A DNA stretch of 64,000 nucleotides, from positions 14,694,001-14,758,000 of the forward strand of contig CM102290.1 in NCBI GenBank assembly GCA_046563655.1, in the 5' to 3' direction. The notes under the pieces are model-generated. The model saw only the letters and a program-made list of their open reading frames with translations. It made no database searches and was not told where the DNA came from. Source of the DNA: Yuukianura sp. NJ FZ-2021. Taxonomy: Eukaryota. This document shows, piece after piece, positions 1 through 64,000 of this stretch (position 1 is its first letter; each line of letters starts with the position of its first letter). The translations under genes and the position numbers were made by a program.

Positions 1-112
1 ATCGACTAGGCTTTTGAAATTCATAATTTATGAACCTATACTTTTAAAACATTTTTTATTACTGTTACGGCTTATGTACGATATTTGCCGTCCAGATCCC
101 GTTTTTCACAGG

Positions 113-183
113 AATTGAAATAGCGAGGAGGATAGAGTGACTCCTGTGTCGGAGAGGGTGTGGGATCGTATCCCACTCAGACC
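113..183 (+). pseudogene. Degenerate tRNA-like element
   Basis: A-box-like TAGCGAGGAGGATAGAG, T-arm GTGGG-ATCGTAT-CCCAC, followed by a T run. Confidence 0.5.
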
Positions 184-3100
184 AACTTTTTTTATAGTAG
201 TTTAACAAAAACACATTTCACTCCATTGTAGTTTCTGACTCCATCAGAACAGACAATGAGTTGTTTGCCAGGAATAAGAATTAGGTGTTGTTTGTCAGGA
301 ATGAGGAATTTTTGTCAGGAATCAGGAACGCACAAAGGTAGCATAAGCAAAAAGGGTGCTTTGTTTCTGATTTAATTCTGGTGAGCCTTCTGAGATTCGC
401 GTGACTGACAGGTCCATTGGGAAGCCGTGTCAAATGGGGTTTGTGCACGGTTGTGGTTCAACTCCATGCATACCACCGCATCCCTACTAAACTAAAAGAT
501 AAGAAAACAAAGTTGTCAAAGTGCTGTCACTGTCACTACGTGACAAATGTCACCTCTCACACCACAGCTACGGAGTTATGCGCCGTTCCTAAGCAACGCA
601 CAAACAAAATTGGTTTGTCGATTTCCCGCCGCTTGGTTCAAAAAGCTTAGGAATTGAAACTTCTTCTGTGAAACAGAGATCAAAGGAACTCAAACTTTGA
701 TTGATTATCATTTTCTTCCTACTCTCTTGCCCTAGTTTATCCTTTTACAAAAGGAAATCACAGTCGTTCCATTTTCAACAAAAAAAAAACTGTTCATGCG
801 CACAACTCTAAAAAACAAGTCATTTCGATGCGTCACTTTCTCCTTTCAATGTCACTCACTTTGGTCACAAATAAAAGCACTTTCACTCCAATTCCGTTTA
901 AATTTCAAAAAATCCGAATTTTTTAAAATGAAAAATTTGAAATTGAAATTTGACAAAAAGGAGTGCAAATTTTTTAAAAAGCGAACCTTCCTGCGGTTTT
1001 CTTTTAAAAATGGGATTGGCAGAGGCTAATGTTTTGACTGGTTTGGATTAGCACACAAACGACCTTTCACTTCCGATGTCGTGCACCGAACCAAAACTAA
1101 ATCCGAACCGGAAAAACGGAACAAAGTGCAGGAACCGTTTTTTGATGTTGTAAAAACCGGGAACTTTCTTTTTCAAAAAAGCCGGCTAAGAAGGTTCCTG
1201 TTCCTGTCATTTTATACTTTCAGCCGTGTTTTTGCAAAAACGAGGTTAGAATAGTAAAACATTATTATTGACATGTTTGAGATTATAAATAAACTTTGGC
1301 ATGTTTTGTTGCCATTCGACTCGGGAACAATGGACTCTTTCAACAATAAGCTCAATTTCAAAAAAAAGTTGGCGCCTTTGTGTCGTAGAGGTAAAATTTG
1401 ATGAGTCTAATGGAGGTCACACTGCTAATGGAACAACAATTACTTAACTTTTGACAGGCTACGTGTCAGGTCAGCCGTCATTTTGGTTCGTTTCACTCTG
1501 ATTTATATCAATACAGTACAATTGTTGTCATCATAATCATCAACATCACTGTTTAAAGGAATTGTCAGGAAATACAGCAAAAGTACCGTAAAAGTTCGAA
1601 AAGCGGTCAACTTCAATAATAGTTTTCAAGAAATATGGAAGCCGTTACCGTAAAGGTTCCAAACACGGCCAAACGCCGCACTAATTTTTTTTTTTTTGCA
1701 AACCAAAAACCTTGGTTAAAGTGACCATAAAAACCATTGATAAAGAGGCCCAGAAAAGAAATTTGTTTGAACGTTTACGGTGCTTGCGAAGTGTGAAGTG
1801 GTATTAATCGACTAAAATTGAATTAAATTGGAATTAGTGTGGTTAACTATAGTTGAAATGAAGTAGCATAGAGTTACGTCGTGCACTCTAATATTATTCT
1901 TATTCCTTTGCGACAAGAATAATATTAATCATACCAAAATAGATGTGTAAAAACAAAAGACAACCTTGCTATGTTTTCTTTTGCGACGTACTCAAAGGAA
2001 TCTCATTGGTCCGTAGGCCGTACGAGTGTTTGTCTCACTTTGCCCCAAGCAAAACTTACAAAAACAAACCCATGTAACAATACGGAACCTTCACCGTAGT
2101 CGGGTGCAACAATTACAACGTTAACACTGTAACGGGCACAATCACAATCCAAGACGACCGTCTAATGCTGCCAGCATCCAGCACATCCAGCATCCAGTAC
2201 ATCCAGCATCCAAGTTCTCATTGAGTCAATTCAGTGGAAAGATAAAAGGGAGAGAGGAGGAGTGGAATCGTGTGGGAAATGTCGATATGAATTCAAAACT
2301 GGAAATGATCAACTGCGGAAACGACTGCCAACTCTTTTTTTCAAAACGGTTTTGAATTTGGTCGCATTTCTGCTTTTCTTGGCTCGAATCCTCTTTTTAG
2401 CCCAACTTTTTATGAAAAGAAAGTACGAGGAAAGAGGACAAAGTTCCAAACGTGTGAGAGAATTAAGTCCTGCAAGTGGATAAGGCCAGAAAAGGAACAA
2501 ATTTAAAATTCTGATCTTGGCGGGACTTTCTCTTTTTGAAAAAAAGGAAGTGGCGGCGACTGCTGTCACTTCACTTTCTTTGAAATTAAAGTAATCGTGG
2601 AGAAGATATAAACGTGGAGTCTGTCCAGCGGAAGATGAATGGCCCCGATTATGTTTTTAATTATGGCTTAACTCGACCTTAATTTTCAAACCACGTCTGC
2701 ATGACCTCAACACTTAAAACATTCAAAGTAGAGAGGAATTTGGTGGGAATTAGTTGATTCCCAGAGGTCAAATTTGGCTCAATGTAATTCCCGCTCCTGC
2801 CGCCCTACATTTTCATTTCTTTCCACTTTTGTGGAGAAGTTCCGTCCTATTTTTTGAATCTTTGAAACCTGGTTCAAAATTTATCGAAAAGAAATCAGTT
2901 GAGTTTGAAAATTCAGCGCGAATTTCGAATAAATAGGTGTTCCTCAGACGTAGCAAGATTTCATCAAGCAGTTTAAATAAAATATTATATTATAATTAAG
3001 TTAACTATTTAAACCGCTTTTGCTAATTGGTGCTGTTATTAGAACGTGCTTGAGCACGATTTGTTGTCGCTTTTGTAGTTTTTTTTTTTATTTTTTTCCT

Positions 3101-3233
3101 CTGATTATTTTCAAATTATTCACACCTCGTGCGCAAAGCTCCGCCCCTTTGGATTCATCCATTTCGTCCATTTCTTCCACTGGATATTCAGCCGTGGATG
3201 AAATGTCGAAAAAGTGGATATTCAGCAACACTG

Positions 3234-3325
3234 CGGTATACCAATATGTGATAATATTAACATGTGATATACCAAGATGTGATATACCAAGATGGGATAT
3301 ACAAATATGGGATATACCAATATAT
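3234..3325. repeat. 15-bp degenerate tandem repeat GATATACCAAGATG(T/G)
   Basis: About 5 copies seen directly. Confidence 0.75.
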
Positions 3326-4468
3326 TTGGGCGGATACTAAATTCTCAGTGTGCCCCAACTTTAGTCTCATTCTTAATTCCTCGCACAGCATTCTGGAGAC
3401 CACAGAGGAAGTGTGGTGGGGGACCCTTGAAGTACCCCCTCAAGTCCTTCTGTTTCTCTGTATTAACGACCAAAGTCAATCCGATTAGACACACTTTCTT
3501 AAGGTCGTAACCAATAGAAAGTGAAAGTGTATTGGGATTTGGGTTCAAAGCGGCCGTTTTGAAAAGGTGGTGCAGAGTGGGAAGGTGAGAAATAAATCAG
3601 GTCAATTGGAAATGAATAATTCCTCACCATTTCCCCTGCCCAACTACTCAATTGAATTGCATGAGTTCTCCTCAACCTTACGGCCCTTTAGTACTCCACA
3701 CATTACGTCCATCGCTTTTTGGAATTTCACTTCACTTTCCTTTTCCCTCTCTCTTGTACTCCGTGTTCAAAAAGTCACGTTTTACCCCAACAATCTAATC
3801 CTGTAACGTTTTGAGTAGCACAAAATACAGCGTGTAGTAGTTCCAGAAGGTAACAAGCCATTGTTTCTAATGAATTGTTCCGAATGAATTGCCTCAAAAG
3901 CAACTGCTCCGAAAGGTAAATTGTTCCGAAAGACAAGACACTTTTTAAAACATCTAAGGGATACGTACGAACATTTTTTTTGAAATGCTGCTCTAACATC
4001 TATTTTTCAGTCATGCTTGAAAATTAACCGCGAAATTTTGAAGAAAATTTTTGAATTTAATGATCGCACTCTGATTTCAAATTTTGTCACCCGCGGCGTA
4101 CACTTCATTTTTGGATTCAAAATTACTCAACCGTGAAGAGTACTTCAAATTCAAATTTGGCACCAACTTACAAATCACTCTTCAAATTCAAAATTTACAA
4201 ACCACTCAACCGTTTTCCCTCTTCATTCTGCATATTCAGCAGCTTTCAAAAAAAATTTGACTAAAGAGCATAACCAGAAGTGGAGAAAGTTAGAGCCCAG
4301 AAAAGACTCAATTCTTGTTTTCTTGGTTCTTGGCTCAAGGTCTGTTTAGATTACACCAAAAATTAGACTAGTCAACATTAGGTTTAAGAATAACATATGT
4401 TAGGTTAGCATAACCTAAAAAATTGTGTAGGGTTGGACATGTCTCCAGCGACATTCGAGCGACGTGGG

Positions 4469-4691
4469 CAAGTTTTGTTGACTTTGATTTCTTTAACAGG
4501 TTGAGTAATACCTCATGTTTTTTTCGATTTTGCAAAAAAGAGTTCATGGTATCGTAGTCATAACAATACAGCCGAATTTTTTAAATTTTAATACGAATTG
4601 TACCAATTTTTGTTTCTAATTTTTTTGTCAACAAGAGAGGTAGTACTCAACCTGTTAAAGAAAATTCATTTTTGGCTGTCAAGGAACCTTG
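4469..4691 (+). mobile_element. CAAGG-end MITE, subfamily A
   Basis: Termini CAAGTTT...AACCTTG, internal IR TTCTTTAACAGGTTGAGTA/TACTCAACCTGTTAAAGAA, degenerate 8-bp TSD GACGTGGG/GACGGGGT. Similar along its length to 10995-11239. Confidence 0.85.
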
Positions 4692-4737
4692 GACGGGGTT
4701 TCATGTCTCCCTAAAAGCCTGTTTTCCAGCTAAGCTT

Positions 4738-4812
4738 TTGAGGAGGCTCAGCGGAGAGAGAAATTGAAGCGATATCTGGAGAGGAGTTGTGAGTTCGAAT
4801 CCCGGCGTCTGT
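4738..4812 (+). pseudogene. Degenerate tRNA-like element
   Basis: GGCTCAGCGGAGAGAG A-box-like sequence and B-box GAGTTCGAATCCC. Stems pair poorly. Confidence 0.45.
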
Positions 4813-7800
4813 GTTTTCTGGCGCGCCTATTCAAAAGGTTCTTGGAGGAACAAGAAAAAAGTTGGTTATAAAGACGGGCTTTTCCTGAACTTAGCCCCAC
4901 AGTCATAATTTGTAGCTCTCAGCTGGATTTTCAAAACTCCCGGGCTCCACTCGCCCTCTTTTCTCCCGCTTTTCATGGTTTGAATGGTGGTTCACAATTT
5001 TTAAAAAAATTTAAAAAGTGGAAGAGGAATCTCCCCGCGGGGGCACTTAAGAAACGCGATCCTCGGACAAGGCATTTTGAACAGCAATTTGGAGAAGACA
5101 GTGCAAGAATTTTTAAAATCTTGCATCTCTGGAATTTTGGAGAAAAAAAAATTTGAAAACGCTTTTAAACTAAAACAAGCCTGTTTTCACTCAACTCAAG
5201 CAGCGTATTAGTGAAAAAAAAATTGAAAAAAAAAGTCTTCGTGTTCGTCAGTTTTGCTAAAATTGATAAATACTTCGCATGCCGTTTTCCTGCTTTGAAA
5301 ATTTGAAAATATTGATCAAAATTTTGAAAAACAAAAACCATTCTCCTAAAAGTGAAAAAGTGCAAGTGATTTTTTGAAAAACGTGGGAAAACAAATTTCA
5401 GAAGGTAAAAAAAAATTCTCTTTAATTTCCTGTTTTGGAGAGAAAAATTTAAAAAAAATTGATTTCGAAAGTCTGCATCGAACAAAAAACGCGGTATGAA
5501 ATTTTCCTGATTTTATTTTTTAGTTTTGCAGTTTTTTGCCCCTCCAGGGACGTTTTTATTCAAACGACTTCCGAAATCTCTCCCAATTTTTTTTAGAAAA
5601 TGGAAAAAGTTTTTTAGAACAAAAATTTTAAAAGGAAAAACTGAAACTGAAATAGAAAAAGAAATTAAAGTCTAGTTTCCCGTGAGAGTTTCCGAAAGAA
5701 AAGTATGACAAAATCCATTTGATTTAAAAGCAAAACCGGATTCAATATCTACTGTATACTAGTAAAGGAAAAGTTTTCTTTTTTGAAACTTTTCAAAATT
5801 TCGAAATCTCGTTTGTGCTAGTACTAAACCTAGTTTAGAAATCGTTGCTTAGCCAAAAACGCAATGTTAACTTAATATCCTAATCTGAATCTAGATCCAG
5901 CAGAATCACGCCACTTGACTTTCACTTATGCACTAACAACTACATGCTACTCACTTCATGATAAAAAATGGTTCTCATGAATTTCAAATTTGGACCGGAG
6001 AATTTCCGTTTTTCACAAAAAAAATGCATCTAAAAATTTCCAATTCCCAAATTCCCTGCGCCAATTTTTTTTGTTTTAAACGAAAACCGAGTTCCAACGC
6101 TTTTCCAAACTCAAAAAAATTTCTGCAAACACTGAAAAACATTTCTCCAAAATCATAATAAACTAAATCTTTGCTAAGCATGTTTTGTTACACTATTTTT
6201 CAAAATTCTGTTGAACACTTTTTTTTCAAAATTTCATTGTTTTCAGTTTTTTTTGTCAAAAAAAGCCCTTGATATGTGTAGAGAGTGTTGAGTAGGAAGG
6301 GAGTTGAAGTCATCCAGTGCTAAATTGCTTGTTCCTAAACCAAGGAAAAATGGGAAAAGAAAGTAAAGCTGAAAATGAGACACTTTCTCCTGCCAACCTA
6401 ACGCAAGTCTTATAGCCTAACCTACGTTAGGTTAGCCTAACGTATCCTTAGCCTAACGCAAAACCTAACCAAAGCCCTCCTATTTTCTGTCTCCATTTCT
6501 TTTTCCAGTCCATTTGAGTCCGTCCAGAACTGAGAGATGATAATCGTAGGTCCCTTTTCCTCTCTCCAAACTTCTACAAAGAAACAACGAACAAGGAAAA
6601 CCTAACCTAAAAATCCTACTTTTGTGTGTTAACCTAACGTAAAACATAGTCTAAAACCTAACGTAAAAAAGAAAAACCAAGACAAAGGATTTCGGAAAGT
6701 CATTTATCCAAATAGTCCCTTCAAAATAAAATACTAAAACACAAATCGAACTTTTCCCGCTCTTTCTAGCCTAACTCGGAACCTATTTTTTGAAAAACTT
6801 TAAACCTAGCCTATTGTCTTGGTCGAAAAACTAGCAGTATCGCCTAACTTTTCACTTTTTTTGAAAAACGAAATCCTGAAAAACGAAGTCATTTTCTTCT
6901 CAAAACCTAACAATTTCCAGTTTTGCTTGAACAAAGAAAATGTATGGAGTTATGATCATGTTAAAACCAAATCAATTCGATTTACTGAAAACATTTTTCT
7001 CAAAATTCTACTTTTCCTGTACAAATTTCAGAAGAAACATATGTTGAAAATGTCATTCAAAAAAAAAGATTTTGAAAATGTCATTGAAGAAACACATTTC
7101 GAAAATGTCGTTCTAAAAATGAATTTTGGAACAAATGAGACGCGTTTTCACAATCTAAAAATCTTTTTCCAAAAGAGAAAATATGGAGAAAAACTCGGAC
7201 CACAAAAAGTTTCTAGTCTTTGTTAAGTTTTGTAAATTTTTAAGTTTTTCAAAATGTCAAGTACAGTGGGTCCATTTTGACAGAAATTTTGAAGCCTTTT
7301 TGGAAAGTAACATTTAGAGCAAAAAATAAATTTTAGAACAAAATGTAAATCTGAGAATAAAAAGTTCTTTTTTGACAAGTATTAAAAATATAGAAATCGA
7401 AACACGATTGTAGAGTAATAAAAGCAGGGAAAAAAAGTTCATTTTTATTCTAAATCAGAATAGAGTAAATGGAAATTGAGTGTAATCTAAATTTAAGTTC
7501 ACTTTGAATGCGGTTTTTAATGGCCCCATCCTAGACAAAATTAAGTAGCTCAGAGCGCACTTTTGGCGCGTTCAAATTGCCGCATTTGAAAAGCGCTTCC
7601 TTTTCAAAGTCCCATTTAAGCTTAGACTTAGAGAGAAACCAATCTGCCCCAGATTAAAAATGAATGACCTCTGACCTCCACTTTCCAAACACAAAGGAAA
7701 TGCGCGCAACGGAGAGCGTGACACCTAAAAACTTCTGTATCTAACCCAACACTTTGTACCGGATGAACCTAAATTATTAAGTACTCCCTTTTGTTCAAAC

Positions 7801-8119
7801 AGGAAGCACTACTTTCGCGGTTGAACTTGTGCACCACCCTGTACATTTGGCTTTTCCTGCTCCAAAGAAGTAAACATTAAAAAGAGTTTGAATTGGACTG
7901 GAAATTAAGGATCATCATTGAGTAGCTGGAAGAAGTGACTTTTTAAGGGAAGTCGTTAGATTGAGGTGCCCTTGAAGGTGTTTCCTATTTTACGCCAATT
8001 TACGACGACTTTCAAATCCAATTTTTCCCGGAATCTCGAAACATCTTCTTTCACAATTCCCATACAAATCTAATTGAATTTCACGCCTTAAGCCTGGTTC
8101 ACACCGACAGTTTGTCGGC

Positions 8120-8291
8120 CAGTGTTGCTGGAAATATACTTTTTCGATATTTCATCCAGTGGATATAACGTTTCGTCCAGTTTCTTCCGGATAAAACGGC
8201 TGGATAAATTGGATATATCCAATTAAATCCGGATCCTTTCACAAATTTTGAATGAGATAAGAAGAAACGTTTTATCCATTTACCAGCACTG
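8120..8291 (+). mobile_element. Small hAT-like MITE with GGATA/TATCC subterminal repeats
   Basis: CAGTGTTG...CAGCACTG termini and a partial TSD (both ending CGGC). An inverted copy of its left end lies at ~3150-3233. Confidence 0.6.
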
Positions 8292-8398
8292 GTTCCGGCG
8301 CCATAAATATGAAAAACCGTGATGAAAAAGGAGATCAAAACACAGTAGAAAGAAATTGCTGTGTTAAGCAGCCTGCTGACTCCATCATGTCCACAACT

Positions 8399-8469
8399 GA
8401 ACCTGATAGCTCAATTGGTAGAGAGAATCTTCCGGAGTAGGAGATGTGGGTTCGAGTCACACTCGGTTC
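8399..8469 (+). pseudogene. tRNA-like element
   Basis: Acceptor GAACC(T)GA/TCGGTTC, A-box TAGCTCAATTGGTAGAG, B-box GGTTCGAGTC, non-canonical anticodon arm, T-rich 3' flank. Confidence 0.7.
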
Positions 8470-10554
8470 TTTAATTTTTCTGCACTGCCATTCTTTGTCT
8501 CTCAATCCACGTTCAACCGGAACCTCAAAATAAGTGTGAGAGTGGGAAACGTAAAAATGTAACATTTAAAATTAATTATCAAAATTATGACTTAACAAAA
8601 GCTAGTTTTGAAATGAAATGTTTTGAAACTGAAATGTCAAATAACCATAGATCAGCACCTATTATAGATTTGTGTTGAGTAATTTTAAGAGTAAACGTGT
8701 TAGTATGAGTGAAATTGTTTAATTCGCGCCGCGTCCGGATATTCCTTGGTGTGAACGTGGCTTTAGCCGTCTGCTTTCTCTGACAACACGCAGGAAGTGG
8801 AGCAGAAATGATTGGGGCCAAATTCTTGTGATGCCGAGAGACCTTGTTGAAACGATGTGAGGCCTTCAGCAGCACAACTCTTCAAGTGTCGTCTCTGGAC
8901 AGCCCAAATACTCACACTCATGAAAATCCAATAAATATTTTCTTACTTTCCTTCTTTTCCAACGACATCTTCAGTCCAATAACAAGATTGCCAAAGAAAT
9001 TTCAAAAAAAAGTTTTCAAAAAAGGATTTCCAATTAGGTACTTGTTAATTTCCGGAATAACATCAAAGAAAACCTAAAAACTGAACTAAAAGTTTTCGAA
9101 CTTTTCGTCTTTCAAAACTTTCAGTCAAGGTTAGCATGACGTAGGTTCAAAATTTCTAAACCAGGAGCTATACTACACCTCAAAACTTTTGTTTTTCTGA
9201 AATTGTGTTCATTTTGTTTTAAAGTGCACATTTTTTATTGTTACAATTTTTTACAAAGTCTGTTTGAGAGAGAAAGTTCTCCATTTCTCTTAAAATAGCA
9301 AAAACTCTTTTCCACTTTTTTTTTTGAAATTCTACTCTCTTTTTTGAACTTTTTTTTCAAAGTTGAAACTCGTGTTTTTTTTTCTCTTGTAACTTGGCGT
9401 TCCGTTGACTGGATTCAATAATTACTTTCTCTTTTGTCTCTCCCACTCTTTCTCTCTGATGCAACTGTAATTGGAGTTTCATTTCAAAAGCGAAAGGAGC
9501 GGGAGAAGGGAGCAGCGTGTTTCGTTACTCAAAAGTGGAAGTTAGGTTAGTCAGAGTGAATTCGTGTTAACAACTGGAGTCCAAGTATAGTTAGTGTCAT
9601 TCTCTTTCCAATTTCTCATTTAATTACAGCCCCAAACACTTCACTTTTTAAATATTTCACTCCTCCCTTTTCCTAAAACTGTACAGAAAGTTACTTGTGC
9701 TTTCACTTTTGAATTTTAGTGCCCAGAAGTATGAGTGTACTTTTAGTTTTTTAATTTTGGTGGTGTTTGGAGACGAGATAAATTTGAAAATAAACATTTG
9801 GGTTTTGGGGAATGTTGTGTTTCAAAGTTATTCGGTTTCCGAAAAGATCAAACAAGTTGGAACAACCTTCCTGTTTGGTTTGTTGAACGAGCTCAATTTA
9901 CGTTTAGCTTTTCAAACGGAGCATTTGTTTAATGTACAGCGTGACTCACAATAATCTAATGACAGCTTTTGGCTCGAAATTAATCCTTGTACAGCTTAGT
10001 CAGAAATATGAATTTCCAAAAGCTCAAAAGTTGGACCAATCCTCAGAAAATGACAAATGTTAAATATTCTAGTGAAGAGGTGCACGAATCTAAAAGTTTG
10101 CGTTTTAGTTTGCTAAACCTCTTGGGTTTTCGATTCAGACGTTTACAAGTATACGGAGTGTAATGATTTTAAACTGTGCGGTGCACAACTCTAATAGTCT
10201 TCAGTGTAAAAGTTTTTGAGTGGGTGCAGGAGTCTAAAAAATGTTTTTCTTTACTTTGTTGAGCGAATTAAGACAAAAGGCAAGGAACAAATTGAAATTC
10301 AAATCGTACGGGAAAGGAACATAAGCACTTTTGGGACGTTTGAGCACACGACACACTTTGTACTTGTTCAAGGGAAGGAAAACAGAGCGGGAAAAAGCAG
10401 CGGATTCAAAAGTTTGAACACAACTCAGCACCAGATCTTTGTCGTCTCACGGAATCCGACCAATCAATCTCAAAGGACTTTGGACCAGCTACCCATGAAA
10501 CCGAGCTTAACAAAAACCAGACCTATTGACTCTTTTTTACGGTTTCAGTTTCTA

Positions 10555-10728
10555 CCACCTCATTTTAGTCGATTAATAACACATATTTGCCATTACGTCT
10601 ATTTTATTCATTACACCTCAAGCGACACTGACTAATTTTTGGCTTAATTTATTCATGAAAAAAAAAATGTTTGCAAATTATACCAAGTTGGATAAATCGG
10701 AGGTGGTATTAATCGATTTAAACGGTGG
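10555..10728. mobile_element. Probable MITE with imperfect ~26-bp TIR (core TCGATTAATA)
   Basis: CCACC..TTTAGTCGATTAATAACAC versus GTGGTATTAATCGATTTAAACGGTGG. A related solo end lies at ~1798-1822. No clear TSD. Confidence 0.5.
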
Positions 10729-10994
10729 CGAGTAAAAGTAAAATTTGGCATGATTTCTTTACATTTTGAAAAATGTGTACAGACAAGAGCAGCTGTCTAG
10801 TGCTACGGTTTCAAATCATTTGTCTCCTGGATTTGCTTTCTCCGTCCAACTTTCCCTACCACTATTTTTCCATGTCACAACGTTACAAATTTCAAAAAAG
10901 AAAAATAACGAATAAAAACCGATTTTGAAAAAAGTGGATTGTGAAAAACGTCGCTTTTGTGTAGTGAAAAAAGTTCATAGTTGAAAGTGCAGAA

Positions 10995-11239
10995 CAAGGT
11001 TTGTTGGCTTTGATTTTCTTTAACAGGTTGGGTACTACCTCATGTTTTTTGATTTTGCAAAAAAAGTAACCTTTCGTTTCAGGGCATCCTAGTCATCACA
11101 ATACAGCCGAATTTTTTAAATTTTGCATTCGAATTGGTACTAAATTTTTGTCTATTTTTTCGTTTTTCTTTTGTCAAAAACAAACGAGGTAGTACCCAAC
11201 CTGTTAAATAAAATTGCTTTTAGTTGTCAAGGAACCTTG
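10995..11239 (+). mobile_element. CAAGG-end MITE, subfamily A
   Basis: CAAGGTT...AACCTTG, internal IR TTTAACAGGTTGGGTACTACCTC/GAGGTAGTACCCAACCTGTTAAA, TSD GTGCAGAA/ATGCAGAG (6/8). Confidence 0.88.
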
Positions 11240-14200
11240 ATGCAGAGACTACTTGAACTAGCGGTAAATTCAAACAAAAATTGGTAGGAAAGTGAAAGTT
11301 TATTAGATTTTTGGATGACGCTGTACATTTCACTCTGTCGATTGAATGGAGTATAAAGAGAAGATTTTGAATTTAATTCCAGTTTGAAGTGGCTGGTTCT
11401 CCACATACAACGTTATTCATTTGAACTCAATTTGTAAGTGGCGCGTCTAATTTTAAATTTTGTTCAAATAACTTTCAAATGCTGTTCAAATAAGTTTTTG
11501 AAAATTAGTTGAATCGTCTTTACTATTTGACGTGGTTTCGGTGGTTTTGTCACAAAACCTGTCAAAATCTAAATTCCAAATTGAGGTTTGATGACTTATT
11601 TAGCATGTTTTACCTTTGACGGTGACTTTTTGAACCGCCAAAATTTTGAACTTGTTCAAAACTTGTTCAAACAAGCCTCATTTTGAACTCGTTCTAATAA
11701 AAGTTTATTTTGAACTTCCGACATTTTCGGATTTCCTGCCACCGACAGTTATATTCTTCCGTTTTCAATTCAACAGCGGTGGATGTACTCATAAATCTCC
11801 TTTTCAAAAAACATTTTTTAAGAAAAAGTTCGGAGAATTTTTTTTCAAAAAAGACAAAAAAAAAATTATAGTAAAGTGGCAATTTGCAATTCTCATCATT
11901 CACCTTTCTACTCTCTCGCACGTTGAACTTTGAAATTTTGAACTTTTGAAATTTTCCCGCTCTTGGAAAGGAATGTCGCCAAAAGTGAGAACTTTTTGTA
12001 AGGCTAAGTTTCAATTAAGAAACAATTGGAATTAGTTTCTCTCCACATTTTCAAAATGTCAAAAACTTTAAGCGGCGACCATTTCCAAAAACTTGTCCCA
12101 AATTAAAATCATAATGAACAAAAGTTTTTGAGAAAAAAAAGTTTCAAAAAAGTCAAAACTCTGTCTGAAACAGAATAATTTGATTTTAAACATTTCCATC
12201 TCTTAAAAAAACGTAAGTTTCCAAAAAAATTTCTAGAATATGCAAAAGAAAAAAATTACAAATGCTTTCGCAACTTTTCGCAACTTTCAGGCTAAGTAAA
12301 GTTATGCTAACTTTTTTTTCTGCACTTAAACATAACTTTTGCAATTGAAATTTAAGCAAGAAGTTATAACTAATGTAAAACGTGTGTGTCCGTGCTTGTG
12401 CGAAAAGCTTTTCTGTTCTTTAGTTGTACAAAAGTCTAAAAAACTAAAACTTTTTTTTGCAAAAAGTTGTTGTAAAACTAAATTTTTTAAAACAAGGTTT
12501 GCCTCTAGAAGCCACGTAAAAGAACAGAGACTTTGATGCATTCAAAGGAATAATTGAGTCACAGAAACGCGCGGGAACTTTTCAAATTTTTGTTAAAAAG
12601 TTGGAACTGTGGACCTTGTACTCCCATCTTCTTATTTTTGAAAAGTTCCCGCCTTTTTGCATTTTTTGTTGAAATTTTTCCATGTTAAACCAAAATTACA
12701 CTTTTCGTAGTATCCACACGCACGCATGCAAATTGATGCATACAAATCCCGGGAAACTTTTGAAAATTTAAATTTGAGTAGCACTGTGGCGCTCTTTCAT
12801 TAGTTTCCGTGGTTGTCCCTGTCAACCTTAGAACCCACTTTGTCCTTGACTCTCTTCCAGCTTTTGGTTGTGCAAAATAATAAAGTGTTGGCCGCTAAAG
12901 TTCAAAAGAATAAAGTTCCTTTATTGCCAATAAGACCTATAATTTATGGCCCAATCCTCCTGCAAAAGCGAAAAAAATGAAAAATTGCACAAAAGTTATT
13001 GAAACGAAGCATCACTGGGCACAACCTCAACTTTTTACCCCCACTCATGAACATGCATGGGCAAGGTTTTCAAAACGCCGGAAATGTTGTTCCTTAGCAT
13101 TGGAAAATTTCAAATTTGAACTCTAACTTAATCATAATCACCGAACAGTGTACTAAACCTAAACTTGATCCTGGTACAGTGGAACCCCTCAATTTGGGAT
13201 TAACGGTTAAAGGTTAGTTTGAACATTTTTAAGCTCTTCTATCCTTGGAAGTTTTGTTTTCTTTTGTCGTTGAATTTAGTGTAAGAGGTTTTAGATTTTG
13301 CTGGAAATGCTAAGCCCAATTAGGAATGTCTGGTGAAGCCAAAGAATAAAGTTTTGGAAACCACAAGAGCTAAGTTTTGTGCCATATCTCATCTTTTTGG
13401 TCTTAGAAACTTCTAACTTTTGTCCTTTGTTTTCCAATGTCTTTCATTAGTCCCACTTACTTCAAAAGACACTCATTAACACCTTCCCACAACTTCCACT
13501 TTCCTCTACTCTTATGCCCCGCCCCCTCTTCATGCTTTTTACTTTTCACTTCTCCTAGGTCTCATTTTAACTCGTTTTGTTTCCTTTTCGATTTTCTCAT
13601 CACTGGCCCTTTTACGCTTCCTCTTTTTTCTCGTTTTACTTTTACTTTTGTGTAGCTTTTTTTCACGTTTTGTGTTTTTTTACGTTTTACGTTCTTTTTA
13701 CGTTTCGCGTCTTTTTACGTTTTACATTTTTTACGTTTCATGTAGCGTGTTCATTTTGTTTCTAAGTATACCGAAATCGAACTTCTATATTGATTGCTTG
13801 TCGAGTTTTTTTTTGCGTATTTTGCGTTACTTTTGAGAACCAGATTTTTCAAGTTTTTAGCGCTTTTCGTTTCTATTTTTTCTCTCTTTTCTTTTATTCT
13901 TTCATCACATCTCCACTTTTCCTCTTCGTCTCACATTTCGTTTTTTTGTGTGTGCTTTTTCCACTTTGCACTTTCACTTTTCACACCTTTTCTTTTTCCC
14001 GCTCTTCTCAAATTGCAGTGGGTTTACTTTAGTGTCTGGTGTGTTTTGTGGGGTTGGAGTCTAAATGTACACTTTTGACACTTTTCCATTTGTCATTTGG
14101 AAGAAATTGTGGCACCAAAAATGGAACTGACACCAACAACATATCATGCACTTAGCACAGAGCAGCTGAAAAATTGGTTCAGTTTTACATTTGGTCGGAG

Positions 14201-14965
14201 TTAAATTAAAAATTTAAAAAGAGAGAGCGAGAGATGGGGCAAAATTGCAAAACCTTTATTGCTTTATTCCAAAAACTGCGGAAAAAAGATTAGATAAAAA
14301 AATCGACTGGAGAATTTGCTGGTTTTGTGCTGATTTTGAAAGAAATGAAAACATGAAAGGAGGTTTCTCGTACGAAAAGGCTGGAAAAAGCTCATCGATT
14401 ACAAGATGGGTAAACAAGTTTTAATATTTAACAAAGGCTTTAAGGTAAACAGAAAAGAAAATCAGTTTTTAATGAGTTGTAAACAAAATAATTGGAGGAA
14501 AAGTTTAAAAAAAATTGAAAAGTCTTTTGAAAGTTTATATTCAGACTTGTAAGTTGAGCTGTGTATTGTTTCCCTAAATAGTGCTTTCGAGAATTCAAAT
14601 TTAAAAAAAAAAAGTTGTTTTTAGACATCGAGTTTTGTAAATTATCATTTTGCCGGCGCTAGTGTAATCAAAACCCAAATTTGTTTTGTAATTTATGATA
14701 ACCGTGTGGGTTTCAGTTTCAGAACGAAGGTGTTAGGTGTTTCTAAATTCAAAGAGCTTCCAAAATTTCAAAATTTTGAAAAAATCAATAAAGTTATAAA
14801 TTAGCTCACTTTCCTATTTTATGTACAAACGGAGGAGACAGAAAGAGTTAATTAGGAAAATGATGCCATGAACATTTTCCTTGTTTACACTTTCAGAAAT
14901 TGGAGTCGTTCCTGTCAGTTTCAGGAAAAGCTTAATTAGACTTGGAGCGAAACCGAAGTTAGCAT

Positions 14966-17900
14966 ATGGAGGAGTTGAGGTCAACGACCTTTGGGCCCTT
15001 CGAGGTCACGGGGTCAACTCCGAACAGTTCCGAAGTGTACCCGAACACAACTGGGCCTGATCGGGGGGACTTGATCATTCACAATCGCGGGGTTCAAGCT
15101 ATTTTTTCCATCGTCTACTGCTGCATCTTCGTTCTCGGCCTCTTCGGAAACGTACTTGTTTGTTATGTCGTCGGAAGGAACAAGACTATGCAAACGGTAA
15201 GTAGTTGATAGAATTAACAGACGTGCCACAAATATTTTATAAAAAAAAATTAAATATTAAATATTTTTATTAAAGAACCTTAGAATATTTAGTTATTCAA
15301 CATTGATGGCATGAAAAAATCAATAATTATTTAATAATTATGTAAAAGGTAGGAACATGACAGAATTATCAGACGTGGCACAAATATTTTATGGAAATAT
15401 TATAATATTGGATATTTTGATTAAATTAGCTCGAGATATTTAGTTATTGAACAACACTGACTGAGAGTTGAGGAAATTAATAAATATTTAGTCATTAGGT
15501 TAATATTTAGTCATAATTTATTAAATTTAAATATTTGTGCCATGTCTGATAACTATTTAATTTAATTTTAAGTTACCACAACTAACGTGGTTTAGAAATT
15601 GAAACGCAGGTAGTTTTTTAAAAAGGAATTTTTTGTTGATTTTCTCTCTTTAGTTTCTCTTTTTTTTGTGTACATTTTTGCTTAAATTAATTTTTTTTTG
15701 TTTAGAAAAAGTTCGTTTCGTTTCAGATTTTTTCTGGGAATGGAAACAAGTTTGCATCGGAATTTCAAAAAAGTTTTTGTTTAAAAAACTTCGTTTTCCT
15801 TTTTTCATTCCATTTTCATTGCGGTTCATTTGAATTCAATGGACACGTCTTTTCACCGCCTTCGGCAACTTTTTAAAAAGAGGCTGTCAAAATCTGTACT
15901 AAAAAGAAATCTTGGGTAACGAAATTGAAAACTTTTCTGTTTTTCTTTTATCTTTTTCAAAAAAATGAAAGTTCGAAATACAGTATAACGGCATATGTCA
16001 CTCTTTTTGTCTTGGTTAAGTAAAATAGATTACATATATAACTTTTTGAAATAAAGCAAACTGCCATGCCATTTCAGTTTTTGAAAATTCCCGCCGTGTC
16101 TGAGGATAGAAAAGTTAGTGGCGTTTTAAATTTTGATCTCAAAATAAAAATGTAACCAAGAACGTGACACGGTTCATCCAAAATGATAAAAAAAACGCAC
16201 ACATGAAGAAAAATCCGTTTTTTGAAAAATTCATGACACGAACTCGGAGAAGCTTGAAGCTTATGAGAGTTTCTGAATACAAATCAGTGTGGTTTGAACT
16301 TTTAAAAAAAATTTTGCTAAAAAAAACTTCGTTTTTTAAACGACCTGTCTCAACTCGTTTCTGATTTTGAAAACTGCTATCCTAAGGGTTAGGAAACATA
16401 AAAAATCGTTGGTTGATTTTTTTGCTTGGGAAATCAAACTTTGTTGAAAGGTGAGCAGAATTTTCAAAAAAGAGAAAAAAGTCAATTAGATTTCTTTTTT
16501 TCTCACAACTTTTTTTAAAAAGTTGCTTTTCATAACTTTAAACAAATTAGATTACGTTGTGTCTCGCGTTAAAGCTATTTAGGCATTTTCCGTTTTTTGA
16601 ACTACGAATGGAAAAAAAATAATTTTTTTTTGTGGCGGGAAGTTTGAACGAAGGTTCCTTGACGACGAAAAGTTAAATTTCTTTAGTAGGTTGGGCACTA
16701 CCTCGCTTGTTGACAGAAAAACAAAATAACAAAACAAAAATTGGTACCAATTTTTGCACCAATCCGAAAAATTGATACTAATTCATATCCAAAATTTAAA
16801 AAATTTGTATACTTATGACTACTATGCCCTGAAATGAAACGACACTTTTCTTTTGCAACATCAAAAAACATGAGATATTACCCAACGTGTTAGAGAAAAT
16901 TAAGAAACAAACCTTGGTTTGAACCATCGTTTGTCATGGTTGACTTTTACGAGACGTGGTTAACTGTGACACTTAAATCTTGAGATTATTTAGACGTAAG
17001 GTTTCCATATGGTTGCATAAAACAATTTATTGTTAGGCTAGGTTGCAAAATCTAATGGATTAGTAGGTTTAGTTGCACAACCTAGTTTATTGTTAGGTTA
17101 TATTTCAAAAAAAATTATTCCGGGTGACTTTTGATCTATAAAGAAAGTGAGAATCGTGCCTCTGACCCAAAAAGCTCAGAAAAGCACTTATACCACCCGA
17201 CTGCTTTCCAAAGGAATTCTTTTATGTGTTTTAATTACGAGTTCCCAAGCGCCGAATCTCTTCAAAGCTTCACACGCGTCATTAAAACACAAAGACTTTA
17301 TGTGTAATAAGACCTCGCTTTACGACTCCATCAAAATTTTTTCAAAAAATTGCTTGAACGCGCCAAAAGCGCGAGTTCTTCGTGTTTTTTTTTATTTCTT
17401 TCCAGTTTAGTTACTTTGAAGAGAAAGTCAAACAAAGTTCTTATGACTTTCAAATTAGAGAACAAACACGGCGACAACAAAAAGTTAACGTTTTTTTGGG
17501 GAGTGAAACAAAGAAAAAAAAGCGCGAAACTTTGAAAAACTTTTTTCAACATGAAAGTGTCGAAACTCTTCCGCACTTTTTTTTCTCTTTCCGTGTCTTA
17601 CTTCTCAAGAACAAACAGAAAGTGACAAGTTTACACCAAAAACAACCCCATTTTCCCCGCCCCCACTTTTGCAAGTTTAATGTCCCTCCGTGCATGTAAT
17701 CAAGAGCTTAAGGACGACATCACAAGCGACATGTCGCCAAATGTCGCTTTCCCACAAAATCCGTGTTTGCCCTCTCCATTTCTTTCCCACAGTCACACGA
17801 CTATTTGGTGAAAGTTAATTTTTCAAATTCCGGTGTTTATTTTCTAATCAATGACATTTTCAAAAAAGAAAGTTTTTAAAAAGAAAGTTTTAGGTTTTGG

Positions 17901-20900
17901 GAATGGATTAGTTTTGATTAACTTTTTGTTTTTTGGGAGTTAGGAAGAGTTTTCTAGGAATAAATCAAAGTCGGCATTCCTTTTTTTTTGTTCTTTGACG
18001 CTAAGTGGAATCGAACTGGCAACTGTTCCTACCTGCCAACTTGCACTTTGTTCTGATTAGGCAGTTAATTATTAAGAAAGTGGAGTGTCAATTAGACTAA
18101 TTGCTCTGATTAACTTTTATCCAAGGTAACCAATCTCTTCATTACAAACTTGGCTCTGTCTGACATTCTTCTTCTGTCACTCGCCGTCCCCTTTACGCCC
18201 ATCTACACCTTCATCCAGGAGTGGATCTTCGGCAAAGCACTGTGTCACTTGGTCCTCTACGCCCAAGGCACGAGTGTCTACATTTCAACACTGGTAACAC
18301 AATTTCCACCAAGGTTTCTATAGCAACGAAATAGTTTTCCTTCAACAGGTTTGGCAATAAGTCCTCATTACGAAAAATCCCGCCCGAACAATTTTTTCCG
18401 CCAATCTAATTTGATTACATATAAATCCTTGCCATAGGAAGGCACGGTGAAGCACGTTTTGCTATTTTTTAACAAAATTTAAAAGTTGGAGTTATTACCT
18501 AACCTTTTGAAGAAAAAACTATTTTCTTGTTTACGAACCTTGATTTCCACAGTTGTTTTGAAAAATTTTGAAAACTAAAATTTCTGAATTTTTTGAAGAC
18601 CCTGACGTCCATTGCGATTGACCGGTTCAGACTGATCATCTCTCCATTCAAACCGCGCATGAAACAGGAAACATGTTTCTACATCATCACTGGTATTTGG
18701 CTCTTTTCACTTCTAGCAACGCTCCCTTACGGTGTCTTCCTCAGTCACGAAGAAATGGAACTCCAAACGAATCCAGAACACACGAAATGGGTGTGCCAAG
18801 AGGTAAGAATAATGTAAACAAGGTAAATCAAGTGAAAAAAAAATTTGATCACGGAGGATTCGAACCTATAACCCCCAAAATCCACTCCGGTGCTTTCACC
18901 ACTGAGCTGGTTTGCTCGGATTAAGTTTTTTGGTGTTTTGAACTCCTCTGACACATGGTATGCATAAAATAGGGCTAGAGTAGAGGTATTCGGAGTAGAA
19001 GGGGATTAGATGTGGTTTAAAATGTCGTTTCCCGTGGAGACGAAAGCAGCAGGAGTAAAAGGTAGGAAACAATTCGGTACTTAATTAAGTAGGAGGAGAG
19101 ATAGCATCTGAGCAGCTCTTCTATTAATGTCTAAAGACTAAAAACAAAAGGTAAACAAAGGGAATATAAGATGAGGAGGGAGATTAGCTCCTTCGCAGCC
19201 TCTCTGGTCCATGGAGATAGAAAGCATGGTTAAGCTCATTATCCCACATCAACTTTGTTAACTTCAAATTTCAACCTAACATAACTTTCAACTCCGAATT
19301 TCACCTTAGGCTTAAGCCTTGTGCACACCTTTAGTCACGGTGGGCACATTTTTGAAAAAATGTTCGTGGAATTTTTTTCTCCACTTTCACACTGTGCACA
19401 AATGTCTTCTGTCTCCAGAAAATCCTCGGAGCACGACAGACAAAAGACATTTTTCATTTTTTCATTATGGTTCATCAACTTTCTTTTTTTCAAAATTTTG
19501 AAACTAAACCGGAAATTATGAAGCATCTACTCAACATGAGTTTATGTTCAAACTGACGCACAAGGTGTATTAGAAATTTCAAATTTTCTGTTTTCTAACT
19601 CTTTTGTCTCGTGTTTTCCTTTTCCCCGAAATTCCAAAGTTTGAACGTAGTTTACAATTTGGAGTTTGTTCGATTTGTTTGAAATTTTGAAAAAGCGGAA
19701 GTTTTGGAGCACTTAGACGGATTACAGAGTTGAATAATTTTGGAAGTGAGGTTTTTGTTGAAATTGTGTGTTTTTGGGAAGTTTGTGATGCTTTAGTCCA
19801 TTGTTCCTTTGGAGAAGGAGCAGTAAACACTTGAAGTATTTTAAGCAGAGGATCAATATCCTATTTAATGTGGACTTTCTCCACTTTCTCTCCAGCACAC
19901 AAAAGAATGGAAACAAACCTAACTTTACAAAGCCTAACTTCTTCTGCTAAAATGTTATCCTATTTCCTACATCTTCCATCTCCATTTTGTCCAATTTTTG
20001 TCACTACTCGCCTGTTTGCTCAAACACAATGTGTGCACAGATTTAGTTGTGAATAAGGCTTTAAAGTCACAAAAGTTGCACAAAAGTTTAACTCATTCTT
20101 GCATTTTTTTAAAAATAATATTTTATTTATTATACTACTATAATATACAAGGTGGATAAACAAAGAAGTACTTTTTCTTTAACAGGTTAGGCAATAACAT
20201 GAGTTTTATAACTTGCGGTTGGCATGGTAAATAAAATACTAGAACTGTAAAAAAGGTAGAAAAAATTGTTTTTCTCAAGAATATTCGAACACAGGACTTA
20301 TTGCCTAACCTGTTAAAGGAAAACTATTTCGTTGCTATAGCAACCTTGTATAATATATTATAATTTAACAGTTTCTTAGTTCACAGAATTTACACTGGTG
20401 GTTTAAATTGTGCACGATTTTGTGCAATTCTGAGTAGATTTGTGCACCGGTCTTTACCAGAAATATTTTGAAGAATGAAAAATTTCATGTGCTTAAAATA
20501 TATGCATGTGATTAAAATCGATTAAAACAAAAACGGAGGCGAGTTCTATCCATGCTATTACGAAATCTGGATTGCCCATTACTTAAAGCTAACCACGAAA
20601 ACCAAAGAGGAAATGGAAGCCTATAACTTTTAAGTGAAACTCAGCGGGAGAATTTGAACAATTTCTAAATTTTGCAATTATTTACAAACTTTTAGCAAGA
20701 AAATGTACTACAGCAGTGTAGAAACTAAAATGGCGAAGAAAGAGTCCAACGGAAGTGTTAGTACTGGAAGTTTTTCGGTATACTTGCAAGTAGTTTTTAG
20801 CAGCGAAACAGGATTTGACAGGGTGACATTATCCCCACAACGAACAAACTTTCCCTTTTTTGTTTAAATGAACTGTCACAAAAGTTTTGGATAGTTACGC

Positions 20901-23900
20901 GCGGAAAGCGCGACTTAGCCGTATACGGCCATTTCATTATTTATTACATTACCGAAGCGTGTTATTACTTCGTAGCCCCCCCCCCTTAACTATGCTTATC
21001 TCTTACCCCCCCCCCCATCTCCAAGCCCTCCCCCCCCCCTGGATGTGCGGAAAATTCAAATGAACTGGGAAACATTTAGGGAAAAGTGGAAAGCGGAGCT
21101 TGAGCACGTCTTATTTGATTTTGATTGATGCGCCACCAGGAGTCATGCCTTGACTCCTGAGAGTCTCACTTTTTGAGTCGAGTGAGTCAGTGTGACTCAT
21201 CTGACTCATTTGAGTCAAGCTTAAGAGACTCTAATTGAGACAATGCAGTTGAGTTTAAGGGGGGGGGGTATATTCTGACTTAACCCTCATCCCCCCCCTC
21301 TTCCTCCAGACGTGCCATGCTAACTAATTGTGGGAAAAGATAAAATCAATTGTCAAACTAACTTGTAACTACAAAAATCACTCAAGAGGAGTCCGTGCTA
21401 CGCTTCCAAAATGAAGGTTTCTATTCTACTTTTTACGCACTTTAAAAAAAGCACTTCAAAATCCTACCCTTTTTTTGAAATTTGGAACATTCGTACATTT
21501 AATAATTTCAAGAATTAAATTAAAACAAAGATTCACTTTTAAGTTCCACTCTCATTTTTTATATGGTGAAAGTTTTTGAATAAAAAAACCCGGTTTTGAG
21601 CAATTCATGCATACAACGCCCGTGTGACTTATTTTTTTTTGAAAAACTGAAATTTTGATCACAATTTTTTGCTTTCTCTTTCTTTCAGGCATGGCCTTCA
21701 GAAGAAATTCGACAAGTTTTCAGTTGGTGTACTGCAGTTACTCAGTTTGTTATTCCATTTGCCATAATTTCCTTTTGCTACATTCGAGTGAGCCTCAAAC
21801 TGTCGTCTCGTGCCAAATTCAAACCAGGATCAAAAAATAGTAAAAAGGAAGAATTGGAAAAAGAGCGGAAAAGAAGAACAAATCGAATGCTTATCGCTGT
21901 AAGACATAAAATCCAAAAATTTTACATAATTTATGATTTTCTTCTTTTTTCACCCAATTTTGAGAAATATGACAATATGGCTTTGTTCAAATAAAAAACA
22001 CCGAATTGATTCTGTTTTTGTGTTGTTTCAGATGGTAGCATTCTTTGGTTTTTCTTGGTAAGTCAAAAAAGTCTCAACTTTCTCCACTTTTCACAAAATA
22101 AATTATGGGGGGAAAAGATTTGCAAAAAGAAAAGAGATCTCCACAGAATTTTCTTTTTTTTTGGATAACTTTTTTGATGTTTTTGTGTTTTGAAAAAAAG
22201 AAATAAAGTTGTTATGAGGATTGACTAAGGTAACTTTTCCGAAGCGTCAAAATCCTCCTCCCTCCGGTTCACTCTTGGGAGGAGGAGGATGCAGTTGGAG
22301 GAGGAGGAGGAGGAGGAGGGGGGAGGAAATGATGGTAATTTTTATGAGTTTGGATTTGGACATAACAACAACGTCGCAGAAGATGAGTTTTGTAGGAAGC
22401 AAATAAGGATTTGATGGTTCAGGGTTTACACTGAAATCGAATGACTAAAAAAAGCAGTAAGTGAGAACTCATGTTTCAACGGGAGAAAGGTTTAAAAGTT
22501 GGCGCCTTTTAAGCGCTTTCACCAAAAAGTGCGCCAAAAGTTGAGAGGGAACGATTTTATGGAACCTACTGATGATTAGAGACTCATTTGAAACCAAAGG
22601 CAGAGATCCGGTTCATACCGGTTCGAAACGAACTCTGTCCTTACCGGGGAAAAATTCGAAAAATGTTGAACTGCATTGTCGGTAGTTTACCGGTTTAGCG
22701 AAATTGACCATGACCTATAACTTTCCCAAGTTAGTGCTGAGCCAAACACCGGATTAATTTAACTTATTACATTTCATTTGAAAAGTACCGGTTTGACGTC
22801 GTACCGTTTCGCAATGCGAAATTTGTACTCTGACTTGTGCTACTTTGAAACCGTCGTTTTATTTTTTACTGAGAAATTGAAGCAACTTGGTAGAAAATTT
22901 TCATAGTATCGGTAAATGTTATAAAAATCCGTACCGTTCCGGTTCCGAACCGGTTTCATAACTATGTATAGGACCATAAATGTTGAAGGATTTCCTTTAC
23001 GACTCTGAAGCTTTAGTGGTAACCGGATGAAGAGTAAATAAAGGTTGGTTCGATTAATGAACTCGTAAAATGGAGTTTCGGCGGAAGGATTTAAAATCCA
23101 CGTCCTCATATCTTGCCCACCGAAATCAAAGGGCTCCTACTACTATAAGACCCCATTTAATGCTTCTCGCAAAGTTTTTGAAAGCGGGAGATGAAAGTGC
23201 AGAGGGAAGTTTTGAATGTGACAAAAAGTAGGATAGAGTGTAGAGTTGCGGAATTAAATTCGTTTCATTTGAGCTCATTATTTCCATCCGTCTAATTAGA
23301 TAGAAGGGCCAAATTGGAAATGTCAAAAGCTTTTCTCCTTCTTTTCCCTCACTCAAGCAGCATGGAAGGTCAACTCAAATCTCTCTGCGCAGAAATAAAC
23401 AGGGTTCACGGTTGGGCGGAAACCCATGCATGGGTACCCGCCATCTTCAATTTCTTTGCAAATTGGTCAGGCGGGAGTAATTTCCTTTAAGAGCTTAATT
23501 TTTGTGTAGAATACCCATGGGTTTTACGAAGCCAAAGAAAAATTGACCCGCGGGTACCTAAAAGGGTATCTCAAGATACTCCTAATAAGAGTAAGGGTAT
23601 GCTAACTTCTTGGCAAGGTATTTCAACCAGGATGTATCCATGGGGGCTAACTCGGAGTGTGGAACTAGTATGTACCCATATGGGTACCTCCAGATAGCAT
23701 TATCGCATAGGTATATTTTCGAAGCATGGTACCCAATTTTGTCACTGAGTTTTTCAATATGTACCCATATGGGCATTCGCAAAAATTATGTATTTCAACG
23801 CGTGTATTACTAAACTTTCAACGCGTAATACTAACTGCCCAAGGGTACAAGGTTAATTTTTTGAGAAAGGTACCAGGGGGTACTAGGATATAGTTCTGTA

Positions 23901-26290
23901 CCCATTCGGTGCCCATGCATATGGGTACCCATATGGGTACATGTCATGTTAGGCCCTTCCTTACCCTGCCTGGGCATTATGTGGAGCTGAGATTTCCAGA
24001 GGAAATTAAAGTGTATGTGTTTTGGGGCGAGTGAAGTCTCATTCTCAGCCTCTCAAGGAAGAAACAAAAGTTTTTTAATCCTTCCCGGGCTTCTTTTCCG
24101 CCGAACCATCATCACGCCCATCCAATGTCTTCACTAATGGTCACAAATCACAAACTTTGGGTTAACCCAACAAACTTTGTGCTGGGTTAGTTACATCCCC
24201 GAGGTCACTCAAACCTAAGCCACTTCAGGTCAACTTCTGCTTTCACTTCTTCTCCATCTAAACTTAATTTTCCATCTCTTCCTTTGAATAACACACAATA
24301 CGGATCAATTTCACTTCCCCCGCGGGAAAATTAAATTAAAACCCAAATGCACAAATCCTGGCAGAGATGCCTAGTCTAACATTTTGGAAAAACATAACCT
24401 GAAACTCAAGCCTAATCCCACTCATCTTCCTTTTCTCCTCTCCAGAGCATGGTTTAATCCAATGAAAGAGAAAGTGGTGGTGGAGTAGCTAAAGTGCACG
24501 CATCAAAATTTGAATTTTCCTTCATTCGTATTAAAAAGAGCAGGTTGCAAGGACTTAGGAACAGAACCAGACAAAATTTAAATTTTCCCGCTAAAAAGCA
24601 TTAGGTTATGAACCATACCACTTTGGATTATTACAGTTAAAACTTAAAAGTCGTACAGACAAGAGCACACCATTTAATTAAGCCGCTTTTAGGCACAAAA
24701 ACCAAAAAAAGTTTTCGAAATATTTCTATTTTTGAATAGAAAGGGCGGGATAACGGAAAAGTTAAATTTCCATTTCAAAAAACGAAACTCATGTTCATTA
24801 TCGCTCTTGTATTTGCAGAGTTTAGTCTAGGACAAGGTTGTTTAAATGGAAATTTTGTTTATTTTTTCTTAATAGGTTATACCATAACTCATTTTTTCTA
24901 ATTTTTTGAACTTCACATCTGACGCGGCTCTGTTGCTTTAGCAATTCGAAATCAAAATTATGACTCAACAACATGAAAACTAAAAATATTCAAAAGATTG
25001 TTGTGACAACAAATAAAATTGGTTTAAAACTTATTTTGTGATTTAAAAAAAAATCTGTGTTATGGCATAACCTGTTAGAGCATTTGTATAAATGGGCGCT
25101 AGACAACCTTGGTCTAACCTAAATTCAAGTCCATAACGGTTCTAACTTCTTCTGATTTAGTGCTAATCAACTTTAATTAAATTTTAAGCGACGACGGGAA
25201 CCAATTTTACGACCAAAAGTTGTGCACTTAAGAGCCCTTTCCCCATGATTACAAACTCCACATAATCATAATACGCCTTCATCTTGACTCAACTATGAAC
25301 ACACTAAATAGCATAATGTTATGCAACATTTTGAACCGTAATATACCATAACATAGGCTAAAAAGTAACATTGAATAACATTAACACGGTGCAACATAGG
25401 CTATATAAGTAAATGGAACGTAATTTAGTGATGTTGTAATATTTTAACAACGCTATTCTGAAGCAACGGAAATGAAATGAATCACAAAGTTTCTCAACTT
25501 ATTGCTGGAGTGGTTCCTATATTTAGGAAATTAGCAGTTTCAAAATTTCAAAAACTGGAAAAATCAAAATTTTGTTTTTTTGTGGAGGTTGCCGCTGAAC
25601 TTGGTGAACTTGTTGAATGACCTTAACCAAGGCGTTGGAGAGTGGACGTACTACAACCTATGTTTCTTCATTGCACATGCAGTAGCAATGACATCTACCT
25701 GCTACAACCCATTTTTAGTAAGTTAACAAAATCTGTTAAAAATTCGTTAGATGTAAAAATGTAAACAACTTAAAATAAACAGTGTAAACAACTAACATAA
25801 ACAATTTAAACATAGCGTGGACTACAAATCATGAATTTTGCCGTCAAAATGTTGCCGCCAAAGTCAAAATTTTGGAAATTTGACAGTAATGGCGTCAAAT
25901 TTGGTTTGTTTTCAGTATGCGTGGCTCAACGAGAACTTTCGGAAGGAGTTTAAGCAAGTTTTGAGTGGTGGGTGTTGCAGTTCCGTTAAAAACCCGAGTA
26001 CCGTTCGTCCGCGTCGGTTCTTATCCGAACGAACTTGCAATGGGAACGACACCGTGCAGGAGTCTTTCCTTGGCGTGACCTCTTCGCCTGTCCAGCCTTC
26101 TGGAAATGTCAAGGTCACGGGGGTCAAGGCCCCCCCACCAGCACTGGAAACTATCGAAGAACAAACGTCCAACTCCCAAGCACTTCCCAACGTCTCTGTC
26201 AACTACGAAGACGCCACTGCTCGCTTCTCCACCGCACCTACAACGAACCAAGTCCAAGTGCACATCGAAGAAGTTTCATCAAGCGCTTGA
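14966..26290 (+). CDS. sNPF-R: Class A neuropeptide GPCR, short neuropeptide F receptor / prolactin-releasing peptide receptor-like (~447 aa, 7 coding exons)
   Basis: In-frame exons with GT-AG boundaries: 14966-15196, 18126-18293, 18599-18802, 21689-21898, 22032-22057, 25588-25717, 25916-26290. Motifs GLFGNVLV (TM1), TNLFITNLALSD (TM2), IAIDRF (DRY-like), SWLPLN (TM6), [24 protein letters not shown] (TM7/helix 8, typical of the sNPF-R/NPY-type group). An acceptor at 14896 implies an upstream non-coding exon. Exact orthology is inferred. Confidence 0.9.
15370..15548. mobile_element. AT-rich MITE with TIR CAGACRTGGCACAAATATTT, preceded by a degenerate duplicate of its left part (15218-15369)
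   Basis: ~20-bp inverted repeat with 1 mismatch, flanks AGAATTAT/ATAACTAT. Lies just inside GPCR intron 1. Confidence 0.65.
16650..16916 (-). mobile_element. CAAGG-end MITE, subfamily A (reverse orientation), GPCR intron 1
   Basis: GAAGGTT...AACCTTG with perfect 8-bp TSD GTTTGAAC. Confidence 0.88.
18310..18542 (-). mobile_element. CAAGG-end MITE, subfamily B, GPCR intron 2
   Basis: CAAGGTT...AACCTTG with perfect 8-bp TSD ATTTCCAC. The left end closely matches the reverse complement of the right end of 20148-20348. Confidence 0.9.
18847..18917 (-). pseudogene. tRNA-like element, antisense in GPCR intron 3
   Basis: Minus strand CAGCTCAGTGGTGAAAGC...GGTTCGAATCC followed by a T run. Acceptor stem imperfect. 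Confidence 0.65.
20148..20348 (+). mobile_element. CAAGG-end MITE, subfamily B
   Basis: CAAGGT...ACCTTG, internal IR TTTAACAGGTTAGGCAATAA/TTATTGCCTAACCTGTTAAA, flanked by the direct repeat TATAATATA (9 bp, AT-rich so ambiguous). Confidence 0.88.
23400..23968. mobile_element. Probable degenerate hAT-like element rich in GGGTA/TACCC palindromes
   Basis: Bounded by CAGGGT...ACCCTG, with repeated GTACCCATATGGG(TAC) palindromes. No convincing TSD. Confidence 0.45.
24833..25111. mobile_element. CAAGG-end MITE, divergent member
   Basis: TIR CAAGGTTGT...ACAACCTTG, internal IR AGGTTATACCATAAC/GTTATGGCATAACCT, partial TSD GTCTAGGA/GTCTAACC. Confidence 0.8.
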
Positions 26291-26306
26291 AAAAGTTCAC
26301 AACCCA

Positions 26307-26578
26307 CAAGGTTCTTTGACAACGAAAAGAGAATTTTCTTTAACAGGTTGGGTACTACCACCGCTTATTGTTCACAAAAAACGGAAAAAAATTGGCACCA
26401 ATTTTTGTAGCAATCCAAAGGATGGTACCAATTCGTATGCAAAATTTAAAAACTCGACTGCATTGCTATGACTACGATGCCTCGAAACTGAAGGTTACTT
26501 TTTTGCAAAATCAAGGTTAGGTTAACAACTTGAGGTATTACCCAACCTGTTAAAGAAAATCAAAGTCACCAAACCTTG
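26307..26578 (-). mobile_element. CAAGG-end MITE, subfamily A, at the start of the GPCR 3' UTR
   Basis: CAAGGTT...AACCTTG, internal IR TTTTCTTTAACAGGTTGGGTA/TACCCAACCTGTTAAAGAAAA. Begins 17 bp after the stop codon. Confidence 0.88.
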
Positions 26579-27208
26579 CGCAACCGAAGTGAACTTGTTT
26601 TCGGTTGGTCTAGTTTTTTCCCTTTTCGCTTCTAACAATAAGTTTTGACAATGGCGTGAAAGTGTAAAAAATCATGAAACTGCTTTCTTCGGCGTTACTA
26701 ACTTTAAACATTTTGGATTTGAAAATTCTGAAATTTCAACGAGATTTAGACACTAACTGTTGGAATTTACATTTGCCAAAACTAAGTTAGCCTGATTAGG
26801 CTTACCCTACTTGTTAGGTTATAAAGACTAACTTAAAATTGTGACAAAATTTATCATTGTTATATCACAGTAGAGTTTTGAGTAAGCTAAATTGTTAAGT
26901 TGATGAAGTTGTTAGGTTATGGTGTAAACTAAGGACTGATTTTATAACGTTGAGTTAACATGGAGTGAGCTGTAGGGCTTGCGCTGAAAAATTTTGCGAA
27001 AGATTTGAGAAAGTGATATTACGTAACGATTAGCAACAATAGCTGGTGAAGGTCAGGCGTGTAGATGTCGCTATTGTAAAATGTGGGTGCTAAAATAAAC
27101 AATATTCGACAACAAAAACTTTACAATTTTTTCAGACTGTTTTTTGAAATTATTCCAAAATTTTTTAATCATTAGCGTTTTTGTATTCACGAGAACATGA
27201 GTGTTTTT

Positions 27209-27381
27209 CAAAGTGGATTAACAAAGAAATACTTTCTCTTTAAACTCACCAATTTAGAAATTTGTAGAAAAACGGGGAAATACAAACGGCAGAAAAAATT
27301 GTTTGGGGCGAGATTTTTTGAAAACAGGACTTACTGCCTAACCTGTTAAAGGAAAACTATTTCGTTGCTATAGCAACGTTG
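27209..27381 (+). mobile_element. CAAGG-end MITE, subfamily B, degenerate and internally deleted
   Basis: Left end CAAAGTGGATTAACAAAGAAATACTT resembles 20148. The right ~57 bp is nearly identical to 20292-20348. Confidence 0.75.
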
Positions 27382-28031
27382 TAATTTTTCTCCGCAAATT
27401 TTAATCACTCTGCCCCAGAAATTCAGATTTGAGCCTTTTTCTTATCTCTACCAAAGTCAACTTGGAAGTGGTCACAAGTGTCAAAAGGTCGTATAAAGTG
27501 TGACAACATGTCAAGAGGTCACAGAAAGTGTGACACACAGACCACAAACAGCATGACAAATGTCCAGTGGTCACATCACGGGATACACCGTCTAGTATTT
27601 CGTTTGACGTCAAAAACAAATTTTGATGTTTAGCGGGTTTCGTTTTTCTCCGAAAACCCAAAACACAAAAGTAGCACAACAACTAAAACTTAATGGTTTT
27701 TTATTGAATTTAACTTTAATGGATTTGTTTCCGCTCACTTTGAAAATATCTCTTACCAGATCTGATTTCTGTCAATTAAAAATTTCGAAACGTAAACTAT
27801 GGTATCAAATTGATTTCACTTTTGATAAAAAATGATGAGACTATCGTTACATCATTATTTTGGAAAACCCTGATTACTTTGTAGGATAACGTTCTGATTT
27901 TAGGCACTTCAAATTTTAGCATCACGCGGAACAGCAAACTCCTCTTTTAGTTCGTGGCCACGAAACCATATAAATAAATTTTCACAATTTAAAAAATCAT
28001 CTCACATTTATAACATTTATATTACTGAAAA

Positions 28032-29568
28032 ATGTTGACAAAATATGTTGCCATTGTCTGGATTTTTGGGGCAACTCTTGTGTTAGGCAAGTGTAAAATT
28101 TTTTAAAATTAATTTTGTTGTATTGCGAGTATTTTCTGAATGTAAATTGTACAAATTTTTCAGGATTGCCGAAAAAAATTGGATTTGGAAGTCCTACTTC
28201 TTCAATAGTCGGTGGAGAAAATGTTGAAAAAGGAGAATTTCCATTTCAAGTTTCACTTCAATTCAATGATCGTAATGGACTGTACCACCATAGTTGTGGC
28301 GGTAATTTCAAATAAATTTGGAGAAAATGAGCTAAATAGCTCAAGGGTTAGAGCTCTTCCTGGATTGGAGAGACATGGGTTCGAATCCCACTCGGTTCCT
28401 AACTTTTTTCTTTGTTTATTGCTTACAGCTGCGATTCTTGACGCTACGCATGTCCTTTGTGCTGGTCACTGTCTTGAAGGGGCTGATCCCACTCGATACA
28501 TCGTCGTCACTGGTGCCCATAACATTTCAAATGTAAACGAACCCAGTCAACAACACACTCAAGTCAAACAATTCATCACACACGAACATTATAACGGGTG
28601 ATGCTTTGTTTTTACAATTTAGCTAGGTCACGTTAACTTTTGTTAAAATTTCGTGTAATTTTGACTTTGCAGCGATCTACTGCTGAACGACATTGCCATT
28701 GGAGTGCTGGAGTCTGCCATTGTGTTCGACTCCTACTCGCAACCGGCTTCTCTGTGCCAACAAGGTTCGTAAACAAAAAAATTTTCTTCTACGCCTTCTA
28801 CGCCAGGTTGTCCAATAACTCGATACTTTTCATTTTGTTAAAAAACTTGGAAATTTTTTTTTACTGTGGGAATTATTTTCATGTAAAGCAATTGGAATTT
28901 GGGGGGGGGGGGGGGGAATATTTGAAGCAAAATTTTTGCATACCCCGACTTATTGGACAACCTGTTGTAGTAAATACAATTCGGTTGTCAATGAACCTTG
29001 GTGTAATTTTGATTTTGCAGCGATCTACTGCTGAACGACATTGCCATTGGAGTACTGGAGTCTGCCATTGTGTTTGACTCCTACTCGCAACCGGCGTCTC
29101 TGTGCCAATCAGATCCCGCCGTGGGGGAAGCTGTGGTGGCCAGTGGGTGGGGCAATGCTCATCCCCAAGGAGAACGACCAGGGGAGTATCCAGACATTTT
29201 GCAGAAAGTGACGCTGGAAGCGATCAGTCGCGAGACATGCGCACTCACCTACCCAGACCAAATTCAACACTACATGGTCTGTGCCGCTGGAATTCAAACG
29301 AATCCTAGTGGAGCGTGTAGCAGAGACTCCGGCAGTCCACTCATGTACAAACCAAATGGATCTGATCACTACTGTGTAACTGGAATCACTTCATTTGCCA
29401 TCCTACCCTGTGGATTTGATCCCGTTGGCTACGTAATACATATAAATATAATATAATATATAATATAAAAGTATACTAAACTATTGTTTCTGGTAGTAAT
29501 TAATTTTTGTTGATTTATAGACGTCCGTGCCATATTTCTTGGACTGGATTGCTGCAAATACGCAATAA
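28032..29568 (+). CDS. Secreted S1A serine protease, chymotrypsin-like
   Basis: Exons 28032-28086 (signal peptide MLTKYVAIVWIFGATLVLG, GC donor), 28164-28301 (IVGG, HSCG), 28429-28597 (CAGHC), 29021-29432 (NDI, SGWG, CSRDSGSP), 29521-29568 (LDWIAANTQ*). His/Asp/Ser triad present. A duplicate partial exon lies at 28673-28760. Confidence 0.9.
28329..28398 (+). pseudogene. tRNA-like element filling most of serine protease intron 2
   Basis: TAGCTCAAGGGTTAGAGC D-arm, TGGG-TTCGAAT-CCCA T-arm, 3' end CTCGGTTC shared with the 8399 copy, then a T6 run. Confidence 0.7.
28761..29000. mobile_element. CAAGG-end MITE inside the serine protease gene, flanked by a 108-bp direct duplication
   Basis: CAAGGTTC...GAACCTTG, internal IR CAGGTTGTCCAATAA/TTATTGGACAACCTG, internal poly-G run. 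Flanks 28653-28760 and 29001-29108 differ at 4 positions. Confidence 0.9.
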
Positions 29569-31450
29569 TATTTCCACTGCAGTTTAGTTAATTTGTAATA
29601 TTTGGAATATAAATATTAAAATTTAAATATTTGGAAATATTTGATTTAAAACTTTTTTTTAACTGCAAATAGCATGAATAACAAACAAAAATTGATCTTT
29701 TTCAAAAAAAAAAAAGTATTTTTTAGTTATAAGGTTGTACTGCTAGTTTTCAATTTTTCAAAATTTTCCAATTTAGCTAGGGATAAAGGGATAAGGGTGC
29801 ATTCTTTTAGTTTTTGGTGTTTCTGTTCTAAAAATACAAAAAGTCTAACTTTTTTTCTTTTTGGAAAAGTTGTGCAACGTGCGACGTGAAAATTAAGACA
29901 TTTGCAGTAGCAAAGAATCAAAGACGAGAAAGTTGCAAGTGGAAAGTGAGAAAATGTCGTTCGTTGGGTGTGAAAAAGTAGGGGAAAGCTTTAACTTTTT
30001 CTTTTTTTAGAGTGACTTTTTTAAAAGTTTGTTTTTTTAGAAAAAGACAGCAATTTTTCTTCATCCTCCGAGTTCCGAGGCGTATGTCATTTTCATTCAA
30101 AGTCAAACAGAGACAGAAAGAAAGCTCAAAAAGCCCAAACAAATGCGAAAAAGTGTGCGAAAATAAAAAGTTTTCGGAAAATCTTGGATCAAAGGCGCTT
30201 GGTGGGAAATTCCAGAAGATTTAAAAAGAAAAAGTTTTGAAAGATTAGGCGGGGGATGAAGGATTTGCAGGTCACTGCGTCTAGAACTAAATTTCTATGC
30301 ACAAGGTCACAGGTCATAGGTCACTTCCCGATTTGTGTTAACAGTAGTACTATTGTTACGGTAAAAACGCAATTGTTTTAATTTTATTGGAAATCGTTTT
30401 CTGTTTTTCAAAAATGTGTGTGTGTGTGTGTTTTTTTTGAAATTTTGAAAGGTAATTTTTGTTGGGACAATAAGTTCAATGGTTTTCCTCTAAGGCCTCA
30501 ATTCAGCTTTGGGGCAGTGTCAGACATACTTTTACAAACCCGCGAAATTCAAAAGCTAATTTAATTTTGAATACATGCGGTAATTTACGCTTCGCAAACA
30601 CCTTATTTCTGAACTATAAACACAGCATGCAAAAATCCCCAATTTCCAATAACTTTTAATTAACTATATACATATTTAAAACAGTTTTTATAGTTAAATT
30701 TGGAATTAATTTATTTTGTCATAAACTTGACTTAATTAGTATACTAAACTCCAGCATTGTGGAGGCGATGCTAAGCTAAGGAAGGTGGAGCGTAGATGGA
30801 GGAAGACTCATAATGACAATGCAAAAGAAAAAAGAATTGGAAAGCCGGGAGTTGGAGTTCGTCATCTAATCACATACATCGGCAACATATTTTCCCATCG
30901 GCAAAACCGTGGCTATGATACACTTAAAACCAACCGAAAATTAAGTACAATAAGTTACACACATGTTAATTATTGTACTAATTTAATTAGTAATGTAATT
31001 AGTAAGCATATACTACAATTTCACAATTAGTTATTTCATTATACCAAAAAATTTTAGGCTCTTTTTCCTACTAGAGGATGATTTATCGATTATCGCTTAT
31101 TTCATTTGAGATATTATACAGAGTTTTTTAATCCAACATTATTAAAATTGAAGTTTTAAATGTTATTGCTATTTATCTTATTTAATAGACTCGATATTTA
31201 AATTAGATCATTAGATTGAGCTGATCAGGTGACGTGATCAGATCTATCAGCCTGTCAGTGAATTTGCCGACATCTATTGTGTGATTTCACTCTTTTGCTT
31301 TTACACGACGAGTGTTTAGTGGAAGGATTTTATTCTCAAATCAATTCAACTTTTGTAAACGTTTTTCACAGAATTAATCGAAGTCTTGATCGATTTTTGG
31401 TAACTTGTCATCTGAATATTCTATATCACCAATATAAACTATCCATCATC

Positions 31451-34400
31451 ATGGTTGACGCGGAAGAGGTAAGTTCGTATATCCATTGGCCAGGGCTGAA
31501 TTGTCTATGAGCAATTTAGGATTACAATGGATTGATGGAACTGAGGAGTGACGTTATCCAAACGTTTTGATTGCTATCGTTTTAGGCTAATCTGGAGATG
31601 TTGATGGACCGTTTGAAGGAGGACAATGCAGAATTGTACAACGAAACTCTGAATGTGCTGCGGGGTATCATCAAGAGTTCGACGACGTCGATGACTTCCG
31701 TCCCTAAACCTCTGAAATACCTGAGCAAACGTTTTGATGAACTGAAGGAAGTGTATGAGAAGATTACAGATGAAGCTGTGAAGCGGAACTGTGCCGACGT
31801 GGTATCAATCATTGCAATGACGGTGAGCGAGTCCAGAGAGTGCTTGAAGTTCAAACTACTTGGAGAGAAGGGAGACATTGGCGAATGGGGCCACGAGTAC
31901 ATTCGTCATCTTGCTGGAGAGATTTCCCAAGAATGGTAACATTTGATCAGTGATAAGCTAATTGTCAATTAGTAATTGCTTTTTGTCATGATTTAGGTGG
32001 GAGAACAAGGAGTTGTCAGAAGAGGGCAAGGAAGACTTACTTCGTCTCGGCCGAGAGATTATTCCGCACAACTTGGATCATAACGCAGAGGCTGAAGCAT
32101 GTGACCTGGCAATGGAACTGGAACATCTCGACATTTTGGAAAATGCTGTTCAGAATGATCATCATCAACGAGTCTGTGCCTACCTCAATAGCTGTGTCGC
32201 CTATGTTCCGGATCCAGAGAACGTCAAGCTCCTACGTACAGCACTCAATCTTTATTTGAAATTTGAGCAATGGCCACAAGCACTTCGTGTTGCTCTGCAA
32301 CTGAATGATACGAAGGATGTTGCCAACATTGTGAGCAGCTGTCCCGATCCGGTTATGAGAAAGCAGCTAGCGTTTCTGATTGGTCGTCAACAGGTAAAAA
32401 ACTTGAAATTATAATCAGCTGATCTGAATTCGGTATTTTAACAATCGTTTTTCTTACGTAGCTTCATGTCGACTTTCCTGAATCCGTTTCAAACAAGCCT
32501 GAACTGAACGACATTGTCACCAACACGCTCTTGAATGTCAACTTTTTGGCTCTCGGTCGTGAACTGGACATTCTGGAACCCAAGACTCCTGACGAAGTTT
32601 ACAAAACACATTTGGGTAAGAGTTTATCATAATCCGTGAGTGATCAACCTGAAAAGTGAAAAGTATTGTAAAACCTTACTGCCTATTACAGATGGTGGTG
32701 GTCGCCATGCTTTCGGAAGTCAAGTGGACTCTGCCCGACAAAACTTGGCAGCATCCTTTGTGTCTGGTTTTGTGAATGCTGGATTTGGACGAGACAAGTT
32801 ACTTACTGAAGACGGGAACAAATGGCTGTACAAGAACAAGGAACATGGAATGCTGAGTGCCACGGCCTCCCTGGGCCTCATTCTTCTCTGGGACGTTGAT
32901 GGTGGACTTGGACAGATTGACAAATACTTGTACTCTGCCGAAGACTACATCAAGGCCGGAGCTCTCCTGGCTTGTGGCATAGTCAACTGCGGAGTTCGGA
33001 ACGAATGTGATCCAGCTCTGGCTTTACTGTCCGACTACGTTACAAATCCAAGTCAAACGATGCGGATTGGAGCCATTCTGGGGCTGGGCTTGGCCTATGT
33101 TGGAACCAACCGAGAAGATATCATTGCCATTCTGCAACCAGTTCTTATGGAACCGGGTAGTTTGGAAGTGAAGGGATTGGCTGCTTTGGCTCTTGGTTTG
33201 GTGTCAGTGGCCACTTGCAACTCTGATGTGACCACAAGCATCCTCCAGTGTCTCATGGATCGAACTCCAGCTGAATTCCAGGAAAGCAATGCACGATTCA
33301 TTGCTCTCGGATTGGGTCTCTGCTGTTTAGGTACCTTTTTAAAAATTTTCATAATTTCATGAAAAAATATTTCAACTTTTCAAACTTTTTTTTATTTTTG
33401 CAGGTAAACAGGAACAATCGGAAGCAGTGTCACAAGCACTCCAAGTACTGTCTGAACCCTACCGATCCATGGCCATCACTCTGCTTGAAGTTTGTTCTTA
33501 TGCTGGAACCGGCAACGTTCTCAAAATTCAAAAACTTTTGCACATTTGTTCCGAGCATTACGACGTTAACAACGAAGGTCAACGCACTACTACCAAAGAA
33601 GATGAAAAGAAAAAATCAACTTCAAAGGAAAAAGACCGCAATGTTCCTAGCACCAGTCGACAAGCAGAGAAGAAAGCTGAAGAAGAAAAATTGAAAAATG
33701 GGGATGTCGCTGAGAAGCGGAAGCGTGATTTGTCCGTTCAGCAGTCCGTCGCTGCTCTTGGAATCGCTTTAATCGCTGCCGGTGAAGACATTGGAACTGA
33801 AATGGCTTTTCGTAGTTTTGGTCACTTGCTACGCTACTGTGAACCGCCCATCCGCCGTGCCGTGCCGCTAGCACTTGCGCTTCTGTCTGTTTCCAATCCA
33901 CGGCTCACCGTTCTCGACACGCTTAGCAAGTTTTCTCATGACGCTGATCCCGAAGTGGCGTTGAACAGCATCTTTGCCATGGGAATCGTCGGGGCTGGAA
34001 CCAATAACGCTCGAGTTGCAGCGATGCTGCGGCAATTGTCTCAATTTCACGCTAAAGATTCCAATTCTCTGTTTATGGTTCGGATTGCCCAGGGAATTGT
34101 GCATTTGGGCAAAGGGACGCTCGGTCTCGTACCGTTTCATTCGGATCGCCAACTTTTTTCGCCCGTTGCCATGGCTGGACTCCTGTCGACTCTTTTTGCG
34201 TTCCTGGATGTGCGTGGACTGATTCTGGGCAAGGGCCACTACATGCTGTACTGCCTAGCAACGGCAATGAATCCCCGGATGCTGGCAACATTTGATGAAA
34301 ACTTGAAGCCCCTTCCAGTATCAGTTCGTGTTGGGCAGGCAGTGGACACGGTGGGAGTGGCTGGACGACCAAAGACGATCACTGGGTTTCAGACATATAC

Positions 34401-34521
34401 GACTCCAGTGCTGCTGGGCCACGGAGAGCGAGCAGAGTTGGCCACTGATGACTATGTCACGCTCTCACCAATTCTAGAAGGCTTTGTTATCCTTAGGAAG
34501 AATCCGGAGGCGGGAAACTGA
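31451..34521 (+). CDS. Rpn1: 26S proteasome non-ATPase regulatory subunit 2 (Rpn1/PSMD2)
   Basis: Exons about 31451-31468, 31586-31935, 31997-32393, 32462-32615, 32692-33330, 33404-34521. Diagnostic sequences [63 protein letters not shown]. The first exon and start codon are less certain. Confidence 0.95.
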
Positions 34522-35668
34522 AAAACACCGAGGTTTGAAAAAAATATTTAAATAATATAAAAAAATAATTAAACTAAATTATAATATATTAATTGTTGTC
34601 TCAATTAAAATTCATCCAAAGCCCCCCTCTGTGCTGTATTTCTCTGTACCCCCTCTTTCATGTTTGTTTAAAATAAATTGTAAACTCAAAACCTTTTAGA
34701 AAAGGAAAAGGGAAAATGGAACTGTTTTTCGACAATTGAAAACCGTTTTTTTTTAATGAAAAAACCCGGGTTTTTCAAATTTATTTGAATAGACTAAATG
34801 CTCATGCCCAACTTATTACACAAGTTGTAGAAATTTTACTACATTTTTAGATTTAGAAGATTTTTAGAACAGAAAGAGACAAAGAGAAAGAGTTATTGAA
34901 GGAAGTTAATTATTTATTACAATTAATTAACTAATATTTTATTAATTATTTTAATTAGTTTAACTAATTTTTTCTTTAACTTTTAGTGACTCTACTAAAG
35001 TTTTAAATCTTTTTGGCAAAATAAGGTTGATGTTTTTTTTTCCTTTCTAATTACACAACCATTTGAAGAGTTTGACAAATTTTCAATTTCATGAAATTTT
35101 GATCGTTTTTTGAAGTTTTTTCTTTGAAAACGATAGACTATTGATTTTTTTAGACTAACATCACACACGTTTACTAACCTTAGACAAGTATACAAATGGA
35201 AAAAGTTTTTCAGTTTCATAATTTTACAACCGATCAGTTTTTGTGCTGGGTAAAAAATTCACAACGCACGAAAGAGTCTGGTTTTTTTTTGTTCAACTGA
35301 AAATTTTTCCAAAAAAAAGGTCTAATTCTCGAAAAAAAATGTCCAACGTTCTGTTCAACAATTTTCAATGTTTGGAATGTACGTTTTTCTTAACGGGACA
35401 AAATTTGTTAACTTATTGTTAGTTTTCCGAATTTTTGAAATTTCCTATTTTTGTTAACTTTCCGAATTTTGAAATCCAATTTGTCTTTTGAGAATTTTGT
35501 TGGTGGAATGAGCATAGATGAGATCTGTGTAGCTTTGGAGCTGCAAGCGCAAGCGCAGATATCAAATGGCTGAAGTGGGTTTGGATGGATGGACTCTGTA
35601 TTATTCAGTTATACATGGAGAGGTCAAGGTCAAAAAATGTTGACCTTTGACCTTTGAGGTCAACTTTG

Positions 35669-38600
35669 CTACTGCTGCTGCTGTCTTAGCCAGTTTTCAA
35701 TAGTTTTCTCGTTGTTCTCCAGCCAGTGAATGTTGAGGCGGATCGTCTCCAGACTTTGGTTGAGTGCTCTCTGGCCTGACCCCACGTCACGTGACCCGAA
35801 GAAGTTCACAACCTACAATTTACGCATTGTAAACGTAAATATTTACGGATTTACGTCATTTTTACGTGAACCTTACTTCATCGTAGTCAAATTCACTGGA
35901 GAAGTGTGATACGACGGCAGTGATTAAGCTTCCCATTGTAAACGATCCTTCACCGAACATGGACTGGAGATGATCCCAGTGTGCTCGTAAATGTCGCCAA
36001 GCGAGCAGTCGACCGGCTGGATTCGAAGCCACGACGGCGAAAACCGTTCGGACGTCTTGTGGCCTTACGCTGTCACGGTTCAGGCATGTTTCCAAGTACC
36101 TTCACACAAATTAATCATGAGTTAACTAATTAACTTAAAAGTTATCATTAGTTAACTAATTAACTTAAAAGTTAAGTTAACATTATGGTTTTTACTGTTG
36201 GAGCAGATATGGATCAGAGGCGGATCCCATTGACTTGAGCAGGATCTTCCGCTCACTCGGAACTTGTGTCCGGTTGTACTGGCTCCAACAGTGATCCCAC
36301 GCCATCACTCCACCGAACTTCACACCTACACAACACATGACCTTGACCTTTTGACCTTGACATGACCTTGACCTCAAGGTCAAAGGTCACAGTGTAATGA
36401 TATCTCACTTACCAGCGGAGTAGACAACTTCCCTTAGATTCGGGGGAACACGGACTCCATTGTCAGCCCAGCTGGAAAACCGATTTTTGGCTTCCCGAAT
36501 CGCATCTTTGTGGTCACAGTGAATTATGGCAGCTAGAATATCTCCACGGAGCAATCTAAAAAACGTGATTACGTGTTTGTAAGTATTGACGTGTTATGCG
36601 TGTTTATACGTCAATATGCGTGTTGGTTACCTCATGAGGTGTGATCCACTGTCGTCCCACTCCACTGTTCGGTAGATGGGGTCTAACAGTTTGAGCATGT
36701 AGGACACGAGGAGGCGATGAGACGGTTTTTCATACAGAACTTTTGTCCAGGAACGGAAGTGTTCGAGTGCCGTTGCCCAGGGAACGTACTCCGTCTCTTT
36801 GAGTAAGTACTGACTCATCTCCAGCGGCACTCGGGCGCTGATCACTCCAGCCCTAAGTTCAAAATTTATCAAAATCAACTTTCAAAATTCAAAAGTTTCA
36901 AAATTTTGGAAATGGTTACTTGGATAGTGTAAAGGCATCGTCGATGAGGTTGGCTCTATCAGTGGGACTAAAGGCATTGGGGTTTGTCAGCAAAACGTTG
37001 ATGAGAACATTCCACAAATTCCCTTCGTACTGCACACGGTAAAAACCGGTTTGGTTCAGATTGAATTTGATCCAGTCGGCACGAAACGGCATTGGGAATT
37101 CCACTAAAACGAAACAAAAAGGTAAGAATTTGAGTTTTTACCGGTTTGAGTACCGGATAAAAACCGAACCTGGTTCGGAACTGTTGAGCCACACGATTTT
37201 CATTCCGGAGGGTTGTGCATCCGTGACATAAGTCAATGGAATATACCAACTGGAGTCACGAAGGGACGGTGATTCGTCAACACTCTGATTTCTGGACGAT
37301 GACGACTGGATAATAAATCGTTCCTGTTTCACTTTCACGGTTCGGTTTTCCAAACTGATCCGGACCAAGGGAAATCCCATTTGGAGTGTCCAAGTATCCA
37401 TGATTGTCTAAAGTAATGGATTACATTTTTCAAAATTTTGGATTTTTTGAAATTTTGAATTTCTGAAATTTTTGAATTCACCTTGACTTCTATAGTGCCG
37501 TTGATACTTTCACTGAGAGCACTCCAGAGATCATCTGTTTTGGCATTTTTGAACTTGTGTTTGTTCAAGTACTGCGTGAGACCCCGGCGCAGAGCTTCCT
37601 CTCCCATGACTACTTCCAGCATTCTTAAAATGGCAGCTCCCTGGAAACCAAAATTTTGAATTTGAAATTTTGGAATTTGGAAATTGTGAACTTTTGAAAG
37701 TGACCTTGCTGTATGAAATGGTATCAAAAATGGACTCAATGGACTTGGGGTCCTGGACTTTGACTGAGATGGGGTGACTGCTGCTGAGGGCGTCCAGGGC
37801 CAGTGCTGGCTGCGTCTTCTCCAGGACGAATTGCTCCATCATCTTCCACTCGGGACGAATGTGGTCCACTCCCACGTACTCCGTAAAACTAGCAAATCCC
37901 TCGTTCAGCCAAAGGTCATCCCACCACTCCATCGTCACCAAGTTACCAAACCACTGCAACACAAAGGTCAAAGGTCAATGACCCCAATTTAAAACAAGTC
38001 CAGGTCAAAAGTCAGCAGATTCCAAAAGTCGAGGCCAAACGTCAACACCCAAATCTTAAAAGGTCATACGTCAAAACGTCAACCGTCTGAATTTCAAAAG
38101 GTCATACGTCAATCGTCAGAATTTTGAAAAGCTGAGGTCTAAAGTCATTGATTCTACAAAGTTGAGGTCAAAGGTCAACTGAATCTACAAAGTTGAGGTC
38201 AAAGGTCACTGACCTGATGAGCGAGCTCGTGAGCCACGACGACGGCTACCCACTGATGTGCTGCTGAGCTGCTTTCTGAAGCGTCATACAGAATGGACGT
38301 CTCTCTGTATGTGATGAGTCCCCAGTTCTCCATGGCTCCCGCCCCGAAATCCGGAATGGCTATCAAATCTACCAAAATTCCAAAATGAGACTTTCAAAAA
38401 CTCAAAATTTTTCAAAAATTTTGAAAACCTTGTTTTGGTAGAGGGTAGGGTATGCGAAAGAAGTCGTCATAGTAGTCCGTCAACTTGACGGCAGTCTCTA
38501 GTGCAAAGTTGGCTTGGTTGAGGAGTCCTGGCGGCGTGTGAATTGACACTTCGATGCCCTTCGTCGTCTTGTTGCTGATGCTTTCGTAGTCACAAACCAC

Positions 38601-40516
38601 AAAGGCCACGAGGTAAGTACTCATCTCAACGGACTCTTGGAATTCATCGCGCCACTAAAATTTCAAAATTTCGAAAAAATATTTTCAAAATTTTCAAAAA
38701 AGTTCACTTAAGTACTTACCAGCTCTACGTTGTATCCATAGTAGACCATTTCTATTTTTTTGATTGGCATATTAAAAAGTGATTTGTGCATTTGATTTCG
38801 AATGATAATCATTTTAAAAGTGGCTTTGAATTGTGGTTCATCAAAACACGGAAATGCTGATCTGGCATACGTCGGTTCAAAATGGGTTGTAGCCAGTACC
38901 CTACAAATCAAAAATTTTCAAAATTGGGAAATTTCGAAATTTCATTTTCATAATTTTGAAATTCAAAACTGACCGCCGTTCGCCCTGTGGTGTTGTGTAA
39001 CTACTCAAGTAGAATCCCTCCAATTCCAAACTAATTTTCGTCTGAAATCGGATTCCGAGAGAATAGTTTTTCCCAGGGTAAAGGCAATTCCCATCACTAA
39101 ACTCCAAGTACCACTACAATCAAAAAAAACTAGGTTAGTTTTTTTGAAAAAGTTCAAAAACTGGTTTTCAATTATGATTTTGAAGTGTGATAATTAATTG
39201 AATTAATTAAGTTAATGAAGTTCATGCGTTTACTTGTTGGTACGGTGGATACTCGAGAAGACGTGAAATGTTTTGTAGTTTTTCTGGATCTAAACTCCAC
39301 TCGTCCACGCCCTCGCGTACCCACTTTTCAGTGATCTTCATGTTGCGTGCATGGAAGACAATAAATGGCGTCTCTTGCTCAACTATAAAGTGGATCACAA
39401 CCCATCCTAAAAAAATTGTGAAAAAATAATTTTCAAAAAAAAGTTACCCTAATTTTCGGCCAATTAACCTAACAGTTCTGCACAAAAACAATTATAGAGA
39501 AAAATCAAAAACTGGATTTCTTAAATTTCTGTTTCTCATTAGCCAGTATGTGACGCAAATTCTATTTTTTTCAAAACTTCTTTTTTGTGACGTCATCAAA
39601 ACAAAAAACAGATTTTTTTTGAAACTTTACTATTTTTAGTGTACCTTTTAGAGTGCACGTAACTTACTTTTAGTGTAAAAAAAAGTTTCAAGTAAAATAT
39701 TGAAAAAACTTTAACCAGAAACTTTGTTTTTAATACGAAAATGACGCAAATTTTAATACTAAATAAATAAATCAATGACGGAATTTTAAAAAATGACGTA
39801 AAAATTTTGTTGACGTTACCCGTGACGTCAAGTGTAGTCAGATTGGGGTGAATTGAGATTGTGTAGTGCAGTGGCTTGACGTAAGGGGGCAGTCGGGAGT
39901 CCTTCCAAGGGTACTCCTCTCCACTGGCCAATAGGAACTTGTCCCCTTCTAAGGGGTCCTCTGTCCCGGAACCATCAGGGTACATCGAATGGTTCAAGGA
40001 ACAACCTTGTACAAAAAAAAAACACAAAAAGCGAGGAAATAGGGTAACTTTTTTTAAAATTCTAACTTTTTTCAAAATTCAAAATTTAAAATTTTTGAAT
40101 ATTACCGCTGAGTGGAGTAGCAAAGGCTATGATGAGAGCCACTAGAAAGAGCATACAAAAGACGAAGAGCGCCAGAGCCAAGGCGCGTTTTTGTGAACAG
40201 ACGGCAATTCGGTCACGTTCGTACAAAACGCGCTTGTTCGCTGCCATCGCTTCCCCTGCGGAACAAGTAGGACACGGATTAGCACTTGACCTTTGACCTG
40301 CCCGGTCGAGGTCAGGCAGACTCCGGTACACAACGATAGACATTGTGACCGGTTGATATAATTGTGACTGGTTGTGACTGACTGCTGATTGCGACTGAAC
40401 ATAAACTTTAGTTTATGTTATGGTTAACTAAGAAACTCACCAGTGAGGAAGGCCACATCATCCACTTCTTGCTCATTCATCTTCACGTTCATTCTCATTG
40501 ACTTGGACGATGACAT
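35669..40516 (-). CDS. M1 family zinc aminopeptidase with N-terminal type II membrane anchor (ERAP/aminopeptidase N-like)
   Basis: More than 15 short exons. GAMEN at ~38325-38340, [29 protein letters not shown] (HEXXH..E), [55 protein letters not shown]-terminus [20 protein letters not shown] is followed by a hydrophobic anchor. Stop TAG at 35669-35671. The start could extend further upstream. Confidence 0.92.
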
Positions 40517-43500
40517 TGAACTGGCATGATAAAGTCCGTCCTCGTCACTCCTGGAACTGCACAGGTCAAGGTCACTGACCTTTGACCTCACTTCACTCCC
40601 ACTGTAACTGCTAAGACTCTAGTCTTCTCTCCTCTCCGTCCCTTGTTGCACAATGATCAACAAAAAGTGATCGAGTGGAGAAAGACTTGACTTGTCCTTG
40701 CCTATCGATCGTTCCCGCAGGAGAAAGCAGAGCGTTCGAATCCCAGCTCCCTCAACTCCACTTTTTCTAAACCCCCCCCCCCTTCCTAACCCCCCCCCCC
40801 TACTTTTCCCCAACGGTGCACCGCTACTTTCCACGGTGCTCGTGGATTGGAGTCGATCCAGCAACTTCTTTTGAAGGCGTCCCCACGGTCCCCTTCCACT
40901 TGAACCGTGCGCACTTAAGTTCTGATTCAGCGGAAAATACGGTGAAAGTATCCAGTGAAAACTTTTTCCAAAAAAAAATTCCTTTTTTTTTTAAATTTTG
41001 GAAAAGTTTATAAAACATTTTGAAAATGTTACACTTGAAAAAAAGTTTAAAAAGGGTTGACATTTACAATTACCCTGTTTGATGGTGTATAGCACGCACC
41101 GGTGGTGTATAAGACGCATTGAAGCTAAACATTATGAAAACACCACAAAAAGTTTTCTTACTTGGTTCAAAATATGTATTCAAAATTATGAAATGCGAAA
41201 TTATATGAAATTGGAAATTCTGAAATTGCAAAAAACAAGAAAAAATTGCAAAGATTACAATCGTTTACTCCGTTCCCGTTTCACCTTAAACGTTTAAATA
41301 AAACGGTGAAACGGAAACGTCGCGTGTTTACTTTTTTTTTTATTTGTGTGAATTTTAGTTTTATTGGTTTTAGTTCTAACTGATATTTTTTTTTAGAATA
41401 GACTCCACAGCCTTCTTTTTTTTTCTTTGGTTACACTAAAAATTTTGAAACAAAAATTTGCAAGAAACGTGATTGAGCGAAACACAATCAACAATTAACT
41501 GAAAATTAAATTAACTTAACTTTTCTTATGTTGACATTAACATTTTACACAAAAACTAAAATTAAAATACTAAAGTCAAAAGCCTATCAGGCTGCACTAA
41601 CTCCTAACCTTTTGACCTCTGCACAAAAATCTAACGAGGTCAAAAAAGTCCTAAAAAATTCAAATTTTGCCACTAGTTAACAACTGGTCCACCATCACGT
41701 TCTGAATTTTCAAAAAATTTGATTCCAGAACCTTCCTCTCCCCCGATTCTCTCAAAAAAGTTCAAAATTTTGAAATTCCGGCATTCAAACATTTCTAAAA
41801 TTAAACTTTAACTTAAATTTTCTAACAAAAAATTAACAATTTTTGAGGAAAACAAGGAATTTGATACTATTAGTTTTTAACATAGTTTTTTAAAACTATT
41901 ACAAAGCGACTAGAAACAGTCTGAAAGATAACAGTTTCGTTTCTTACTACTTAACTTTTTTTTTTCAAAATTTTTCAAAAAATGAAAATACAGAAAGTGA
42001 ATCACGAAAGGGGTCAAAAGTTGTCAGTTTTTTTTCTCCTTCCCTATCCATATATTTAAATTTTTTTTAGCTTCTAGCCTAACCAAAAATTCAAAACACC
42101 AATTTTTTTTTTCCCAAAAGTTATTTGAAAATAAGTTAATGACGTCATAATTTTTAAAATTATGTTAGGCTAGTTTGACAAAAGGAGAAAAAAAAATCAT
42201 CAGTCTATTATAGTTTTCTGCGCCTCAAAAAACACTCCTCTGCCTGCTATTCATTTCAATTCAAAATTTATAATTATAACTAACTTTACAATTAACTTTT
42301 TCTAACAATAATTTGGCCAAATTCGTTTAAATTTGAAAAAAAAATTACGTAATAGCAGTGCAAATAAACTTTTCTCAAACAAAAAAAAAGTACATTTTCC
42401 AAAAAACGAAGAAAAATTGTGTCGTTTTTGACATTTTGCAAACGACAAAAAATTGTCACATTTCTCGCAAGACAAAGAAAAATTGCCATTTTTGACAGTT
42501 TCAGGGAAAAAAAAGTTTTGGTTTTTCAATTTTGAAAATACACGTTTTTTTTTTTCAAATTGAAACAGAAGTGGCCAAATTAATGTTGCCAACTTTGATT
42601 TTAATTAAATCTAACTTGTTTTGGCTTCTTTTAAGAACAATTTTTAAAATTTAACATGGAATGAACAATTCAATTCCAAAAAATTCTATAAATCAGGCCG
42701 ACAATTAGTTTTTTTCTTCAAAATTCTAAATTTCTAAAGTTATATTAATATTATATGCTTTTTAATACACAAGAGCAGAATGATTTTCCAATTCTACTTT
42801 TTTTTTTAACCAGTTTTGATGTTTTTTGTGCAGTCAAATATCACAATCAAAAATTCATCTTTTGTTTGTGCTAATTTAAGTGAAAAATAATCAGAGGAAG
42901 GCAACTAATTACTAATTACTTGTAATTAATTGCTAATTACTTGTAATTAATTACGAAATACATAAAAGTGGCTGTTTCACAGTTATAACCAGGGAAAGTA
43001 TTAAGCATAATTTTGTGTCAACTTTTTATGATTGCTAAGTTTCACTTATTTTTTTGAAGAAAAAGATGACAGTTTTTTTTTGTTCTCAAATACTGATAAG
43101 AATACTGGTCCAATCTTTAATTTAATGTTTTTCTTTTCAAAATCCCCAACTAAAATTTTGAAAAAATGACCATCCCTTTCTTACGTTTCAAAATTTGACA
43201 AAAGTCGAGAAAAGTTTTGAGAAATGAGCTTACCAGCCAGGAGTAAAATTTGGAGCAAATTCTGAAGCGATTGAAGTAATTTGGGTTTTTAGAAATTTAT
43301 TTTTGGAATGTTGTCGGAATCCAGTTTTTCCATTTCTTAATTTGGCAATTTTGATATTATTTTCTTCCGTCGTCCACTGTTTTGAGTGACGAAGAAGAAG
43401 AAGTAGCGTGTGTGTGCAATTTAGAAGCAGATTATTGTTACGTTTTTCATACCGAGACGACCTTGAGAACTTTAGAATTTAGAGAATAACGAGTGTGCGT

Positions 43501-43588
43501 TTTGGGAGTTCAGAACATCTTTTGCTTTTGTTTGCACAATTTTGCAATTTGGAGGCAGAGTAGTCAAAATACTTCTGCGTTATCACAA

Positions 43589-46541
43589 TCACATGGATCT
43601 GTAGGGGCCTTGCATCTTCAGAAACTAAAAACAAAAATACAAATCAAGTTACACGGCCTACTCAACCCAAAAGCTAAGAAATTTCAAAATTTCGGTCGAA
43701 GTAAGGATTAACTACCGTCATTGTAGCCGCACACGCACAGTAGTGTAGCCACTCCGTCATTTTACTGGCAACATTGGGTGGCTACACCTAAGTGGCAAGT
43801 TAAGTAGCCACGTCAAACTGACCTAACTAAAGGTGGCAACATAAGTTGCTGCTCAGTGTAGCCACTAAAAATGGCCAAGTGGGTACACTTCGTGGCTACA
43901 ATGACAGTCCTTATGCCTTACTCCAACCACAACTTCCAAGTTTTTCAATTTGAATGTACCTGAATGACCAATGAGGGACCGCCTGCGACAATTTCTGCTG
44001 GAATTTGTGACAGAGGGCAGTTCTCAATGCTCATGATTTGGAGGTTGGTGCAGAGAGCGAGCTCGAACGGAAGGGAGTGGAGGTTCGTGTTGTCATTGAT
44101 GTAGAGTGACTCCAGAGTCTCCAGTGTACCAATTTCCTCAGGCAAGCAACTCAAGTTGTTCTCTCCCACGCTCAAGTGCGTTAAGCTCATCAAATGTCTA
44201 ACAAAAACAAGAAAAAATATGTTAAAAAGTTAGGCTATGACACATTAACTTTTAGTTAAAGTTAGGTTAGCTCACCCAATAGCTCTGGGCAGACTCGTCA
44301 GCTGATTGGACTGAACAATCAGTTTGTGAAGGTCTCTCAAGAATCCAATTTCGTTTGGAAGGAACTCCAGCTTGTTCTCTTCCAAATCCAGAACCCGAAG
44401 TTTACGCAAATTCCCAATACTCGGCGGAACTCTCTACAAAGTGACACAAAATATGACAAAGTCAAAACATTTTCAAACTTTTGGCGCCAAAACCGCCATT
44501 AGAGTTCTAATTGGTCAAAGCTTTGGCGCCAAAATGAACTCGGTTTCTGATTGGTTGTGGTAGGAATTTGAAGAAACTAACCTTGAGTAAGTTGTTTGAT
44601 AGAATGAGAACTTCCAAGGCTTGAAGACACTGAATGTCATCGGGAATCTTCGTCAGCTGATTCGTTCCGAGGTTTAGCTCCACCATATTCGTCCACGTTC
44701 CGATATCTACAAAATTCAAAACAAAATCAACACTTTTACAACTTCCAAAATTCCAAAATTTTGAAATGTGAAATTTTGAATTTTGAAATTTGTTTGTACC
44801 CAATGGTAATGAAGTGAGTAGGTTCTCCTTCATGTTGAGTTTGGTAAGATTCTTGGCCCGTGAGAAGATGCCGTAGGGAATCTTGTCAATTTGGTTGTGT
44901 TCCATGTTGATGGCATAGACATTGGTGAATTGTGCTGGTCCACCAGTGGGATAGGCCGTGAAACTGTTTCTCGACAGTGTGACGTTACTCAGGCTGTGCA
45001 AACTTGATAGCAGCCCATCAGGTAACTGTGATACTGAATTGCCCTCGATGTTGAACTCGTCCATGTTCGTGCAGTTGCTGAGGGACTTTGGAACAGACGT
45101 CAGGCGATTGTATCTGTGAGACAAACAAGAAAAATTACAATCCAGAATCAAAATTTTGAAAACTATTTTTCGAAGTTTTGAGTTTTGACTTTGAAAAGTT
45201 CACCTGAGTCCGATTCGTGTGAGGTTCTTGAGGTTGCCGACTGCCTCTGAAATGTCAAAGAGCTCGTTGTGCTGGAGGTCAAGAGTTGACAACTGAACGC
45301 AGTTCCCAATCTCGTCTGGCAAATGCTCCAAGTGATTATGAGACACGTCCAGAGTCACCAAGCTCATCAACTTCCCAATTCCAGGCGGCAGATCCTTGAT
45401 TTTGTTCTCACGCAGACTCAACATGGTCAAGTTCTAAAAAAAAGTCAAATTACTTTACTTTCCAACTTAAACCAAACTTTGGAAAAATTTTAAATTTTTT
45501 AAAAAATTGAAGGTACTTTTTAATAGGTGCTTGACTTACCACGAGCTTTTGAATTTCGTTCCCGACGACTTTGATACGATTGAATCTCAAGAAGAGCGTA
45601 GTCAAAGAAGTCAGTTTGTACACAACGTCAGGGATCTGTTTAGAAAAAATTTAGAAAAGTTTAAAAAGTTGAAGTTTTTTTAACCTTTTTTTTTCTCAAA
45701 CTTACTTCACTAAGTTTGTTGTGCCGGAGATCCAAAACTTTGAGGTTCTTGAGACTGGCCAGGGAGTCGGGAAGGCTCGTGAGGGAGTTTTCGTTTAAAG
45801 CTAACGTTTGCAGGTTGACTAGAAACCCCATTTCATTTGGCAATGTGACCAATTTGTTACCGTACAAGTACAGCTCCTCCAGTTGTGTCAACTCTTTCAC
45901 AGATGACGGAATATGGGTGATCTACAAGACAAGATCAATGTCAAGGTCAATGTCAACTTCGATTACTAACTGATTGAGACTTACACTTGATTTGCTGAGA
46001 TCTAGGCGCTTGATGCCTTCGTCCTTACACTTGGCAAACTCCTTGCCAACGTCCAGGTCTGCCTGAATCGGTTTACTCTTCTTGGCAGTCGGTTTTGGCT
46101 TGTTCGACTCCGGATGCTTCACAGTGACCATTTTGGGTTTGGAACTGTCTTGCCCAGCTAGAGATCCTGCCGATAGTTTCTTTTCCTGAAACGACAACAA
46201 AACGATCGATTGATACACAACTTGTCATGTCATGTCATAGCAAAAATCAATCGCTACACTGACCTTCGCAGTTTCCTTCTCTTTGTCCTTGTCCTTTGTG
46301 GTAGTTGATGGAGCTGGATCACGATCAGATGATGATTCAGGCATGTCGGCCGTTGGATCTGTATCAGGGGATCCTGGACTCGAACTTCCAATGCTATCAA
46401 CAATCAGCAATTTAGCAACTACTTATCAATTAATCAAAGATGTATCAATTAAGCTTACCCTCCAGCGTTTTCTCCCTTGTAGTCTGCCAGTCGTTCGGCA
46501 GCGGTGCTACTTTCGTTCGTTCTTGCTTTGCTCTTTTTCAT
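43589..46541 (-). CDS. SHOC2: Leucine-rich repeat scaffold SHOC2/Sur-8/soc-2
   Basis: About 11 exons of LRRs with family-specific segments [73 protein letters not shown] and C-terminus [19 protein letters not shown]. The start ATG at 46541 is inferred from exon phase. Confidence 0.93.
43700..43922. mobile_element. Probable MITE in the last SHOC2 intron
   Basis: Imperfect ~30-bp terminal IR with core GTCATTGTAGCC/GGCTACAATGAC and internal GTAGCC/GTGGC repeats. Confidence 0.55.
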
Positions 46542-47828
46542 TCCGTGGTCCTCGTCAGACACAACCGCATCAGACGAACGACGAATCTACACAGCTCAGC
46601 TCTACATCTAAAGAAAAAGTAACAAACAATGAAGATAAAAAATCATGCCAATTTCAGCTGTCTTGACAACGGAACAACCTTGGTGATTGGCCGGCTTTAG
46701 CTTACATAATCTATGATGTCAATTAGTTTTGTACAGATTAACTTGAAACTTACGCCTGTCACCAGTGACTTTGTGCTGTCCCGTTGTTTGAACTGCTGTT
46801 AGATAAGTTGCATTTGAAATTTGAACGCTATCAGGACATGAGCCGAATACAAAACGAAAGGAAATCGTCCTTTTCTATGCTTATTTGAGCTTTTGTTGTT
46901 GTTATTCACGATGTGAGGTATATGGTTGTGGGTCAGCTGACCTCTTGCACTGTGCCAACTTGACTATGACGAGAGTGGCGTAACCGAATGTCAATTAACT
47001 TGAGAGATTAACGGTGAATTTAGATAAATCAAGATTAAAACTAAGATTACAAAAACGAATTCCTTGTTTCCTTGTCAATCTAAATCATTTTTAGACAAAA
47101 GAAAAAAAAAGCATGACACGGTCCACTCCCAACTTTTGAATTTCCCTCCCGCCGCTTTCCTGGGCTTTTACCATTGACGATGAATTAGTTTTGAAATGCA
47201 TTAATATATTTGTAGTATATATTATTAATATTATTGAAAATGTAATTTAAAAAAAAATTTGTTGAATAGGGAACATTTTAACATGTGATCGGTGAAATTG
47301 AAATGAATAGAAGAGCAACACTTGCAGTTTTACAAATCGGCAACACTGTGAACTTTTATTATTTGAAGAAATTAAATTTACACCTGAACTACGTAATTAC
47401 TAAATTACGAAATTATTTCAGTTTTAAAACTAACACTACACGAAACAGTTGTAAAGAGCTCAAAGAAATTTAGTTAGCAGTAATAATTATTAAGGATGAA
47501 ACTGATCATAGCAATGACAGGCGGTTGTAAGAAGCCTATCGCGTGATCAGGAAATTACGAATTACTTACGAATTCTTTACCAATGAATTTTTTGATGAAA
47601 TCTTTTTAACTTGTACTAATTTAGCTTAATTAACTAAACCAAAACATCTGGTAAAAAACAATTTTGAAATCTAACAATTGTAATTACCAACTACTGGAAT
47701 TGTAATTATGAACTACAACAATGGGAATTTTGAATTACAGCAATTGTAAACACCAAAACAAATATGTAAGGCGGCACACCTGTCTCAAATGTTAGGTTGA
47801 AGTAAATGAAGAAATGTATTTTTCATAC

Positions 47829-48887
47829 CTACGCAGACGCAGGAGAGCAATCTTTCGAATCTCGATGGCGGACTAAATTCCTTTTGTATCTAAACTCCAT
47901 GCCACAATTCTTGCAAACGAACGGCTTCTCGTTTAAGTGAATGCGAAGATGGCAGGTCAAAGTACCCCTTTGTGCAAATGCTTTGTCACAGAACTTACAT
48001 GGAAATGGCCTCTCTCCAGAATGGACACGCGCATGGTTAGTGAGGGTTGATTTACATCTGAACTTCTTGTGGCACACTGTGCACTTCAAGTCCTTTACTC
48101 CTGCATGCATCTTCAGATGATACTTCAATGTGGTGGAAGTGCTGAATTCCTTGTCACATTCCTTGCATGGGTGTGGTTTCTCTCCAGTGTGGATCCCAAT
48201 GTGGTACTTCAAAGCATTGTGTGACTTGAATGTGGCTGTGCACAGCACACATGCGTATGGTTTCTCTCGCGTGTGTTGTCGCATGTGGATGTCCAATGAC
48301 TTCTTCTCTACGGTAGCATAAGTGCAGAAGTTGCACTGGAATCGCTTGTCTCCAGCGTGGATCCTTTGATGCCTCTTCAGATGGATCTCTTGTGTGAATC
48401 TCTTTTGGCACTCCGTGCATTGGAAACGACGTTCATTTGTGTGTGTTGCAACATGGTTGTTCAATTGCCCTTGTGACTGTGCAGCATAGTTGCAGATTGT
48501 GCATGTGAATTTGCTTACATTTGTATGTATGATGAGGTGTTGTTTGAGTTCTGAGTTTGTTTTGAACTTGTTTTTGCAGTGACTGCATTCTACCAATCCC
48601 TCGTACGTGTGACCTCTCATGTGAATTGTGAGTTTGCTTTTCTGGATGAATGTTTTAGTGCATCTTGTGCAGTGGAATGGTCTTTCCCCTGTGTGCAGAG
48701 CCATGTGGTCCTTCAAATGATGATTATGTTTGAATCGTTTGGGGCATTCGGAGCAACCAAACGGTCGAACGTCAGAATGAACAACAAAGTGGTTGGACAG
48801 AGTCTGGGAAGTTTCGAACTTTTTGTGGCAATGGTTGCATTGATGCTTTTTTCCAGTTCGAGTGACCTCTGACCTTTGGTCAGCCAT
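47829..48887 (-). CDS. Tandem C2H2 zinc-finger-only protein, 12 fingers (copy A)
   Basis: Intronless 352-aa ORF with 11 C2H2 fingers plus a terminal C2HC finger and TGEKP-like linkers. Only ~14 aa precede finger 1. A probable 5' UTR intron lies at ~48916-48993. Confidence 0.9.
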   Translation of the reverse strand: MADQRSEVTRTGKKHQCNHCHKKFETSQTLSNHFVVHSDVRPFGCSECPKRFKHNHHLKDHMALHTGERPFHCTRCTKTFIQKSKLTIHMRGHTYEGLVECSHCKNKFKTNSELKQHLIIHTNVSKFTCTICNYAAQSQGQLNNHVATHTNERRFQCTECQKRFTQEIHLKRHQRIHAGDKRFQCNFCTYATVEKKSLDIHMRQHTREKPYACVLCTATFKSHNALKYHIGIHTGEKPHPCKECDKEFSTSTTLKYHLKMHAGVKDLKCTVCHKKFRCKSTLTNHARVHSGERPFPCKFCDKAFAQRGTLTCHLRIHLNEKPFVCKNCGMEFRYKRNLVRHRDSKDCSPASA

Positions 48888-49039
48888 TTTGCCTCAACAA
48901 GGTTATTGCAGTACCTAGAGAAAATAGGGCATTATTACTCATTACTTTTTCACTCTAAATTATACTTCCAGCACAAAAATATAACTGTTTTACCTTCTTG
49001 TCGGCTCCAACTACGAAGTGTCCGCTTGACCTCTTACTG

Positions 49040-49370
49040 CGTGACCTTGACCTTTGACCCTGTCTTGCGAGAGTGACACTGGAAGCGTCCTTCCTGCTCC
49101 GATCCCTCTCTCCCTCTGACTGAACAAATGCTTCTCTTCCCTCCAAGAAAACTATCATGCCATATTACGATAGCCACAAAAATATCACAAGAAACAGCAT
49201 TTTTGCATCTTGCAAAAATTCATAATTTCCCTAAAAACTTGTAACCTCATCGCTCATCTCAAAATTTGCAAATGAATGGGACCTTTGCAAGGCATTTTAG
49301 ATCTCACAATCCATTTACGTTTTACGTAGTCGTCGCCACATGAAACTCAAAGTTTTCAAATTCAAATTCT
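49040..49370 (-). promoter_or_regulatory. Conserved upstream block of ZF copy A (putative promoter/5' UTR)
   Basis: High-identity reverse-complement match to ~58056-58400, upstream of ZF copy B. Confidence 0.6.
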
Positions 49371-49839
49371 CCTTCTCCTGATTTACCCAGTCTTATAAGC
49401 TCATGCATTGCTAGCAACGAAACACGAGGAAATTACTAGGACAAGAAATATAAAAAACAGAAATTGATTTCAAAATTTTCAACTTGCTGCTCAAATTTAT
49501 TTAGCTCAACTCTTTCCGTCTTCTGCAAAAACAAATTAGTTCACGTAAATTTTGTACAATAAATTTTGCCAAAGCCAAAGTATTCTCCTCCCTGAATTTT
49601 GGAAGCAGTCTAAAAAATAATTTGGTTTTTGAACGTGCATCACAAATTTTATTATTTCTGAAATGTTAAATCGAAATGTAAGTTTCTACACAATAAATTA
49701 AAATTTTGAAATCGGCTAAAAGTTAGACTAACATTTTAGGTTATGTGGAGGATATCCAATGGTGTTTTAAGGTTAACAATCATTTCTAAAGTGAAAGGAA
49801 AAGTTTTAGGTTAAAAACCTAATGTGAACCTACTTTACA

Positions 49840-52800
49840 TTAGGTTGAGTCCGTAGTATTTCCTTCTACCCAGGGTGAACCTTGATTCTGTTCAAACATG
49901 TTCAAATCGTCGATGAATTTTTGGAGATTGGGTGAAATGCAGGGAACGCAGAGCGTGATGGCTCCTCCGTCTCTGTCCGGAAGACATTCGCACAGTTGAC
50001 AGTCGGAGGGTGACGCAGTGGAGGCGACACGTCGTGACCAAACGTCCACGAACTTCTTGGCGACTGCTGGTCGCTGGACCATTTTGACGTTGAACACTGT
50101 TCCGTTCGTCTCCAGGGCCAGTGGAGTGCACAGGTCTTTGGGAATCTTGACTTGTCGCCGCAGAGGTCGGTCACCCTCGATTGGTCCACGCTTCATCTGT
50201 CGCACGGTGTAGGCTCCCTCCATGTCAACTCCAAACATTTTACTCCCTTCATCCTGTTTTGTGTCCACCTAAGCAAAAAAAAAACGAATTCTAAGCTCTG
50301 ATTGGTTGTTTCTCAAAATACTGGATTGTGATTGGCCAATTCCCCAAATCCGGCAATCTGATATTGGCCCTTGCTCAAACTCCTGGAATTTGATTTGCGA
50401 TTTGTTATTTTTTTGTTTTCAAAATGCTTGAATCTGATTGGCTCTTTCTCAAAATCCTTTAATGTGATTGGCTTAAAAAGTGAGGCGTGACTAACCTTGA
50501 GTGAGAAATCCTGTGGCGTCAAAATATGAAGTCGAATGTCATTTTCGAGCAGAAGTGTCAAAGTGTCGGAGTATCGGACGTTGTCTTGGCAGCGTTCCAG
50601 TGTCGTCGTCACGGCAACAATTGTCTTGGAAACTCCAGCTCTGTATCCAATTGTCGCTCCAAAGTCAATCGCTTCGTACAAATCTCCCTTTACATCTCCG
50701 TCCATGATCGACGTGTCACTGATTTTGAACGAGTTTGCAGATGCCCAGACTTCCGTGTTTGACGTGCGTAGATGCGGTTTGACTCGGCCTCCTTTCCCAC
50801 CAAATCCAATAATTGCGTAGCGGTTGTTTTCAATTCCTTCAGTTTTTAACGCAGCTTCTAACTTTTTGACGGCGTCAATTAAGTTGTAGTCACGCAGACT
50901 CGCGGCTTCTTCGATCAGAAAAACAACGTCAGCGGAGTTTGGTGGGCGACGGACGTCAGGGCTGTACGTCATGTTTTCACCACTTCTCATTTGAGCACCT
51001 CCTTCCAACGTACATTTTACTAAAAAAAAAGTCAAAATTTTATTACTTTTTCAAAAATTTTCAAAATTTTTCAAAATTTTGAAAAGTTTACTTACCACAA
51101 ACTGGAGGCATCCAGATATCAATGCCATGACGTTGACATTGCATGACGTAAGCAGCCAAGGCGGTGCAAATTCTTCCCGCCTTTTCTCCCGCCGCGTTTT
51201 TGACGTCATAGTGACACATTTTGCGGTAAATGTCGACTTCCACGGTGTTGAAGCACGGTCGCAACGGTGACGCCGTGGAATTGAGCATTTGAGTACACAA
51301 ACTGTCTTCTGCGTCTGCGCCTTTGTTGGCATAGTTTTTCATCTGACACTGTCCACTCTTCGGTCCGACCCGCCAAGAATGTCCAAAGTTTGCTTCATCA
51401 GTGACAACAGTTCCGTCCGGAGTTGTCATGTCATTGGCTCTTTCGTTGTCGTAGTTGCCAAGGAGACCGCCGAGTTTGCCAAAGTACCATCCAGAAACAG
51501 AGATGCGACAAACGCTGGTCGCCTGGCTACACCTCATTTGAAATCCGCGTGTATCGATGACCTCGAGTCCCGACCGTTGTCGTCTCACAAATGTCGGACC
51601 AACGGTAAACGGCGTATCGGTAAGGCGACCATCCACTTTGACGACAAGCGACATCGCGTCGATGTCGACCGTACTTGATCCGGTTATGAGCGTGTAAGAT
51701 TTTTTACGTCCTCCATCGTAGTTAACAATCAAAGTTAAATTCTGGTGTAGCAAGTCGGTTGTTAGGATGTAGCTGCAGTCGCCAGCGAAACGGAAGTAGG
51801 TTTGGTCGAAGGTCAGAAAGTGATGGTCGCCGGCGACTAAAGCTGTCGCTTCAAAAGGTGGCAGCATGTCGCGAATGTCCATTTCCATGACAGGTTGGGC
51901 GTTTCTCAAAGTGTCCATGATTTCAGCGTAGAAGTTCTGGATGTGTGAGATGTGATGGATGTCGGACTGGGTTTGTCGGAACCTTGGCATTTCAGTGAAG
52001 TGATTCCACTCGACAAAGGTCAAAGGTTGGTTGTACTCGATGTGACCTTTGGCGACATCGAAGATCATGCTGGTCGTCGGAAGATGTGATTGGATGATGA
52101 GGTCAACTCGGGCCAAGATGCTGCGCACAAGTGACTTCACTTTCTGCTCAGCCTCGACGAAGATCCAGAAGCGATTGGCCAATCCCAGCACTCGGTTTGT
52201 GAGAAATCGGAGATAAGGAAGTGGCGGCATTTCCAAAATGGCGCTGATGTTGCCTTCTTCCAGCGCTGAACTCCAAGCGTCCACGTACGGCTTGTACAGA
52301 AGCTCCAGAGGGCGCCAAATACTGAAAATTCAACATATTCGTTAGTATTTCCTGAGGAAAATTACAAAGGAAAGGAAAGTAATTACAAGATAATTCAGTA
52401 ATTACAAAGTAACTACAAGGTAATTCAGTAAGTAGAAAGTAATTACAAGGTAATTCAGTTAATACGTATGATTCAGAAGCTAATTAAGTAATTACAAAGT
52501 AATTACATGCAATTGCAGAGTAATTGAATAAATACAATGCAACTGCAGAGTAATTGAGTAATTACAGTGTAATTTAGTAATTGCAAAGTAATAAAGTAGT
52601 TGAGTAATTACAAAGTAATTAAGTAATTACAACGTGAAATTCTTACAAGTCATAGAGCATTTGATATCCTTCGTCAATGTACTCCTGAATGGACAATTCG
52701 TTGATCCAATCACAGTAGTCCTTGTAAATTTGATTTACTTTCTGCACAATTCCGAGTCCTCTAAACGTTTTCTCTAGTTCTGCCAAGTTTCCATCCAGAA

Positions 52801-55800
52801 TGTGTCCAAGCGTCTTGTAACTTTGTAGCAGCGTTTTCACAATATTGCGAACAGCATTGGAAATGCTGGTCCAAGTATTTCGCAGTTTTCCTTCAGCAGC
52901 ATCCCAAAGTTTCATCAGTGCTGTTTCCAAATGCCAGTCAATTTCTTTCCAAATTTTCCTCATTTCAGCCAATCCGCTGCGAATTCTATCCAAAGCTCCG
53001 CCCACCAATTTTCCCAAAGTTTCAATCGTGTCGGACCTGAATTTTGCCAAATTGAAAAAAGTTTAAAAAAAAAATATACAAAACTTTATTTTTTTTAAGA
53101 ATTGAAATGGGGTTTCATTTTTTCTTAAAATTTTCCAAAATTTTACCAAGTTTCGTAGATTTTGTTGAACGCTGATTGGACAAGTTGTTCCAAATCCTTC
53201 GTGTAGAACGTGTTTCTTTGATGGACTTGTTTTACATATCGTGCTGCCTTCATGACCTCTTGGCCAATGACCTTGACCTCTTCTTTGCTAAATTCCTTCA
53301 GTTGTTCAAATGCTTGGGTCAAACTGGGGTCAACCAAGGTCAGCCGATCTTCAATTTCGTCGTTCACAACAGCCAGTGCTTTCGGCACCTCTTCGCTCCA
53401 GACCCTGCCGATCCATCGGGGAATCACTTCCGTCACGTATTGTTTCACCTCGTCAGCCGTTTGTGGACGCCAATGAACTTGAGTTGACAGAATTTGCGAC
53501 GCGTTGAGCTTAAAGGTCACGAAGAGGTCACGGATCGTCATGCCAAAGTCAGTTCGGCCGATTTTGAGTGACACTTCTTTGGTATGTGGCAGACCAGCAG
53601 TCAAGGTCAGCTCTCTTCCAGAATCATATTTGAGTCCACCGCGAATCAGGGGTGGGGACGCGACAAGGTCAGCTGACATCTCCGCCGATCCGGCCTTAAC
53701 ATACAGTCTAGGCTGGTCCAAGGTTGGTTTATATTCGAATTTCAAAAGTTGGCCTGAAGTGGTTGACCAGTCAACGTAAGTTCCATGGACGTCTGAGGTC
53801 AGCTCGAAGTTGACCTGTGCTTTTTCTCCTGAAAAGAGTAGATGTGAGGCTCCCAAGGTCACGGTAGAGTCGATCTGCTTGAAATGACCTGTGACCTCTG
53901 TGTTTGTTACAGGATGGGTCAAGAGCAACTGAATCTCTCTGTTTCTGATTCCGTCTCGTCTGAGGTCAAAGGTCAAAGTATTTTCTGGAAATGGATTTGG
54001 CTGAAACACAAACGAGAATCCTTGAAGGGCAAAGTTGGTATAACGCCGATGCAGAGTAAAGGTCAGGTCATGCGCAAGGGCAGAGTGAATGATGGTCAGA
54101 ACAGCTGATTTTGTGGAACTCCTCCAGGCAGTGACCTTTGACCTGGTCAGTCGGTAGCCACTTTGTTTCGTCGGATCTCTTCCGATATCAAACCGAATCA
54201 AAGCCGATTCGGTTTGTTCCTTTTGACTTTCAGATTTCTGTCGTTCGAGTTCAATTGACCTCCAAGGCAGGTCAACACGCATGCGCAGAACTTGTTTCGT
54301 GATACCCGCTTTTTTGGGCTCTTCGATCCAGGAAATACGGTAACCAGCCTCTCCAGCTCCGTGTGACTTTGGTTGGTTCCATTTGAGGGCCACTGAGTGC
54401 TCGAAATTGTTGTCACTGCGCATGTGCAAAGTGCTCAACTCTACAAATCCGTATTTTCCAGCGTGACCTTTGACCTTGAATGCTTTGTTTTTGAAGTTCC
54501 AAGATCCCGTGACCCCGGCAGTACTTTGTGACCTTGAGGTCAAATCCCAACAGACTTCGGCCATAACAGAGGACATTGGAGTGGATGTGTCGTAGCCAAT
54601 GGACAGAGAAACTGGACGGAAGAAGGGATTGTGGATGTCCAGAATGCGTTTTCCAGGTTTGTTGACCAGTTCGACGTGGATGACCTTGAGGTCATTGTGG
54701 GACAGGCCAAAGGTCACGTCCATGTTGCTCAAAAGGTCAAAGGTCAAGGAGTTCTGGTTTATGGGGGACAAACGATAAACGGCTGCAGCAGAACGCACAA
54801 TTTCAAACGGAGTTTTCAACCGAACTTCGCCTTCCATCAGACTCTCGTCCCTTAAAGAAAAAAGTATGAAATTTTAATTTTTTTTTTGTTGAATATTTCA
54901 AAATTTTGATTTTTTTGACAATTTTTTTTCGATTTTTTTTGACGATTTGGTTTGAATTTTGTTGCTTTGAAGTTTTTCTTTTAAAATTTTCAAAATTTTT
55001 AATTTTTTTTTTTCGAAAATTTTATAATTTTGAGACTCGTTACCTAATGACTCCAGTTGAAAAGAGGAAGAGTTGGTTGTAGTTGAGGGCCATTTCAGTT
55101 GAAAGTGAAAATCTCTTCGGTTGAAACAGCGTTTCAACTTTAGTTAAAAATTGGTACTCAGTTTCTTCTCCCATTTTTCCTTCGATTGACCCCAGGAATG
55201 ACTCAGGGGTCATGGTCCCTTCGATTTTCAACACTGGACGATAAGTACCCCAGGACCCTTCAAGTACCCCAGAATACTTGGACTCTTTGACGTCGCTCCT
55301 CATCCGCACAGAAAGTGGCGACATTTGCATCATTTCTGGCACCAGTTTCAACTCTCCCTCGATATCTCCAAGGCCGTTGTATCTAATTCGGTAATCGATT
55401 TCTACCCCAAGGGGTTTGCCCCAAGGTCGTTGAATCTCCACATGAATGTTGTGACCTGCACCGATCTCTTCGTAACTTTGAATTTGACCCAAGAGGTCAA
55501 ACTGCTCATAGCCTTTGAACGGTGACCTCAAAGTTATTTGCACTTTTCTGTTGTCTCTGTCGTTTTGAACTCTGGAGGTCAACAGGAGTTTGTGTTGGTT
55601 GACCTTGACCTCGACAGTGGCATCTCCCCATTGATTCCAAATGATGTTCCCGCCAAGAAGGATTTCAAAATGACGAAACCCGTCGATTGGACTGTTGGCC
55701 TCAATCTTGATTTCCATTGGTTCGTCGACGTCCAATCGGAAGCGATCGTAAGGCGTCAAGTTGACGTAGACGTCATATCGCTCCGGATCGTCATTCGGTT

Positions 55801-58800
55801 GTTGTTGCTCAAAATGGAACCCAAATTTTCCGTGAGTAGACGCCGATGGAATTTGGAATGAAGCTAAAAAATTCAAAATTTTAATTTTAGTTTCCTTTTG
55901 AATTGATTTCCTCAAAAAATTTGAATTTTGTTTAGTTAAAATGCAGGATTTGAGAGCAAGAAGGTATTGTGCTGGGTAGCTCAACAGTGAGAGCGATTAC
56001 CCGGAAATGGGAGATGTAGGTTCAAATCCCACTTTAGCCAAGTATCTTTTTTCTCTCTTTTTAGCAATGTGGAGTCAGTGGAAACTAACTGTTCATCGAA
56101 ATTTAAAAAATTCAACTGTAACTTTAAATTTCAAAGTAGTTTTTACCTCCTGCGGAGTATTTGACCTGGGCAAGTCCAATTGTGACCTTGGGATGAAAAT
56201 TTGTGAAATCGTTGGATTCGAAAAAGTTGATTCCAGAAGATTTGATGACAAAATTTGGCAAGTCGTCGACTGGCGTTCGGAATTCGATTTCTACGACATT
56301 TTCACCGATTTTTCCAGCGATCGTTATCCAGTCAATTGCTTTGAATGGAGTCATCAGTTCAAATTTGACCTCCATGTCACGGTAACTTTCATATCTTAAA
56401 GTTCCTTCTCCGCGGAACCTACTTCCAAAAGTGTCCAGGTCACCGATGAAACTGACCTCGTTTTCACCTATTCTCGCTCTGACATGTCCACTCAGTGGCA
56501 ATTCGCTCAAAAATGGACAATTTACAAAAAATTTCACTTCCCGCTCTTTTCTGTCCGCCGTAAATTCAAATTTGTGTGACGAAACTGTGTTGGCAATGAC
56601 CTTGACCTCGATCTTGTCCCAATCTAGAGAGTATTTCGTTTCAAATAGAAGTGGTTCTGCCAGTGGGGACTCAAATTTGACCTGGATTGACCCCTGATGT
56701 CCAAGGTCAACTTTTAGGCTCAGCGCATGCGTGGCTTGTTTCGTCCGGCATTCGACGGTGGCCGAAAATCCAGTTTCTGCCGGCAGAAATGATCCGACGA
56801 CCGAAACTTTTTTTCCTTTGAACAAATTTTGTGATTCGCCATTAATTTCGAAAAAGTGTCCATCTTGTTTTTTCGTCGCACCGAAACTTCCGAAATGTGT
56901 TCCGAACGATCCCGAAACTTTGAGTGAAGCCGAAACAGTCGATTGAGATGAAACGAACTCTCCAATGGCTCCAAACGACTCTTGGCCAAGTGACCCTGAC
57001 AAGTCCATCATCATTCTACCGGCTCCGATGTTCCGAATCTTGAAACCGACTTCCAGAGGCTGTGATTGGAGTACCGGAATGTTTCCAAAGAGCCGAATGT
57101 CGACTCCATCGTCGGTAAGAATCAAAGCCGTTTCGACCGTGGACGAATCCCGGTTGGCCGAAACGGTACTGCGCAGTCTCAGTTCTTGTCCAAGGTCAAT
57201 GACCCCGTCGGCTTCAAAACGCAGTGGAGAAGATTCGTGTAACACACTCGGCACGTGAGCTGTGACGTCAAAGTTGAAATTTTTGCCAAAAAGCCAGGAA
57301 AATTTGAATTCGTTTTCTCCATACTTCAGCCCGCCTTTGAAATCGTCAATTTCAAATTTCTGCGCTTCCAGCGATCCTTTGACGACGCTGGCAGCGATCA
57401 ATTCGCAGTCGATGAACCACTCAGCTCCAAGCTGTTCGTGACCTCCGATCGGCAGGTCATACCGGAACGCTCCTCGGTGGTTTCCTTTCGGTAAGGTCAA
57501 TGACCCCTCCAGTTCAGCATGATGCCAGCCGCTGATTGGTCGACGCAAGGTCCAATCGCTGCTGACCTCGACATAGTCGCTTCTTGGTAGAGAGATGCTC
57601 ATGCGCAGAACTTGTTCACTCATGAGTCCGAATTGTGACGACTGGTGCTGACCTGAGCGGAGAGAGCCCTTGACCGACAGTCGCCGGTCGCCCATGCTCA
57701 TTTCCAGGATTCCGACGACATTGGACTTGTCGACCATTTGCAAATGGATTTTAGCATCCACTTTCTGCCCGAGCACTGGAACGTCGACGCTCATGCGTGC
57801 AGCGATTGTGTCGTCTTTCGTGAGCAATTCAGCGCGAAGTCCGGATTTGACGCCTTCGTAAGTGACGAATCCATCGGCAGAGTATTCTTCAGCGTCTACT
57901 TTGTAGCGACCACTCACCTCAATTTCACTTGCCCAAGGAGACTTCACCGAAGCCTGAAAGTTCAACACAAAAACATAAACAATTGTCAGATAACTTCAAA
58001 TCCAACTTTGCAAATTTTTTTGAAAAGAGGGCAAAATGCGGGCAAAACGAAAACTAGAATTTGAATTTTAAGAGTTTCAAGTTTCTGTTGTAAAAGTTAT
58101 GCAAAATGTAAATTCATTGTAAGATGTGAAATGGTTTGTAAAGGTCCAATCCATTTGCAAATTTTGAGATGAGCGATGAGGTTACAAACTTTTAGGGAAA
58201 TTATGAATTTTTGCAAAATGCAAAAATGCTGTCTCTTGTGATATTTTTTGCGGCTATCGTAATATGGCATGACAGTTTTCTTGGAGGGAAGAGAAGCCTT
58301 TGTGCAGTCAGAGGCAGAGAAGCAGCGGAGCAGGAAGGACGCTTCCAGTCTTACTTTGGAAAGACAAGGTCAAAGGTCAAAGGTCACGCAGTCAGAGGTA
58401 AAATGCACATTTAGCTCCGACTAAAGATCAGCTCAGCTTTAGACACTTCATTGCTCCAGTCAGGAAATTGGTAAGAACACACGAAAATATTTGTGCTGGA
58501 AGTGTAACTTGTACGAAAAGGGAAAAAAGAGAAGTCAATAACATGCTTTTTTGTTTGGGCAATAGCGGAATCTGGTTGAGACAACATGGAATGTCAAAGG
58601 TCAAATGTCGCCGTAACTGGAAAGAACTACGAGTGTGATCAATGTCACAAATACTTCAAAACTGCACAAACTCTACGCCAGCATTCCGTAGTTCATTTGG
58701 AAGTTCGGCCATTCAGTTGCTCCAGATGCTCAAAAACATTCAACAGGCAAGATAGTCTTACAATTCACATGCGAGGACACACGTACGAGGGAATGTTTGA

Positions 58801-61800
58801 ATGCAGTCACTGCAAAAACAAATTCAAATCAAACTCAGAACTCAAACAGCATCTCATCATACACACAAATGTAAGCAAATACACATGCACTATCTGCAAC
58901 TATGCAGCAGCATCGCAGAGGAAGTTGGAGGATCATGTTGCAACACACACAAATGAACGTCGTTTCCAGTGCACGGAGTGCCACAAGAGATTCACAACAG
59001 AGATCCATCTGAAGATGCATCTGAGGATCCACGCTGGAGACAAGCGATTCCAGTGCAACTTCTGCACTTACGCATCCATAAGGAAACAGCATCTTGACAT
59101 CCACATGCGACAACACACGAATGAGAAACCATATGCATGTGTGTTGTGCACAGCCACATTCAAGTCACATGATGTGTTGAAATACCACATGGGAATCCAC
59201 ACTGGGGAGAAACCACACCCATGCAAGGAATGTGGCAAGGAATTCAGCAAATCCAGCACATTGAAGAATCATGTGAAGATGCATGCGGGAGTGAAGGAGT
59301 TCGAGTGCACAGAGTGCCATAAGAAGTTCACACAGAAATCACACCTCACTGTTCATGCGCGTGTCCATTCTGGAGAGAGGCCATTTACATGTAAGTTCTG
59401 TGACAAAGTATTTGCACAGAGGTCTCATTTGACCCGCCACCTTCGCATCCACTTGAATGAGAAGCCGTTTAGTTGTGGGAGTTGCCAGGCAGAGTTCAGA
59501 TACAAACGCACTCTGCTCCGTCACCGAGAGGAATGCTGCGTCGACGCATAAGTTACAAATTCTGTCCAACCATCTCACTTCATGTTATTAGTAACTATCT
59601 CCTTTAGCGCAGTAGGTAAGGTTAAGTAAGTAAAATTAAAATTTTCAAATGTTAATTGTTTGTTGATGAATTGTTAGTTATGGGATTCCTTCAAGAAGAG
59701 TAGCTCATAACTTCTGTATGCACTCTGTTTTTGTGTTTCAGTTTGATTAGTTAAATTTGTTGTTTAGTTAATGTTGTTTTAGGAATTATTGAATTTAGTA
59801 GTTTTAGTCCACTGACATCCACCACTCAAGTATTTTGATGCAATTCCTGTTTTGAGGTCATTGACCTCTAGACAAATCCAAATCCAGTTCAAAATGTAAA
59901 TAAAAAGTTCAGTATTCTTTGCATTAGAAGCAAACTATGAGTTGCTCCGTGGTTTCAAATTATTCCGAAGAATTTGAATAATTTCAACATTTTCAATTTC
60001 TGTTGGCTGAGATTTCTGTTTTTCTCTCACATGTTTTAGCGTTCAGTAAAATTTTGCATTTTTTGTGAAAAAAAGACGTGAGTCTCCAGAAGACTTTAAA
60101 GGTTGTTGGTTTTCAAAAGTATTGAGTTTTTTTGTGCTTTGCATTCGCGGACATACACCTTCTCATTAGTATAATAAATTCGTGACTATGGAATTCCGGA
60201 ATTACATTTTCTCATTAGTATTAAAAACATTACCTTCAGTTTCCCCTTGTTAGTTTCTCCAGAAAACCGAACTCCGTCGCCAGCATCCTTCCATTTGACT
60301 TGACTGCTAAAAACTGATCTGTCTCCAGTCTGTTCCAGAAACGACTTAAATCCAAAGTCATCTCCAACAGTGAAGTTCCACGAGTATTGTCCAGGCGTAA
60401 AGAAGTGATGTGACCTCAGGGTCAACCATTCCACTGAATTGACAGACAAAGTCATGTCAGATTCCGCTGCCTCCAAAACACTTTTTCCTTTTCTTCCTTC
60501 AAAATTTCCAGAAATGTCCACAGTTCTGGAACCCCAGTTGCCTTGGATACTCATTTTCCCATTTCCGTCTAACGTCGCTTCCAGCGCTGCATTCGGAATC
60601 GCTTCCCACGAACTTGTTAACTTAATTGAGCTTTCCAGGGATCCACCATTCGTCGGAATCATCACATTCGAGGTCAAGCTCAACTCTTCTCCCGCTACTT
60701 TAACATCTACTGAAACTTTTTTGTTGACCTTCCCCTCTCCTGATTCCATTTTTCCTTGAAGTAGTATGTTCTCTAGTCCAGGATAGCCTGAGGTCAAGGT
60801 CACCTTGACCTCTGACCCCCCAAAGGTCAAGTGAGCATGAAGGTCATGATTGGCCATTTGAAATGCGAGGTCACTACTGATTCCTTGCTCATTTCGGAGC
60901 CACCCAACTTCGGCTTTAACTGACGGCACAATTTCTTGAATGGGGCTTTCAAGGCGGAGTTTCAAGCCGAAATTGGCCCGCGGGCGGATAGAGGCCACGC
61001 CCCTCCAGTTGCCCGTTTGCAGCGAGTCGATTGAAATTGTAACTTGGCGGGTTCCGTCGCTTTCAATTTTGTAACCGGCTCGGAGACTAGCTGAAGCCGA
61101 AACGGTGACACTCGGAATGTTGCTGTCGACGTTCATGCGCAGCTCGATTTCCTGGGGATTATCTTTGGAAACGGTCGCCTGTGCTTTGACATTCAACTTG
61201 TACTGCTTCTGCGCAAAGAAAACTTCAACTGACTTGTCATTTGTACGCAGGTCATAAACGGCGTTGAGGTTAAACGGTTCTGAAATGGCTGGAGCGTTAA
61301 AGACCAGCTTAAGTTTGCTCATGAGCGGTTCAGCGACAAGAGTTGACGACAATGTCAATGCTGGTTGACGGTTTAGAGTGGATGAAATGTCGACGGTCAC
61401 TTCTCGTCCCATGACAATTTTACCAGACAAATTCAAATCTTGCATTGGCGGGAACGGCGTTTTGAGGCTGAAATCAATCAAACGGGCTGACTTTTCCTCG
61501 TTTTTGACGGATAAAGTCAGTTTGAGTGCTTGCGGTGATTGGTCTCCGACGTAGCTGACGGAAGCGCTGAATTTGTTCAGTCCAGCCTTAAGTGCTGCCC
61601 AGGAATACTGGACAGAAATTCCGCGTTCTGGAGCTTGGTTTTGGTTCCAGAAGAATTCAGCCTCGAGCGATTTGTAGTCTTCCTGTTTCCAGGATGACCT
61701 GAATGACCTTTGACCGTAAACGGGCAAATCGTAAGAGAGTTTGGCGTTGCCCTGAGCAACGGTTCCTTCCAGTGACCACTCGAGATTGATAGTTTCGTAA

Positions 61801-61901
61801 CCTCTGACCTTGGTTTGGATTTCGATGTGCCCAACTCTGAATCCCTGGATTTTGCATTTGACGTGGATGGAGTCACTACTTGGACCACTTTCAAGATGAA
61901 C
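49840..61901 (-). CDS. Large lipid transfer protein (apolipophorin/apoLTP-like), 3' portion; gene continues beyond the window end
   Basis: Exons (minus) 61901-60234, 57953-56147, 55863-55044, 54850-53147, 53036-52647, 52321-51096, 51019-50496, 50268-49840 with GT-AG boundaries. Long amphipathic beta-strand region, then a helical segment, a vWD domain (GDHHFLTFDQTYFRFAGDCSYIL..GLLGNYDNE), a Cys-rich C8-like region and a C-terminal ADVVFLIE domain. Subfamily assignment is inference. Confidence 0.85.
52376..52632. repeat. Degenerate GTAATT(ACA) repeat filling an intron
   Basis: Many GTAATT/AATTAC units in intron 52322-52646. Confidence 0.75.
55970..56039 (+). pseudogene. tRNA-like element, antisense in an intron of the lipid-transfer gene
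   Basis: TAGCTCAACAGTGAGAGC, GGAGATGTAGGTTCAAATCCCAC, acceptor GCTGGG/TTTAGC (G-U rich), then a T6 run. Confidence 0.65.
58056..58400 (+). promoter_or_regulatory. Conserved upstream block of ZF copy B (putative promoter/5' UTR)
   Basis: For example ATTTGCAAATTTTGAGATGAGCGATGAGGTTACAA and GTTTTCTTGGAGGGAAGAGAAGC are shared with copy A. The block ends in AGGTCAAAGGTCAAAGGTCA. Confidence 0.6.
58586..59551 (+). CDS. Tandem C2H2 zinc-finger-only protein, 11 fingers (copy B), nested antisense in an intron of the lipid-transfer gene
   Basis: Intronless 321-aa ORF and clear paralog of 47829-48887, lacking one 28-aa finger. It lies within host intron 57954-60233. A probable 5' UTR intron lies at ~58472-58565. 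Confidence 0.9.
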   Translation: MECQRSNVAVTGKNYECDQCHKYFKTAQTLRQHSVVHLEVRPFSCSRCSKTFNRQDSLTIHMRGHTYEGMFECSHCKNKFKSNSELKQHLIIHTNVSKYTCTICNYAAASQRKLEDHVATHTNERRFQCTECHKRFTTEIHLKMHLRIHAGDKRFQCNFCTYASIRKQHLDIHMRQHTNEKPYACVLCTATFKSHDVLKYHMGIHTGEKPHPCKECGKEFSKSSTLKNHVKMHAGVKEFECTECHKKFTQKSHLTVHARVHSGERPFTCKFCDKVFAQRSHLTRHLRIHLNEKPFSCGSCQAEFRYKRTLLRHREECCVDA

Positions 61902-61965
61902 CTAGGTCAAAAATGACAAAAGTTAACGAGTGGTGAGACAGATTCACTTACACACAATTTCCTAT

Positions 61966-62602
61966 AAGTGGTAGGAAATTCTGAATTTTCAAAAGTGGTC
62001 GGGAATTCTGAATTTTCACAAGTGGTAGGAAATTCTGAATTTTCACAAGTGGTAGGAAATTCTGAATTTTCACAAGTGGTAGGAAATTCTGAATTTTCAC
62101 AAGTGGTAGGAAATTCTGAATTTTCACAAGTGGTAGGAAATTCTGAATTTTCACAAGTGGTAGGAAATTCTGAGTTTTCACAAGTGGTAGGAAATTCTGA
62201 GTTTTCACAAGTGGTAGGAAATTCTGAATTTTCACAAGTGGTAGGAAATTCTGAGTTTTCACAAGTGGTAGGAAATTCTGAGTTTTCACAAGTGGTAGGA
62301 AATTCTGAGTTTTCACAAGTGGTAGGAAATTCTGAGTTTTCACAAGTGGTAGGAAATTCTGAGTTTTCACAAGTGGTAGGAAATTCTGAGTTTTCACAAG
62401 TGGTAGGAAATTCTGAATTTTCACAAGTGGTAGGAAATTCTGAGTTTTCACAAGTGGTAGGAAATTCTGAGTTTTCACAAGTGGTAGGAAATTCTGAATT
62501 TTCACAAGTGGTAGGAAATTCTGAATTTTCACAAGTGGTAGGAAATTCTGAATTTTCACAAGTGGTAGGAAATTCTGAATTTTCAAAAGTGGTCGGGAAT
62601 TC
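61966..62602. repeat. 27-bp minisatellite (~23-24 copies), unit CAAGTGGTAGGAAATTCTGA(A/G)TTTTCA
   Basis: Near-perfect tandem repeat seen directly, intronic, ending at the hAT TSD. Confidence 0.95.
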
Positions 62603-62810
62603 ATGTACAGGGTTCGAAGGCTGTAACTTACGTCCTGTAACTTACGTAACTTACGTACGTAAGTTACGTAATTTTCAGAGGGGTTGTAATTTTCGAAATT
62701 TTCATTCTTTTGAATTTTACGCGGGAGGGAGACAGCGTAGGAGTCAGGGGAGCGGGAGAAGTCCAAAATAACAAAAGAGCAGTGATTTAGATGATTATTT
62801 TTTCCGTTTT

Positions 62811-63232
62811 TTCTCGAGCAGACTGCTCGAGAAATACCAGGATATTCTTCGAGCAGTCTGCTCGAGAAATACCAGGATAATTCTCGAGCAGTCTGCTCGA
62901 GAAATACCAGGATATTTTTCGAGCACTCTGCTCGAAAAATACCAGGATAATTCTCGAGCAGTCTGCTCAAGAAATACCAGGATATTCTTCGAGCAGTCTG
63001 CTCGAGAAGTACCAGGATAATTCTCGAGCAGTCTGCTCGAGAAATACCAGGATAATTCTCGAGCAGTCTGCTCGAGAAATACCAGGATAATTCTCGAGCA
63101 GTCTGCTCGAGAAATACCAAGATATTCTTCGAGCAGTCTGCTCGAGAAATACCAGGATATTCTTCGAGCAGTCTGCTCGAGAAATACCAGGATAATTCTC
63201 GAGCAGTCTGCTCGAGAAATACTAGGATATGC
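62811..63232. repeat. 35-bp tandem array (12 copies) with palindromic core CTCGAGCAG-T-CTGCTCGAG
   Basis: Period 35, with cores at 62813, 62883, 63023, 63198 and so on. Constant linker AAATACCAGGATA(A/T)T. Confidence 0.95.
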
Positions 63233-63275
63233 TTCGTAGCTTTTCTTTCTGTTGTTTTAACTGGCTGTTATTGAA

Positions 63276-63476
63276 ATGCCACGAGTCAGAGATCCGATTT
63301 GGAACGATTTTGACCTTGAACCAAACCCGGGCAGTAAGATCCCCTGGGCAAATTGTAAGTTGTGTGATTGGAGACATGCAGGAATCCCGGACAGGATGAA
63401 ATCACACTTACAGAAACATCAAAACGTTGGCAAAGACTCCGAATCAATTGGGCCAAGTACGTCATGTTCACTTTAA
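63276..63476 (+). pseudogene. hAT transposase N-terminal remnant (BED zinc finger)
   Basis: MPRVRDPIWNDF...ANCKLC...RMKSHLQKH fits the BED pattern W..F..CxxC..HxxxH. No catalytic domain follows within the element. Confidence 0.75.
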
Positions 63477-64000
63477 CATTTGCAGAGTCTAATTGTTGAG
63501 AGTGAGGAGCGAGCCTGAGGAAGAGTTAGATGTGATGGCAGTGGAATAATTAGTGTTATGTTTCTCGAACTATTCGTGTTAATTGCGTCAAGTGTGTTAG
63601 TTTAGTCTTAAAAATAAAATAGTAGTAAATATTGTCTACCGCAGTATATTTCTATCAGGCCTTGGTTTGATTTTTAACGCAATTAGATAGTAGATATTAA
63701 TAGTTTATGGTTTGGGGATGGGAGTGGGGTGCAGGCGGCTTGTTTTGAAAATTACAATCTTACGTAGATTACGTAAGTTACGATAATTACGTAAGTTACG
63801 TAGTTTTCGGCAAAAATACCGTAATTTTCGAACCCTGTTCATGTATATGCAAAAACTGTACAAAAAATGTGCAAGAAATGTGCAAAAAAACTCAAAAGTT
63901 AACAATTTTGTAAAAGGGTCATACCTGTGCAGAAAGTGGAGCATTTCTCCAGTCAATGAGTGAGCGGGAGTTGATTGGATAGGCGGGCAGATTTGAAATG

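What the first reader, a model, noticed from the sequence alone, without database searches (positions are those of the whole stretch)
47829..59551. Paralogous effector-less ZF arrays diverge mainly at DNA-contacting residues (arms-race signature)
Seen in sequence: across fingers 4-11 the linkers and beta-hairpins of copy A (47829-48887) and copy B (58586-59551) are nearly identical, while changes cluster at helix positions -1, 2, 3 and 6. Examples: F6 TQEIHLKRH vs TTEIHLKMH (-1, 6); F8 SHNALKY vs SHDVLKY (2, 3); F9 TSTTLKY vs KSSTLKN (-1, 2, 6); F10 CKSTLTN vs QKSHLTV (-1, 3, 6); F11 QRGTLTC vs QRSHLTR (2, 3, 6); F7 EKKSL vs RKQHL. Copy B also lacks one whole finger. Established: this pattern marks diversifying selection in PRDM9 and in KRAB-ZFPs that chase transposons. 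Here no KRAB, ZAD, BTB or SET domain is visible, only ~14 N-terminal residues. Inference: a rapidly retargeting ZF-only family, possibly for transposon recognition in this MITE-rich genome.
Basis: partly seen in the sequence, partly recalled or inferred. Interest (0 to 1): 0.78.

Follow-up and report, generated by a model that had tools for sequence, protein, structure and literature searches.

The report
Zinc-finger-only paralogs retuned at DNA contacts
Two neighbouring genes encode DNA-binding proteins made only of zinc fingers; they keep the same scaffold but differ mostly at the residues that read DNA, a pattern well known in animal zinc-finger families and here seen in an unannotated, probably crustacean, multi-copy family.

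Summary
Copy A (47829-48887, minus strand, 12 fingers) and copy B (58586-59551, plus strand, 11 fingers) are 76% identical. In fingers 4-11, 20 of 32 helix positions -1/2/3/6 differ, against 19 of 187 other residues (Fisher p=4e-10).

A pairwise codon model gives omega about 1.9-2.3 at contact codons and about 0.2 elsewhere. The test against omega=1 gives p=0.005 for fingers 4-11 and p=0.04 for the whole gene. Two sequences give only moderate power.

The label 'effector-less' holds. There is no extra Pfam domain and an in-frame TGA lies two codons before each ATG. An RNA-like contig splices a non-coding exon 1 to copy B's coding exon across a 95-nt intron.

New points:
- The pair belongs to a larger family; many contigs at least 90% alike pile up on both arrays.
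- The copies are mosaics: silent sites are saturated at both ends but little diverged in fingers 3-11 and in a 270-bp promoter/5'UTR block, which suggests gene conversion.
- Copy B sits antisense in an intron of an apolipophorin-like gene.
- Fingers within one array are unlike each other, so the array is not PRDM9-like.

No link to transposons was tested or seen. This is a new member of a known kind, of moderate interest.

The parts
47829..48887 (-). Copy A coding sequence, 352 aa plus stop. It has 12 fingers, the last of C2HC type, and a 14-residue N-terminal tail.
47500..47828 (-). 3' flank of copy A, covered together with the end of the CDS by one RNA-like contig (X3 record 17, laid on 47500-47997, 3 other letters, one 21-nt gap). 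Likely 3'UTR.
   Evidence: table 8
48888..48914 (-). Predicted 5'UTR part of copy A's coding exon. It holds an in-frame TGA at 48896-48894.
   Evidence: acceptor placed by homology with B
48915..48993 (-). Predicted 79-nt GT..AG intron of copy A. This is inferred from copy B; no junction was shown for A.
49033..49300 (-). Conserved upstream block of copy A, probably the promoter plus the start of non-coding exon 1. It holds AGGTCA repeats at 49060-49042.
58126..58395 (+). Conserved upstream block of copy B, with 51-58 of 60 bases identical to A per 60-base window. It holds three AGGTCA half-sites at 58366-58386. Many contigs diverge after 58366/58386.
58320..58470 (+). Non-coding exon 1 of copy B, as far as it is seen in the spliced contig X3 record 23 (0 other letters).
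   Evidence: tables 5 and 8
58471..58565 (+). 95-nt GT..AG intron of copy B, removed in the RNA-like contig.
58566..58585 (+). 5'UTR part of copy B's coding exon. It holds an in-frame TGA at 58577-58579.
58586..59551 (+). Copy B coding sequence, 321 aa plus stop, with 11 fingers. Its finger 2 is a hybrid of A's fingers 2 and 3 (an 84-nt deletion, junction near 58723).
49840..61901 (-). Context: the 3' exons of an apolipophorin-like gene (VWD and C8 domains; stop codon at 49842-49840). Its intron at 57996-60185 houses copy B antisense. Copy A lies downstream of it on the same strand.

Best explanation
These are two intact, transcribed members of a lineage-restricted, multi-copy family of two-exon genes: a non-coding exon 1, a short intron and one coding exon. 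Each encodes a stand-alone tandem C2H2 zinc-finger DNA-binding protein.

After duplication, the zinc-binding scaffold, beta-hairpins and linkers stayed under purifying selection. The base-contacting helix residues (-1, 2, 3, 6) were replaced repeatedly, faster than silent sites in the same region. The paralogs should therefore recognise different DNA sequences; that is, they have been retuned in specificity under diversifying selection.

The family also evolves by recombination. One in-frame unequal exchange removed a finger from B. The centre of the array and the promoter/5'UTR block were homogenised by gene conversion, which keeps the copies under a shared regulatory sequence.

Shown here: the anatomy, the clustering of changes, the omega contrast, the mosaic divergence, the splicing of B, and the existence of more copies.

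Inferred: positive rather than merely relaxed selection, gene conversion as the cause of the mosaic, and DNA binding with changed specificity.

With no effector domain, I expect these proteins to act either by occupying sites or by recruiting partners through some of their fingers. What they target is unknown.
For: Clustering at contact positions:
- F4-11: 20/32 against 19/187, p=4e-10.
- The true mask register is the best of 28.

Nucleotide differences in F4-11:
- Contact codons 38/96, helix 1/4/5 codons 8/72, other codons 41/489.
- Codons with two or more base changes: 12/32, 2/24 and 4/163 in the same order.
- The codons interleaved between contact codons are as conserved as the scaffold, so the signal is codon-specific and not a whole-helix effect.

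Maximum-likelihood pairwise codon model:
- F4-11: omega_contact 2.28, omega_other 0.18, p=0.005 against omega_contact=1.
- F3-12: omega_contact 1.95, p=0.02.
- Whole gene with three segment-specific divergences: omega_contact 1.89, omega_other 0.225, p=0.043.

Functional state:
- Both frames are intact and scaffold omega is about 0.2.
- An RNA-like run X3 gives a spliced exon1-exon2 contig for B with 0 mismatches, and a contig over A's 3' end.
- X3's two other listed joints restore an open apolipophorin-like frame to a stop at 49842-49840, so X3 is cDNA-like.

Larger family:
- Summed contig depth over both arrays is about 10-20 times that of flanking bins in X1 (2147-3584 against about 130-460). 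One flanking bin is excepted: 50788-51198 reads 3630 over a short intron repeat.
- Up to 12 distinct contigs carry one alternative letter.
- Displayed variants again hit contact codons. In A's F2, -1 changes H>R and 6 changes D>R, the latter with all three bases changed, alongside a single M>I. F8 position 2, F9 position 3 and F10 position -1 also vary.

Mosaic divergence:
- Divergence differs between segments with p=3e-13.
- The proportion of silent sites that differ (pS) is 0.84-0.85 in F1 and F12, against 0.04-0.21 in F9-11.
- The upstream block has 51-58 of 60 bases identical per window, against 18-41 of 60 in the intron and F1 region.

Finger loss in B rather than gain in A:
- A's finger 2 has no close twin; its best DNA identity to any other finger is 58%.
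Against: - There is only one pair of full sequences. Significance for omega>1 is moderate and depends on which silent rate is taken as neutral.
- With the contact codons' own Nei-Gojobori dS, omega is 0.87 in F4-11 and 0.68 overall.
- Bootstrapping contact dN over whole-gene dS gives a median of 0.95, above 1 in 43% of replicates.
- With a single divergence for the whole gene, omega_contact is 1.36 and was not tested against 1.
- Silent differences in identical-residue codons are somewhat more frequent in helix codons (8/35) than outside them (17/143; p=0.11). A partly older helix segment therefore cannot be excluded.
- The depth sums are, by the tool's own warning, not copy numbers. 724 variant rows were not shown.
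- X3 is labelled 'DNA?' by the tool; its RNA nature is my inference from three canonical splice joints.
- DNA binding, targets and function were not tested.
Confidence: 0.6

Rival explanations
1. Relaxed constraint only. After duplication the contact residues simply drift neutrally (omega about 1) because the copies are redundant, or are used for something other than base-specific DNA reading. Selection keeps only the fold. There is no adaptive retargeting.
For: - Omega estimates that use whole-gene dS or the contact codons' own dS are 0.68-0.95.
- The LRTs against omega=1 give only p=0.005-0.043 from one sequence pair.
- One displayed family variant reads a stop (TAA) at the F10 -1 codon, so some members may be decaying.
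Against: - In the region where silent divergence is low, contact codons carry 38/96 base differences against 8/72 in the interleaved helix codons. 12 of 32 contact codons need two or more changes.
- ML omega_contact is 1.9-2.3 and about 12 in F9-11; that region was picked after seeing the data.
- Three fingers of B changed independently to His at position 3, using different codons.
- Scaffold omega of 0.2 and two intact frames argue that both copies are in use.
Confidence: 0.22
2. Old differences are shielded from homogenisation. The two genes are ancient, with saturated silent sites at their ends, and have long had different specificities. Repeated gene conversion has homogenised the scaffold of fingers 3-11 and the promoter. 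Selection rejected conversion products that overwrote the specificity residues. On this view the pattern reflects preserved diversity and not an ongoing arms race.
For: - Strong segment heterogeneity of divergence (p=3e-13).
- The proportion of silent sites that differ (pS) is 0.84-0.85 in F1 and F12.
- Silent differences trend higher in helix codons (8/35 against 17/143).
- Contigs in X1 and X2 switch between A-like and B-like sequence at homologous points: 48645/58743 in both runs, 49186/58269 in both, and 49192/58269 in X1 only.
Against: - Conversion tracts cannot skip single codons. Helix codons 1, 4 and 5, interleaved with the contact codons, are as similar as the scaffold (8/72 against 41/489 base differences).
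- The helix silent excess is not significant (p=0.11).
- The switching contigs may be assembly-graph artefacts at shared words.
Confidence: 0.13
3. One reading: the family is a transposon-recognition system, so that the contact-residue turnover is driven by an arms race with mobile elements, as for KRAB-ZFPs.
For: Only indirect support exists.
- The selection pattern and the family expansion.
- Published work finds that ZNF and TE copy numbers correlate across metazoans 'independent of the accessory domains', and that ZNFs of several animals are predicted to bind TEs (PMC10547256; I read passages only).
Against: - No target was predicted or tested here.
- No TE sequence in the window resembles the gene unit or its flanks: blastn of the unit and of five flank stretches against the window gave only the A-B matches.
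- The neighbourhood is ordinary genes: RPN1, an M1 peptidase, an LRR protein and the apolipophorin-like gene.
- Fingers are heterogeneous and many linkers are non-canonical, unlike young KZFP arrays.
- No repressor domain is present.
Confidence: 0.15

Closest known systems
KRAB zinc-finger proteins of tetrapods
   Same: Tandem C2H2 arrays in a lineage-specific multi-copy family. The scaffold is conserved and replacement is accelerated at helix positions -1, 2, 3 and 6. Fingers are gained or lost by in-frame recombination. The selection signature is the one attributed to Emerson and Thomas 2009 in a passage of PMC10547256.
   Different: There is no KRAB domain (PF01352 absent), and 14 N-terminal residues leave no room for one. 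Fingers within an array are very unlike each other, at most 65% in DNA. Only four inter-finger linkers are canonical TGEKP-like: TGERP, TREKP, TGEKP and SGERP. No transposon link is shown.
FiNZ-ZNFs of cyprinid fish (PMC10547256)
   Same: An independently expanded ZNF family outside tetrapods, with positive selection reported in recently duplicated clades and enrichment of dN/dS>1 at base-contacting residues in two clades (passages read).
   Different: FiNZ genes carry a conserved N-terminal domain; these proteins have none. Here only two full sequences could be analysed. Neither expression timing nor TE repression is known.
ZAD-ZNFs of arthropods
   Same: Arthropod lineage-specific expansions of C2H2 array proteins. 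The abstract of PMC7913770 (seen in the search listing) describes 'fast evolutionary lineage-specific expansion'.
   Different: No ZAD is present (PF07776 absent). The start codon is fixed by an upstream in-frame stop.
PRDM9
   Same: Rapid change at DNA-contacting residues of a C2H2 array. What is known about PRDM9 here is recalled, not tested.
   Different: There is no SET or KRAB-like domain. The array is not minisatellite-like: each finger of A has one clear counterpart in B (76-92% DNA identity for F3-F11) and at most 65% to any other finger.
Stand-alone poly-ZF proteins annotated 'OZF-like' or 'gastrula zinc finger XlCGF-like'
   Same: Proteins consisting only of a C2H2 array. These names dominate the best database hits.
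   Different: The best hits are only 28-51% identical. That is generic array similarity; no orthologue was found.

Membership tests
Tandem C2H2 zinc-finger proteins (Pfam PF00096 / PF13465) | Repeated C-x2-C-x12-H-x3-5-H/C units that match the Pfam models above their cut-offs | tested here: met
   PF13465 scores 227.7 and 217 bits, and PF00096 scores 144.7 and 156 bits, for A and B. The motif scan finds 12 and 11 units.
KRAB-ZFP | An N-terminal KRAB domain (PF01352) | tested here: not met
   No KRAB hit at E<=0.01. An in-frame TGA lies two codons before each ATG. Exon 1 of B joins upstream of that stop.
ZAD-ZNF / BTB-ZF / SCAN-ZF | An N-terminal ZAD (PF07776), BTB (PF00651) or SCAN (PF02023) domain | tested here: not met
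   None is listed for either protein. Only 14 residues precede finger 1.
PRDM9-like | A PR/SET domain | tested here: not met
   No SET hit.
PRDM9-like | A minisatellite-like array of near-identical fingers | tested here: not met
   The best DNA identity between non-corresponding fingers is at most 65%.
ZNF family under diversifying selection at specificity residues (the 'arms-race signature') | Differences enriched at helix positions -1, 2, 3 and 6 | tested here: met
   20/32 against 19/187, p=4e-10. The true mask is the best of 28 registers.
ZNF family under diversifying selection at specificity residues (the 'arms-race signature') | dN/dS above 1 at those positions | tested here: inconclusive
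   ML omega is 1.89-2.28 with p=0.005-0.043. It is 0.68-0.95 with other choices of dS. Only one sequence pair was available.
ZNF family under diversifying selection at specificity residues (the 'arms-race signature') | A recently expanded set of paralogues | tested here: inconclusive
   Summed contig depth is about 10-20 times that of flanking bins, and up to 12 distinct contigs lie at one place. The tool warns that this depth is no copy number, and no genome is held.
Transposon-targeting ZNF system | Binding to, or repression of, transposable elements | not testable with these tools
   There is no TE library, no genome and no binding data. No motif prediction was attempted.

The most novel reading that the evidence does not exclude
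This would be a crustacean counterpart of the KRAB-ZFP and FiNZ systems. A co-regulated family of effector-less poly-zinc-finger genes has a promoter and 5'UTR kept nearly identical across copies, carrying AGGTCA direct repeats. Its members are under positive selection to track fast-changing genomic targets such as transposons. They would silence those targets by a route that needs no recognisable repressor domain, either by steric occupancy or by cofactor recruitment through some of the fingers.
Probability: 0.12. Interest if true: 0.65.

Novelty: new member of a known kind. Interest (0 to 1): 0.35.

Why it matters
Lineage-specific expansions of C2H2 zinc-finger genes, with fast change at the DNA-reading residues, are an established theme in animal genomes. 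Outside vertebrates and Drosophila, few families have been dissected. This locus offers a compact, intact pair, and behind it a larger family, in a probably crustacean genome without database relatives.

The pair combines three processes: scaffold conservation, gene conversion of the promoter and array centre, and contact-residue turnover. If the family proves to be large, positively selected and expressed at a defined stage, it would be a usable test of whether effector-less ZNF families take part in genome defence. As it stands, it extends a known pattern and does not reveal a new one.

Tried and rejected
- **Whole genome.** None is held, so the paralogue set could not be collected.
- **Protein databases.** The word-indexed search at near and shorter lengths gave only generic ZNF hits of 28-51% identity. 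The window's own proteins were not listed. The exhaustive HMMER search of 1.84 billion representatives gave 175,605 hits at E<=0.001. The best 150 are long arrays of at most 48% identity, and none is an orthologue.
- **Metagenome contigs.** A 24-nt pattern from the conserved upstream block found 0 matches. The protein-based locus search gave 7 loci of at most 36% identity (L001-L007), which I did not use further.
- **Earlier findings of this scan.** Nothing came back by place, sequence or words.
- **Sequencing runs.** No RNA holder was listed; all five rows are labelled 'DNA?'. I treated X3 as RNA-like only because of its canonical splice joints.
- **Transposon carriage of the gene unit.** No convincing terminal inverted repeats surround either unit; the best flanking pairs are 19-30 nt at 70-84%. 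Neither the unit nor its flanks has another copy in the window. Identity decays gradually at the 5' edge. I rejected this idea as unsupported.
- **Intra-array micro-conversion as the source of helix changes.** Rejected. B's new His-3 residues use different codons and contexts, and fingers are at most 65% alike.
- **Rfam.** There were 0 matches in the window at gathering thresholds, so the conserved upstream block is not a known RNA family.
- **Technical failures.** timed out and was re-run. The 'whole gene' fit did not converge (H1 came out below H0) and was replaced. One search failed on a reference containing stop codons and was repeated without it. The mask offsets were mistyped and corrected.
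Full report
**What is there.** The window holds exactly two C2H2 zinc-finger arrays (six-frame motif scan).
- Copy A runs 47829-48887 on the minus strand. It encodes 352 aa with 12 fingers, the last of C-x2-C-x12-H-x5-C type.
- Copy B runs 58586-59551 on the plus strand. It encodes 321 aa with 11 fingers.
- Pfam finds only C2H2-type models, with no KRAB, ZAD, BTB, SCAN or SET.
- The proteins are 76% identical. B lacks exactly 28 residues, one finger period, joining the start of A's finger 2 to the end of finger 3.
- A's finger 2 has no close twin anywhere in either array (best 58% DNA identity). The simplest reading is that B lost a finger by an in-frame unequal exchange, not that A gained one.

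**The observation.**
- In fingers 4-11, 20 of 32 residues at helix positions -1, 2, 3 and 6 differ, against 19 of 187 other residues (odds ratio 14.7, Fisher p=4.4e-10).
- Over all aligned fingers the counts are 25 of 44 against 43 of 259 (p=6e-8). The interleaved helix positions 1, 4 and 5 differ at 1 of 24 in F4-11.
- Per position, each of the four contact positions differs in 5 of 8 fingers, and no other position in more than 3 of 8.
- When the four-position mask is slid round the 28-residue unit, the true register gives the maximum of all 28 (20 differences; next best 14).
- The clustering is real and far beyond chance.

**Is it more than relaxed constraint?** Nei-Gojobori counts for the whole gene give dN 0.156, dS 0.545 and omega 0.29.
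- Non-contact codons of F4-11 give omega 0.20.
- Contact codons of F4-11 give dN 0.547. Their own dS is 0.627, giving omega 0.87, but that dS is inflated by path-averaging in multi-hit codons. The dS of surrounding codons is 0.274.
- A bootstrap of contact dN over whole-gene dS has a median of 0.95 and exceeds 1 in 43% of replicates.

I fitted a pairwise maximum-likelihood codon model (F3x4) with one divergence, one kappa and separate omegas for the two codon classes.

| Region | omega_contact | omega_other | 2dlnL vs omega_contact=1 | p |
|---|---|---|---|---|
| F4-11 | 2.28 | 0.18 | 8.04 | 0.005 |
| F3-12 | 1.95 | 0.22 | 5.45 | 0.020 |
| Whole gene, three segment-specific divergences | 1.89 | 0.225 | 4.08 | 0.043 |

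- The first 'whole gene' fit did not converge and is discarded.
- With a single divergence for the whole gene, omega_contact is 1.36. That model is itself rejected (p=3e-13).
- One omega for all codons is rejected at about p=1e-15.

At the nucleotide level in F4-11:

| Codon class | Bases that differ | Codons needing two or more changes |
|---|---|---|
| Contact (-1, 2, 3, 6) | 38 of 96 | 12 of 32 |
| Helix 1/4/5 | 8 of 72 | 2 of 24 |
| Other | 41 of 489 | 4 of 163 |

The acceleration is therefore codon-specific, and the point estimates exceed the local neutral rate. With one pair of sequences and a region chosen after the fact, the case for omega>1 is moderate, not decisive.

**Mosaic structure.** Divergence is very uneven along the gene.
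- The proportion of silent sites that differ (pS) is 0.85 in F1 and 0.84 in F12, which is saturation. It is only 0.04, 0.16 and 0.21 in F9, F10 and F11.
- The fitted divergence of the centre is 3-6 times lower than that of either end.
- Outside the coding sequence, a block about 270 bp upstream (A 49300-49033, B 58126-58395) has 51-58 of 60 bases identical per window. The stretch between it and finger 2 has only 18-41 of 60.
- There is no homology beyond the stop codon.
- The only matches to the A unit anywhere in the window are its three blocks in B.
- Contigs in runs X1 and X2 switch from A-like to B-like sequence at homologous points: 48645/58743 in both runs, 49186/58269 in both, and 49192/58269 in X1 only.
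- I read this as gene conversion, or exchange with other family members, homogenising the promoter block and fingers 3-11. That is an inference. Strong purifying selection on the upstream block is an alternative for that part.
- Silent differences in identical-residue codons are not significantly more frequent in helix codons (8/35) than elsewhere in F4-11 (17/143, p=0.11). Both are below the gene ends (18/38). This argues against the contact differences being simply old helix segments that escaped conversion, without excluding it.

**Gene models and expression.** An in-frame TGA lies two codons upstream of each ATG, at 48896-48894 in A and 58577-58579 in B.
- Five public runs hold the stretch. 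All are labelled 'DNA?', and no RNA holder is listed.
- One of them, X3, nevertheless behaves as cDNA. It has zero depth in the intergenic bin 49144-49554.
- Its two listed joints in the minus-strand host gene (introns of 76 and 227 nt, both GT..AG) restore an open frame of 728 codons, ending at a stop at 49842-49840.
- Its record 23 joins 58320-58470 to 58566-58682 with no mismatch. This removes a 95-nt GT..AG intron on the plus strand just upstream of B's ATG.
- B is therefore transcribed from its own strand, with a non-coding first exon that joins upstream of the in-frame stop. The protein has no hidden N-terminal domain in this transcript.
- X3 record 17 covers A's last fingers and 330 nt of 3' flank, with 3 mismatches.
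- By homology, A has a 79-nt GT..AG intron at 48915-48993. This is predicted, not shown.

**A larger family.** In the genomic runs, the summed contig depth over both arrays is 2147-3584 in X1. Most flanking bins read about 130-460; one bin over a short intron repeat, 50788-51198, reads 3630.
- Up to 12 distinct contigs carry the same alternative letter at one place. 724 further variant rows were not displayed.
- The tool warns that such depth is not a copy number. I take it only as evidence that more than two sequences at least 90% alike exist.
- The few displayed variants inside A's fingers 2-10 again fall mainly on contact codons:
  - An A-like variant of finger 2 changes -1 H>R and 6 D>R, the latter with all three bases changed, plus one M>I. 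It is the only form in X3.
  - Finger 8 position 2 reads Ser in up to 12 contigs, where A has Asn and B has Asp.
  - Finger 9 position 3 and finger 10 position -1 also vary. One form reads TAA at finger 10 position -1, possibly a decayed member.
- A 3549-nt contig of organism B (X4; 137 other letters and 16 gaps over 2599 aligned bases) runs from the host gene's exon through the intron into copy B's first fingers. The nested arrangement is therefore shared with that related organism.

**Context.** Between the two copies lie the 3' exons of a large minus-strand gene with VWD and C8 domains.
- Its best named relative is an 'apolipophorins-like' protein of a barnacle, at 35% identity. This points to a pancrustacean-like host.
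- Copy B sits antisense inside that gene's 2.2-kb intron (57996-60185). Copy A lies about 950 bp downstream of its stop codon, on the same strand.
- Other neighbours are ordinary genes: RPN1, an M1 peptidase and an LRR protein.
- No terminal inverted repeats or other transposon hallmarks surround either unit.

**Relatives elsewhere.** I found no orthologue.
- The best database proteins are generic ZNF arrays of 28-51% identity.
- The metagenome scans gave nothing closer than 36%.
- Within the reach of these collections, the family is lineage-restricted.

**Comparison with what is known.** Accelerated replacement at contact residues in recently duplicated ZNFs is an established signature.
- Passages of PMC10547256 attribute it to Emerson and Thomas 2009 for KZNFs.
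- The same paper reports it for zebrafish FiNZ-ZNFs. [quoted passage not shown] - An amphipod transcriptome paper reports an unusually high share of C2H2 transcripts (PMC3282834, passages).
- For PMC5588721 and PMC7913770 I saw only the listing and the start of the abstract.
- The present locus works like these families, but it is not a KRAB, ZAD, BTB, SCAN or PRDM9-type member. Each defining domain was tested and is absent. The array is not minisatellite-like.
- Supplementary files of these papers were not consulted.

**Verdict.** The reading 'rapid retargeting of a ZF-only family' is supported in kind and moderately in strength. The transposon arms race remains an untested extrapolation. This is a new member of a known kind. 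The mosaic homogenisation of promoter and scaffold, and the nested antisense position of copy B, are its more individual features.

Noticed in passing
window 58366-58386 (+); 49060-49042 (-); 48875-48863 (-): The conserved upstream block of both ZF genes carries tandem AGGTCA half-sites. B has three with 1-nt spacing; A has three with one spacer shortened. Another AGGTCA-G-AGGTCA pair lies in codons 5-9 of copy A (codon 9 only in part). From memory, this looks like a DR1-type nuclear-receptor site; no test was made.
   Followed up: no
window 49385-49611: Contigs of X1 and X2 skip these 227 bp. This is a presence/absence variant directly next to the 5' edge of the A duplication unit (table 5). 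It has no other copy in the window.
   Followed up: partly
window 51047-51085: Many contigs have loose ends here, and summed depth is very high in bin 50788-51198 (3630 in X1). This suggests a short high-copy repeat inside the 76-nt intron of the apolipophorin-like gene.
   Followed up: no
window 48054-48056: In X2 and in the RNA-like X3, every contig laid at 48054/48055 carries both changes, which turn the finger 10 position -1 codon of copy A (TGT) into TAA. In X1, one contig (195 of 436 depth) carries both. This may be a pseudogenised but transcribed family member or allele.
   Followed up: partly
window 48754-49193: A contig with the same 19 other letters and 6 gaps relative to copy A's 5' end appears in X1 (depth 81, about half the single-copy level), X2 and X4 (organism B). 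It is a divergent haplotype or a third close paralogue shared by both organisms (table 8).
   Followed up: no
window 32640-34521 (+), 37335-37838 (-), 44507-45199 (-): Exons of ordinary host genes lie upstream of the locus: proteasome subunit RPN1, an M1-family peptidase and an LRR protein.
   Followed up: partly
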